A stretch of 63,898 nucleotides of DNA, the filler included, from Folioceros fuciformis (Eukaryota), in NCBI GenBank assembly GCA_049999805.1. It is 8 parts of 8 records of this genome, joined end to end, with 100 filler letters (N's around TTAATTAATTAA, not from the genome) between each part and the next. Parts side by side here need not be neighbours in the genome. Positions count along the whole stretch, not along the records: positions 48,729 to 61,217 come from JBNGIO010003477.1; 7 more parts are not named here. The stretch is one strand, 5' to 3'. The notes below the pieces were generated by a model. The model had not been told where the DNA came from. It did not search any database and saw only the letters and a program-made list of their open reading frames with translations. This document shows positions 1-63,898 of this stretch, piece by piece (positions within the stretch are counted from its first letter, which is position 1; each line of letters opens with the position of its first letter). A program made the position numbers and the translations under genes.

Positions 1-744
1 TGACATAGGTGTATACGTGAATGCAGATGAACAAGCCTGCTACAAACGTGGCCATGTGATGCAAAAGAACATAAAGACGTTAAGCAGCAAGATAAAACTC
101 TCCACAGTTGTGGACAAAATGAAGAATAAAAGAACTCATTGGGTGTTTCGGAAAAAGGCCATGACCAACCCCTGTTTGTATGCACGACAAGCAAGCAAAC
201 AAGACATTTTTAGAGCCGCGGCTGGTTGCCGCAATGCCTCACCACACGACTACTGCTACCTCTACGGCTACATAGCTACCCGCTGTGCATGCAAGAAAAT
301 TCATCAGGCCCGCCGCTCGCGTGCTTCTTCAGGGCAGCTGCGGAGCGGAACATCAAGGCTAACGCTCATACGCCCAAGCTCATTCTTGGAATTCCAGATC
401 GCACATCACCAGCTGGTAAATAGCAGCTCCGTCTTTCAACTTGCCTTCGAGCCTGTGACTGTACAGTTGCTGACGGTCCAGTTTGTACTATCAAGATCAC
501 AGGTTGCGTCTGGATCTGATATCGAATTGGAAATTGGTTTGCATGCATCGATACAGTGCAAGAATCGGTAGGTTGTGGAATTGCCAAAAAAGAAAAGTTG
601 CTATCTTGGCGTGTATTTTGGAAACGGAAGGAGGTAACAGCGTGACGTGACGGTGGTGCAGTCGAGTGCAGACGTGGTCCAGGAAGTAGGATGCGGCAGT
701 GGAATAATTGCAGCGACCGAAATTGAGCAGTGACAGGCTACAGG

Positions 745-1272
745 ATGACGAGTTCGGAGCGCAATCTGCTGCGGCTGAATGTTCATTTCTTGCGGCTAGA
801 GAAGGAGCTTGACCTGCTGCTGGAGCAGACTGGCGAACTGGCTGAAGAATGTGATGTTAGCCTGGCGCTTACGGAGCTCGTAACCCTGGGCAGGAAGATT
901 GACAAGGGGCTCGAATTTTTCCAAGGCGTGCATGGTTACGGACGAGTCATCCAGCGCGCCTTGATGGTCCTCATGGCAATCGAAAAGATTGAGCAGATTG
1001 TAGGACGTAGCTCTGCGGATCACACTTGGAGCTTCTTCCTCGGAAGCCTCAGCTCGGAAGAGAAGAGAACGGTGGGCATATCGGAGGAGACATTGCGGAC
1101 CTTGGGAGCCTGTCCGATGGAGCTCATCAAGTTCCCGGGTATGCCCGAATCCGATGACAATGCTGAAAGAGTGCCACTGTTGCACGCCGGGGACGACCAC
1201 CCCTTCTGGTGTGAACTCAGTCGGCTTGTGGATCATCCGCCTCCAACTCAGTGTGAGCTGCACCAAGCTTAA
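745..1272 (+). CDS. Hypothetical ~175-aa helical protein (orphan ORF)
   Basis: ATG at 745, open to TAA at 1272, with amphipathic Leu/Glu-rich composition. No family recognised. Confidence 0.35.
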   Translation: MTSSERNLLRLNVHFLRLEKELDLLLEQTGELAEECDVSLALTELVTLGRKIDKGLEFFQGVHGYGRVIQRALMVLMAIEKIEQIVGRSSADHTWSFFLGSLSSEEKRTVGISEETLRTLGACPMELIKFPGMPESDDNAERVPLLHAGDDHPFWCELSRLVDHPPPTQCELHQA

Positions 1273-2219
1273 GGTGATTCTCAAGCTTGGAGGTTATAAA
1301 ACGTTAGGGCATTCAGATTGTCTTGGCGGCACTGTTGTGCCACGGAAGTAGCAGCTTGCATTGTTTGCTCGGATTTCGAGCCGGCGGATGCTTCGTGCAC
1401 AAGCCTTTCAGCAGTTTAGAATGTACCCATTTGGGTGATTGGTGAGGCGTTACTGTGTCACACTGTCACAGATTTAACTGCTGTCTGTATGGATGCGTGC
1501 GGATTGTACTTCCGGCACCCTAGGACCCTAGGTAGGCGGGCCCTAGGTAGGTCCATACATCTGTATCTTCATGTTAGTTGCGGTTTGAACTTACTGTATT
1601 TGGCGGGTATATCTTTGCCGCCACGCCCGACTTTGGGCGGGAAGCTGGGTCGGGGTCGGGAGACCGCTGCTGGATAGACTCGACGCCGTCTGTCCCCCAG
1701 TCCGACCTGGCCCGTGTGGCATCCTTCCCTCCGGAAACGGATCACAACGCGCCGGTGACCGTCCGATGGTCACAAGGTTCGGGGCTCCAGGTCCGGCCCG
1801 GCCTCCGGGCCGATGACGTGGCCGCAGACGCTGTGAGATGCGAGGCGGGCCGCCAGCCGCGAGCTCCTGCCTAGCCAATCCAGCCTGTCCAGCGCTGTCA
1901 GCGTAACGGATCTGCTTCTGCTCGTCATCTGTCGTTGGGGGGGAATCGCTTCTTTCCCACGTCACTCTCGCTCTTTCTGCCTCATGGATTTGCAGCAGCG
2001 GCTGCTGCTGTTGCTGCAGCGTTGCACGAATTTGGTCTTCTCACGATCGGCTTACCAACTATTGCAAGATAGTCGTTCCTTGCTGCTCTTGCACGACATC
2101 GGGAATTGCGTCCCCAGCCACTTCCGAGATTCGCAACAACAGCCGCCTGGCTGGTCACAATTTATCAAGATGGCGCCGGAGAGAGCTTGCTGGTGAGCTA
2201 GGGCAGTGTTTGCGGAGGA

Positions 2220-5200
2220 ATGCACATGGAAGACCGCTTTTGTGGTGAAAGGGCTGGTGCCCTTGTTGACGAGGCGCATGATCTGAGCGCGTTCCATCAC
2301 CATGCTTCGCAGTTGCGGTTGGATGGATCCGTGCAGGATGATTCTCACAATCTTCGTCTCCCGGCTGCTGGAGATCATATCGCTCGGATTGTGCAGCCTG
2401 ACGGCCCGGTGTATCAGTGCGACTCTTCGGAGAGGCAGCAAGCTGGGGCCGTGGACGGCGAGAACCCACGCTGTTCTCAGGACGAGCTCTTTAGGGGGAT
2501 TGGTGAAGCTACTGACCGTCCTGAGCCAGCCTGCATCGATGACCTGCAGAATGACGACGACGGGGAAGAAAAATTGCAACATCTTATGGCTCGCAATGAG
2601 GATGCAGGTGAAGATGACGAGGATGATGTGGATTTCAACCCCTTGGCACAGCTCTCCCNNNNNNNNNNNNNNNNNNNNNNNNNNNNNNNNNNNNNNNNNN
2701 NNNNNNNNNNNNNNNNNNNNNNNNNNNNNNNNNNNNNNNNNNNNNNNNNNNNNNNNNNGCTGAGCAGCCAGGGGAGGAAGAAGAGCAGCACTTCGATGAG
2801 GAGGATGATCTCGTGGAGCTTGGGAGTGAGGTGGAGGAAGAGGAGTACAACTATGAGGAGGAAGATGACGACGAGGGACACGGACAGGCAAAGTATGCCT
2901 GTCAGGTGGAGGGGGAGGAAGCCGAGGTGGAAGCCCAGGGTGGAGGTCAGGACGTCGCTGGAGGCGTCGGTGACCAGGAGTTTGATGCGCCTTCACCTTC
3001 CATTCTTCCCATTGACACCCATGATGCTCTCACTGATCCCCAGCTACCTGTTGACGGTGGCCTGGATCACAACCTACTCGAAGACCAAGTGCATACGTCG
3101 GATGCTATATCCAAGAGAACTCGAGCACACTACTCCCTCACTGACATGTCTCTCGATCAGCTGGAGACGTTCCTGCAAGAGTCGGATGAAGAAGACTACT
3201 TTCCGAATGTAGATGATCAGGAGGAGTACCGCAAGTTCCTTGCTGCAGTTTTAGAAGAAGGAGAGTCGAAGTCAAATGGCGAGCCAAAAAACGAGTCTGT
3301 GCTAGAGGAGGATGATGATGAGGATGATGAAGACTTCGAACTTGAGATCGAGGAGGCACTAGAGAGTGACCGTGAGGACAAGAATGAAGCTAGATCAAGG
3401 AGACGAAGACACCGAATTGAAACGAGAGAGAAACGACGGGAAAGATCTCGAAGGCAGAGGAAAGAGAGGCTTCTTGGCGTTGGGACATCGCAGTTGCGAC
3501 ATTTAGTCCCTTATGTTGGATTCGCACCAGACACACAGTCTTCCCTTCACACCATATGCTCAAGCGATGCCACCAACTTGGCAGCTGCTCTGCACAAGAA
3601 AATTCCGGTCAATGGTTTCACTGCCCATCAAATAGGACAGCTGCATTGCTTGATTCATGAACACCTACAGCTTCTTATTCAGGTCTTTTCTCTTTGCATT
3701 TTGGAGCCGTCGCGGCAACAAGTAGCTATTGACACACACAAGATGCTTGTGGAAATGGTGGAAAAGAGAGACACCATCTTATCTTGGAAGGAGACTGCCT
3801 TTCCTGATTTTTGTTTTAGGCCACCTTATATCCACCCATCCGTTACCGAACCATGTAATTCGGGATCCAGTGACCTTGCTGAGAGACTACCGGGTGAATC
3901 TGAGTGTCTGTCTCGAGGTAACCATAAGAATATGGCACCTAGCTCTGTTGCAGATTTGTGGCATAAACATAGCAAGCTCCTAGTTTAGCCCAGTTTCTCA
4001 TTGCTGTCTGTGTATCATTTTCGTTCCTCCAGTTCTCAGAGATTTTGCTGTACACATATTTCTTGTTCTGCTGCAGATACAGGTGATGATTCACCGATAG
4101 CCAAGTCCACCACTGAGCCCAGCAGTGATCCACGATATCCGTCACCATGGGTGCCATCAACTTCTGGACCTGTCCGTTCTCTGCTTGATGTTGCACCGAT
4201 TTCCATGGTGCGACAGTATCTCACGCAAATTGCTGCTGGTACGTAGTCCTCTTTATCTCCCATTACCAGTCTTGGGCTGAGTTTCTCCAAGGGTTCCCGT
4301 TATCCATCAAGACAAGCTGGAGAAATCCAGTCATGATCCTAAGAAGTTTTTCATTTTTCTGCTTTGAAGTTGTTCAAGACTACAGGCAGCGGCATGTGGA
4401 AAGTGGAAGTTATCACAGTGAATGTGAAAGGGAAACCTTGTTCGCTAGCTCAGTGCCATTGCCTCCTGGCGCTGAGTCTCAGAAACAACAAACTAGCTGG
4501 TCCACGTCAGGGTCAGGAAGTGAGGATGCGGGTGGTCTTTCTTCTTTGAAGCCACATGTGAAGAAGACAATGGCAGCTGCTCTTGTGGAAAGTACAAAAA
4601 GGCAGTGTATAGCTCTGGTTCCTAAGGGGGTTGCTAAAGCAATCCAGCCGTTCCGTCCACTCTTCAACCCAGCTTTTTTTCCTCACAAGCCTCCACCGGC
4701 TGCAACAGCAAATCGGCTGCTGTTTACTGACTCAGAGGATGAGTAAGTATCTCACTGCCTGTAGACGCCTTGTTTATTTCATGGGGGTGTCTATGCCTAC
4801 ATGATGTGGTTGAGGTCGTAGCTGTGGGTTGTGCTTGTGTGCTCTCCTTTTGCAATTAACGTTGTTGGCTACTTGTTGGCTGCTACAGGCTTCTTGCAAT
4901 GGGCTTGATGACGTACAACACTGATTGGAAAGCAATACAGCAGCGATTTCTCCCATCTAAGACTATGCATCAGGTAAGGTCAAAAGTCACGATGTTGTTG
5001 AAGCCGTATGGGATTTCGACGCACACTGATTAATGGTTTGTGTTATCAGATTTTTGTAAGGCAGAAAAATAGGAGTTCAGCAAGGGCCCCTGAGAATTCC
5101 ATTAAGGTTATTTCAGACTTCCAGTCATTTGCATTCCCTGGATCTGTGGTGGCCTCTCTACACACTGACGCTGATGCTGTTGAATGTCAATTCTGGAGCA

Positions 5201-7360
5201 GGCTGTAAGAAGGCTCAAATCATCCACTTTGACAGCAACCGAGAGGGCTTCTATACATGAGGTAAGCACCCTCTTAGGTGATGTAGCTCTTTGCAGGGAC
5301 TACTGTTAGCACCAATTGCTAATGCCTACTATCCCTTGACACCTTACAGAGCGTTAACAAACTTTGCTCTAGAGTTCTGGTCGTATCACCTACGGGAATA
5401 TGTTAGGTGCTTGTGCATTAAAATCTGGTTGAATCTAAATGCGACCATAACATGCGAAGCAACCTAAAACAGGCTGAACACAAAGTTTCGAGGTCTACCT
5501 GGTGTAATTAAGCTTCTATCACCTAGTAGTTTGATCATTGTTTCACTAAATGCAGGCTTTAAGATTCTTCAGATTTGATTGGGCCAAAGTCTGGCAACAT
5601 TCTGTTCCTTATCGTGACCCTGCAATTCTGCCAAGACAATGGCGGATAGCTCAAGGAATCCAGAAGTCACACAAAACTAGACAGATCTGCAAAGAAAGAT
5701 GCAGATCATACGAAGCAAATAGACGCTGCTGCTCACAGTCAAAGAAACGTGTTGCCAGCATAGCTTCTCAGATAGTTAAGGTGAGAGGTGTTTTCTCCTG
5801 TCCAGATCCGAGGGATAGAGGTAAGTAGCTTCTACAGCTATCTGCCCTACGCTGGTAGGAATTCTTCTTGTACTCATGGGAGGAACATATTTGGCAGGTT
5901 TACCAAGGGCCAAGTGGCATTGCAGCTTGTGCCATGAAGCAGAAGCAGCACCCAGAAGACAGCTGTGGTAGTCGAGAGAATGACCTCATCCAAGATGCCT
6001 TCCTGGCAGATTGGAAACCTTACTCTTCTCAAACTATCACTGCTGCTGTTGCCGCTCTATCTGATGCAGAATTGGCATCCAATGGGAGGACAAAACGCAA
6101 GAGAATGAAGGTGCAGACTGCTGAACAGGTGGGAAATAGAACAGTGCAGATGAGGACAACAGCCACTGGGTCCGAGCAGTGTGCAGAACTATCCCCTATA
6201 CCATCTCTCCCTTTCTACCCAGGTGCCAGCTTTCGTGAGCGTCTGCCGCATAACCAATCTTACGGAGTCCACTCTCGCAGAAAACTTGCTATTCGAACCG
6301 TCAAACTTTCACCTGATTTGCCGTCTGTGAACCTTCCTCCTCATGTCCGTGTATTGTCACAGTTTACTGTGCAGAAGCCCCCGTCTTCATTACCATTGTC
6401 ATGTACCTATAGAGGACTGTCTCTTCCTCGTGTCGAGTCACCGGGGTCGCCATGGCCTCCAGTCGCTGATTCTCCTTGTCTAAATACAATGTGTGCACAA
6501 ACTTTTGACCCAGCTATAGGCATGCATGTACAGAAAGGATACAAGGTCAGGCCTCCCTCCGGCAGCTTGACTGCAAAGAAGGTTGGGAGGCAGGCTGGAA
6601 CTGTGGGGGCAAAGGCAGTTCTGGGCGGTGATGAGCCCATCCGGAACAGTATGGTTGGCATTTCCTACGATCAAGTTGCAGGTTTGGATCCCCATGTATG
6701 TCGGCCATCCTGGTCGACAGATGCAGACATTCAGGGACATCCTTCAACTCATGGGGTATCCAGTAAGGATTTTGGACTGTCTCACATGAACTCTTCACCT
6801 CCAGGATATTTTCAGCAGGCAGCCAGGCAGCAGGTAGTTCCCAGATTTCATCCTTTCTTCTGTACTGCCTCCACTGATGGTGCTGGTTCATCGTTCCTGG
6901 CAACTCAAGCTTCACGCCATCCCTCTGTCTCAACACTAGGAGCATCTGGAGCTGTAGGTGATGATTCTCGCCTGAAAGAGCCATCCACCTCGGCTGTTGA
7001 GGGAGAGAGGTCTAACGGCAAAAGCTGCCAGGTGTTGCATGGCCTTTGCGTGGCAGCAGTGTAACTGAGCCTGGAGTTGCAAAATTGCGTATGAGCTCGG
7101 GATTAATGAGCTTACTTGGTGGAGAATCTGTGCTGTTCCTTGCGAAAGGATCGTCTCCCCTTGCACTTCTGAAACCGATGTACGATTTCGGGTTTGAGAT
7201 TTGGTATGAGATGACAAATGATAAGGGATGGAGGAGAACTCGAGAAGAGTAATCTCCTCTGATTCAGATACGTTACCAACGGATGACCAGGGTGCAAGAA
7301 GGTAGCAATCACAGGATCTCTTCTGGAAGGTCTTGTACAAGATGCAGCTGATACAAAGGT
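2220..7360 (+). CDS. DUO3: DUO POLLEN 3 / GON4L-like homeodomain/SANT-like nuclear protein (multi-exon; 3' end approximate)
   Basis: Acidic N-terminus followed by the DUO3-like motifs DAISKRTRAHYSL..LETFLQESDEEDYFPNVDDQEEYRKFLAAVL, FTAHQIGQLHCLIHEHLQLLIQV, FPHKPPPAATANRLLFTDSEDE, LLAMGLMTYNTDWKAIQQRFLPSK, IFVRQKNRSSARAPEN and YRDPAILPRQWRIAQG. GT-AG introns such as 3918-4076 keep the frame. The N gap at 2659-2758 shifts the ORF frame. Confidence 0.85.
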
Positions 7361-8734
7361 GAGTGTTAGACGCATCTCAGATTTTCAACTCTGCAAATTT
7401 TGGGATCTCATGTATCTGTCGAGATGGTACGTCCTCGGTGCTACGTCTTTGGAGACATTCCGTTCTTTTTCTTGCTTATCATGGTGCGTTGACCTGTGTG
7501 CAGTGCGTGTAGTGGGTAATGCACAAGGCCCGTCGACCCCTCTCAGGTGTTTTTAACATGTGCTCGCTGTTAGCTGGCGAAGTGGTTAAGGTCGGCTTTC
7601 AGCCTATCATTTCCGTTGCCTTGCTTGCTGGTACAGTTCATGTTTTAAAAAATCTAGGTTGAAAGACTGTCCCGTTGGCTCACTGTGGAAAATGCAGAGG
7701 TTTCTACTATTATCAGCCATTATGCGCCAGATGCGGGCTTCATGGCAAGTCAGAAAGGGTTCTATTCATGCACTTGGCCCCTCGATGGGCCAAGCGGTGA
7801 ACATGCTCAAGTGCTCCAGCTTGAAGGAAACGCGCCTTCCTTATGTCTTTGGAACCCTAGATTGCATGTACCCAATTAAATTGAAGAATGGTTAGTTTGC
7901 CTTCATGGTTTGTAAAAGCGACATGGCGCTCCTTACCTTCGTGCGCCATGGATTCGAAGTTGTTATCAGACTCAAAAGCTGGGATGGCTGTTGCGCCACT
8001 AAGAAACCCGTCTTGGGTCTTCGCCGTCTGTTCACTGTCTGATAACGGTCACAAACCCATAGCCGTCTTTTGATCGTTAGGCTTTACATAACGATGAATG
8101 TTCTTGTTCGAGCGAAATGAAAGTCGACAGTTGTGTATCATCAAGGGCTGAAATAGATGAGTGCTTAGAGTCTAGGTCTAGTCACATGAGGTAGACGGTA
8201 CAAGGTGCTCTAGGTCTACAAGGTCATAGGATATGCAATTTTGTGGCTCTAAACATTCACTGCCTCCTAGAAGTCCATGCATCCACGGATTTAGCAGGTT
8301 ATAGGAGCTTAGCTTAGAGGCCTTAGAAGTCCATTGGGCCTACCGCTATGTTCTTTTTGTGTTTAGTATATTTTCCCTACACTTACAATATATCTTTGCA
8401 GATAATTTATTTTCTCACAAGGTTTTTGTGAAAATATATTCAGTGTTATTAAAAAAATTCAATCCATCACGTCTAAATGTAGATAAATCTTGGATTCTAG
8501 GCTGGAGATAGTTTTAAGGGATAGAGGAAGATGCAACCACTATCATGTTAGAATTTATAGATTGAAGCCTAGATAGAACTTTTCACTTAGAACATGGAAC
8601 ATGAAGGCGCTCAACGGAGGGTGCGTCGGTTGTGACAATGAACCGTCTCGATGTTGGTTCAGAAAAGGAGAGAGGGCTTCGAATCTACCCCGAGTGCAGC
8701 TGCTGTTGCAGTTTTGCCTTGTGGTTGTGAAGAG

Positions 8735-9698
8735 ATGGCAAGACATATGGCTCTTGCCTGCTGCAAGATGTATGTTTCTGACAGCCGCAACTTGCGAGCT
8801 GTGGAGCGTTTGCAGCAGTCCGCTGCAGCTCACATCATACACACGTTCACGGATACGGAGTACAACAGGGTGGGATTCACTCTTGCGGGAGCGCTGCATC
8901 AGAGCAGCTCTCTTCAGTCTGCAGTGCTAGAGATGGTGCAGGTGGCCATGGACTTCATCGACTTGACACACCACCGCGGCTCGCACCCGAGGCTCGGAGT
9001 GGTGGACCACATTTGTCTGCATCCTCTCGGGAGTGCGTCCTTGGAGGAGGTTGCTGCCTTGGCGCGGTCACTGGCAGCTGAAATCGGAGTCCAGCTACGA
9101 GGTACCCCAGCCTGATGAGTGTCTTTAGTGGTGTCAGCTCAAAGTCCAGGCTCTGAGACAATCGGCTCCGCTGCTCCTGCGACCTGCAGTGCCTACATTC
9201 CTGTACGGAGCCCCACACCAGCAAGGCAGAAGTCTTGCTGACCTCCGTCGGAGTCTTGGCTACTTCAGGTCTGGGTCCCGGGGACTGTGGGAGGGCAGCT
9301 TGCCTGCTCCCCCGACAGCGGTGGCGCCGGACTTTGGGCCTCCCATTTCCAGTGCCGAGAGTGGTGTGCTAGTTGTGGGGGCTTGTGGCTGGGTGACCAA
9401 CTACAATGTTCCGCTCAGATGCAACCATCTCAAGACCGCAGCTCGTATCGCAGCCCAGGTAAGCGAAAGGGGGGGTGGTCTGGCTCAGGTTCAGGCCATG
9501 GCCCTCCTTCACGGGGAAGGATGCATAGAGCTCGCCTGCAATCTTCTCAACACCAAAGTAACAGATGCTGAAGCAGTTCAAATTCGAGTGGCTGAGCTTG
9601 CCACCAGAAGCGGCATCGATGTGATGCCAGGCTATTACACGGGTTATTCCGAGGAACAGGTTCTGCAGTTGGCATGTGACAAGCTATCCAGAAACTAG
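8735..9698 (+). CDS. Glutamate formiminotransferase-like protein (FTCD N-terminal subdomain family); exons 8735-9101 and 9190-9698
   Basis: Motifs CCKMYVSDSRN, FTDTEYNRVGFTL, HRGSHPRLGVVDHICLHPL, VPTFLYG, WVTNYNVPL, VSERGGGL and IELACNLL. An 88-nt GT-AG intron joins the two ORFs in frame. Confidence 0.9.
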
Positions 9699-10236
9699 AA
9701 TACGGATTTTCCCAAAGTCAACCATAGCCTGTACATCCGATTTCACGGCTCTGGCGAGCCACTCTCTTAAACCCACCCAATAATGTCCATCAGACCCTTT
9801 CATTTTTTGTGTGTGTTACATGATGATCAAAAGCAATGTGCTTCCTCTCGCACTCACTGCAGCCAAAGTGCGTACGTACAAACTCTATCACCAGTCAAAA
9901 AAACATAAGTTAGCGAGAGCAATGGCTTCTCCTCAATGGTCTTCTCAGCTGCGGCTGACAACTAGCTAGACCTGGCCGCGCAGAGCAATTGTGGGATGAT
10001 CATCTCTCATGTCCTCTCCTCTTCTCAATGACATGTACTTCTGCTTGCACAATTCCCTGATCCTCCTGCTATTGTACACCAACTGAATCACTGACGGAGA
10101 ATTCATCGGCATGAGCCTCTGAAGCACTCTACCCCCTTGTTAACCGCTGATGTTCCAGATTTGATAACAAAAAAGCATCCTCCACGGATGACCAGGGGCC
10201 GTCAGGAGTGGTTGAACTCGAAATCCCTTCTTGGTT

Positions 10237-10304
10237 GCTACTCCATGGACGGCTTAGTCGCTACTCCACGGACGGCTTGGTTGCTACTCCACAGACGCTT
10301 TAGT
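10237..10304. repeat. 23-bp tandem repeat x3 (GCTACTCCACGGACGGCTTGGTT-like) overlapping the GT92 stop codon
   Basis: Units start at 10237, 10260 and 10283. Confidence 0.75.
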
Positions 10305-11137
10305 ACCAATGGTTAATTCCTCAGATTCCATAAAGGCCCCGGTCCCAGTGGTTTGATCCTCAAATCCCACATACGGCTGAGTCCCAATGGTTCGCTCCTC
10401 AAATTCCTTTACAGAGGGTACCAGGAATGCCATGCTGTCGTCGTACCGAAAGGGCTCTTTATCCACCCACGTAGTTTGTTTGGGGTTCACCACATCGGTG
10501 TAGTTGATGCACAGTTCCCCTTGCTTAGTGATGGTCCCATGGTAATGATAGAACCTTATCTGTGACACCTTGGCTAACGTACTCTGGCCATCCAAATCCT
10601 GGGTCAGATGAACGCCAGCGGAATACACCTGCCTGGCTTGCACAGCATATTTTCGCATCCTCCGTATCTTTTTAAGACTTTTGTACACCAACTTCTCCAT
10701 AGCCCACTCCTCTCTGCACAAAGCACAATATCAAGCAAGAAACATGAGTACAGCACAGTTCGTGCACAGCCATATGGTAACTACTCCCACGAGGCTCCTG
10801 AAAAGTCACCAGACGGCTGCATACCTGGAAGCGGTACGAGTGTGATTGTCGTCCCGTTTGCAGAGCTGCGCACCCATGGGTATCTGCTCGAAGAAGACCT
10901 GCGTGCTCTTGAAGTACCTCTGCATGGCCCCGTCCAGAGACAAGGACGGATCGACGTACAGGTACTCGTCCAGGTCGAAGAAATAAGTCCAATTGGCCAG
11001 AAACTTAGTGCGGAAGAGGCAATCGTTCAGCACCAAGAACTGATTGTGGTAGTAGCCATCGAACACCTCTTGGTCGCGCACATCGTGCACGGTGACCCGC
11101 CCTTGCTTCACCCAGGGCTCTACCACCTTCCATACTC
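10284..11137 (-). CDS. GALS: Glycosyltransferase family 92 / DUF23 beta-1,4-galactan synthase-like, 3' part (5' end lost at the contig junction)
   Basis: Motifs FDGYYHNQFLVLNDCLFR, WTYFFDLDEYLY (DxD), WAMEKLVYK, RKYAVQAR..GVH and RFYHYHGTI. One intron at about 10720-10820. Confidence 0.85.
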
Positions 11138-11237
11138 NNNNNNNNNNNNNNNNNNNNNNNNNNNNNNNNNNNNNNNNNNNNTTAATTAATTAANNNNNNN
11201 NNNNNNNNNNNNNNNNNNNNNNNNNNNNNNNNNNNNN
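11138..11237. other. Artificial contig-joining linker (N44-TTAATTAATTAA-N44). Identical blocks occur at 22400-22499, 32811-32910, 36232-36331, 40588-40687, 48629-48728 and 61218-61317
   Basis: An identical palindromic 12-mer with stop codons in all six frames is centred in each 100-nt N block. Genes are cut abruptly at these points. Confidence 0.95.
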
Positions 11238-13548
11238 CAAACAATCGCAATTCATGTAGGACAATTACCTCCACAGATCTCACAAAAGGCAGAGGAGCTC
11301 TTTGTCCATGTGTGCTCGTGACACGAAGCTTCCAAACTACACTCTCCTTCCCTGCAAAGTCATGTCTGTCTACCGTTACATGCCATTCACCTCGTCACTG
11401 GGTGTACATCCAACCAAAACCAGTTGTGAGCCGCATCTATCTAACGGCTTACGTGTCCAAGCAAATGCACAGCCCACAGAGATTTTGTCTATTCGGACAT
11501 AGGGGGGGACAGAAAGGTGCAAGTTCTTCATGACCCCAGCGACAACCTGCAAAAGGGTGCATCCATCAGCGCATCCGGGACTACAATGCTACAGCCACTG
11601 ACCCATTTCCAGATATTTCTTACCACATCAACTAGACCACGGATGAGCAAGGAAGCATTTTTATCCTTCGGAGTCGCCTAAATCACACAAACGTTTTCAG
11701 CATCCTGACCACTGTCACAGGGTAAAGCACAACACAACCTACAGTGTCTCACGACTCAAGGGAATGTCCTATCCTAGTCACTAGTAAGAAATTGAAAGCA
11801 GATATTTCAGAGCAAATCATCCAGTTTAGCCAACCTGAAGGTTCACGATAACAAGCTTGCCTCCAGCCCTCACTGCCTTAAGCGGCAGATTACATGCTGG
11901 TGTGATTTGCAAGCTGCACGGAAGCTTCAGTATGAAAGGGCAGCCAGAAAGTGGATCAGCGCATCAAAGGGCAAGTGTGACCTCAGAGTCCAAATACCTT
12001 GTTCCGAGGCACAGAACGACATCTGCTTTCTTGCAGTTCTTTTCAGCAAGCCGCAAGTCCTTTGACGGGAGGGCATCCTGCCATCAAAGTCGAAAGCCAG
12101 TCAGAAACAAACGTAAAAGACACATCTGACACGGAAGAATATCTAGGATTCAGGACAAACTGCTGAGCTCATTATGTTTCCAGGAATTATTGACTAATGG
12201 TCCCATGCAACATGGGAAGGACAATTGTGAAGTCCTAAAATGGTTCCCACCTCCCAATCGACAATCGTGTCCACTAATTTTGCCTTGCAACTGGAAACCA
12301 TACACCGTCTGCCTGTTGGCTTCAGGCCTATAGTCTCCACCTCAAAATCTCGGATGTACCTTTAAGTTACAACAGAGGAGTGGTTCAGCCACAGAACAAA
12401 CACAGTCGCATGGTTCTAAGGTAGCATAGCAATGCACGAAAATGTGGTCAGAGAAATCATGCCCATTCTCGGACGCCAATCCAGAGTGCACTTGTTTGGA
12501 TACTCACTCTTTACCACAGGATGGGCATGATTCCCTAAAAGAGTTGCCATGTAGCTCGGCCAACATTTCCCGTGGGATTCCTGAGCGAAGGTGAAGGCCG
12601 TCAATATTCTGTGTCCCGCCAGTCAGGAGCAGAAGAGTTCCGTTATTGCATGCACTTGGCCTACTGCAACCTGGGGTAAGTAACACAGCTAGAGCGACGG
12701 AAACATACCTGGCTGACAATGAACTTGAGAATTCCGGCATGATGTAACTCCACCAGCGCCATGTGCGTGAGACCAGGTCTTGCTTGATGGAAAGGCATGT
12801 CTGTTTTCGGCATCGGTTTGCCTTCCCTCTGCAACGGCACCACAAGGTCATCAAAACAGAGGCAGCAAGGTCAAGAGCTCGTGAACATGATGTGAGAAGG
12901 GTTACTTAGATCGAGAGAGCAAGGACACGAACCTGGAGAGTCCAGATACCCTTCGGACCACGGAAGTCTGGAATACCGCACGAGGTAGAAATACCAGCAC
13001 CAGTGAAGACAACCAGGTGCCGGCTCTGGAATGCCAAACTGACGAAGTTAGCTACACATTTCTCCTGGTGGCTCTCAGTAGCATCATACAAGAAGGACAG
13101 TTGACCGCAATACTCCATCAGCATGATCCACACACCTCTTTGATANNNNNNNNNNNNNNNNNNNNNNNNNNNNNNNNNNNNNNNNNNNNNNNNNNNNNNN
13201 NNNNNNNNNNNNNNNNNNNNNNNNNNNNNNNNNNNNNNNNNNNNNCCTCTTTGATAAGGTTGGCAAGCTCCGTCACCTTCAGAAAGCAGAGTAATGGAAG
13301 CAGTTTCAGTTCAAACCCGCACAGATGCAAGAACAGTTCTGGCAAACAAGACGGAATTGAACAGGACGACAAGGAGAAAGATGCTAGTTCAAATTCCCCC
13401 TCATCAACGGCAGAAGAAACCAGGGAAAGCTTGACGAAGACCGGCATACCTTGGTTTCTAGCACCAAGGGCGAGTCGAACAGCTCAGGCATGCCGACAGT
13501 CCCGACATCAGCTCGAAAGGACAGCTTCTCCGCGTATCCAAGGGACAT
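11238..13548 (-). CDS. SRT1: NAD-dependent protein deacetylase, sirtuin class IV (SIRT6/7-like), multi-exon, 3'-truncated at the contig end
   Basis: N-terminus [22 protein letters not shown], followed by [70 protein letters not shown] and later small exons. Confidence 0.92.
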
Positions 13549-13999
13549 GTCTGCTCCTCCCAATGGTGACTTTACTGCTCGTCTGTTTTGCTGAGCAGAG
13601 GAAATTGATGCAAAAGCTAAACTGTCAGTAAGGCAGACAGAACAAGGCTGATCGGGCCAAGATTGCTGGCTGGAGGAGGAGGGCGATTGGTTAAGGCGGG
13701 TCCAGGCAGCATGTGGCAAGAGGAGGAAGCAATGAATCGGCAGAGAAGAACAGAATCGCTCCCAGATCGCACCGCGGCGGATCAAAAAATTTCGTCTTTC
13801 TTCCCTTCGCGCACTTTGGCATACTGTAGTACAATTTCTGTAGCACCACTGTCCCAGCTTCCGAATCCTCCCGTTTCCGACTTATCGACGCTTCGAACAT
13901 AAATTAAACCCGACGTGGGGTGAACTTCACATTTGTCCATGCAGATCCACGGTTAGTGCAACAATATACGAAGCTAGTACATGGAATGTTGATCGGGAA

Positions 14000-16900
14000 A
14001 GCGATAAGTGAAGATTTTGGTCAAACAATATGTGTAGCTAGTAAAATGTTCATTGTGAAAGCGAGAAACGAAGATTTTAGTCAAACAATATGGGAAGTCA
14101 GTAGAATGTTAATTGTGGAAATGATAAGTGAAGAATTTATCAATGAGATGGAGATCTATCAATGTCAAAGTTGAGGCAAAAACAACCCAATGAGGGGTAT
14201 AAGACTTGCAAGGACCAGCCTTGTAACCATCCATTTCAAAACTATCAATTGCTTTAAGACGTCAAGCCTAATACAAAGTGCGATGAAAATGCCTCTGTCG
14301 GAAGAAAATGACAAGACAAGAATGAGAGAGCTCACCCACATCCTTGCATATGTGATATGGTTTGGTATATGTCTTGACACGCCTAGAAAAATCTTTATCA
14401 TAACATTGTGAGTCTCAATGGCAAGAAGAATGAATCTAGTGTGTCCTTTCTAAGGAGTCCTTGTAGACCTTAGCCATTGCACATTCTTCCACCAACTAAC
14501 TTGCAAAGTTAAGGATCACATGTTTGCAAACATTGTCCCTTTTGAGCAACCCAAACATTGACCCATGTGACCAACCCAATACAAATGGGCTTTGAGAATG
14601 GCTTGCACTCCAAAAGCCATAGTCTCATAAACTCTTAAACTAGCAATAATCTTCTACACTAGCAACAAATACCTTCTACACTTCCCTATTGACTCCCCCC
14701 TCAGCAAGAGTTACTCAACCAAACTAACCCCAGAGAAGAACATGTTGCTACCCACGATCCTATCAAACACCATGCAAGCATGATCGGCACACACTCCAAT
14801 CCTGCGAGGAAACAAGAGGGACAAATCATAAGGACATGACACAAATCACATGATCAAGAATAAAGGGGCCCAGCCCTTAGTTGTGGCAACTCTTCTTCTC
14901 AAAGCTTTATCGAGCGCTACGCAACATGCACAACTGGCACACATTGCTTTATCTAAGCGGGGACAGCCTGAAAGAGAGCGTTAAGTAACAAGCGGGTTCT
15001 ACAGGCTCATAGCCTCTTATAGAAGACTAACTCTAGTCCCCCTTCCTCTCTCTACACAATCATTGCTATGACACGACAACAAAACTAGTAGTTTATACCA
15101 AACTATTAATCTAGGCTAGTCCACCCTACCATCAACTTGATGTGCTGCCAACCCCCTTGTTGACCCTACCAACAGCCCTTGTAGATCATTGGTTGTTGAC
15201 TCCTCTTCCAAAGTTGGTGGGCACCGCCTCCTTATTGTTGGATGGTTGCCTGCAAAGTCTTCCCTTGCAACTATTCTCATGGTGGTTGAGGTTGCCTTCG
15301 GTCCAGTCACCTTCACCCCTATAGCATCTTCCCTAACGATTTCCATTGCAGCTAACGCACAACCCTCATGGGAGCAACATCTGTCATTTAGTTTAGTCCT
15401 AGAATGGTGGTCTACGAGCAGTAGGTCAAACTGTCCCAGGATGTGTTAGTAGCAAAACGAACCTAGCAAAAGAGGTCACTAGGGGGGTTGCCAGAGTTGA
15501 ATGCCTACTGGAGTAGATTAGCATAACAAATAGGCAAACAATCCACTCAACCAGCCAAAAGAAATTGTAGCCAGCAGGTCAAAAACTACCCCAAGGGACA
15601 ATGGACCATCGAATATTCATGAGGTAGAGGTCCCTTGGTGTTAGTAGATGTAGCGGGAGAAAGAAGGAGAAAGGCCTGCAGAGGAAGTGGTCAGCGGCTA
15701 AAACCAGGCCTGAAAACGATAACTTATTCAGCAGAAATGGCTTTCAGCCAAAATGCTCCCTTGGCCATCGAAAACTGGTCCCAAGGTGTCGGGATAGTTC
15801 TCGAACTGTCAACTAAGGGAGGTAAGTAAGGTTCATATTTTCTAGAATTATCTCTCAAAAAATAGCAGAAAAAACAGGGAAAAATAATAAAGGAAATGTA
15901 AGCAGGGTAGGTGTGAACAATCTGATGATTAGGAAACGCCTGCTGAGGTGCGCAATTGGGTGATTTTTTTTGTTTTTTTGCTAAGTTGGGTGTGAAATCA
16001 AGTTAGGTTGTTAGTAGGCCGAGGTATTTGTACCTAAAAGCTCCTTGGCCTATGAGTTTTAGTTTTGAGTTTGGTTTGACCAATAACTGGTCTTTGGACC
16101 AGGGGGGTTGATTATTCCTTGGCCTTTGGCCTTTGAACAATTCGCAAAAGCCTATCTAAAGGGGGAACCCCATAGACATAGAGTCATTTTTTGATTGAGG
16201 TCGAACCTGGAGTAGAGTGTCATGGTCTATAGACTTAGTATGAGAAGGGAGGTAGTCAAAGCGCGAAGACGATCGTGGAATGAGGAAAGGGGTCATAGAA
16301 GGAGGAACCGGTAGTAGAAGCCAATAGTGTTTGTGGAAATAGGAACATCTTCCAAAAGATGGAAACCCCTCAGGGGAAGTCAAAGTGTCCGGAGGGTACT
16401 TTCGAAGTGGAGCGCAACCACGACTGAAGCGATGTCGGAGAGCGGACTTTGGGCAAATGAAAGTGCGGGCATACAGGCTGAATGGGGTGACTAGGAAGGG
16501 GGTAGCGGGCACGGCGACGGATGGCGGAAGTGGTGGTTGGGTAACGACAATTAATTCTTGCAGGAACGTAATATCCAGACATTCGTTCATCTTTACTCAT
16601 ATGTTAATTGTTTGCCAGAGTTGGACATTGTGGCTTCCTTGCACATGTGGAGCCCTGTTAGGGAGATCAAGTGGAAGCCGAATGAGCCCAAGGAAGAGGC
16701 AGAGTCGGAGTCCAGCAGCTGGGAATCTGGAGCGACTGGTAGCTAAGAAGAGGAGGTCACCGTCAGCAAGAAATGGAAGGTGGGAGGAAGCAAGAAAGCT
16801 CCTACGAAGAAGAGGAAGGCGGATGCGTGCATCACCAAGTCCAAAGCTAAACCTCGCGCTGTAGGAGACGGCCAAGAAGAAGGGGACCAAGCAATAGGGC

Positions 16901-18150
16901 ACCCCATCCGCAAAATCTGCTGAAGATGCACTGTCGGTGAAAGAGAAGCCCGCTGATGTGGCTACAAGAGTTTCAGAGAAATTAGGGCTGACCCCGGCGG
17001 TGGAGTTCTTCCCTGGATGAGAAGAAGTCTTTAAGGGCACTCCCCTGGTAGCAAAATTGGAGGCAGAGGAGCAGGCTAGAGTGCGCACCTTGCTGGGGAA
17101 GGGAATACTGGACAGAGGGATGGCTACTAGCGGAACCCTTCCTCAATAGGTGGATCTTCCAGGGTTAACAATGGCCATGGTCTGGGCGCAGGCAGACATG
17201 CTAGATTAGGCCACGCTGGAGCTCACTTGGTTGAGTATGAAGGGATAGCGAGATGAGGTGGCATAGGCCCAGCTTGCTGAAGCGAAGGCAAGACGGAAAA
17301 AGCTAGATGAGGCCCAATAGGCCCTTGGCGAAGTGAGAGCTCAAGTGCAGGAAGAATTGCGCAAGGCACGGGAAGAAGTGTAAGCCATGAAGGATCAGCA
17401 GGAACTGCTCATGACCCAAGTCAGAGAGGTGCATGAAGCAAATCAGGAAATGCAGTAGGAGTTACTGTGAGCATAGGAGCAGGAAGCAGCCGCTATGGAG
17501 AGGGTCTAGAAGTTAGCGAACCGTTACAAACGGAAACGGGATGCAGCCCGGAGCTGAAACAAGGGGAAGGGCAAGGTCAAACGGAGCAGCAGGTCCATGA
17601 CCAAGGTAGCAGAAGCCGCTATTGGTAGGGGAGAGACGACTCCAATAGTGGGGAGTTCTACCGCTGTCGGGGAATCAGCGACAGTCATGGAACCAGCAAA
17701 TGGGGTTGCTGAAACCTCTACTCGCACCAAGAGGATTGGAATGGAGACAACTAGAGGCATAGCGACAGGAGGCACTCCAGCATCCATGGTGGGCAAAGAG
17801 TAGACAGTTAGGGGTAGCCCATGGGAGGAGGGGGTAAGCACCTCATCTGCAGCAAGAGGCCAGATTGTATTAAAGCACATGGTGAAGAATCTTATATTCC
17901 TGGTCTCTATGTAAATGGAGATCATGTACTTAACCTTATTGTCCATGTGTGTGTGGGAATAGGAGGGACTAGGGCGTATCGTCTACAAGTGAGGACCCAG
18001 AAAGGATGTTTCTTCCATTATGCCCGGGCATGGGAATTAACCTCCTGTTATGGTAGAGGAAGGAGGGCTAGAAGAATGGATAGGAGGAGGACACGGCGCT
18101 AAGGTAGGCCAGGAGTTATTGCATCTTAAAAATAGAATTTAGATGAAATT
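14000..18150. mobile_element. Degenerate retrotransposon-derived region, including a decayed + strand ORF with a basic and coiled-coil tail (~16385-17560)
   Basis: Coding-like composition interrupted by many stop codons, no intact gene, and adjacent to LTR-element remnants. The family cannot be identified by eye. Confidence 0.4.
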
Positions 18151-18297
18151 TGGTAAAGATGCTATCTTGGACCTGATGTCACCCGCAATTAAGGGCACCT
18201 TTCAACTTGACTGTATTTAGAGCCAGACTTTATGGCGGGCTGTGCCACCCGCTCTGAAAACTTTGTATAAAGAGGCCTGTTGGTGCTTCTCTAATTA

Positions 18298-18810
18298 GAC
18301 AACTTCTGGTTGAGATCCCCACGCTGCCAGGGTGGGTAGTGTGTGCGAGAAGCTCCTAGAGGTGGTCGAGAGCGTTGTTCTATGGTTGATGGTAAGGGGG
18401 ACGAACGAGCAAGTTTTGCTAACAAAGGAGGAAGAACTGAAGGATTGGCATAGGGCGGGTCTGTAACTTGCTCATAACACCGTTGTGTCATCCAGAAGTT
18501 TCCCCTCCCCCTATTCCTTGAACTACTAGCTATCTTCCGAAATTTGGAGTGTATAAGACAACTTCCCGGTTGAGATCCCCGCGCTACCAAGGTGAGTAGT
18601 GTGTGCGAGAAGCTCCTAGGGGTGGTCGAGAGCATTGCTCCGCACTTGGTGGTAAGGCGCACGAATGAGCAAGTTTTGCTGACACGGGAGAGAAGCTGAA
18701 GGAGTGGCGCGAAGCAGGTCTGGAGCTTGCTCGTAACGTTGTTGTGTCATCCAGAAGCTTCTCTTTCCCTTATTCCTTGAGCAACTAGCCGTGTTTCGAA
18801 ATTCTATGTG
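18298..18810. repeat. ~260-bp tandem duplication (2 diverged copies)
   Basis: GACAACTTC..GGTTGAGATCCCC..GTGTGCGAGAAGCTCCTAG.. starts at 18298 and again at 18558. Confidence 0.85.
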
Positions 18811-19439
18811 TAGGGGTGTGTGTGATGACAAAGATTGAAACGGTGAGTGAAGAGAATGTGTGTGTGTGAGTCGAATAGAGAAGGAGAGAAGAGCGGCCAA
18901 GCATTGAACACGAGGCGAGGTGTGGGGCAAGAGAGGAGAAGTGTGGCTGATTACTAAACGTGATACAAGGTGAGAGGCAGAAGATTGAGAGTGAAGGGGA
19001 AGAACTAATTGCAATTAAATGAAGAGGCTTGCTGAGAGATTGAGGAAGATTATGAAAGATTGTTGGAGATTGGAGATGATTTTTGGAAAATTTCTGGGCG
19101 TTTGTGGGAGATTGTTGAAGATCGTTAGAGATTAGAGAAGATTGTAGAGGATTCCTGAGGGATTGCTGGAGATTTGTGGACATTGTTGGAAGATTGGAGA
19201 CATTTGGCATCAGGCCTGTAAGAAATAAGTGTGAATCAAAGCTCTTGCGTGTTTTGCATGTGTGGAGAGGCTTGCATGTGTGTGTGAGAGAGTGTGGTTG
19301 ATCCGTGGGGTCTTTTTCCCCAAGGATTGGCATTTGCATGCGTGGAGAGCATCCAATAAGACCAGATCTGTAAGTCTGGAAGCCCTTGGGCAGAAACCTG
19401 TGGTGAAAACCCACGGCGGCGCGTACGCCGGGAAAATAT

Positions 19440-20439
19440 TAGTTAGGGTTCTGAATGGGTCCTACCATGATCGTAAAAACAACTACCGGTCACGGAAACA
19501 GCGACCATGGTCATGGAGTGGGAACTAGAGTCGTAGAGTAGGGCCTTTGGTAGCTGAGCTAACTGGGGATAGTAGTAGTTGAGCTGGTAGGTAGTAGAGA
19601 TGGTAGTAGGTGAGTCTTGACTTAGGAAAGGGTTAGTAGTGATAGAAGTTAGTGCTCCTTGGCACAAATCAGTTCCTTGGAAGTGAATCATACGACTACA
19701 ACGACAAAGAGGGTGAATGTGGACCTCACGTTGTCTCCGAACACAAGATTTCACTCCTTATTTAGGCGCTGTTGCTGGGGAATGAACTGCTGTCAAGAAC
19801 GTAGGTAGGAGTAACCCATAGCCTCAATAGAGAGTCTAGGTAGTGATAGGTTGATGGATGCCTTGGGTGAAGACCGGCGACTCTGAGCCTGATTGTGCAA
19901 AAACGCCTTTGGCAAAGCGGCAACGCCAAGCAGCAGAGAGGTTGCAAAGAGTCACAAGAAGGTCGAAGCGGGAGAGCACACTTGCCGGACGAGGAAGAGA
20001 GACGAGGAGTTAGCCTGTAACTGTAGGTCAGATTTCATTTGAGTTAGATTTGCAACTCTCGGGTTTGGAGGAGGTTTCTGGGCCCAAGTACTCCAATCCA
20101 ATCCCGCTGGTTGATCTCCATTCAAGATTGCCCCGCTCAACTTTAGTCCAGTCTAATTTTGTGAGTGTAGAAGTCAGTCTAGACGTTGTAGTTGCATCTA
20201 CTAGTGCAGTCGTTGTAAATACTGTCACGGTAGCTATGACTACTACTCCAGTAGCAGTAACCACTAAGCTGCCTTACCCATTGTATGGGGAAAAGAAAGG
20301 TTATGAGGATCTTGATGACTTTGTCGAGCGTTTTGAGCAGCTGACCATTGCTAACCTGGAAGAAGGGGATGCGCAATGTGTTCAGCTGTTCTACGAAGTC
20401 TTACGCGGAGTTGCAGCCAAGTGGTATAGGGAGGCCTAA
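19440..20439 (+). mobile_element. Ty3/gypsy (Athila/Tat-like) remnant: LTR 3' end (~19760), degenerate tRNA-Asp PBS (19764-19781) and truncated gag
   Basis: AGGCGCTGTTGCTGGGGA resembles the PBS TGGCGCCGTTGCCGGGGA. The gag peptide YPLYGEKKGYEDLDDFVERFEQLT..QLFYEVLRGVAAKWY is homologous to the ORF at 60317-61171. Confidence 0.75.
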
Positions 20440-21066
20440 AGATCCCTCAACCCTTTCCTAGAAAAGGAGGTGAAGGGAGGTAGAGCCTAACAAGCATTTA
20501 AAGGTAAAGAGTCCCACGCTTGCCTAAGAGATACTTGTAAAGGGAAAACACTCTCCTCAACACCTGATGTAAAACCTTCAAGAAAAGGGGAATCTTGCAT
20601 AAAAAAACAAGAGGCCAAAATTGAAGCCGAGAGGGCCCAATTGCCAAGAAAGGCAACTGAGGAAGAGGCCTCCATGGCCAAAAGGCCAAGCCCCCTCAAA
20701 GGCAACCGATAAAAAAGCCTGCTTCTGAGCTAAATCACTGACAATACATTTGAAGGTGCCAAGACCTATGATGTCCCCAAAAGCTTGCATAACTTGATTG
20801 TCGAACCACATGAGACTTGATAAGAAAACTAGAGAAGGCGTAAACAGTTCTAGTGAGGTAGCCTAGTCACCACACAAAACCAAATGTAATATGAGGGTCA
20901 CCATTTTGTGAGAGGTTCGTGATATGAGCCAAATTTTCATCCAACGTTGCATCCACAAACCTATGTACAAAATCAGGAGGTTCTACAAGAACGCCTAAGA
21001 CTTGAAGTCCATACGAGAGGCCGATATTCCTCCCCCTACATTCCCTTGAATATTGAATGGGGGGAG

Positions 21067-22319
21067 TGATGCCTAAAGAGGATCAATCCCTATATTTACA
21101 CAACTTAACGCTCAACCCCACCTTGGAGAGCTTTGAGGAGAAGAAATCAAATGCATATAAACGTATCACAATTCATTGTCTCAACCATGTCTAAATTATA
21201 AGACATGTCATGATAAGCCCGCAGGATATGTTTTATTTCTCTATACTTGTCATCTTCACGCAGGTTGTTCATCATATTTATCTTTGGCATCCTTATCTTC
21301 ATCTTCATTACCCTCGTCCTATCTCCATCTTCATCTAATCATTATTAAATTTGTCTTCACCTTGGCTTGTAAACTTGTAGTATTTACAGACGTAGTACAA
21401 CGTAGTACATCGTACTTTTAAATCCATGTACGTCATTGTCATCTACATCTATCAAACATCATTTTCATAATCATTGTCATTCTCATCATCATTTTATGCT
21501 CATGCTCATCATTATCATTTTCATGCTCATCAAGCTCATTATCATGACCATCCTTTCCTCATCATCTTCACGTCCATCTTCATTACCCTCCTTCACATTT
21601 TCATCCTCGTTAAGATATCCCATTATGGCTTCCTATCCTTTCTTGTTATCTTAGTTCTCCCTTTTCTTTATGTCAAGCTTGGACTGTTTTCTTTGAATGT
21701 GCTGCTTTTCTCTATGCTATGTTTTTTCTCCCTCAATCCTTAAGCATAATAGTCTAAGCTTCTTTAATACACTCTTTTCTTTGAATTTCTTGCTTTTCTA
21801 TGTGCTATTTTTTTCTCCTTTAATATCCCTAAGCTTAATAGTCTAGGCTTATTTAATACACTCTTTTTTTTTAATGTGTCTTCCATATCTCTAAGCACAA
21901 TGTAGTCTAAGCTACTTTGAACTTCTTGATTATTGACAAGTCTTAGCTAGAGTCTTTACAAGTTTTTTCTTGCTTTCTTCTTCCTTTTGGCCTAATGTCT
22001 AGGCTTCTTTGTGTAGGGTTATTAAAGCCCAATGTGCTTAGACTAATGTGTTTAGTCTAAGATTAGTGTCTAGTTAAGTATCATTAGTTTAGATTAGCTT
22101 AAGCTAATTTGTAGGAAGCTTCTTGTGCAGCTTCCTGTGGGCTTCTTGAGAAGCTTCCTAGGGAGCTCTTCTAGAGGGTATAAATACCCCCTTGAGCTCC
22201 CATGTATTTGTGTGACTCTATTGTGAGGGTGTGACTTATGTTTCTCCTCCTCCTTGCCTCCTACTCTCTTCACCTTCACGATGTAGCTCCTAGAGCATTC
22301 CTTCAATTGGTATCAGAGC
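21067..22319 (+). mobile_element. LTR (21067-22305, TGA...TCA) with an upstream polypurine tract and a downstream tRNA-iMet PBS
   Basis: GGGGGGAG lies immediately before TGATG at 21067. TATAAAT occurs at ~22179, and ...TTCA at 22305 is followed by TGGTATCAGAGC at 22308-22319. Confidence 0.7.
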
Positions 22320-22499
22320 TTGGTTGTGGAACTCAAGTTGTGGAGCGAGATGGTCATAGGGTACCGGGCCAGCGGGTGCCCAGCCAGGGGCGCTAGCGCN
22401 NNNNNNNNNNNNNNNNNNNNNNNNNNNNNNNNNNNNNNNNNNNTTAATTAATTAANNNNNNNNNNNNNNNNNNNNNNNNNNNNNNNNNNNNNNNNNNNN

Positions 22500-22790
22500 C
22501 TCTAGCAGCGTCTTCCTCTCATAGTCTTTTCCCTTCTCTTCCTCTTCCTTCTTCTTATCATCCTCCCCCACCTTCTTCTTCTCGTAGTCTTCCTCCTTTC
22601 CCTCTTGTCCCTTCTTCTCATCTTCCCCTAGTTTCTCTTTACCCTTCTTATATCCTGGATAGTGGTCCGGTGAGAAGATTCCCTGCTTCAAATTCATGGA
22701 CGGGGAGCGGTCGTACGTCCCGTAGCCATGGAGGTTCCCCTCACCGTCGTCCTGCACCAAAGTGTCCCACCCGCCGCTGGCAGCGTTCAT
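22500..22790 (-). CDS. Hypothetical protein fragment with a Lys/Glu-rich tract, running off the contig end
   Basis: ORF MNAASGGWDTLVQDDGEGNLHGYG...KKGKEKLGEDEKK is open into the linker. No family recognised. Confidence 0.3.
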
Positions 22791-24117
22791 GGTTTCGACT
22801 TCTCATCGTCGTGGCGGTCAACCTGGCGTTCAAAGCCAGAGAGCAATTTCCGTGGAGTGTTCGACAAAACCTGCACGCAAATTGGCAATTTCCAGAACTA
22901 TTCTCAGCACGCATCCCACAAGTTCCCTTCATCCTCAACTTGACATGATACGACAAATCCAAGGAGTCTCCTGTCAATCCGAAGCATGTGCAACTTACTG
23001 GCATCACACCACAACTCTCTGCAGCGATTGCCAGGAGCTGCAACGAACACCGTTGCGGACAGGATTAGAACGACAAACAGCCGTAGGCATCGAGTCTACA
23101 AGAATTATACTGCCTCGTCTTAACGACAAGATCGCAGACCAGAATGCATCACCCATAGAACAATGTAGCTTCCTAGAACACTCACAGCGACCAACAAGGC
23201 TAAGCCCGACGTAGCCCTTCCCAAGAACTCCATAGTGCATGGACCAATCGCGTCCGAGCCGCTAACTCCAATGTGACAAATCAACCTGGCCACACAGAAC
23301 ACAAGAACAGAGCACACACTTCTGAAAGGATTTGCCTGACGAACTGAGCCCAGATTCAGCCGTTATGTAAGTGAACTCCGCCCAAAGTGACGTGCACATC
23401 ATGTCAACGACGTCGATCTCAAGAATTCCACCACTAAGCCTTGTCCCGGATCTTCAGTTCTGCTCCAGCAAAATCGCGACGGCAGTGTGACAAAGTCGCA
23501 GCAGCGTGGACTATCGGCCACCACATCACTACCCACATAGTCAGGCACCGTCAGACAGGAGTGCTGACCACCGTCACACAAAAGTGTTGAACACCGTCAC
23601 ATAAAAGTGCTGGGCAGCACAATTGCCAGCCCGTCCTACTCTGACTTAGTTCCAAAGCCTCTGATCTCGAGAGCGATCGCCAGAATCCAGTCCAGATGCA
23701 ACAGCTCACTCTACTCGTCTCCAGTGGCGCTGATTCAGGACGGTGGTCGATGTCCATTATCTCAATCAACTCAGAATTTCACACCGACCATGATATTCGA
23801 AGACTCCGATCCCAAGTTCTTCTCGTACTAACACATTATCGAGAGTGAGTGCTGAGCGCTTCGCAAGCATAGACCTGCACGAGCAGCATTGCTACTGAGA
23901 TGCCGGGCACGCCCAGATTTCCCGGCCCAAGGCAGACGTGTCCGGCAAAACCCGTGAATCTTCGTCATCGTCGCCTAAGAACGGCTTCTGCACACGGCAC
24001 TGCAAGGTGTTCCGGCTCTGTCCTTGCCAATGGATTCTTCACGACTGTCGCAACCGAACTTGAGAAATCCCAAGGATTAGTGTGTGGGCATACGAAGTGT
24101 TCTTGTGACAGCAGCGG

Positions 24118-26180
24118 CTATGTGTCCAGCTTATCCACCAAGGCGGATTCGTTTCGGTATCGGGCACGGTACTGGTCCGCGGCAGCATACGGATCCACGT
24201 CGGGGTGGAGCCAGCAGAAAAGGTTCTCCAGGGTGGCGCGGTGCGGGTTGAATTCTGGGTGGGTGACGGCGGTGGCCATCTCCTCCACGGAAGCGGCATC
24301 GGCAATAGCAGCGACCTGGGAGGCGTCCTTGTCCGGGTGCCGGGTGGAAGAAAGGAGTTCCGGGGTCATGCCGTGCTGGGACAAGAGTTCCACCAGCTCC
24401 GCGTCCGCCAGGATGTGGTCCACGTCCGAGCTCCACTTCTCCCACCGCGCTGGGTAGACGTTGCGCCCACACTCGTGCGATTGCGCCACGTCCTGTTGCA
24501 CTCGCCGCCTTGCCTGCTCCCGCGCGGTGGAGCCCCACACGCGGAACATGGGCTCCGCGATGGTCCGGTATCGCCGACGCTGCTCTTCCGCCATCTCCGG
24601 GCTGCGCGGCCCGCCGTAAGCTGCGACCGCACCTCTGAGCTCCGCGTTGCGCTGTCGGGCGCGGGCCAGTTCCTGCTCCAGGGACATCAGGCGCGTTCTT
24701 TTCGCCGCCAAATCTCGGCTGCTGTGCGCCAGGGCCTCAGAGAAGGGGGTGGTCGGGCAGCCGCGGCTGTTGGTTNNNNNNNNNNNNNNNNNNNNNNNNN
24801 NNNNNNNNNNNNNNNNNNNNNNNNNNNNNNNNNNNNNNNNNNNNNNNNNNNNNNNNNNNNNNNNNNNNNNNNNNNGTGGGGGTACATACGCATGGCGCGG
24901 TGCTCCCAGAGCTCGCGCATGGCGCCGTTCAGGGTCTGCAGGATTCCGAGCTGACACCGTGTCTTGTGAAGCTGCTCCTGGACCTGGGACAGGAGGATTG
25001 GGATGAGGGTTTGGCGCTCGTCCCGGGAGGGATAGCCCGGGAAGCTTCTGTTCTGGTACTTGGGGTGGATGACGATGGTAGCGTTGCCGTGACGAGTCCA
25101 GTCCCTGGCCAGAGCCGTCTTGGTGACGCCCGGGGAGAAGAAGTAGCTGTAGTGATCCGGGCCGAAGGGCGGGAGCGCCATCTCTTGGAGGAAGGCGTCG
25201 ATTCTAGGTCTAACTTCTGGGTGGTTGGGAATGTCGGAGGCGCGGAATGTTTGGTCCGGGCTGGAGATGGTGGCGCTCTCTGTATGCTCGGAGTACATTG
25301 CGCCGCAGCGGAGTTTGGATTCAGGGGGGCCGTGCTTCTGCGGCGTGCAGGAGACGGGCACGGCGGGGCCTTCGTCCCGGTTGGGGTCGCACGGGGCCTG
25401 ATACTGCGGCTCTTGGTAGGTCAGGGCTGCGGCCGCTTGCTTCAGCCTGGCTGCCCGTTCCAGGGGGTTCACGTCGTCTAATTCGATGAGGACCCGGGCG
25501 TGCTCCCGTTCTGCATTCATGGCTTCCTGCACGGCTGCCGGGAATTGATCCATTCTTCCCCATTTGGAGAGCGAGCCCGTCTTCGGGATGGCGGGAGCGG
25601 GGGAAGATTTTGTCTTGCCCCCGTCCTTAGGTCGGTGGATGCTTCGGCTTGTGAACGCGGTCCGTGGCAGGCTGTGTGCATCGAAGAGATGCTGCCCCAT
25701 GTGGAGAGGGTGAATCCGTGGCCATGGCCCTGCAGCTGCTGCCTCTTGTGGTGGAGACGGCGGGGATCCGAGGTCTGGCACACTGCGCCGAGGCGAGGTC
25801 GCGCAGAGACTTAGATGCGGGCTGAAGGACGGACCCAAGAACAGGGCTCTAGGGAGGGGAGCTGGAGCTTTGAGAATGTAGCTGAATTCTGGCGGGAAGT
25901 AGTGGTCTACTCTGGGCATGCCCGGCAGTCTTTGAGCGTCGTCCCAAATGCATTGCGGCTCAGGTTCTTTGGGATTGTACATTCTGTAGTCTGGTTGGAT
26001 AGGCTGTAAGTCTAGGAAGAATTGGGGCAGTCTGATGGCATGTTCTAGATTCCAGGCTTGCCTTATGTCATGTTTGTCGCTATTTTCGCATGGCCCATGC
26101 CCTGCCACCTTTGTGGGGGAGAAGCAATCTCTGCTTTCTGGCCCTGCCGATTTCGCCCTCACAGGCATTTTGCATGGCAC
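24118..26180 (-). CDS. Large intronless GC-rich hypothetical protein (~650 aa, interrupted by the N gap at 24776-24875)
   Basis: A ~435-aa ORF runs into the gap and a ~218-aa ORF runs out of it on the same strand (..SLEQELARARQRNAELRG..FNPHRATLENLFCWLHPDVDPY..). It has coiled-coil segments and no recognised domain. Confidence 0.5.
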
Positions 26181-26598
26181 ACAAAACTGAGTTCAGATTA
26201 ACGGAAAACGGTCTCGTTCCACCTCGCACTTCCTTCGTCTCAGCGCTCCGAAACCTCGTCCAATTACGTGCTTGAGGCATGCAGGCAATGGGGTTCGTTC
26301 AAGGTTATATGCAGGCGGGTAGTTGTGCAGGCGATGAGATTGTTGCTCTGCAAGCCTGGCCAAGAGACACATCCATTCAGATGCAACTCATCTTATGGCT
26401 TTTATTATCACTATACGAATCCGGGTTCCGCCTGTCACGCAGATAATTTTTCTACCGACACTCAAAAAGTACACCTTCAGCCGTGAATTGCACTAACATC
26501 CTGAGGAAGTTCCCCTGGGAAGGGAGGGGAAAAAATTGATTTGAGATCTCTGAGACGTGCCTGCTTGCACAACCACAAGACTGCATCCTTTAACTATT

Positions 26599-29500
26599 TC
26601 AGGGCCCCCCGCGCCATAAAACCTTCCTGCAATTCGATGCCCCACAGCGACACCTAATTGTATTTGGATGACGGAGAACACGTCGGACATCATCCATGTT
26701 TTGAGGCACATCCTTTATGCTGTAGTTGTAGTCGTAGCAGAGTTCTGTCCCAGCCCTTATGTCACGATTTGCATACATTCCGATCCGACAGAACTTCTTC
26801 TCGATACTCTCTGTGTATACCCTGCACGTCATAAGGTTCCCATCGCAGCTGCAATAACAGGTAGGGGTCAAAAACATTTCTGGTAACACACATAGTAAGA
26901 GCTTTCCAGAATCAGAATGTCTTCAGAAGACAAAAAACCCCAAAGCGCAGTTTCACCTGTGATTGACGAAACGGGCGACATTTGACATCCTGTGGCCATC
27001 CAGAACAAGGATCTCATCCGGAGGAACATCAGGATGATCCAGATTAAAAAGGCAACTGCTTTCACATCAGCATGCCTTTGCGTCAGATAACGAAAGAAAA
27101 ACAAAATGTAACTGTAACATGCGGCCTTGGATATGAATATCACCTGTGATTATTGGCATCATAAGTTCGACCTCGTTCCTCCGCTTCGTCATGGGTCAAA
27201 AGCTCACCAACGTACTCCACCACAAAGGTTCCTCTGTTGCAATACGACAGTTGTTACCTGCATGGCTTTGCAGAAACACTATCCACCACTGTCTCTGCAA
27301 ATACACTACCTTGCAAGATCATCAATCGTCCGCACACCCCATCCACGATTCGTTGTTTTGAACAACTCTAATCGCACCGTAAGCCCATTTTGAAGCACGC
27401 GGTTCTTGCACATTGAAGGGCAGCACTTGCACCGGAGATTGCACTCTACAACATCTGTTGACTCCCATCCCAACTAGAACAGCAGGAGCCTCATGAGATG
27501 ATAATCAGGAACAAGAATTATAACAGTGGCACAAAGAGGAGATCTTGCACACCTGCAGACGACCATAGTCATCATACGACAAACGTCCATACATTGGCTG
27601 GTGCTGCCAGTCAAATCTCTGGTCATCACACCTTTCACTACTGAGTAGGGGAACATGGACGGATATAGGCGCGAAAGGATCATCAATGGCATATCTTGAA
27701 CACCCATTGCAACCATCCGCTTCCGCTGCCAGTCCTGGACACATTCCCTGTCTCATAACACCACCTGTTTTGAGGTATCTGGCCAATCAAACACCAAAGA
27801 TCTTCCAGGTCATCTTCTCGATTCTCTCCAGTTTACAAATCAGGACAAGGTATTAGACCTCACAATCTCACCTGCATTTTATTATGTACTTGATCCTTGG
27901 TAGCGGTTCATTGTCCACATCGTTGGTGCAGGGAATTGGCACAACCTCTTGCCCTTCACTGAGGTCTAGACAGATCAACTTCTTTCCTATATAGTTTCCT
28001 GCAAAACAGCCCAATCCAACAAAACTCGTCAGTATGAGAAACAACCTTTCCCACCCCACCATATTAGAGCCATCATGACTTGATGCAAACACATCATCCA
28101 CAGGAAGCTAAGCAACAAACCCACACACCAAGTAACATTCCATCACAAAGGCCAGTTGAACAGGCAACAACAGCCTTACCTGCATAAGTAAGAATTCTCA
28201 ACTCTGTTGCCAGTTTGACAGGAGCTTCACAAACAATGTCTATGTGCTGATGGTCCTTACATGCAACCGCCACACTACACCCTTCCCACATGCGCAGCTG
28301 TAGCCTGCTTGCGAGCAGGTCTGCACAGGGGTAGTGAAAACTTTTCCTGCATCGCCCAACGCGACATCCAAGAGTGGCGCCAAACTTCTGACAGTGTGCA
28401 CACTTCTGCTTCACCAAAACGACACTTCAATCAGGTGAGCAAAACCAATCATGTCCCACACTTGTCCCACTGCTAATTGAGGTTGGCTCCAAGATGGTGA
28501 GGATTCTTTGACCCCATGCCCACATGGCTGCCCGTGTTAAGTTTGGTGCAAAAGGAGCATACCAGCAACAGGCCACGCCTTACAGCCACAGAGAGGTCTT
28601 GCATATAGTGGTCCTGCTCTACAACCTGCCAAAAACACTATAAGGCAGACCGATTAGAATTCCACCCCCAGTGACAATCCCCTAATATCACATGCTTAAT
28701 AAACAGGTATGCACCTCCGCTGACCATATAGCACACATCCGGTGAACATAACCACCCAGTACTCGAGGAAGTGGCTTATTGGATTTTTGAGGCCACTTCA
28801 ACCGACTGAAAAAATGACACAATCCCGTTAGCTTGCCGGTCAAGACATGGACACCTTAACCAAACTCTGCAGTTGATGACATAAGCCAGGCAACTACTAG
28901 GCAGGAAAAAAAGAGGTCTCCGCTGAGTAAAACTTGAGTGCGTGGCTATCAGTGTATAACATGTCTTCATTCGCTGTCTGCGTGGGCATCCCTCTGGAGG
29001 AGGGAAGAGAGTAGGATGAAGGTGAGCTCACCTTTCAGGAAGACACAAGCAACGCGATTTTATCATGCCACAGCACCATGCATACCACTCTCCATACGCC
29101 AATGATGGACCATTCCCACACAAGTCACATGTAACCCATGCGGACCACTTTCCTTCCTCAACGGAGGAATTTGATACCAAGTATTCATTGCTCTGCTGAA
29201 GTGGTGGTGGTGGGCGCACACCAAAATCTTTTCCTGAGTAGAAACGGACAGACCCTGATCGTTAAAATCTGAAACTGTAGTTCAGTTCTGCTCAGGAGGA
29301 GACACAAACTGATTGCCAAGAGTCATTCACCCTGGCCAGCTTGTCCACAAAATGACCTCAAAGATAAGATGAAAGCATAATTAAGACAGGAGCATCGTAC
29401 TTGTGGATACCGTCAAACCCAGACTCTGCTGGGTTCTCTCATGGTGCACAGTTTGTTTATGTTCGTGAGCGTGATGTGTCTGATACCAAGGCTTACCACG

Positions 29501-32500
29501 GCTCTTTTTATCGTACCTTCCAGTCCAAGATTGCCATTCATATTTCACCTGGCCTTTGTCCTCAACCGCGTTATCCAACCTGCTGCTGACCTTTTTCCCC
29601 TCCAAGGTTTGACCCTTGCTGTCTCTTACTATTTTGGCTTGTCGTATCTGGCTGAATCTTTGACTATCGGCTTGGGAGCTCTTCGATCTCTCTCTTATTT
29701 CATCATCGCTTGAATCAGATAGGACTATGGCGACAGCATCACGGCCAGCAGATTTCAGTGCTGGACTCTCGAGATTCCTTTGTGCTTTCACAGACATTGA
29801 AGACGAGCAAGTTTGCTTGTCGTTTCCAACTTTGACCCCAGCTTGATTGTGTCCCTTGGGGTAAGTGCACCTAGGTGAAGCCTTCTTCCTGGCCTTCTTT
29901 TCACTACTTTCACTGTTCAGGATGGATGATCTCGAGTTGGGCGTCCTTTCAGAGCCAGCCAGGCCCTCATCCAGTTTATTTTTCTTTCCCACCCTCTTTT
30001 CACTACCTGTACTGGTCAGGATGTATGATCTGGCGTTGGAGTTTCTTTCGACACCATCCAGATCCGCGTCCAACTTACTGTTCCTTCGTGCTTTGTTTTC
30101 CCCACTTGTACTTTCTACATTCTGTGATGTGGAGTTCGGCGCTCTACAGGAACCATCCATTTCCACATCTGGGTTACTGTCCCTTCGTGCCCTCTTGTCA
30201 CTAGATATCCTTTCCTGCATCTGTGATCTCGTGTTGGGCGCTCTTTCCACACAACGGACGGAGTTTGGCGCTCTAGAAGAACCATCCAAATCCACGTCCA
30301 GGTTCCTGTCCCTTCGTGCTCTCTTGACGTTAGATGTCCTGTCCTGCATATGTGATCTCGTGTTGGGCGCTCTTTCCACACCACGGACGGAGTTTGGCGC
30401 TCCATAGGAACCATCCAGATCCACGTCGAGGTTACTGTCCCTTCGTGCCCTCTTGTCACTAGATGTCCTGTCCTGCATACTTGACCTCTCCACACCACGG
30501 AGATGCACTTCAAGCTTACTGTTCCTCTGCTCTGTTACCTCTCCATATGCAGATGATGACAAACTCCTATCATCGCATATAGATCTCAGTTTACCATTGA
30601 ACTCCTGACCCACCGTTCCTGGCATACCTTTGATGAGGTTGAGCTGAATGGATGTTTGGATGGAACACATGTCAGAACTGAGATTTAATTCATCGTGCGC
30701 ACTATGCGCACTTTCTCCACAACGTACATCCTGAGATGAAATCGCTTGTGCAGATCCTTCATCTGAAATCGTAAAATCGGCCTTCACGCCAACCCCGCCA
30801 ACTAGAACGAATCTGCCATTCTGCACCTGTGTCTCATCTGTGAAGGTGTTACTCTCCTCAGATTTGATAGTTTCAACACAACCATTGGTTAAAGGTGCTT
30901 GTCCCAGTACTACCGCACTATCCTGATCTTCGCATCTTTGGCTACTTGTGTTCAACTCACACTTCAGTCCAAACTCCAGTGGAGGTTTGAAGCTTTTGCA
31001 AGCAGTATGCATTCCACTGCCTTCATTCTCCTCACCTACACATGGCCCCCACGCTTCAGGAAGTTGGGTGGCACAGGTGACTTCCACATCAACAAGTTCG
31101 CATGCACCACTGCTTGTTGTATCCGCGTCACTCACAGCGGCTTCCGCATCAAGAGAATCTCTTTTCCTTTTGAGCGAAGTCTGGCAACTGCGACCACCTC
31201 CAATGACCGGCAAGTTCATCTCTTGCTGGAGGCCAGTTTGTGCGCTTTCATCTTGATGAAGACAATTATCCACACATTCTTCACAAGCTTCTACAACATG
31301 TTGTCCCGGCATCACAAAATGCTTCCACCCATCACAAATATTTGGGAAGGTACTAAGGAGGGTACCAATTGGACCCTCAGAAGTGCGATGCGTCCGAACG
31401 TCTGAGCGAGGGAACGCAGCACAATATCGAGGAGTTCCAACATTCCCCATGAACGGGCCCACTAGCTTTGTAAGCCAACCATCAGAAGACAACACCTTTT
31501 GTTTCTCCAATCTTCGGCTGGAATGCAAACTAGAAGCTGCTACTGTCTGCCAGCCTTGAGCTAGCTTAGAAGGAAACGGTTGAACGTGGGCATCCATAAC
31601 CGTAGTGGCAGACTGCGATGAGTCTACAGGTCCTGTTACATAATCTTGTTCTTGAGGAGGACTGGTGTCCACGTCTGAATTCGTATCCGACTTTCCACCT
31701 GCGTCTTCCTCATGGAAGTCGTCCCCCCCAGAATTTGCATCGGGTCTCAAGAAACGACCAGCTGAGGGTAAGTCTGCACCATCCTTTACCATGAGCACGC
31801 ATGCAACTTCTTCTGTAGCATGCGACCTCCTCTTCAGATCCTGACTCGATTCCTCTCCATCAAGGGGACTTGGACTCGACATAATTAAGCCTGCACGAAG
31901 CGAGAACTGGGAGGCTCCTACTAACACCCCACCCGAGGAAAATCCGGTGACAACCGAAAGTTCGGCGACCCAATTTGCCAGTCGGCGCACTATAAGCTTC
32001 CAGCAGATCTCAGTATGCAGCTTTTGGTCCAAGCAATGCATGTACCTCAACGATTTACACGGCGGGAGCGGTTTCTTGATCCCCAAGTCCATACATTCAT
32101 CCTGGCAGGGGCCAAAGCCTCCTAGAAAAAGGCTCTGACCATAAGACCCCGCAGGCTCAAGCCGAGAACCAGAAGAAGCGTCAGGGCCTAGGCCAGAAGC
32201 ATCCTCAACATTCTCTGCATCTGCACACACACCTCCTCCTACGTTGTCCCGAACAGTGCTATCTCCCGTGCCACTCTGCTCCGAAGCAGCAAACTCGGGC
32301 AGGAACTCACTCACCCGAGAGCCCGCTCGACCAACAACATTCAAAACTGCCAAAACAAGGTGCATGTAAGATGGCTTTGAACACACAAAGTGCGGCCGAC
32401 GAGGAAAAGAAAGAGCACAGACACTGGCCTCGCATAACCTGCCTAACAAGATCACTCCAACCTGTATCTTGACCTTCCGCGCGCCTATCCCTACCCGCAC

Positions 32501-32602
32501 CCGTCCCCGCCCAGGAGCGATCCACTTCCCGCAGCTGCGGAATCCAGGACACAAAATCCAGCATTCCCCCAGCGGAGGCGGGTGCGTCCGAGAGCGCGCC
32601 AT
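26599..32602 (-). CDS. SET-domain histone-lysine methyltransferase (SUV39/SUVR-like pre-SET, SET and post-SET) with an extended PHD (zf-HC5HC2H-like) finger and a long disordered N-terminus; start uncertain (ATG at 31882 or upstream)
   Basis: ePHD-like motifs CDLC..VHRMCAIWSAEV..KCAHCQKFGATLGCRVGRCRKSFHYPCA. Pre-SET DLSEGQEVVPIPCTNDVD and ECNLRCKC..CKNRVLQNG. SET RGWGVRT, FVVEYVGE, NVARFVNH and ELCYDY. Post-SET CRCGASNCRKVL. Many short GT-AG introns. Confidence 0.85.
30120..30500 (-). repeat. 129-bp (43-aa) coding tandem repeat, ~3 copies plus degenerate copies
   Basis: Repeated peptide VERAPNTRSHMQDRTSNVKRARRDRNLDVDLDGSSRAPNSVRC. Confidence 0.85.
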
Positions 32603-33969
32603 CCAATACAGCAGGCAATTTGCACGCCCGGCGATACATGAGCCACGGCTGGTCGCTCCTCATGAAGGCGCAGAAGCTGTCAGTGAGGCGGCGCTTGAAT
32701 TGGCGGAAACCGACATCGTCTTGGTGCTGGTGGTGGCACGAAGAGTCCGCGGCGGCCTCCTCCTCCTCCTGCACTGGCCGCCGCCCCATTTCCTCACAAT
32801 TCCCAAGACCNNNNNNNNNNNNNNNNNNNNNNNNNNNNNNNNNNNNNNNNNNNNTTAATTAATTAANNNNNNNNNNNNNNNNNNNNNNNNNNNNNNNNNN
32901 NNNNNNNNNNGCCTGGAGTTGGGCTGGGCTGGACAGGGCCTGGAGTTGGGCTGGGCTTGGGGCTGGGCTTAATCCCTGACCTCACACCGCGTGTCGTTAG
33001 CAGTGCAAGACGCGGGGTTTAACTTGTCACCTGTGCCTCTCCGAGGGGAGGCATATGCCCGCAGCACTTAATTTCGTGTCTAGCAAGCACAGACATCCGG
33101 GCAGAAAGATGGCGCGAGGCCCAGGCCCAAGCCCAGCTCCAGCCGAGCTAAGCCCGAAAGCCCGGTAACAAGCGGACAAATGCTTGCCATGAAAACCCGG
33201 CTGCCATTACTCCCACCGCGGGCCCCAAAGCCCCCCTTTGAAACCAAGCTCCTGGCGTGGCCACCCCACCCCGTTTCCCAACACCCGCGCCCGCTCTGCG
33301 CAACACGGGCTTTCACACAAATAAGACTATGTACAGTGTAAAAGAAATCCGTCACCGAGGATTCTTCCCCAGCCTCCGCCACAGCTCCCGCTCCCGCTCC
33401 CGCCCCGTAGAAACACTCTCTCGCACACTTGGGACAAGGTCTCGCACTCCGACTCGTACATGGACAGACACACCACGCACAGGGGAGCTGTGACTTCTCA
33501 GTCAGAAAATATAATTGCCGAGTACTTATGAAATAGCCACATATACAAAGTGATCGCGTCACACACACTATGCTGCCTTCTCTACAAGCGACAGGAGTGG
33601 AAAGAGGTGGCAGTAGCTGGGCTGAGAGGTATCCATCCCCCAGGCAAGCATTCCTACCCTCTTAGTCTACAAAACTTAACAGCATGAGTGATGAAACTCA
33701 ACTCAACTCAAAACTGGCTGGCTGGCTGGCTGCCCGACTGCAGGTTGCAAGCAGCTAAAGAGTCACAAGAGTGAGGGCACAGGGCACATCAGGGTTGCAT
33801 CAAAATGTTGGGGGGCGATTGCAGCTGCTCAGAAGAGACAACTTCTGAGCAGAGAAGCAGCCAATGTCATACTAACAAATCGTGCGTTTGGTAAAAATGT
33901 ACCAATCTTAACATGAAAGAAGGGGCAAAAAATTTAGGCGGGTGGCTCAGGCATCAACTGCCAGATCTC

Positions 33970-34210
33970 TTCTAAGACTCTCGTCTTCCTCGACGTTTCT
34001 TCTCCTTCTCTTCCTCCTTCACTGTCCTCCTTCCTCTTGAGTGCTTCACCTTCGTCACGGGCATTTTCTTCTCGTTCCTCTCTACCTCCTGCAGCTCTTC
34101 TTCTTCTTCTTCTTCCATCTTCTTCATCATCTTCTTCTTCTTCTCACTCCTTCTTCTCCTTCGCCATCTCCTTCTCCTCCTCCTCTTCCTCCTCCTCCTC
34201 CTCCTTCTAC
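33970..34210. repeat. CT/CTT/CCT-rich low-complexity tract
   Basis: Runs of (CTT)n and (CCT)n downstream of the ERF stop codon. Confidence 0.7.
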
Positions 34211-34334
34211 GTCATGCCATGGTCCTCGCGGAATGCTAACTCATAAAAGAATGGAACCAGCTCTGCGCTTCGCTTTCTATACAAAACAGCATCGTCATCA
34301 ACCAAGCTCTCCAGCGGTACGAAGAGAGTGGTCA

Positions 34335-35794
34335 TCAAGCTCGGCTGCACAGCGGCAGGGTAGGCCCATTGACCCAACCATACAGCAGAGGAGTAGGCTT
34401 GTACTCGAACTCCGCACTGTCAGCAGCGGCGGCACCCACGGGAGCAACAACTCCCGCTCCACTCGCAACCCCTCCTCCAGGGACACCCGAAGCCTGCTTG
34501 TACTCATACACCAAGTTGGCCTTGGTGAAGGGCATGAGGCGGTGCTGGGGGCCGTGGGTCGAAACCGGCAGCATGCCCTGCTTTAAGTCGTAGGACGCCA
34601 CCAGGGGATGCTGGTCTCTGGTGGTTGCCACCTGCAGCACGGATCCCACATGCAGCCCCGATCCGGCGCTGCGCAGAGACGAGGTGTTGTAGAGAGTGGA
34701 GCCGCCATTGTGGAGAGTGGATCCATTGTACAGCCCGGATCCGTTGTCCTCAAATCCGGATGGAGAGCCGGAAGCGGAACCCGAGCCAGAGCCGGAGCCG
34801 GTCCCAGGCTCTTCCACGCTGTTGGATTCGTCGTTGCAGGAGGGCGGCAGATTGAGGTCGAGGAAGGGCATGGAGCGGCTGAGCGGCGGCTTCACGTCCT
34901 GCGGGGATCCCACCTCCGCATCCACAATAACAGAGGAAGAGGAATCACAATCGGAGTGGCAGGCCCTGAGCTGCTCCATGCTGGGATGCGTGAACACCTT
35001 GCCGGTAGGCATCCAGGGACGGCCGACCACCTCCTTCCGGTCCCCAGGCAGAGCGGACGGTAGCGCCGCCGTCATCCCCTTCTTGGTCGTTTTGGGTCTC
35101 TTGTCCAGGTGCACGTGCGCCGTCACTTCCTCCAGGATAGAGTTCCCGGCGCGCTGCTTGGACATTGCGCCGCTCACTACATCCAGCGGGCTGCGGTACG
35201 AAGACCGATTCACGCTTCCGCTCTTGTGCGGCTCGTCAGCGGAGCTGAAGTCGTTGACACTGATGTTGAGATCAATTTGAGAGCGCCAAGAATCGGTCTG
35301 GCCCGGGCCAGGTCCCGCTGCAGCTGCCGCTCCGGGCGCGGTCCCGGCTCCAGGAGCTCCCGGCGCGTTGAGGCCGGCAAGGGCGGGCGCGGCTCCAGGC
35401 CCGGCCCCGGCCCCGGCCGAGCGTAACAGGTTCTTGGGACTGCTCCAGGATTCCACCGTGGAGCTCTGGCTGGTGCTCTGGTCATCGCAAGGTGCGGAGA
35501 AATTGGTCTTGGCCTTGGCTCCCCGCAGCGAGCGCGCGGCGGTGTCGTAGGCTCTGGCCGCCTCCTCCGCGGTATCGAACGTCCCAAGCCACACTCTCGT
35601 TTTCTTCCAGGGGNNNNNNNNNNNNNNNNNNNNNNNNNNNNNNNNNNNNNNNNNNNNNNNNNNNNNNNNNNNNNNNNNNNNNNNNNNNNNNNNNNNNNNN
35701 NNNNNNNNNNNNNCACTCCACGGAAATGAGTCCCTTGCTCTCCACCAGCCGCCTTGGCTCCCGCCCCCTGCTGGTGCTCCTCTCTCTGAGCCAT
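34335..35794 (-). CDS. AP2/ERF transcription factor, group VIII (ERF3/ERF4-like EAR repressor), intronless; the AP2 domain is partly hidden by the N gap at 35614-35713
   Basis: HFRGV[gap][38 protein letters not shown], then [25 protein letters not shown] and the EAR motif FLDLNLPP. Confidence 0.9.
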
Positions 35795-38700
35795 GCCACA
35801 CACGAGAGCGGCTCTGTTCGCTTCCTCCACGGGCGATCACTCGCTCTTCCCGAGTCCCTCAACCTCGCACACCGCACTCACTCACTGCACTCCGCTCACT
35901 CTACACCGCTCCACTCTACTCCACTCACCGCGACACAGCACAGCGCAGCGCAGATGAAGAAGAAGAAGCTTGACAGAAGGGAAACGAAGAAGCAGAACGA
36001 ACACCCGCCGCCTCCAAGAAACAAGCTCAGAGCTCGGGTCCGGGAGCCGGAAACAATGGAAGGAAGCAAGAGCAGGCAGCAGGATGATAGGCAGGGGTTG
36101 CAAGGAGGGACAGTGGCGACTAAGCGGCAGCGATGGCACAGGAAGAGGGGGCTAGATGGCTGCGCAAGAGGCAGCAGCGGCAGCGGCAGTGGTGGTCACA
36201 TAAATTGCGAGAGCAGCGCAATCGGATGCAGNNNNNNNNNNNNNNNNNNNNNNNNNNNNNNNNNNNNNNNNNNNNTTAATTAATTAANNNNNNNNNNNNN
36301 NNNNNNNNNNNNNNNNNNNNNNNNNNNNNNNAAGCCGGGGCTGACCCTTGGCCTTTGCCAGAACAGCGCCGATGCTGTGCGCGTAAATGCGGGGAAGCGG
36401 GCGCAATAATACCCATAAAAGAAGATGCCGGTTACCTTGAAAGGAGAGGAAGGAAGGGAAGTGGAAGTGGAAGAGGAAGTGCCTGCAGGATGCACAGCAA
36501 CAGGGAAGGGAACAGAACAGCAACACGTCGGGGAAGGCGGAGTGGGCTTGCGCTTTCTTCCTTGTTGTTGTTGCCGGAGTCTCGGGGGGGATTCACGTTG
36601 GAGCACGTCCCGTCGGCCAGGCCACACCCCCGCACCCGTTCTCGCCTCACCCCTCCCGCGTTGTCTGCTCCGCTGGGAATCGGATCCCGGAACTGGGGCA
36701 TGCCATGGCGTGGCGCCTTTGACTGTGTCGTCTACTGCGCTGGAGGAACTATTTGACCGGGGCATCCAAGTGGAGTCGGCAGGGCCAGAACATGCTGGTG
36801 GCGTCGCGGCACGTCGGCCNNNNNNNNNNNNNNNNNNNNNNNNNNNNNNNNNNNNNNNNNNNNNNNNNNNNNNNNNNNNNNNNNNNNNNNNNNNNNNNNN
36901 NNNNNNNNNNNNNNNNNNNGCTCAAGAGGCGGGCCAGGGCAAGGCCAAGGCCAAGGCCAAAGGGGCCCAGGCCCAGGCTATGCACGGTGCTTATACATGG
37001 GAACATGCTGCCTTTACGCTTATGGCTATCGCTGTGGCTTGGCTTGGCCTGCTGTAAGCTGTTGCTGTTCTCATCGGCCCCGGGTACCGTGCTACTTTAC
37101 GCAAGATGGAGATCGTATTTCATGCCTTGCTGGTAGCCGTACTACTACCCAGGAGGAGGGAGCTGTATGCAGTAGAGACTGCAACCAGGCAGCGAGATAC
37201 TGCTCCTGCTCCTGCTGCACGTTTGTCGAGATCAGCATGACATCGCCATGGCTTTGCTTATGTACAACATAAAAAGGTCACTAGCATACATGTAAAGCGT
37301 CTTGCAGGCAGGCAGTGCAGGGTAGGGGGAGCGGATCAACTAGTAGCTTGATCTGCGCATGTGACATGGATTGCGCCAACTGCCACATGACACCGCCAGC
37401 AAGTGCGCTAAAAGGCCAGTCAACACCAACTAACCTGCCTGCTTTGCTTTCTGCATTCGCGAACACATGCGCCCGGGCATCCCTTCTGACAGGAATCGAG
37501 GTCTAATATGACTTGTAAAGCTGGCCCGGCCCCGTGGGACACCCTGGCTGCGGACTCTCAAGTCGCAACAGAGCACACACTCTTGCAGGACCATGCTTGC
37601 ATTGCCTTTCAGTTACCTGCATTGCACATGAATCTGCTCTGCTATTCTTGGCTCGCCGTGATCACAAAACCTTGTTTTAGGTCGCTGCAGACGGCATGAA
37701 TCCAAGCTTACTACCCCATTGTGTCAGTCCGCTTCCCAGCTGTCAGGGGAAGAAAGAATCTCAATTTGACTGCATGAGGAATTATGCTCTCGGCCCCAAG
37801 CCAAGCATTCGGGAGGTGGGATTTCCAGGAGGCCCTGGAAATCACCCGACCCAAGAGGAAAGCTCTCTGGGAGTGGAATGCATGCTACCGGCTAAGGCAG
37901 CATCTGAACATGTTGGATCTCAAGAGAGCATTTCATACATTGGTAGGCAGAATCCGGAGCTGAACACGAGCTCTGTTTTACACTTCCCAGCGTACGCTCA
38001 GCGCAGCCCGAATCTCTCGGTTCTGAACCGTGGATGATGATGACTTCGCCATGCTGTCATCCGATTTGCGAGGTTTTTCCTTTGCCTTACTGTGCAAAGG
38101 CCGCGTAGTCCATGCAGCCGGCGGCCCCTAAGCTGAGACAACACAGCTGATAAAATGTTCCTATTAACCTTGCCTGTTTGCACACCAAGGTGCAGAGTTC
38201 ACCAACTTCGCAAAACCAGACGGAAGACAGGCATCAGTGCCTTTGCACGACTTGTTCTTAAGACTGTTGTTGTCTTTCGCTGCGTATCGCGGCATGCGCC
38301 TCGGCCTCGGCATGATCCGTTAACTGGTGCTCAAGTAAAGTACAGTATGTGGCACCTTGGATCCTAACATAGGGTCCAACTACATGCTTCCAGCAGGCTG
38401 GAATTTCCTGTGCCTCAGTCCGGGCCCGGCATGTCCACGACGACGAACCATCAAACCTCCATTCCAGTGTTTGCAAGCGCTCGAAGTAGAAGTGTAGTGG
38501 TGTGGTTGGTGATCTCCTTCCTGAATCATGCCTTCCAGGGGTAAGTCCCTGCAGGAACGTACTGATCTCTCTTTTCAGGTTGGTTAGGACTAGACCACCG
38601 GTGGTCGGAGGAGGCGCAGGTGCCTTCGTCGCGCCGCGACCGAACTGAATGAAAGGCGTGCTGGAAACCAAACCACCTCCGCTCCGAGCAGTCCTGTCAA

Positions 38701-40274
38701 CCCGATGAGCCACGGACATGATTCATAACTTGCTAGAGAAGCAACACCTGTAACTTTTGAAGTACGTACATTTAAGATGAGCTTGGAAGACTTGAAAGTA
38801 CGGCATGGACGCATGTGCAAGGCAACTGTAAGCGGGTACACACCTGATGCGCAAGAGCTGGCACACCAGACACACTACTATCATACACAAAGTGGAAAGA
38901 AACAAACCTGCTCTGGTCTGACTGTAACAGGTCGTGACGCCATGAGATTACGGGGCCTAGTTTTATTTTGTTTCGACCAAGCTGCCTCTGCCTACCCTAC
39001 CGCCATCTCCCATTTTGCCAGACATCTGCCTTCTCGCCTCGTACTGCGCCGTTCCATATACAGAGGTGAACATTCGTTTCCGCAATGCATTCCAAGCAAA
39101 TTGCAATCCGAACGCACCCGGCAGGCGAGGCAAACCGAGGGGCTCTTGAAAGCTCGATACGGTCTATAGCTAGAGCCATGGAAACGCTCACGATCGCCCA
39201 TTCCAGGCGTCGCCCTGCAGGCTGTCGACATGCCGCATTACAAGGCCCGCATCTGGTCCGAACGCTTTCAGATTCAAACGGTGGACTATGTGTATGTATT
39301 TTTTCAATCCAACTGTTCGGTGTGCGTGAGGGAGGGCTTGATTTGCTTGCTTGCATGTAGTAATCTTGTTCCACTCTTGATGAAAACGTTCACTGACTCA
39401 CTCAGAATATCAAAGGCTGTGCCCACAGTCCACATGTTTGCTTCGTGTTAGTCAGCCTTGGTAAGCAAGTAAGTACGTACATACTTATTAGACTCACGAA
39501 TAATGACATACATAAAATAAACAGTTTTGAATTTGAAATATAAGATTACTTAAAAAAGGATAGAATTATTCTACTGCAATTTGGAAAAAATCACATGTTA
39601 GAAAATTTGAACTAGAGGAGCGGAGGCGGGCCCGAAACCATGGCTTCCCACGGTGTATCTCTCTCTCTGTGCGGAGGTGAGTCCTTCGTCGTTTTGTCGA
39701 ATCGGGTGAAACGTCAGCCTACGTTTCCAGAGGAAAGGATTCTTGAAGTTCGCGTTCTTTCGACCTTCCCACCTACTCAGTCAGTAGTGAGTCAAATTCC
39801 AGCCGTGTACTCATGACCTTCTTCAAGCTCGTTCTTACCATGATATTTCTTGTGACGTGGGGCTACTCTGGGGAGCTAAGTAAACCCTCCAGTTCAGTTG
39901 ATGAACCACTCAAGGGGTGGTGTCCAGGGGACGGACGGCGTGTCTACGCCATCCTCCTCATCAATGTAGAAACATTCCATCAACTCTTCACGGCAAGAGA
40001 ATCATGAACAACGGTGAACCCTGCCACATCCGGCCGGCCGACCTTGTTAGTAGGCTTCGTTGGAGACTGCGCACTTGTACCAACCAGGCCCAGGCCCAGG
40101 CCCAGGCCAAGTTGCTCCCAAATAAACAAAGCCTCTTAAGATCCTTGAGGTGTGCCAGGTCCAAGTCTTATAGGGTGGGTTCGCGTCCAACCGGGTGAAA
40201 CTAGTACGCCCACTCCTATCTGGTGCCCCAGCACCTTACAAATTGGTCATCACAAGTCACCGCTACGTCGAGTG

Positions 40275-40587
40275 AGTTTGGGCTGGGCACCGTCTCATGT
40301 ATGTTTCGGCTTAGGCACCACCACCTCGTGAGTTTTGAGTTTCAGGTTTTGGCTTGGACACCGTCTTATGTATGTTTCGGCTTGGGCACCACCTCTTCTG
40401 AGTTTTGAGTTTCAGCTTGGGCACCACCTCTTCTGAGTTTTGAGTTTCAGCTTGGACACCACCTCTTCTGAGGTTTGAGTTTCAGCTTGGGCACCACCTC
40501 TTCTGAGTTTTGAGTTTCAGCTTGGACACCACCTCTTCTGAGTTTTGAGTTTCAGCTTGGGCACCACCTCTTCTGAGTTTTGAGTTT
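40275..40587. repeat. 35-bp minisatellite (CTTGGGCACCACCTCTTCTGAGTTTTGAGTTTCAG), ~6 near-perfect copies from 40381 plus degenerate upstream copies, running into the contig end
   Basis: Head-to-tail units start at 40381, 40416, 40451, 40486, 40521 and 40556. Confidence 0.9.
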
Positions 40588-41813
40588 NNNNNNNNNNNNN
40601 NNNNNNNNNNNNNNNNNNNNNNNNNNNNNNNTTAATTAATTAANNNNNNNNNNNNNNNNNNNNNNNNNNNNNNNNNNNNNNNNNNNNGTTTACAAGCCAC
40701 CTCCTTACCTGTATTACACTCCTCCCGGGTACTGAAGCTCCCCACGTTGACGAATGTCGAAAACAAATTGAAGGAACTTCAGACAATCGATTGGCGGCAG
40801 GGAGGTATTGGCCTCGGGCACGATCGCCTCACACTTCATGGCTTCAGACGCGAGGTGGCACTGACGCGACCGTGTGTTGTGGAACTTCCCTGCAGATGTG
40901 ACACAGAAAAGATGGACAACACCAACAGAACACAACAGGCTCACAAATCATGGCCTTGCATGAGGATCAGGCACCAAGGCCATCCCTGGACAATAAAGCT
41001 CTTGTGCGGATGCACGCATCCTACCCAGTCTTATAAATTGATGTATGTATTTTGGACTTGGAAGAGCTCTCTGAGTACTAATTACTAGTAGCCTTGAGGA
41101 GACGGAGTGGCGTTTTCAGGAGCAGCAGCCAGATAGCTAGCGATCCGGATAGCTGTTAGTACACTACTCTTTGGAACTCGTTCGTCTTGTCGTGGCCAAG
41201 AGTGGAATCCAACATCATCCTTGCTCCTTGGTGGCAAGATTGCAATAAAGGCTTTTCGCGAGATCGTTTTGTGAGGCGCCACACAAGCCCATGAACCAAT
41301 TCGACAAAGACAGCTTGACAGCATTTAGAGTAGATAACACATACAGAGTGAGTTTACAGCTCTCCACAGAGTGCTCTGAAATAGATCTGCTAAAACAAAC
41401 CACTCGTGACCACTCTACCAGCTCATCACACACGACGCTGCTGCGTACCATATTGTGTAAGAGTTGCCTCCCATAAGACTCCGTGCCTGCATTATTTGGT
41501 AGTAGCTTAGTATCTGTACAGGAGCACAATGTGAAGAAGGCGTTGGCTCCTTTGCCACGCGTATGGGTGATACGAAAATCCTGGAACTTATTGGACTCCA
41601 CGCACATAGCGGACATGTTGTTCTTGATGTATTATTCGACATCCCTCGTTAGCCCCCGCTGACACCTCCGCTCCAGCTGTTTGAGGTCCCGCATGCGAAG
41701 GAAAAAACAATTGCATGCTTCACAGAGGAACTGGATGAAGTTGAAGAATGCCAAGCGAAACTTCTGACAAATTTAAATCTGTGAACAGCTCTTAGAGGTA
41801 CCTGAACGGAGAC

Positions 41814-42747
41814 TTAGTATGGCGGAGAGTCGTAGTAGGACCGAGGGGGCGGCGGGGATGAGTAGTGGTAGGCTGGAGGAGACTTGTGGTGGTAAGGAGA
41901 TTTGTGGTGGTAGGTCGGAGGCGATTTGTATTGGTAGCTCGGAGGAGACTTGAAATGGTAGTTCGGAGGAGACTTGTAGTAAGGGTGCCCCTTGCGGTGA
42001 TGTTCATTGTCGTGATTGNNNNNNNNNNNNNNNNNNNNNNNNNNNNNNNNNNNNNNNNNNNNNNNNNNNNNNNNNNNNNNNNNNNNNNNNNNNNNNNNNN
42101 NNNNNNNNNNNNNNNNNNTTGTGGTCGTGCTCCTTGTTGTGGTCGTGCTCCTTGTTGTGGTCGTGCTCCTTGTTGTGGTCGTGCTCCTTGTTGTGGTCGT
42201 GCTCCTTGTTGTGGTCGTGCTCCTTGTTGTGGTCATGGCCATAGTTGCCGTGATCATGCTCCTTGTTGTGATCATGGCCGTAGTTGTGGTGATCGCGGTC
42301 CTTGTTGTGATCATGCCCCTTGTTGTGATCATGGTCGTAGTTGTGGTGATCGTGCTCCTTGTTGTGATCCTGCCCATGCTCGCTGTTGTGGTCATGCTCC
42401 TTGTGGTGCTTCTTGTGGTAACCGTGATCGCCGTGATCATGATGGCCGCCATGCTCGCCATGGTATGGGGGAGAAGAGCCCCGCCAGTAGTAGGGAGGGG
42501 ACAACTTCCTGTGATTGTAGTGAGGAGGAGACTTGTAGTCGTAGCTCCATTTCTGCGATCCCTCCTCTGCACTTAGCTCACGAACCACGGTCAGCGTCCC
42601 TGCTGCAGTCGACTTTGCATCCTTGGTCCCTGCCGCAGTCGACTTTGCAGCCTTGGTTGCTGCGTCCTCGTAGGAGGCACGCACCACCGAGGTCCATGTT
42701 ATGGCCAGCAGGCATGCAATTAGCAACAGTTTCACACCACCCTTCAT
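41814..42747 (-). CDS. Secreted hybrid extensin (HRGP) with a central His-rich (HDHNKE)n domain
   Basis: Signal peptide MKGGVKLLLIACLLAITWTSVVRA. YxYKSPP, YYKSPP and SPPPP motifs occur on both sides of an 18-bp/6-aa His repeat that spans the N gap at 42019-42118. Confidence 0.8.
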
Positions 42748-44028
42748 ACCGAAGCACTTCATTCTCAACCCACAAGCTTCAAATGATGTGAATGCACATG
42801 CAGGGCGAGGGAGATTCACAGCGAACTCGGATCAGGGCATGGATGCTGACAAGCAACTCCAGATACAATGCAAGCCGGTGAGCCGGAAGTCTGAATCAAA
42901 TTGAAACTCTGTCATTTGGATTGCAGACTCGCAGCTCTTATAGGATCGGCCAGGTCGAGCAGGGAGGTGTCTAGGGACATGTCACCTTCGCCAGGTGGTC
43001 TGGACCGTGCAGCACTAGGGGACTGAACTCAAGAGACGTCACCACAGACGCCACCATCAGGCATGGTGGACAACCATCTCAGTACCCCACTTTGGAGAAG
43101 CAAGCGTTTTGCAGCCAAACGTGCAGTGGAGGTAGTTGGGGGTTTCCGTCTACCACTGTCCCCGTGACTGTCCGTCCCGCACTCCACCCAAACTCGGACC
43201 ATGTTCAGACTCCCTCGGATGCTGCCCACAAACTAGAGGGCATGTGTAACGGAGCCGGACACTGGCTCTTCGCCTAGAAATGGTCAAAATTCTGGGAGCA
43301 CATGCACCACTGGTGATCTGTGTTACACGGAATGGCCAGGGTATCACATCGTCGTGATGCTTCTTCACCCAAGCCAAGAGGACAGTACTTAATCGGCTTG
43401 GATTAAAGAGCTGCACAAATGCAGTTGAGTCAGGCCAGACTCCTGTTCTGCATGTGGGAAACATCCGGGTACTTATGTACATCTCAGCTGGTGGGGGCCT
43501 GTGCAGCAAGACTTTCTTCCACTACACATTGGTCTAGGCAGTGCGTATTACAGTAGCGTCAAGGACAAAAATAATAAATAAACGCAGGTTCCTCCCAGCT
43601 CTCCTTCTGCCCTAAACATATGAAAAAGGGTACATCGAGTTGCGCGTCTGACTGTATTTGCCTTAATCGCCATCGGGTATCGATGGGAGAGCTGGCAAAA
43701 AGTACATACCTATCCAGCATATGAGAAGGGAAGTGGACAGAGTCGCAATAGGGACAAAGGTCATATATATGAGACAGCAGATGCCACGCAGAAGCTAGCA
43801 CTTTCTCAGAATTTTATTGGGAGGAATCTGGATGTTATGAGATAATTACTGGTGTCTACTATCTGGAAAGGTATGGGAATTCCATAGCAAGAAGAGGGGC
43901 ACGCATAGATGCGAACCCCGATGTTCTTGACCGATCGATGAGGGCTAGTCAGGAAGCGTTGTATGCGATTGGTGAAAGAGGTAGGAGGTGTGACAGTACC
44001 GTGTCCCAATGTGGCGTCGTTATGATGA

Positions 44029-44911
44029 TCACTGCGTCAGGGTCCTTGTGCTCAGGAAGAAATCGGACACATCACTCTGCACAGTCGTCTGTAGCGCTAT
44101 TACAAAGGTGTTGGGCGCTACAGCCGGAGTTACAGCCAGCGGGATTTTCTGCTGGTTTACAGGGTTGGTGGTGGTGTCGTAGATGGTGAGCAACCGGTAC
44201 ACGCCGTCTGGTGCTCCACACGAAGGGACAGACTGTCGCATGACGAGCACAAACAACTGGCGGAGGGTTTCCGCGCTGCCAATGGTGGAGGTCTTTGTGG
44301 CGCACGGCGCCTGCTGCACCGCGCTTCCTAGCGGGCCGCTTGTCCAGCAGTTGCCGGTTTGGCTATTCTTGATTAGGTACGCATCCTGGGTGACGCCAGG
44401 TAGCGATCCTTGCTTGTACAGGATGAATTGGAATACTTCTCTGGGATCGGCAGGCCCGTAAGGAGCCGGCCTCACAATCAACTGCACAGCGCGCCCACGG
44501 CAACCAGGTGATGTAAGATTAGTTCTACCTACGAGTCGGTGCAATCAAGAGTTGGAATCCAAGACACTCTGAGTTCGAGTGCTTACCGTCGCCGCGTTAG
44601 GGGCTGAAACATCATTCGGCTGCGCTGCGGCGGTCACGGTGCTGCCCTTACATTGATAGTTAAGTTCGCCGGAGTGCAGCACTTGGAAGTTCTGCACGCT
44701 CGCGCTACCGGGGAGCTGAGCCCCCACCAAGTCTGCAGCAATGACAGAAATAGTGATAGTACACCAAGGAGTTAGTAAACTGATGCCAGCCTTAGGCACA
44801 CATCGATATATCATTCCAGGACGTTTTGTACCATTCACGTGTGTACGTACCAGAAGCCACGAAGATCAATGCGAGGCAAGGCAGGATGACCAGAGGAAGG
44901 AGAAGGGCCAT
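44029..44911 (-). CDS. Secreted 219-aa protein with a ricin-B (beta-trefoil) lectin-like motif; exons 44911-44851, 44732-44587 and 44481-44029
   Basis: Signal peptide MALLLPLVILPCLALIFVAS. Two GT-AG introns keep phase (61+146=207 nt). YLIKNSQTGNCW..AVQQAPC..RQLF resembles a ricin-B subdomain. Confidence 0.6.
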
Positions 44912-45653
44912 TTTCAGGCAGCCCAGAGTGAACCAGGTCGCACAAAATCAGATGGAGAGCGCTGCGGATTGTCCAGTTTCGATGAGGCGGATGTCACATT
45001 ATAAACCTCGCCAAGCTACACAGCCTGCCGTTGCCCGAAAACATGGCAATCTTTGCGGCAAAGGAAAAGCTGCAAAAGGTATACCAGTCAGCCATAAAGC
45101 TACAATCGTGCAAATCAACATGAGGATCGAACACGAGGAACGTGGAGATTTCATACAAATAAAGACCTGGCTCGCGAACGAGACCATGCCAGCCCAGCGA
45201 AAAAGAAAAAGCGAAAAATTTAGTAAAAGGACGAAGCGTGTCGAAGTCCACTAGGCGTGTCGAAGTCCACTAGGCGTGTGGAGTGTCGTAATTGTTAGGC
45301 TTGGCTTAATGGCTTGCACCGTTAGATAACACTACCAATTCCGCTTAAGATCAATAGCTTGTTTCCCTCAGCGAGCGAGGCGAATGAAGGCGCGCTAGGA
45401 TTCCTTTCTACGAAGGGTCGCTGGCCACCCACATTGCCACCTTTCTCTACGTCCCAGTGTCAACTCGTTGCCAGTTCGTCTTGAAGGCAAGAAGCTGCAA
45501 TCTGTCGGCAACTAAGGAGTGGATCGTTCACCAGTTGTTAATGTAGTCATGATTCTTCTATCTTGAATGAAAAGACTGTTTCTGTCCCGATATTCTGACA
45601 GGTCTTTTTGGAAGATTGCATGATTGCATACTTTTGCTACGAAATGTCGGCTG

Positions 45654-46789
45654 AAGCTAAAGATAGTCTGGCCAGCCACGGGGCCCGCCACCTCCATGGC
45701 ATGGTGAGTCATGCCCCTCCCGCTCTCCATCTCTCCTCTCTCCTATACCTACGGAGTTCTTCCTTGAACACATACGGCCAGTCGTGTAACGTCTCGCAAA
45801 CCGGGTTTGAGTTTTGAGCCTGCCTCAGCGGTTTTGAGTTGAGTTTTGAGCCTGCCTCGGCGGAAATGTTTGAGACGGACGATGAGCAGGAGGATGAGAA
45901 TCAGGACGAGGTTGACGAGGTTTCCTATTCTCCCAAGAGGTGAGGGCGGGGGAAAAACAATGGCCGTGCCAAGGTATGGTTGCTGTAATTTCTGGAGTCC
46001 GTGTGGGACGATGTTTGGGGAATTGGGGAGAACATGTTCTCTTTTCACAGACCTCTTGAACACGAAAAGACCTCTTGAACACACATTGTGAGACACAAGG
46101 CATCAGCTGAAGTGCCTCACCAAGATTGAGTGAGTCATACCTGGTGAGTTTGCAGGTCATATCGTGCTTGGGAAATAGAGGTCCCCCAACAGCAATTGCG
46201 TTCTTCTTACTGCTCACCACAGAATAGCTTGTGGGGGTTTGAGACAGCTCTCCCATCCCCTGCTCACCACAGAATATCTTGTGGGGGCTTGAGACAGCTC
46301 TCCCATCCCCGCAATGAAATCTGGTACACGCATCCACGGGATGAAAGCTGTCTGCATTTCCTTCTCCACACTTGGCGCAGAGCTATGTTTGTATTTGCTA
46401 CATTTCCAATCCAGAGCAGTGACAGCAAACAAACCAGGCGGCACACCCTGCACCACGAACGCAATCTACGGGGCATTTCAGCAAACATCAGACCGCACTT
46501 TCAGCAGTTGACTTCAAGCAGCGGGGCACCTTTCAGTTTTTGGCATAAACGTGTTCAAGCCGTCCAGAACCGGGCTTAGGGTTGATTCAAGTGCCTCACC
46601 GAAACGATCCAGTTTCGTTCAAAGCTCAAACCCGGTTTCGGGAGACGAAGTCGGTACACGACTGGCCGTATGTATTCAAGGGAGAACTCCGTAGGTATAG
46701 GAGAGAGGAGAGATGGAGAGCAGTAGGGTCATGGCTCACCATGCCATGGAGGTGGCGGGCTCCGCGGTTGGCAAGGCTACCTTTAGCTT
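45654..46789. repeat. ~165-bp inverted repeat pair (45654-45817 and 46619-46789), probably DNA-transposon (MULE) TIRs; internal 50-bp direct repeat at 46211-46310
   Basis: CGCCACCTCCATGGCATGGTGAG..CTCTCCATCTCTCCTCTCTCCTATACCTACGGAGTTC..AAACCGGGTTTGAG is matched in reverse complement about 800 bp downstream. Confidence 0.8.
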
Positions 46790-46939
46790 GGCTAGCCGTA
46801 AAAATCAGGTGGCCAGGTCTGGGCCCCACTAACACTCTTCTTATATGTGCTGCAAAGGTTGCCACATAACCATGATACATACACCATATATCGTATAGGC
46901 TTCACCGGCTACCGGTTGTGTCTGCCGCTGGGAAACTAA

Positions 46940-47500
46940 ACCACTTTGGGTGTCCATTTTTTTCTCCAGTCTTCATTGACTGTTTCATGTTATACATCAT
47001 TCTGTTTTCCTTAGCAACACAAACAGAATGATGTGTTTTGTGTGCGTTTTAGAGCACATTTGAGCAGGATGTTGCAAGAAACGTTTTTCTTCACGTCCTT
47101 ACTTTGGGTGTTCATTTCTTTCTCCAGTCCTCACTAATTGTTGCATGCTATATACCATTCTGTTTCCCTTAGCAAGGCAAACAGAATGATGTATTTTTTG
47201 TGCGTTTTGGAGCACACTTGATCAAGATGCTGCAATGCAAAGGTTTTTTCACATCCTCACTATGGGTGTTCAGTTCTTTCTCCAGTCTTCACCAATTGTT
47301 GCACGCTGTAAGCTATGTTGTTTCCCTTAGCAAGGCAAACAGAATGATGTGTTTTTTGTGCGTTTTGGAGTACATTTGGTCAGGATGTTGCAATGCAAAG
47401 GTTTTTTCACATCCTAACTTTGGGTGTTCATTGCTTTCTCCAGTCTTCACTAATTATTGCATGCTATATACCATTCTGTTTGGCTCAGCAAGGCAATCAA
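46940..47500. repeat. ~158-bp tandem repeat, ~3.5 copies, upstream of the MULE transposase
   Basis: TTCTCCAGTC recurs at ~46962, 47121, 47278 and 47436, each followed by a similar CTTAGCAAGGCAAACAGAATGATGT block. Confidence 0.85.
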
Positions 47501-47649
47501 TTTGGTGTATAGTCTGTTTGGTTTTATTATGTTTTGACGAGGATATTGATAAAAAGGCATGCTTTCTATTCTAGCTTCTATTTAGTCTTATATAATTATG
47601 GACTTCACAAATTGGTTGCCTTCTCACTTCTCGTGGATTGTCTAGGTAT

Positions 47650-48628
47650 TGGTGTGCCTACAGGTACAGGCCTAAAGATTATCGATTGACCACAGCAATT
47701 GGTGCTCAGGATTGCCTACGCATTCTCCACAAACTAAGAGGTGGTCACGATTGAAAGCTGGAGAAAGCATCAAACATGGGTGTCAACCTAGCTTCACTGT
47801 GAAAAGGTTGTTCTTGTGGCCATCTGTTGCTTAGATTTTGCTTTTTGAGAGTAGACATATCGATGTCAAGGGTCAAGTGTGTCACGGCCCTAGTTATGTA
47901 GGCATAGTAAGAGATATAAGAGCGCCACATTTGTCAACCGAGAAGAGAGCTTGGGTGAGGCATTGTCTATATTGCAATGTATCAGTTGATGAGATTTTGC
48001 GTCGTCATCAGCAGGCTGTTATAGCTAAGTGTTGTCCGTCTACTTTATAAAATCATGAAGTTCCCTATGTGAAGGTAAGAGATGACTTCCTTTCACGGGA
48101 CGATGTCTATAATATAGCCAGGGAGGTGGACAAGATATAATGTAGGTATCATGACGATGATAACCGTAGTGTGGGAATGTGGATGAATTTACATGCAGGG
48201 TATGTGTTCCATACATCTAGTGAAGGAGAATCTTTTTGCCTCGGCTTACAAACTTCTTTCATGTTGGAAACTTGTGTCCGACATGGGCACAATAGTTTGC
48301 TTGCAATGGACTCCACTTTTGGGGTAAACAGGTACAAGTATCAATTATTTACTGTTATGGTATTTGACCAACACCAGAATGGGATTCCTGTTGCCTGGGC
48401 TCTCACACAGGAGGCAACTACAAGAGCATTAGTTCCATGGCTTACGGCAATTCGCATAAGAGTTCTACAAGCAGCTCCAGATTGGTTGCCTAGTGTCTTC
48501 TTGGTTGATGATTGTGCTACAGAAATAGGTGCTTTACGAGAAGTTTGGTCACGTGATGTGCCAGTCTATTTATGTTTGTGGCACGTTCGCCGTGCTTGGC
48601 TGTGCAATCTGCTCAAGAAGGTGAAGAA
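47650..48628 (+). mobile_element. Mutator-like (MULE) transposase, partly degenerate and truncated at the contig end
   Basis: MULE DDE core with the CxxH motif: LAMDSTFGVNRYKYQLFTVMVFDQHQNGIPVAWAL..FLVDDCATEIGAL..YLCLWHVRRAW. In-frame stop codons occur upstream. Confidence 0.85.
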
Positions 48629-48728
48629 NNNNNNNNNNNNNNNNNNNNNNNNNNNNNNNNNNNNNNNNNNNNTTAATTAATTAANNNNNNNNNNNNNNNN
48701 NNNNNNNNNNNNNNNNNNNNNNNNNNNN

Positions 48729-49906
<1,178 letters not shown>

Positions 49907-51074
49907 CTAAAATCGAGCCCTGGAACTAATAAGCAGAGGCTGGCCGGCTCCCGAGGGCCTGGCAGCCATGGCCGTGGTGCACGCCACAAGCAACCCTGCT
50001 TCGCCCGATTGCAGCCAGCCAGCGAATTTGTGGACACAGACAGCGCACGCCCGCGCACATGAGATGCACTGCAGGCCTGTTACGAGAGCGCCAGAAAGAC
50101 GGTATAGTGCCGGATGCACGCCCCCGCCAGCCCTTACCCTCCAGCCCCTTCCCTCCAGCCTCTGTGAGTTCCCTGGAGCACGAACTCCAGGTCCAGGTCC
50201 AGCCCGACCACCAGCTGCTCCGAGCCCCTAGTAAAAGCCTGTTGAGGAGCTTGGAGAGTCTACTGGATCCGATGACTGTGCACCTGGAGCCAGGCCAGCA
50301 ATAGCAGCAAAAGCAAAGGAAAAAAAAATAACAAAATTAGGAAAAAAGAGGGAGAGCCGATGCTGAGTTGGGGTTGCGGGCATCGCGGGTCAGGGCACCA
50401 ACCCACCCCAAGACAGGGAAACTTTGAAAGAGGTTTACGAAAAGAAAGCAGCCAGTGTAAGCCTGGACTGAACGTCCTCACGGGGGCATTTGGTAGTGGA
50501 GCCCCTTTTAGGCCAGGCGCCCTCTCCAGCGAGAAGACTGCTCAGTCTGTTCTTGTGTGGTGAGCAACTACCTCCATTTCTGAACATCGCTGTGCTGTGC
50601 ACACATGCACATTGATGTCATTTCCAAGATGCTGCAACACCTCATTCGGAAAAATCGAGGGACGTGGAGGCACACGTTTTACTGAGTGTACAGGGATGTG
50701 ACTGGAGCCTTGGCTGGCAGTCGGTACCGATGGTTCCTCTTTGCCCCGGGCAAGAAGGGGAATGAGCTTTTACAGGACACATACCAGGTAGGTCTTGTTA
50801 CAATATCTGCCTCGCTAGCATTTCAGCCAACAAGGCTCACCGTAGAGGCCGCCTCAGGATCAAATATGCATGGGATGCTGGGTCCCTAGACTCTTCCTTC
50901 CTAAAAGCCTGGATTCCTGTTGTCTTTTGATGCTGGCAGCCCTCGGAGGTCTTCTAGCCATTTTGGCCAACTAGATCAGCATCACGGGTACAAGCCATGG
51001 CCCGAAAACATGATAAATAGGAACCCTCTGGCTCTGGTGTATACCTTCTCCCCCTCCCTGCATGAAAAATCTTG

Positions 51075-54041
51075 TCAATGACGATCCCCACACGAGCAGG
51101 ACCCATCCACAAATCGATGCACACGATGAGCGTCTCTCACAACGATGTCTCGTTTCTCAAGGCGTGACATGATCTTGGTGCTGCGGTGGCAGTCATCGCA
51201 CATGCGCAGATTTTTGGTCACCAGCAAAGTGGCACCATCCGGTGTGTGCAACAGGCCATAGGCCAGTGCCAGCTTCTCCGCGTGCCCACACAAGGCATCC
51301 TCCTTCTCCTGCTCGGACACCGCCTTGAGAACCAAGTGAGTTTGCGGCACATGCCCTCCTTCCGCCTTCAACCTGTAGGACAAGCTCCTCAACTTGGGAG
51401 AGATATCAGCCCTCTCCTCTCCCACGGTGAACTCGTGCACCTCATTCCTCACTTCGATACATGCCTTGGCAGGCTTCTTCACTGCACCTGCTGACTTTCT
51501 CAAGCTCTCTATCCTGTCCACTTCTACCCACCTGCCTACATCCGCATAAATGCTCCCCAACAGCACGTAGGGGCTGGCATCCTCAGGTGCAAACCTCACG
51601 AGATGGTCGAAGCAGCGTCGCCCACGCTCAACATCTCCGTAGCTTTTGCAAGCACTAAGGAGAGCTGTCCAGCCCACAACATCGTTCACGAATGACGACG
51701 TTCTCAACAAGTGTTCGGCCTCGTCCAGTTGGCCCGACCGTCCGAGCAGATCCACCATGCAACTCAGGGGATAGTCGGAGGGCACAATCCCATAGTCCTC
51801 CATCATCCTGAAATAGCGGCGGCCCTCATGCACCAGGCCTGCATGACTGCACGCCACCAAGAGACAAATAAAGGTGGTCTCATCCGGCTCAACGCCTTCC
51901 TGCAACATGTGCTGAAAGCAGCGGATGGCCATGTCCACATCGCTGTGCTCGGCGTAGCCGTTAAGGAGAGCATTCCATGTCACCACATTTCTTGCGGGCA
52001 AGCTGTCGAAGAGGTTACGGGCATCCTCCATGCTCCCGCATTTGGCATACATGTTGAGCAGGCTGTTGCCGATGAACGCGTGAGCATGCAGACCCCTATC
52101 CCGAATCTCACGGTGGAGCTGCCTCCCCTGCTGCAGGGCTCCTACACCGGCGCACGCTTGGAGAAGGCCCAAAAAGGTGACATGGTTGGGCGGGGTGGAA
52201 CGGTTGCCCTCCTGTCGCTGCATGCTGGCATACAGTGTCAGGGCTTCCTGGCCCAGTCCCTGCTGAGCATACCCTGAGATCATGGCATTCCAAGTCACCA
52301 CATCTCTGGCGGGCAAGGTGTCAAACACCTTGCGGGCGCTCGCCAGGCTCCCGCACTTGGCATACATGGTCACCAAACTGTTGCCGANNNNNNNNNNCGC
52401 CAGGCTCCCGCACTTGGCATACATGGTCACCAAACTGTTGCCGATGGGTGCATCACCTTCCAAGCCTCGGTCACGAACTAGGCTGTGAAGCTGCTTCCCC
52501 TGCTGCAAGCCCAGGGCTCCCCCCACACTCGCACACGCCTGCAGAAGGCACACAAACGTGACACGATCTGCTACTGCTCCTGCACCTCCTGCTGCCCCCG
52601 GGGTGATGCCTCCACCCTCCTCCTGTAGCAGCATGGCCCTGTAACAAGCAAGGGCTTGCTGGCCCATGCCCTGCTGGGAGTAGCCTGCGATGAGGGCTGT
52701 CCAGGTAACCACATCCTTGTGACTCAGTGCATCGAATACGCTTCTAGCGTCCTCCAAGCTGCCGCACTTGGCATACATGTTCACCAGACTGCTGCCCACA
52801 AACGCATCCATTTGGAACCCGCAATGCCTGATGTGTGCATGAAGCTGCTTCCCCTTTTCCAATGCCACGGCCCCCACACCTGCACAAGCCTGCAGAAGGC
52901 ACACGAAGGTGGCAGCATTGGGTGCCTGCTGCTCCTGCATCATGGCAGTGTGGAGACGCAGCGCTTCCTCGCCCATGCCCTGCTCCACATATCCTGCCAT
53001 GAGAGAGGTCCAGGTCACCACGTTCTTTCGCTCCCGATCCAGCCCGTCGAACACTCTTCGAGCGTCCTGCAAGCTGCCACACTTGGCGTACATACTCACC
53101 AGGCAGCTACAAACGAACACATCAGGCTCCAGACCCGATGCCAGGACGTGGGCGTGCACCAGCTGGCCCGTCCTGAGGTCCGCTCCCTTGGTGCACGCCT
53201 GGAGGGCTGCCGCAAACACATGCCCATCCGGCTCCGCCCTGGACTCCCTGTGCATCTCATGATAGAGCTGCAAGGCCTCCTTATCCCGCCCCTGCTTCAC
53301 ATGCGCCTGGATGACGGCAGACCAGGTGAAGGCATCCGGCTGGGGAAGCGCTGCAAACACATCCATGGCCTCTTGCAGCCTGGCGTGGGCCACATACATG
53401 CGCATGATGTGGTTGCACAGGAAGGTGTCCGATTCGTATCCACATCTCACCGCCAGCGCATGTACACAGCGACCCAGGACCAGATCCCTGTCCGCCACGC
53501 ATCGTCTGAGGGCAGAATAGAGACGGGAGTAGCAAGAAGAGTGCGGGTGCGGGAGCACAAGCCCCCAGAGCGCCCCCACGGGCTCACGCTCACTCAGCTG
53601 ACCCTGCTCACATACCCTGCCCACGACCCTTTGCCTTTGGCTTTCCCATACCCATTCCCCTTGGATGTTGCATCCTTCGTCCGGGACGCTCCAGGTGCTA
53701 GCTGGTTGTGCCTGTGGTACCTGTAGTTCTGGTGTGTGCCAGTGGTACGGTTTAGGGTAGTGGTCCAGCCCCAGGAGCTCCTCATCCTGCCCCTGAAATT
53801 TTTGCAAAGGGACAACCTCTCTACTTCTTCTTCCCGTTCTTGGAGCTGGAGCTAGGGCTGATGGCCTGGTTGCTGCCAGGCTGCTGCCGCGCCTTGACCA
53901 CCACCTGAACCTGCACCTGTACAAAGAGAGGAGGAGGAGGCTGCTCCTCTTACTCGCTCCCTTGTCGACGCACAGCGCAGCAGCAACAGCAGCAGCAGCA
54001 GCCATGCCATTGCTCACATATTTCGTCGCCACCACGATCAT
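51075..54041 (-). CDS. PLS-class pentatricopeptide-repeat RNA-editing factor with E1/E2 and a DYW:KP (DRH-terminal) deaminase-like domain, intronless
   Basis: Transit-peptide-like N-terminus and ~17 L/S/P motifs ending P2-L2-S2. KKPAKACIEV replaces the PG box, followed by HAEKLALAYGL, KNLRMCDDCH and terminal CSCGDRH. Confidence 0.95.
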   Translation of the reverse strand: MIVVATKYVSNGMAAAAAVAAALCVDKGASKRSSLLLLSLYRCRFRWWSRRGSSLAATRPSALAPAPRTGRRSREVVPLQKFQGQDEELLGLDHYPKPYHWHTPELQVPQAQPASTWSVPDEGCNIQGEWVWESQRQRVVGRVCEQGQLSEREPVGALWGLVLPHPHSSCYSRLYSALRRCVADRDLVLGRCVHALAVRCGYESDTFLCNHIMRMYVAHARLQEAMDVFAALPQPDAFTWSAVIQAHVKQGRDKEALQLYHEMHRESRAEPDGHVFAAALQACTKGADLRTGQLVHAHVLASGLEPDVFVCSCLVSMYAKCGSLQDARRVFDGLDRERKNVVTWTSLMAGYVEQGMGEEALRLHTAMMQEQQAPNAATFVCLLQACAGVGAVALEKGKQLHAHIRHCGFQMDAFVGSSLVNMYAKCGSLEDARSVFDALSHKDVVTWTALIAGYSQQGMGQQALACYRAMLLQEEGGGITPGAAGGAGAVADRVTFVCLLQACASVGGALGLQQGKQLHSLVRDRGLEGDAPIGNSLVTMYAKCGSLAXXXXGNSLVTMYAKCGSLASARKVFDTLPARDVVTWNAMISGYAQQGLGQEALTLYASMQRQEGNRSTPPNHVTFLGLLQACAGVGALQQGRQLHREIRDRGLHAHAFIGNSLLNMYAKCGSMEDARNLFDSLPARNVVTWNALLNGYAEHSDVDMAIRCFQHMLQEGVEPDETTFICLLVACSHAGLVHEGRRYFRMMEDYGIVPSDYPLSCMVDLLGRSGQLDEAEHLLRTSSFVNDVVGWTALLSACKSYGDVERGRRCFDHLVRFAPEDASPYVLLGSIYADVGRWVEVDRIESLRKSAGAVKKPAKACIEVRNEVHEFTVGEERADISPKLRSLSYRLKAEGGHVPQTHLVLKAVSEQEKEDALCGHAEKLALAYGLLHTPDGATLLVTKNLRMCDDCHRSTKIMSRLEKRDIVVRDAHRVHRFVDGSCSCGDRH

Positions 54042-54532
54042 ACAGAAACAACCTCCCCCCCCCTCCCTCTGGGAGAGACAGGCCTACTGAATCTCCAACC
54101 CCAACCCAACTCTACCTTCCACGTTCCACTTTGCATATACATGTGGTATGTACGTTCTTTGGATATGCAAACAGTAAAGGAGTAAATATGGGTAGTTACG
54201 GTCCTTCCTGGTTCAGTACTTATGGTATATGTCCCATTGCTTTTAAGAGTTCAAGTCTGGAAGTTCAAAACCATACGCAAGTATGAAAGTTTTAAAAACA
54301 AACAAGTTATCCACATGTTTCTTCAACCTCCAACTTTGATGACGATGGCGCCCACCCTAGTTGTGCAAGGCGGTTCTTCATCCAGGAGAATCATCTCCTC
54401 AACATACCTACCTTTAAATGCATCCAAGCATTTTGACACCCACCAATGGACCTATAGATATGGTCTTTTACAATTTAAGTCAACTAACAGCACCTTCGCC
54501 AACCAAAATGGTCTATTGCCCTCGTAAGTCTC

Positions 54533-54707
54533 ACAAGGAACAACTATCATTTGAAGTGCCTCTATTTCCGACATGTCAAGGAACAACTATCATTTGAACT
54601 GCCTCTATTTCTGACATGTCAAGGAACAACTATCATTTGAACTACCTCTATTTCCGACATGTCAAGGAACAACTATCATTTGAACTGCCTCTATTTCCGA
54701 CATGTCA
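54533..54707. repeat. 43-bp tandem repeat x4
   Basis: CAAGGAACAACTATCATTTGAACTGCCTCTATTTCCGACATGT units start at 54534, 54577, 54620 and 54663. Confidence 0.9.
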
Positions 54708-54971
54708 CCATTCGCATTCTCTGCATCCTCCCATCGGGTAGCATCTTTCCTGTACAGTCCCACATACAGATTACAGCATGTGACTTCCCTCATTCTCATA
54801 TTGATGACAACTTCAGTTTCTAGAACAAGGTGTAGTCTATGCAATGCTTCAGCCCACTCATGATTGTACCACTCCCATGCAATGCTTCAGCCCACTCATG
54901 ACTGTACCACTCCCACGGAATTCTACCACTCCCTCACAGCCCTCATGGGAGGGGAATCTGTCAATTTGTTA

Positions 54972-54996
54972 GTTTAGGGTTTAGGGTTTAGGGTTT
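54972..54996 (+). repeat. Short interstitial plant telomere-type repeat (TTTAGGG)3
   Basis: GTTTAGGGTTTAGGGTTTAGGGTTT. Confidence 0.6.
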
Positions 54997-55059
54997 ATGG
55001 CATTAGACCCCAGTTGACGAGATTGTGCTGCAGGATCCATTTGCGTGCAATCAAGGGCA

Positions 55060-55640
55060 TGTCGCGCCACGTAGGCCGCATAGCTATCATAATGAGTTTC
55101 GAACTGACTGACCTCAGCAGTGCTGATAACCTCCCAATTGACGACTTGTCCACGACCTTCCTAACTTATTCTAATGTCCACATCATATTGGAAAAAGTTC
55201 CAATCTCAATTGCCAAATGTCTCCTTCAGGCCTTTGCCAATTCCCGGATTGCTGCCTTTGGAAGGGACCTCACCTAGCCATGCTCACTTACGAACATCGA
55301 GCAGTCCGGCTATCAGGGTAGGGCTGCTACTCTTTATCTTAATAGCGCTGACTTAACATTAATGGTAGTTATCCATGAATCACACCTTCGTCAGACCTCT
55401 CAGGATCCTCGTCTTACTTTTATATTATTTAATCCTCGTAGGCTTATAAGAATATACATGTATGTGAGTCTATAAAACTACAACCTACATGCCACATTAT
55501 GACAGTTGCCGCACCACGTAGGCTGCATAGCTATCATAATGAGTTTTGAACTGAATGACCTCAGCAAAGATGATGACCTGCCAATTGATGACTTGTCCAC
55601 AACCTTCCTAACTTATTCTAACGTCCGCGTCATATTAACC
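55060..55640. repeat. ~130-bp dispersed direct repeat (about 55060-55190 and 55505-55637)
   Basis: CCACGTAGGC.GCATAGCTATCATAATGAGTTT.GAACTGA.TGACCTCAGCA..ACCTTCCTAACTTATTCTAA occurs twice. Confidence 0.8.
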
Positions 55641-55708
55641 CCCCTGCCCAGAGTCAAGGTGTGCGATGACAATTCGCATATCATACTATGAGCACAAAAC
55701 TCGTACAA

Positions 55709-56640
55709 CTACATATCTATGTTACCAACTACCCATCCATCTCCTATAAAAATTCCTAGTATGGAGGAGCGAGTTGGGTTGATCCTTTCCTCATATGCAT
55801 TGCTCTCCTCGTCCTCCGACTCAGACTCCATCTTGTATCCATAGGTTGAGTGCTTCGCTTGCCCATATGGCGTTTCACATTCCTCCACTTTCTCTGTCTT
55901 TATGGAAGCAGTTCCAACAGTTGCTTGGGCACTTCGTGCCTCCAAACACTCTTGACACAATCATTGCAGCTCCTGAAACTGCATTCTAGTCTTGTTTGTT
56001 GAGTCCGGCTTGCCCACCCTCAAAACCTGAATTATAGCATAATACTGCCTAGGCCAACCTAGCATGTACCTGCCTGCATGATACTCATGGAAGTGAGCAA
56101 ACCATTTTTTGAGACTTCTCATGCTTCGAGGATACTCTGACTGACCATAAGTCACAAACGTTTCCAAAGGAACATGATCAAAAACTTGGTGAAAGAACAT
56201 ATGGTTCTCTAGCTTCCTATAGGCCCCTTCACAATAGGTGGTCCACACCCATGGCAAGCTCTTATAACCCCTACGTTGAAGCTCAAACAAATCCCTATGG
56301 TTAGTTGGGTAATACTCAATGGGGCACAGAAAATGATGCCCTTCAACGAACCGCAGGAATTTGTTGAGTTCTACATAGGTGGTGGGCACCATGGGTTTGT
56401 TCGGGTAATACTTCCTCACAAACTCCTATGTCCATTTTTCAGTGTCTTTGTTGTCTAAAAATTGGGGCCTACAAACATAGGGTGGTTTGGGCGGGTTTAC
56501 CTTTCCGCAACACAGACAGCGTCCCCTACGAGTATTGCTATGTGGTAGGATTTCTAGGTCTTCACCTTTGGGTCCGATTTGTCGGTGAAGATGGCTCTTA
56601 TCCCCCATGTTCCTCCTCGACTGGCTGACTAATCAATTCC
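55709..56640 (-). pseudogene. Frameshifted extra ORF downstream of the integrase-PHD region (retroelement-associated, unknown function)
   Basis: Three consecutive same-strand ORFs (56608-56426, 56419-55961, 55960-55709) with aromatic-rich and CxxC-like segments. Confidence 0.4.
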
Positions 56641-57055
56641 GTACGCTCCTTCTCCTATAGCAGCGCTTCAGTTACTCTAGCAAGTGTCCTATTTCAATCA
56701 TCGCCAACACTCAATGTTCTCACCTCACTACTCTAGTAATATCATATCTTTGCAACTTAGGGACCTTTCAACCTAAAGCGCCCGTGGCAGCCCACTCCAC
56801 CTGCATGCGCTACTACCTCCGGGTTGCGTCTTCAACCTTGCGCCGTATGCAGGTGAGTCGCCCTCACCGTCACTCCTTGGCCAACTGCTGCTTGCCATTG
56901 CCTAGAAGGCCTCTTTCCTTTAACTTGTCAACCTTTAACACCCCGATCACTCTCCAGTGCTATTATGAACGTGTTTAATCACCTTAAACTTCATTATTTG
57001 TTAATGGCATTTATGGACATGCATACTAACCCGGGTGTCTATTTGTCATCTATTA

Positions 57056-58451
57056 TCATGCGCCCTTTGTCATGACACTAGTCGTGATTTTATTCTTGCT
57101 GCACAACGGGCAGATCCAGCCCCCTTTGGGTATCTCCTGTAATGGTGCCTCCAGGCAGTGCATGTGGAATTCTTGGTTACACTTGTCACATAGAAGCATG
57201 TTGTTCTCATCTTCAACTCTACCGCATTGTTCGCATGGCAAATCAGCAGGTGGCTTCCAACCTTGTTGCTGGATCCTGGTGTCAAGATTGGGTAGGTGAC
57301 AAGGAGGAAAATGCTTTATATGCACCTTGCATCATCGCCCATCCTGCCCCTCTAATTCCGCCACTCCCTGGTCTCCTACGTTCACTACTCGTAGGATTAG
57401 CCTATCGACGTTCACCTCCAGTGTGCTCACCGACGTGTGTTGCAGATACACAAAGTCTCCTTGCTCAAATTTCTAAGCCTTAGGCTTCCAAGAGCCGCCC
57501 CTCGTAAAAGCATACCATTGCTGATCCCTATGTTGGGCTATGACTAAATTCTCCATGGCCATAGGCAGTCCTCTGCGAAGTGTCTCCGCTCGACTACTCA
57601 GCTTCTACAAGCACTCTTATGGGTCTTGGGCCCAGTCCACAACCATAGAGTACCTGTTTGCAACAATGTTTGGTAGCACGGCATTCCTACCAAACATTAT
57701 ATAGTATAGGCTAAACTTGCCAAGGGCAGCCTGGACACTCACCCGATATCCCAAAGCTACATATGGCACCAATTCGTCCTAGCATTTTGGCTGCACCTCA
57801 ATACAATATTTTCTAAGCGAACTCTTTAATGTTTGCACCAATCTCTCTGCCAACCCATCAACTTGAGGATGATCTCATGACGTGATGTGATGATCAATGA
57901 GACTCTTGTCTAGTAACTCCTGGAATTCTCCCTGGAATTCGTTACCTTGATCTGTCAACACTTCGCACAGCTTCCAAATCTGCTTAGCACACATTGCAAG
58001 AAAGCTCTAGCAGTGTATTGTGATGTCATGGCTGGTAGGAATGCCACCTCCACCCACTTCGAAAAGTGCTCAATCATGAGCATGCAATGTTTGTTGCCTT
58101 GTTTTGTTTGGGGTAATCCTGGCATTCAATCAATTGACCAATGGAAAAACAAACGTTGTATCGGCAAGGAATGCAGCACTGGGTCTTGGCTGTTAAATCG
58201 TGCCTTGATCGCGCCCCTTGCTGCACACTTGGCCACCATCTTCTCCACATCTACATACATGCCTATTCAGAAATACATGTTTTTTAGCATATGGTGCGTT
58301 TGCTTGACACCAAAGTGCCCCAACGTTTGGTGAGTCTTGAGTGCGATCACTTCATGTTCCTCGATGGGGGGAACTTCCTTGGTTATGTTCTGATTAGTTA
58401 CCCACAATTTGTCATCCTTCCAGTGATATCGTGCCATGACAAGAGTCTTCA
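57056..58451 (-). mobile_element. Degenerate Ty3/gypsy integrase (HHCC zinc finger plus DDE core) followed by a C-terminal PHD finger
   Basis: THQTLGHFGVKQT..KC, WSID..IEHFSKWVEVAFLP, DQGNEFQGEF and HPQVDGLAERLVQTLK, with stop codons and frameshifts. Then CEQCGRVEDENNMLLCDKCNQEFHMHCLEAPLQEIPKGGWICPLC (C4HC3). Confidence 0.85.
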
Positions 58452-58660
58452 TGTATGCTGTGAGCGCAGTAGAGGTGTAGCACTAGCGACACAACAAGTA
58501 GACTTAGACTTAATAAATATGTATGTTCCAAAAATGTGTATTATATGTCAGTTGGGGTTGGTGCCCCTTCACTCTATAAGTGTAAGTGGACACGAAACGC
58601 TATGTACTTATGTATATAAATAATCATCGATTACTTATCCTAACACACCCCCTTAAGGAC
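58452..58660 (-). mobile_element. Probable short 3' LTR (~194 bp, TGTTAGG...ATACA) preceded by a polypurine tract, inserted into the integrase
   Basis: The minus strand reads TTAAGGGGGTG|TGTTAGG, contains a TATA-like AT-rich stretch, and ends in CA where integrase homology begins. Confidence 0.45.
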
Positions 58661-59015
58661 ATAGCTATTTCGTAAAGCCATTGTACCACAGCGCTCACAA
58701 TTCGCAGTTGGGAGCCTAAGCACAGAACTGCAAATTGGCAATGGAACTGGGAGACGTATTGTTGTTGCAGGGCGAGTGATGAAGCACCAAAAGCATAGTG
58801 GCAGAGGCAAGACATGTCTAGCTGCCAGCATAAAAATCAGTGCAACAGACGCAGCGACCAGATAGCAAGCTGAAGCTTCATCCGCGGCAACATGTTGTCA
58901 GAGCTAAAGAAAGCATCTCCAGACATGAAGAACCCTAACGTGAAAGGGAAGGGGAAGGAGACACACTGAGATGATCTACCAATCCCATTTGTTCTAGATG
59001 AAAGGTATGCTTAGG

Positions 59016-61217
59016 TGTGGAGTGGTTTCCTGCACCCAAGAACCACCAAAGGGCCACACTTTCCCTTATTGTCGTTGCAGCCTTATGATTCGCTCCCAAG
59101 GGAGTGAACTAGCGTCAAGGAACGCCTACGACTGCTGTGAACTCCACATGCTGAACAGACCCCTGGGAAATGATGGGTTCTCTTTTTTTTTTGGATCTGT
59201 GAGTGAGTGTTGTAGAGGAAAGGTTAGAAGATTCGGTTAGATTAGAGTTAGATTAGAGTTAGGGTTAGGATTAGGTCGGACTTAGGTTTAGGGTTTTGAC
59301 GAGTGGAGGGTTCTGTCTAAGGTGTGCTGACCTGGTTAGGTAGTGACAGGGGTTCCGGGCCAAGGGAGTATAAGAGGTCAGGCCTGTTATTGAGGGGGGA
59401 GGTTTTTTGGTGAGAGCTCCCTTGACCTTGTGTGCAGGCTGCTGGGTTAGAGGGTTAATTCAGTGTGCAGATGCACCTCGGCCTTGATTCCCCATGCCCC
59501 TAGGGGAACATGGCGGCTCCCAAAATTGCTGAGATTTGGGTGGCCAGATCCACAAGGGCTGACATTTCTTGCATGCTAGTTGGGTGGCTGGGGTACCTTG
59601 ACGTCCCTTAGGGGTTTCCAAGGCGACGGATTGCAGGGCTGTGAGCTAAGAAGGCTATGCAGCCTAGGTCTGCACATCCTTGCCTTAAGGACTGCAAGTG
59701 AGGGGCTGTTGTGTTCCAAAATCTAGGAGTGAACCGTGAGGGTGAAGGGATGAAGGGTTGAAAAGCTGAAGTGCTGGAGTAGAGATTTGAAGTGCTGGAG
59801 TGTGGGGCTGGTGCGCTGAGGTGAGGAGCTTAGGTGCTAAAGTTCTCAATCAGCTGCTGAGGTGGCTAGCATTTAGGGCTGAGAGTGGAGGCCAAGACTA
59901 GGGCTGGGACCTCCTCTCAGTTGCTGAGACGGCTGATACTTGGAGCTGTAAGTGAGAGCTAAAGATGATGTTGGAGTTCTCATTCAGCTGGAGCTGTGGT
60001 TGGCGTTCAAGACAAGGCTAAGGATTCTGATCTTTTTTGCTGTAGTGAGGCTAGGGCTAGGAGCCGGCTGATAGATAGGGTTAGATTAGGGTAGTGTGGG
60101 AAGATTGTAGAAAACCTTGACACTAGTTCACTCCCTTGGGAGCGAATCATAGTACTGCAACGATAATAAGGGGATGTGTGGCCCTTTAGTGGTTCTTGGG
60201 TGCAAGAAATCACTCCACATTTTGGCGCCGTTGCCGGGGAGTGACATTGCTGTCAAGGTTTGCAGAGGACTGACCTAGATAGGGGACTGTATAAGGGAAT
60301 GTGGCAGGGTTGATGGATGCCCCGCATAGGAGCTGAAGATTTCAACTCTAGCTTTGAAGGGGGAGCTCAAGCTCAAGCAAGGAGGCAGCAGCAAGTATTG
60401 GAGCGTGAGCAAAGAGCAGTGGAGAGGGAGCTAAGGAGGGCACAGCCAGGGCATACACTAGCGAGGAGGAGGAGAGGGGCAAGCAACCAGCAGATCTTGG
60501 GGGAATCAATCACGTTGGAACAAGATCCTCAACTTTCAGCTATTGGGGGGAAGCCTAATCCGGGGCAACCTAATCCAAGTCAGATCAAGACAGTACAGGA
60601 TCAAGACCTCCTTGGTCTTCATCCTGGACTAGTGCAGGTGATTAGGAGTGCAGGGGCTGAAGGATTCAACAACATCAGCCCAACTCCAGTTGTTGGAGCT
60701 GCTAGATCCGCAGCTGCAGTGGTGAGTGCAGGCACCATGGCGGCCCCAGCTGTTGCAATGTCCACCAAGCAGCTGTACCCCTTGTATGGGGAGAAGAAGG
60801 GGTATAAGGACCCGAATGAATTTGTGGAGAGGTTTGAACAACTCACCCTTGCTAACCAGGAATCAGCGGATGCCCAGCGCATCCAACTGTTCTATGGTGT
60901 ACTGCGTGGAGGGCCTGCCAAGTGGTACAAGAGGGAGTACCTCAAGGCCGGCACATTTCCAGCAACTTTTGATGTGTTGAAGAGGGCCTTTTGTGAGTGG
61001 TTCAGGGGGATAGACGTAGAGAGCTACGTGCTGTCCAAGATGGAGGCCTTGAGGAGGAGGAGGAAGGAGACCTTGCAGCCCAATGTGGAGAGGTTCCACA
61101 ACCTGCGGGATTGCTATGGACCTCATTCAGACTTACAAGCCATTAGGTGGTTTGCTGGAGGCTTAGTGTGAACCTCCAAAGTTTGGGGTAGTAGTTTGTT
61201 TTGGTTGAAAAAGGGTT
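59016..61217 (+). mobile_element. Ty3/gypsy (Athila-like) LTR retrotransposon 5' end: LTR 59016-60219, tRNA-Asp PBS 60223-60240 and gag ORF 60317-61171; cut by the contig end
   Basis: TG...CA ends, a perfect PBS TGGCGCCGTTGCCGGGGA, and retrotransposon gag-like FVERFEQLT..LFYGVLRGGPAKWY..TFDVLKRAFCEWF..ETLQPNVERF. Confidence 0.88.
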
Positions 61218-62008
61218 NNNNNNNNNNNNNNNNNNNNNNNNNNNNNNNNNNNNNNNNNNNNTTAATTAATTAANNNNNNNNNNNNNNNNNNNNNNNNNNN
61301 NNNNNNNNNNNNNNNNNGGAGGTAAATATCATCATTTTCAAGTCTTAATTGTGAAAACTTTTTTTTCTTAAAGTAGGTTTTGGGTTTCAACCTTGCAAAA
61401 CTTTTTTATTATTGCAATAATTTTTTTTAGATGATTGAAAATGGGACTCTTCCACCCCAAAACACTAGAGTCACCATAATTTCCAATTTTGGACGTGAAG
61501 GATGATAATTTTGTAGATATTGAAAACCAATGGCTTCAAAATGTGAAAATCCTATCAAAATGAAAGACGAATCAAGTGTGCCAAGTCAATGTAAGAAATC
61601 GATTTAAATTTAAAGTTATGCCACCGTTTGATTAGGTCAATNNNNNNNNNNNNNNNNNNNNNNNNNNNNNNNNNNNNNNNNNNNNNNNNNNNNNNNNNNN
61701 NNNNNNNNNNNNNNNNNNNNNNNNNNNNNNNNNNNNNNNNNTCAATAGGCTTAGTTTTGCTGGAACAGTTTGGCTAGGTCATAATTCCTCTTGAAGTGCG
61801 CCAATAAATCCGCGCACAATGAGCAATACATTCCTCTTGAAGCACCTCAATAGACTGACGCACAAGAGGAACATCCAGTGGGGAACATCCCGCAACGGGG
61901 AAAACTGTCAGCAAACGGGTGTTCAGAGCTGGTCTCTTCCATTCTAGCAGCCATTTATCGAAGTGTGCGCTGGCACGGGCTACCGAGTCGAGAATGAAGC
62001 GAAGGAAG

Positions 62009-62719
62009 CTAGAGATGGAAGAGGCGCTTCTGGGCATCGAGGAGGTACTGGGTCTGCTTGGGCCTGATTCCGAATGCCTTTCCCAAAACATCCGAAGGAA
62101 TGTCTGAACTCAGGAGAGCGCTAACAAAGTTCTGGGCTGGAGAATACTGCGTGTTTAGAGCCGAGATGACCCAAGACAAACCGTCCGCCACATTCTTCAT
62201 GAAAATCAAAGATCCACGAGGGAACACAAACACCTCACCCTTTTTAAGAATGGTCTTGTACAACTTGTGGGTCTGAGACGGTACGAACGCCACCTCCAGC
62301 TCTCCCTCCACCAAGTAGATGATCTCGGTGGCACGAGCATGGTGATGCGGTGGGTTGAGCCCCCCCTTCCCGAAGTCGATCCGTTGCAATGCAATGCCCA
62401 GAGTGTTGAGCCCCGGGAAGACATTCACGAAGCCGCTCGTGATGACGCAGCCCAGAGGGTGCTTGCTGGTGTTACCCGGCGTCACCAGGCCTGAGTATTT
62501 GAAGTCCTCAGCCGTGGTCTCTTCCACCGACTTGCAGGTGAACCCATTGATGTGCGGGTTAGGGTTCGTGATATCCTTCGCCACGCAGAAATCCTGAAGA
62601 GGGTCGGGGTCTGACGCAGCTGTGAAACTGGGTGCCCAAACAACCAAGAAGAGCACGGCAGACGACATCACGATCATCTGCATTCTTGCGTCCAGCAGGG
62701 TGGTGTTGCAGTGAGCCAT
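62009..62719 (-). CDS. GLP: Germin-like protein (cupin), secreted, intronless
   Basis: Signal peptide followed by DPDPLQDFCVA, INGFTCK, FPGLNTLGIAL.RIDF..GGLNPPHHHARATE and KGEVFVFPRG. Confidence 0.92.
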   Translation of the reverse strand: MAHCNTTLLDARMQMIVMSSAVLFLVVWAPSFTAASDPDPLQDFCVAKDITNPNPHINGFTCKSVEETTAEDFKYSGLVTPGNTSKHPLGCVITSGFVNVFPGLNTLGIALQRIDFGKGGLNPPHHHARATEIIYLVEGELEVAFVPSQTHKLYKTILKKGEVFVFPRGSLIFMKNVADGLSWVISALNTQYSPAQNFVSALLSSDIPSDVLGKAFGIRPKQTQYLLDAQKRLFHL

Positions 62720-63898
62720 TGCTGGGAATTGTCGGGTCCTCGAGACTCAGATCCTTCCAGATGACGAACAGGATGTCACAGACTGCAATATGACTGGAAG
62801 GCTAGGCGTTACAACGGCCGAGAAGGCTTTATACCATCTCCCGTAGGGCCGGATCGCACCACTGGGCCAAATGTTTGCGTGCACTGCCGATAATCCGGGA
62901 GTTGTTAGGTCCAGATTGCTTGCCGCAAAATTTCGTGGAGTGCAAATCGTAGGAAACTAGCGGGCACATGAAGGAGCGCGAACCCTGTGCCTCCAGACAC
63001 TGTCAAGCCAACATCTGGCAGACAAGAATTTTTGGGAAAGGATGCAGTCATATAGTGCAGTGGAAACTTCACAGTCAACTTCAGTGGCATCTCTCGGGAC
63101 TATTGTCTACAAGATGGCGTCAGCCTGATTGGATCAATGGCAGGCTAGCAACACATCTTCTCTCCGCTTGAATATTGCGATCCATCTTGGAGGATGCAAC
63201 TCAGCCTGCTCCTCCCGGTAACATTCATGGCTGCCGATCCAGTCACCATGTCTTGTCAGGCTGCAGCTCCGGGAACTGTACTAGTCACACATGTTGCATT
63301 TAATGCACTAGAAGGTCGGTGCTCGATGCAGTACATTTGATAGTCTCCATGTCCCTATCCACGGTCGACCTGATCCTGTCCATTTTTCACTCCACGATGG
63401 ATAGAGTGACCTCGTAGCCCTTGACTCAGTGGTGGATTTCCAACGTTCCACCCCGTCTCTACTTATCTTAAGTATCACATTCTAATCTACGACAAGCGAT
63501 CATGAAGCCTGGTATGTTTACTCGACACTAGACCACAGCCTTCCTCTTCAGACCAAAGTAAGTTTGGTATGGAGAATCAAAGTGCTCAATGGAGGACTTG
63601 ATTTATAACATACATGCTTTCTCCACTCAATTCAGCACATTGCTCACAATACTCTTTGCAGTCATCGTATGCGGCCTTCGAAATTGTGGAGCCGCAAGCT
63701 GCAGCATCTATGTGATCAGATCCTGCACAGCTGGTTTGTTGAGAAGCGGAGATCCACGTGCACTGGCAGCTACCGGTCCGAGACATTGGATGCTATTCAC
63801 TGCACACTGCCAGGCCATGCATCGGTTTGAACGTCGGCGGATGTGTTTCACAGTAATCCAACGGAAGTGAGGATAAAATAATGTTCCCGAATCATGCC

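Follow-up and report, generated by a model that had tools for sequence, protein, structure and literature searches.

The window analysed here, 63,898 nt (filler included) from the Folioceros fuciformis assembly GCA_049999805.1 joined from eight records, contains an intact plant nuclear gene for a PLS-class PPR protein that ends in a DYW:KP domain of the DRH subgroup. The gene is transcribed, and on balance its product is probably an organelle-targeted editing factor that would convert specific U to C. The role of a native U-to-C editor, which had been put forward in the initial annotation, is plausible and reasonable, and we infer from the features described below that the protein is targeted to an organelle, which sequence it would recognize and in which direction it would edit. 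As a member of a large known class, the gene is clear-cut but ordinary.

Gene structure and transcription

The gene lies on the minus strand, and its reading frame runs from a first ATG at 54041, with a second in-frame ATG at 54003-54005, to a stop codon at 51075-51077. After removal of the artefact caused by an assembly gap (see below), the length of the ORF is probably 969 aa. Its main parts are as follows.

51075..54041, minus strand: gene for a PPR-E1-E2-DYW:KP protein, a complete intronless ORF of 988 aa as printed
53802..54041, minus strand: N-terminal 80 residues, presequence-like in composition (14 R+K, 2 D+E, 15 A, 13 S+T)
53532..53645, minus strand: possible degenerate N-terminal P-type motif, residues 133-170, from hand segmentation
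51681..53531, minus strand: PLS-type PPR tract of 17 motifs, residues 171-787, from Pfam and numeric segmentation
52388..52397, no strand: 10-N assembly gap inside motif S1-d, read from the sequence
51579..51680, minus strand: E1 motif, residues 788-821, 34 aa, with T at position 5 and D as last residue
51477..51578, minus strand: E2 motif, residues 822-855, 34 aa, from segmentation and Pfam
51078..51476, minus strand: DYW:KP deaminase-like domain, residues 856-988, 133 aa, from PF14432, AF2 and Foldseek

The extension ahead of the PPR tract is long (about 170 residues), and the composition of its first 80 residues suggests an organellar targeting peptide. Over the possible P-type motif the homologues P0002 and P0194 align collinearly. 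The tract itself is recognized by Pfam PPR_2 (5.3e-77) and PPR (4e-67) and is laid out as five L1-S1-P1 style units, the last of which ends in P2, followed by L2 and S2; motif P1-c carries a Gly/Ala-rich insertion of 14 residues (residues about 474-491). Next come E1 and E2 (Pfam E_motif, E 8.4e-13, residues 801-862), so that the protein has the PLS-class PPR tract, E1 and E2 that belong to the definition of the DYW:KP class. The motifs are not a chance match, because the Pfam E-values are 6.7e-36 for DYW_deaminase and 8.4e-13 for E_motif, and reach 5e-77 for the PPR families.

Sequencing run X1 yielded a contig record 1 (4054 nt) that matches 49585-52298, and records 2 and 3 that match 52398-52779 and 52772-53971, all with 0 differences. 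Record 1 also spans the downstream GTPase gene, with two GT..AG introns removed on the minus strand (joints 48805/48915 and 49023/49112), and these joints are seen in X1 and X4 and are absent from the DNA runs X2 and X3. No RNA run is on record, and the RNA label of X1 and X4 is a guess; X1 was taken to be derived from RNA since two GT..AG introns that the DNA runs keep are spliced out in its contig. Since the gene matches the contigs of this spliced-joint run without a single difference, the PPR gene is transcribed.

Between 54150 and 58736 X1 lacks cover altogether, against about 12x in X2 and about 8x in X3. This gap in cover hints only weakly at a source of X1 other than genomic DNA and is uninformative on the 5' end of the transcript.

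The DYW:KP domain and its class

The C-terminal domain of 133 aa is recognized by Pfam DYW_deaminase (PF14432, E 6.7e-36, residues 896-986). Its diagnostic motifs map as follows.

51450..51476, minus strand: KP box KPAKACIEV replacing the PG box, residues 856-864
51267..51284, minus strand: HAEKLA, residues 920-925, with zinc ligand H65, class-specific A66 and catalytic E67
51213..51215, minus strand: codon of Lys88, residue 943, located by motif position
51186..51200, minus strand: CDDCH, residues 948-952, with zinc ligands C93 and C96, plus H97
51078..51086, minus strand: C-terminal DRH triplet replacing DYW, residues 986-988

M92 is also present, and the HxE(x)nCxxC deaminase signature is intact (H65, E67, C93, C96). 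The domain numbering (133 aa; H65, A66, E67, K88, M92, C93, C96) agrees with that in PMC9478123 and PMC11845758, which, like the other papers named in this text, are cited from the parts available. The initial annotation, made on the span 51075-51480, had taken in the stop codon and the entire domain on the minus strand, and each motif that it described (KPAKACIEV, HAEKLA, CDDCH and the DRH end) is found at its mapped residues in the 988-aa ORF. It had also reported the loss of the SHP segment after FTVGE; FTVGEE occupies residues 871-876, and in the HMMER alignment to 9kfx_A, a canonical synthetic PPR-DYW chain, a 4-residue gap falls precisely at the SHPQ of that chain, so that the xHP segment is indeed absent from the 133-aa domain. 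By this loss KP domains measure 132-133 aa, against 136 aa in the canonical form.

The AF2 model of the domain has a mean pLDDT of 95.6, and its best Foldseek matches in the PDB are PPR-DYW or DYW-domain structures, namely 9kfx_A (E 1.1e-18, TMq 0.88, 192 columns), OTP86 DYW (7o4f/7o4e) and DYW1 (7w86), with E-values from 1.1e-18 to 4.4e-09; the predicted fold is of the DYW type. A sequence search of the PDB gave E-values of 5.3e-56 to 8.3e-32 for DYW structures, and the distinct DYW sequences among its matches numbered only three (from a synthetic PPR-DYW, Arabidopsis OTP86 and Arabidopsis DYW1), with no chain named as a KP type; the 9kfx and OTP86 alignments both read HSE.

For placement of the domain, a tree was built from 86 DYW domains out of 89 sequences (P0080, P0082 and P0089 were dropped as they had no parsable C-terminus), and the reference sets for KP and PG are our own, drawn by motif and tree from the matches of the query, and are not published reference sequences. 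The query falls on the 42-row KP-like side of the tree (support 92), inside a 33-row HAE/non-W clade (SH-aLRT 96) that consists of 31 HAE and 2 HVE rows, and the neighbours closest to it have DRH ends. A subclade of its own is made up of 4 GRP rows (support 98), and the 33-row clade does not include the fern rows. On the other side of the tree all rows (44/44) read HSE, and most have a W end. Against profiles from these sets defined here, the query scored 234.4 bits on KP, which was built without it, versus 153.8 bits on PG, a difference of +80.6; in a leave-one-out comparison KP members gave KP-minus-PG differences of +33.7 to +81.0, and those of PG members were between -85.6 and -12.9. The initial annotation had named HMM or phylogenetic placement as the check on its proposal, and both the profile difference and the position of the query apart from the 44 canonical-side rows bear out its class assignment.

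Single columns give the same picture. At the class-discriminating columns of the sets defined here, the query has the KP consensus at 8/8 and the PG consensus at 0/8. The A3 and A5 of its KP box are set against G and S in the PG set, and the variable residue of HAE/HSE is A in 94% of the KP set versus S in 100% of the PG set. Residues conserved at 95% or more in both classes are present in the query at 21 of 21 positions, including K88, H97, H120, C127 and C129. K88 and the zinc ligands do not discriminate between the classes, because they are conserved in PG domains too (PMC11845758 and our own sets). The PG box, the SHP segment, HSE and a W-ending triplet, which define canonical DYW:PG domains, are all lacking in the query. 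From the sequence evidence, its assignment to the DRH subgroup of the DYW:KP class is fully supported by motifs, domain length, tree and profile scores, as the initial annotation had it.

With its nearest neighbour P0002 the query shares 86% identity in the domain but only 42-55% in the aligned PPR tract. The closest homologues, Logan proteins, have DRH or GRP ends, and the identity of named fern proteins is about 50%. An exhaustive search with the DYW domain in 1.84 billion representatives clustered at 50% gave 2488 matches at E<=1e-3, 32 of them at E<=1e-30, and among the best 150 of the 2488 a motif script counted 14 HAE, 13 HCE, 117 HSE and 6 other or unparsed. Given the 50% clustering, this search adds little beyond the size of the family.

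Comparison with known proteins

The DYW:KP class is found in hornworts, lycophytes and ferns (PMC9478123, PMC11332814, PMC13386178), and the initial annotation, which had described a KPAxA/HAE class of these lineages with native factors largely uncharacterized, is in line with the available parts of the same papers. DRH and GRP ends mark hornwort subgroups (PMC9478123), and for the definition of the DRH subgroup that paper cites Gerke et al. 2020 and Gutmann et al. 2020. With such ends on the query and on its closest homologues, the gene is most likely that of a hornwort. The query shares with the hornwort DRH proteins the PLS tract, E1, E2 and the 133-aa domain, the KPAxA box, the missing xHP, HAE, K88, M92, CxxCH and the DRH end, with no defining difference; its own traits are the P1-c insertion and the N-terminal extension. 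The synthetic KP2 and KP3 (hornwort GRP type) and KP6 (fern type) have a domain of the same class, with 132-133 aa, Lys88 and the zinc centre (PMC9478123, PMC11332814, PMC11845758). They are set apart by their description, as consensus designs on a designer PLS tract, whereas the query is a native protein and, unlike KP2 and KP3, ends in DRH and not in GRP. Canonical DYW:PG proteins (9kfx, OTP86 7o4e/7o4f and DYW1 7w86), which deaminate C to U, have the same fold, zinc ligands, K88 equivalent and E1/E2 scaffolding. In contrast to them the query has KPAKA for the PG box, HAE for HSE, a 4-residue deletion at the SHPQ of 9kfx, L84-L85-V86 for I-R-I, V119 for F and DRH for DYW.

The PPR tract and its predicted target

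A search for orthologues of the PPR tract was carried out with residues 1-560 and gave 1579 matches in 8000 scored candidates, the best 120 of which were listed; no close orthologue was found among these 120. The best BLASTP identities among the matches listed were 53% (P0194) and 47-48% (P0111, P0009 and P0012), so that the tract has no close counterpart there; bit scores for the tract are inflated by its repeats. The RNA bound by the tract was predicted from the position-5 and last residues of each PPR motif. In the PPR code, TN and SN specify A, TD and SD specify G, ND specifies U, and NN and NS specify C over U. Some of these rules are given in the available part of the review PMC12733224. 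The predicted RNA for positions -20 to -4 would read 5'-nUGnAAnGGnUYnYUnG-3'.

Integrity of the gene model

The 10-N gap, which the initial annotation had passed over, is flanked by an identical 47-nt direct duplicate (52341-52387 and 52398-52444), and gap and duplicate together add 19 in-frame codons (XXXX and a repeated 15 aa). In all likelihood these codons are artefactual: at this place P0002 and P0194 show one motif only, and BLASTP gaps out the 19 residues. The DYW:KP domain is unaffected because the gap lies upstream of it. The gap does raise the possibility that the gene model is a chimera of the assembly, with halves from different PPR genes, or a decaying, non-functional copy in a large retroposing family, which we regard as very improbable. 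It sits within the YAKCGS region of an S1 motif, which is the PPR sequence repeated most, and there the summed contig depth is thousands-fold because paralogues share words; no bridge over 52299-52397 was found among the contig pieces listed (6704 pieces and 185 joints lie outside the listing), so that the motifs upstream of S1-d could in principle belong to a paralogue, and the contig of the gene also carries high-copy repeats and a retrotransposon gag fragment. However, the frame is open through the gap over 988 codons, and deletion of the gap plus one duplicate (57 nt) keeps it; P0194 is collinear over residues 140 to 877, with the 19 residues as an insertion relative to it. Moreover, contig depths in the DNA run X2 are alike on either side of the gap (10.7-13.9), the RNA-derived contigs have 0 differences on both sides, and the DYW:KP domain lies entirely on one side.

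Function

In the mechanism that we favour, the Arg/Ser/Ala-rich presequence would direct the protein to the chloroplast or mitochondrion, where each of the roughly 17 PPR motifs would bind a single base of the RNA ahead of the target, and the DYW:KP domain would convert a specific U to C at the bound site. Lys88 in the active site, beside the zinc centre of H65/E67/C93/C96, may act as the nitrogen donor or as the crosslinking residue, a proposal carried over from the synthetic KP2, KP3 and KP6. In synthetic KP proteins Lys88 is essential to U-to-C activity and to crosslinking, and their U-to-C editing is detected only after the sample has been treated with proteinase K ahead of RNA extraction (PMC11845758), and the residue that differs between HAE and HSE is not decisive for the direction of the reaction (PMC9478123). 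Seven KP consensus designs were tested, and in the available text only KP2, KP3 and KP6 gave U-to-C (PMC9478123), in line with the review PMC12733224, according to which three of the KP domains are active in U-to-C. KP1, designed mainly on DRH proteins, is not among the three in the available part of PMC9478123, and the U-to-C activity described in the parts at hand of PMC9478123, PMC11332814 and PMC11845758 is that of synthetic GRP-type and fern-type consensus domains only.

The protein might be a site-specific editor that, despite its KP-type domain, acts as a C-to-U deaminase or in both directions, which we consider unlikely. In human cells synthetic KP6 carries out both reactions, and in vitro C-to-U; the direction is switched by a single substitution at K88 or at a few distal residues (PMC11845758, PMC11332814), KP1 falls outside the U-to-C-active designs, and the query has a full hydrolytic deaminase centre. 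However, it keeps K88 and the KP consensus at every discriminating column; by the PPR code the KP class as a whole fits U-to-C sites, and it is confined to U-to-C-editing lineages (PMC9478123, PMC13386178), and C-to-U was seen in E. coli for 0/7 designs in the available text of PMC9478123. Slightly less probable, in our judgement, is that the DYW:KP(DRH) domain is not competent alone, and that the protein is an RNA-binding specificity factor in need of a partner or of an amine donor specific to hornworts, or else serves outside editing, in RNA stabilization or processing. That 4/7 consensus designs, the DRH-based KP1 included, were without editing in E. coli (PMC9478123) would be consistent with this, but a failed consensus design is weak evidence on native proteins. 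Synthetic KP enzymes also halt at a lysine-RNA crosslinked intermediate, for which a missing native cofactor or trans factor was proposed by the authors, according to whom native enzymes must differ from the synthetic ones (PMC11332814). On the other hand, the 21 residues conserved across both classes are intact in the query, and the higher identity to P0002 of the domain than of the PPR tract is what would be expected under enzyme constraint on the domain. Direct U-to-C conversion by the protein is the more probable reading.

Among the base conversions of plant organelles, U-to-C RNA editing is understood least. Over 1400 PPR proteins have been reported for hornworts, and DYW:KP genes have been catalogued in 22 hornwort genomes (PMC13386178); since the gene is one of a very large family catalogued genome-wide, the find itself is unsurprising. 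What it offers is a native sequence of the DRH type that is intact and transcribed, has a predicted binding motif and can be used for a native-protein assay, for target assignment and for a first structure of a KP-type domain. There is also a small chance that the DRH subgroup is mechanistically distinct from the GRP and fern-type KP proteins, and that, to complete U-to-C conversion without staying crosslinked, it needs a partner or amine donor specific to hornworts, or gives a different outcome at the site. If this were true, the absence of KP1 from the active designs would reflect biology and not a poor consensus, and a native DRH protein such as this one would be what a search for the missing component should start from.

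Gene structure and domain organization

The PPR gene lies on the contig spanning 48729-61217 and consists of one minus-strand reading frame (51075-54041), with 988 codons as printed. Pfam recognized the repeats (PPR_2, 5.3e-77; PPR, 4e-67), an E motif at residues 801-862 (8.4e-13) and DYW_deaminase (PF14432) at residues 896-986 (E 6.7e-36). The motifs that the initial annotation had read as marks of a DYW:KP domain were all recovered in place, and the missing SHP segment corresponds to a 4-residue gap at SHPQ of 9kfx_A, a canonical synthetic PPR-DYW structure.

Motifs of the C-terminal region in the translated reading frame
51450-51476, minus strand: KPAKACIEV, residues 856-864
minus strand: FTVGEE, residues 871-876
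51267-51284, minus strand: HAEKLA, residues 920-925
51186-51200, minus strand: CDDCH, residues 948-952
51078-51086, minus strand: C-terminal DRH, residues 986-988
51075-51077, minus strand: stop codon

From KPAKA through DRH the domain has 133 aa, and its H65, A66, E67, K88, M92, C93 and C96 occupy the positions given for DYW:KP domains of 132/133 aa (PMC9478123, PMC11845758).

A mis-joined gene model is a rival to be weighed, as the frame holds a 10-N gap (52388-52397) flanked by identical 47-nt copies (52341-52387 and 52398-52444), and none of the listed sequencing-run contigs spans it. Gap and duplicate fall in an S1 motif, inserting XXXX and 15 repeated residues. Since deleting 57 nt (the gap and one copy) preserves the frame, and since only one motif occupies this place in the homologues P0002 and P0194, the gap is best explained by contig ends that overlap but were left unmerged, which would give a true protein of about 969 aa. 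Given that no listed contig bridges the gap, the join is likely correct but short of proven; the gap itself is entirely upstream of the DYW:KP domain.

Class of the DYW domain

A search with the E-DYW region (residues 800-988) returned 88 proteins. The closest 31 (P0002-P0032), all from Logan assemblies, share 53-76% identity with it; all 31 lack the terminal W, 30 have HAE and one HVE, and their ends include DRH, GRP and DRP. Named fern proteins come next (~50% identity), and seed-plant canonical HSE/DYW proteins show ~40%.

Of 89 sequences, 86 supplied DYW domains for a maximum-likelihood tree (P0080, P0082 and P0089, with unparsable C-termini, were left out), in which the query falls within a 33-row clade of 31 HAE and two HVE rows (SH-aLRT 96). 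Inside this clade its own group comprises 13 rows, mostly ending in DRH (support 89), and adjoins a GRP clade of 4 rows (support 98). Across the tree from these, each of the 44 rows has HSE, and most end in W. Against a KP profile built from the 32 other clade members the query scored 234.4 bits, versus 153.8 bits against one made from the 44 PG domains, a difference of +80.6 bits. For tree and profiles alike, the KP and PG reference sets were defined here by motifs and tree rather than taken from publications. In leave-one-out scoring KP members ranged from +33.7 to +81.0 and PG members from -85.6 to -12.9, which places the query at the KP extreme. Moreover, at the eight columns where both classes have at least 75% consensus and the consensus residues differ, the query carries the KP residue in every case (A3, A5, no H of xHP, A66, L84, L85, V86, V119), and it keeps all 21 residues conserved at 95% or more in each of the two classes, the zinc ligands among them. 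The assignment to DYW:KP proposed from the motifs is thus solid. An AlphaFold2 model of E1-E2-DYW (mean pLDDT 95.6) had its best PDB matches in 9kfx_A (E 1.1e-18, TMq 0.88), the OTP86 DYW domain (7o4f/7o4e) and DYW1 (7w86).

The DYW:KP class is mixed at the serine/alanine position. Some relatives on the KP-like side, among P0012, P0033, P0036, P0041 and P0044, have HVE or HCE in place of HAE. P0035, P0038 and also P0042 (box not displayed), which are named proteins from ferns, retain HSE; P0038, shown in the domain alignment, has a KPAKA box. The fern-like group scored nearly equally on both profiles (-4.5 to +15.4 bits).

Transcription and genomic surroundings

Runs X2 and X3 are possible source runs. 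Run X1 comes from the same organism, in another study and year, and its RNA label is a guess; 0.99 of the sampled words were found in it. Its record 1 (4054 nt) matched 49585-52298 with 0 differences and extends into a downstream small-GTPase gene with two introns spliced out (joints 48805/48915 and 49023/49112; GT..AG, minus strand). Both joints are present in X1 and X4 and absent from the DNA runs X2 and X3, and therefore the X1 record 1 contig is RNA-derived. Within it are the final 1224 nt of coding sequence of the PPR gene; records 2 and 3 matched 52398-52779 and 52772-53971, also with 0 differences. The PPR gene is transcribed, and the contigs give neither transcript level nor ends. In X4, which represents another organism, a piece of 704 nt covers 51285-51988 and shows 50 differences (about 93% identity), suggesting that a related species expresses a close homologue.

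The X1 contig is unbroken (49585-52298, minus strand) from the PPR coding region through a 1385-nt spacer to GTPase exon 1. Overlapping UTRs or read-through transcription could lie behind it; a contig cannot prove a single transcript. The GTPase, of the Ras family, may be a ROP/Rac protein, a name we take from a 14-residue motif only.

Seven N44-TTAATTAATTAA-N44 linkers, with stops in all six frames, make the window a chain of separate contigs, so that sequences on either side of a linker do not adjoin in the genome; seven 100-N runs are also present. The MULE/ZSWIM, AP2 and Cupin_1 matches on other contigs all fit a plant nuclear genome.

Other features of the window
48729-49690, minus strand: Ras-family small GTPase gene, same strand as the PPR gene, running off the contig end
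49586-49690, minus strand: GTPase exon 1, Pfam Ras E 1.2e-06
48806-48914 and 49024-49111, minus strand: GTPase introns, GT..AG, backed by spliced contigs
54534-54707: four 43-nt units in tandem (96% matches), some 500 nt upstream of the start codon of the PPR gene
58737-61217: high-copy repeats; in the DNA runs the contig depth, summed, goes into the thousands, versus about 12 in flanks
60317-61171, plus strand: ORF weakly matching Retrotrans_gag (E 4.7e-4, short of the Pfam cut-off)
29381-32659, minus strand: 1092-codon open frame, no Pfam family at E<=0.001 (other contig)
48144-48628, plus strand: MULE transposase / ZSWIM RNaseH-like fragment, E 1.1e-12 (other contig)
34338-35858, minus strand: ORF with partial AP2 domain, E 2.6e-07, below the cut-off (other contig)
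62012-62746, minus strand: germin-like Cupin_1 ORF, E 4.6e-31 (other contig)
11138-11237, 22400-22499, 32811-32910, 36232-36331, 40588-40687, 48629-48728, 61218-61317: linkers

RNA-binding tract and predicted target

Motifs were segmented backwards from the DYW:KP domain using motif lengths.

C-terminal motifs by motif-length segmentation
residues 822-855, minus strand: E2
residues 788-821, minus strand: E1
residues 756-787, minus strand: S2

N-terminal of S2 lie L2, P2, L1-S1 and four earlier L1-S1-P1 triplets, for a total of 17 PPR motifs that start at residue 171; residues 133-170 may form a degenerate P motif. Motif P1-c (52566-52712, minus strand) has 49 aa, with a Gly/Ala-rich insertion of ~14 residues, GGGITPGAAGGAGAVA (residues about 474-491), between helix B and the following motif; across this stretch P0194 is 2 and P0002 4 residues shorter than the query.

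The target was read by the PPR code from positions 5 and last of P and S motifs, L motifs being entered as n, and part of the rules are general background. The predicted RNA would be 5'-nUGnAAnGGnUYnYUnG-3' at positions -20 to -4, in which the bases from motifs upstream of the 10-N gap rest on the unverified join, and E1 (T, D) possibly adds G at -3. Other rules follow PMC12733224. The edited base would lie four nucleotides past the last PLS triplet, as in the KP designs (PMC9478123). The first 80 residues have 14 R+K versus 2 D+E, with Ala and Ser abundant, a typical composition from which we infer an organellar presequence.

Possible function of the PPR protein

According to PMC9478123, DYW classes differ in their PG box, in the active site and in the final triplet, and hornwort DYW:KP proteins form DRH and GRP subgroups. 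Their taxonomic restriction was upheld across 364 genomes, including 22 hornworts (PMC13386178), a group with more than 1400 PPR proteins as cited in PMC10030945. From class membership by itself, the best available reading is that the PPR protein would, on balance, be a native U-to-C editor.

Some evidence counts against this functional inference. Of seven consensus designs reported in PMC9478123, U-to-C conversion in E. coli was seen with KP2 and KP3 (GRP type) and KP6 (fern type), a count of three also given in the review PMC12733224; KP1, built mainly from DRH proteins and the sole published proxy for this subgroup, is outside them. A rival reading is that the protein does C-to-U editing, or both directions: Lys88, which the query has, is reported as essential for U-to-C, its substitution turns the enzyme to C-to-U, and it is conserved in PG domains as well (PMC11845758). 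Another is that editing depends on a partner. The lysine was proposed as nitrogen donor via a crosslinked intermediate, and the same paper stresses that native enzymes need a means of resolving this crosslink that the synthetic ones lack (PMC11332814). Among titles and abstract openings, our literature search found no characterised native U-to-C factor, which does not prove absence.

As a native U-to-C editor or otherwise, the gene adds one member to a well-catalogued class. Its value is practical, as a native DRH-type sequence that is both intact and expressed and has a predicted binding motif open to testing.
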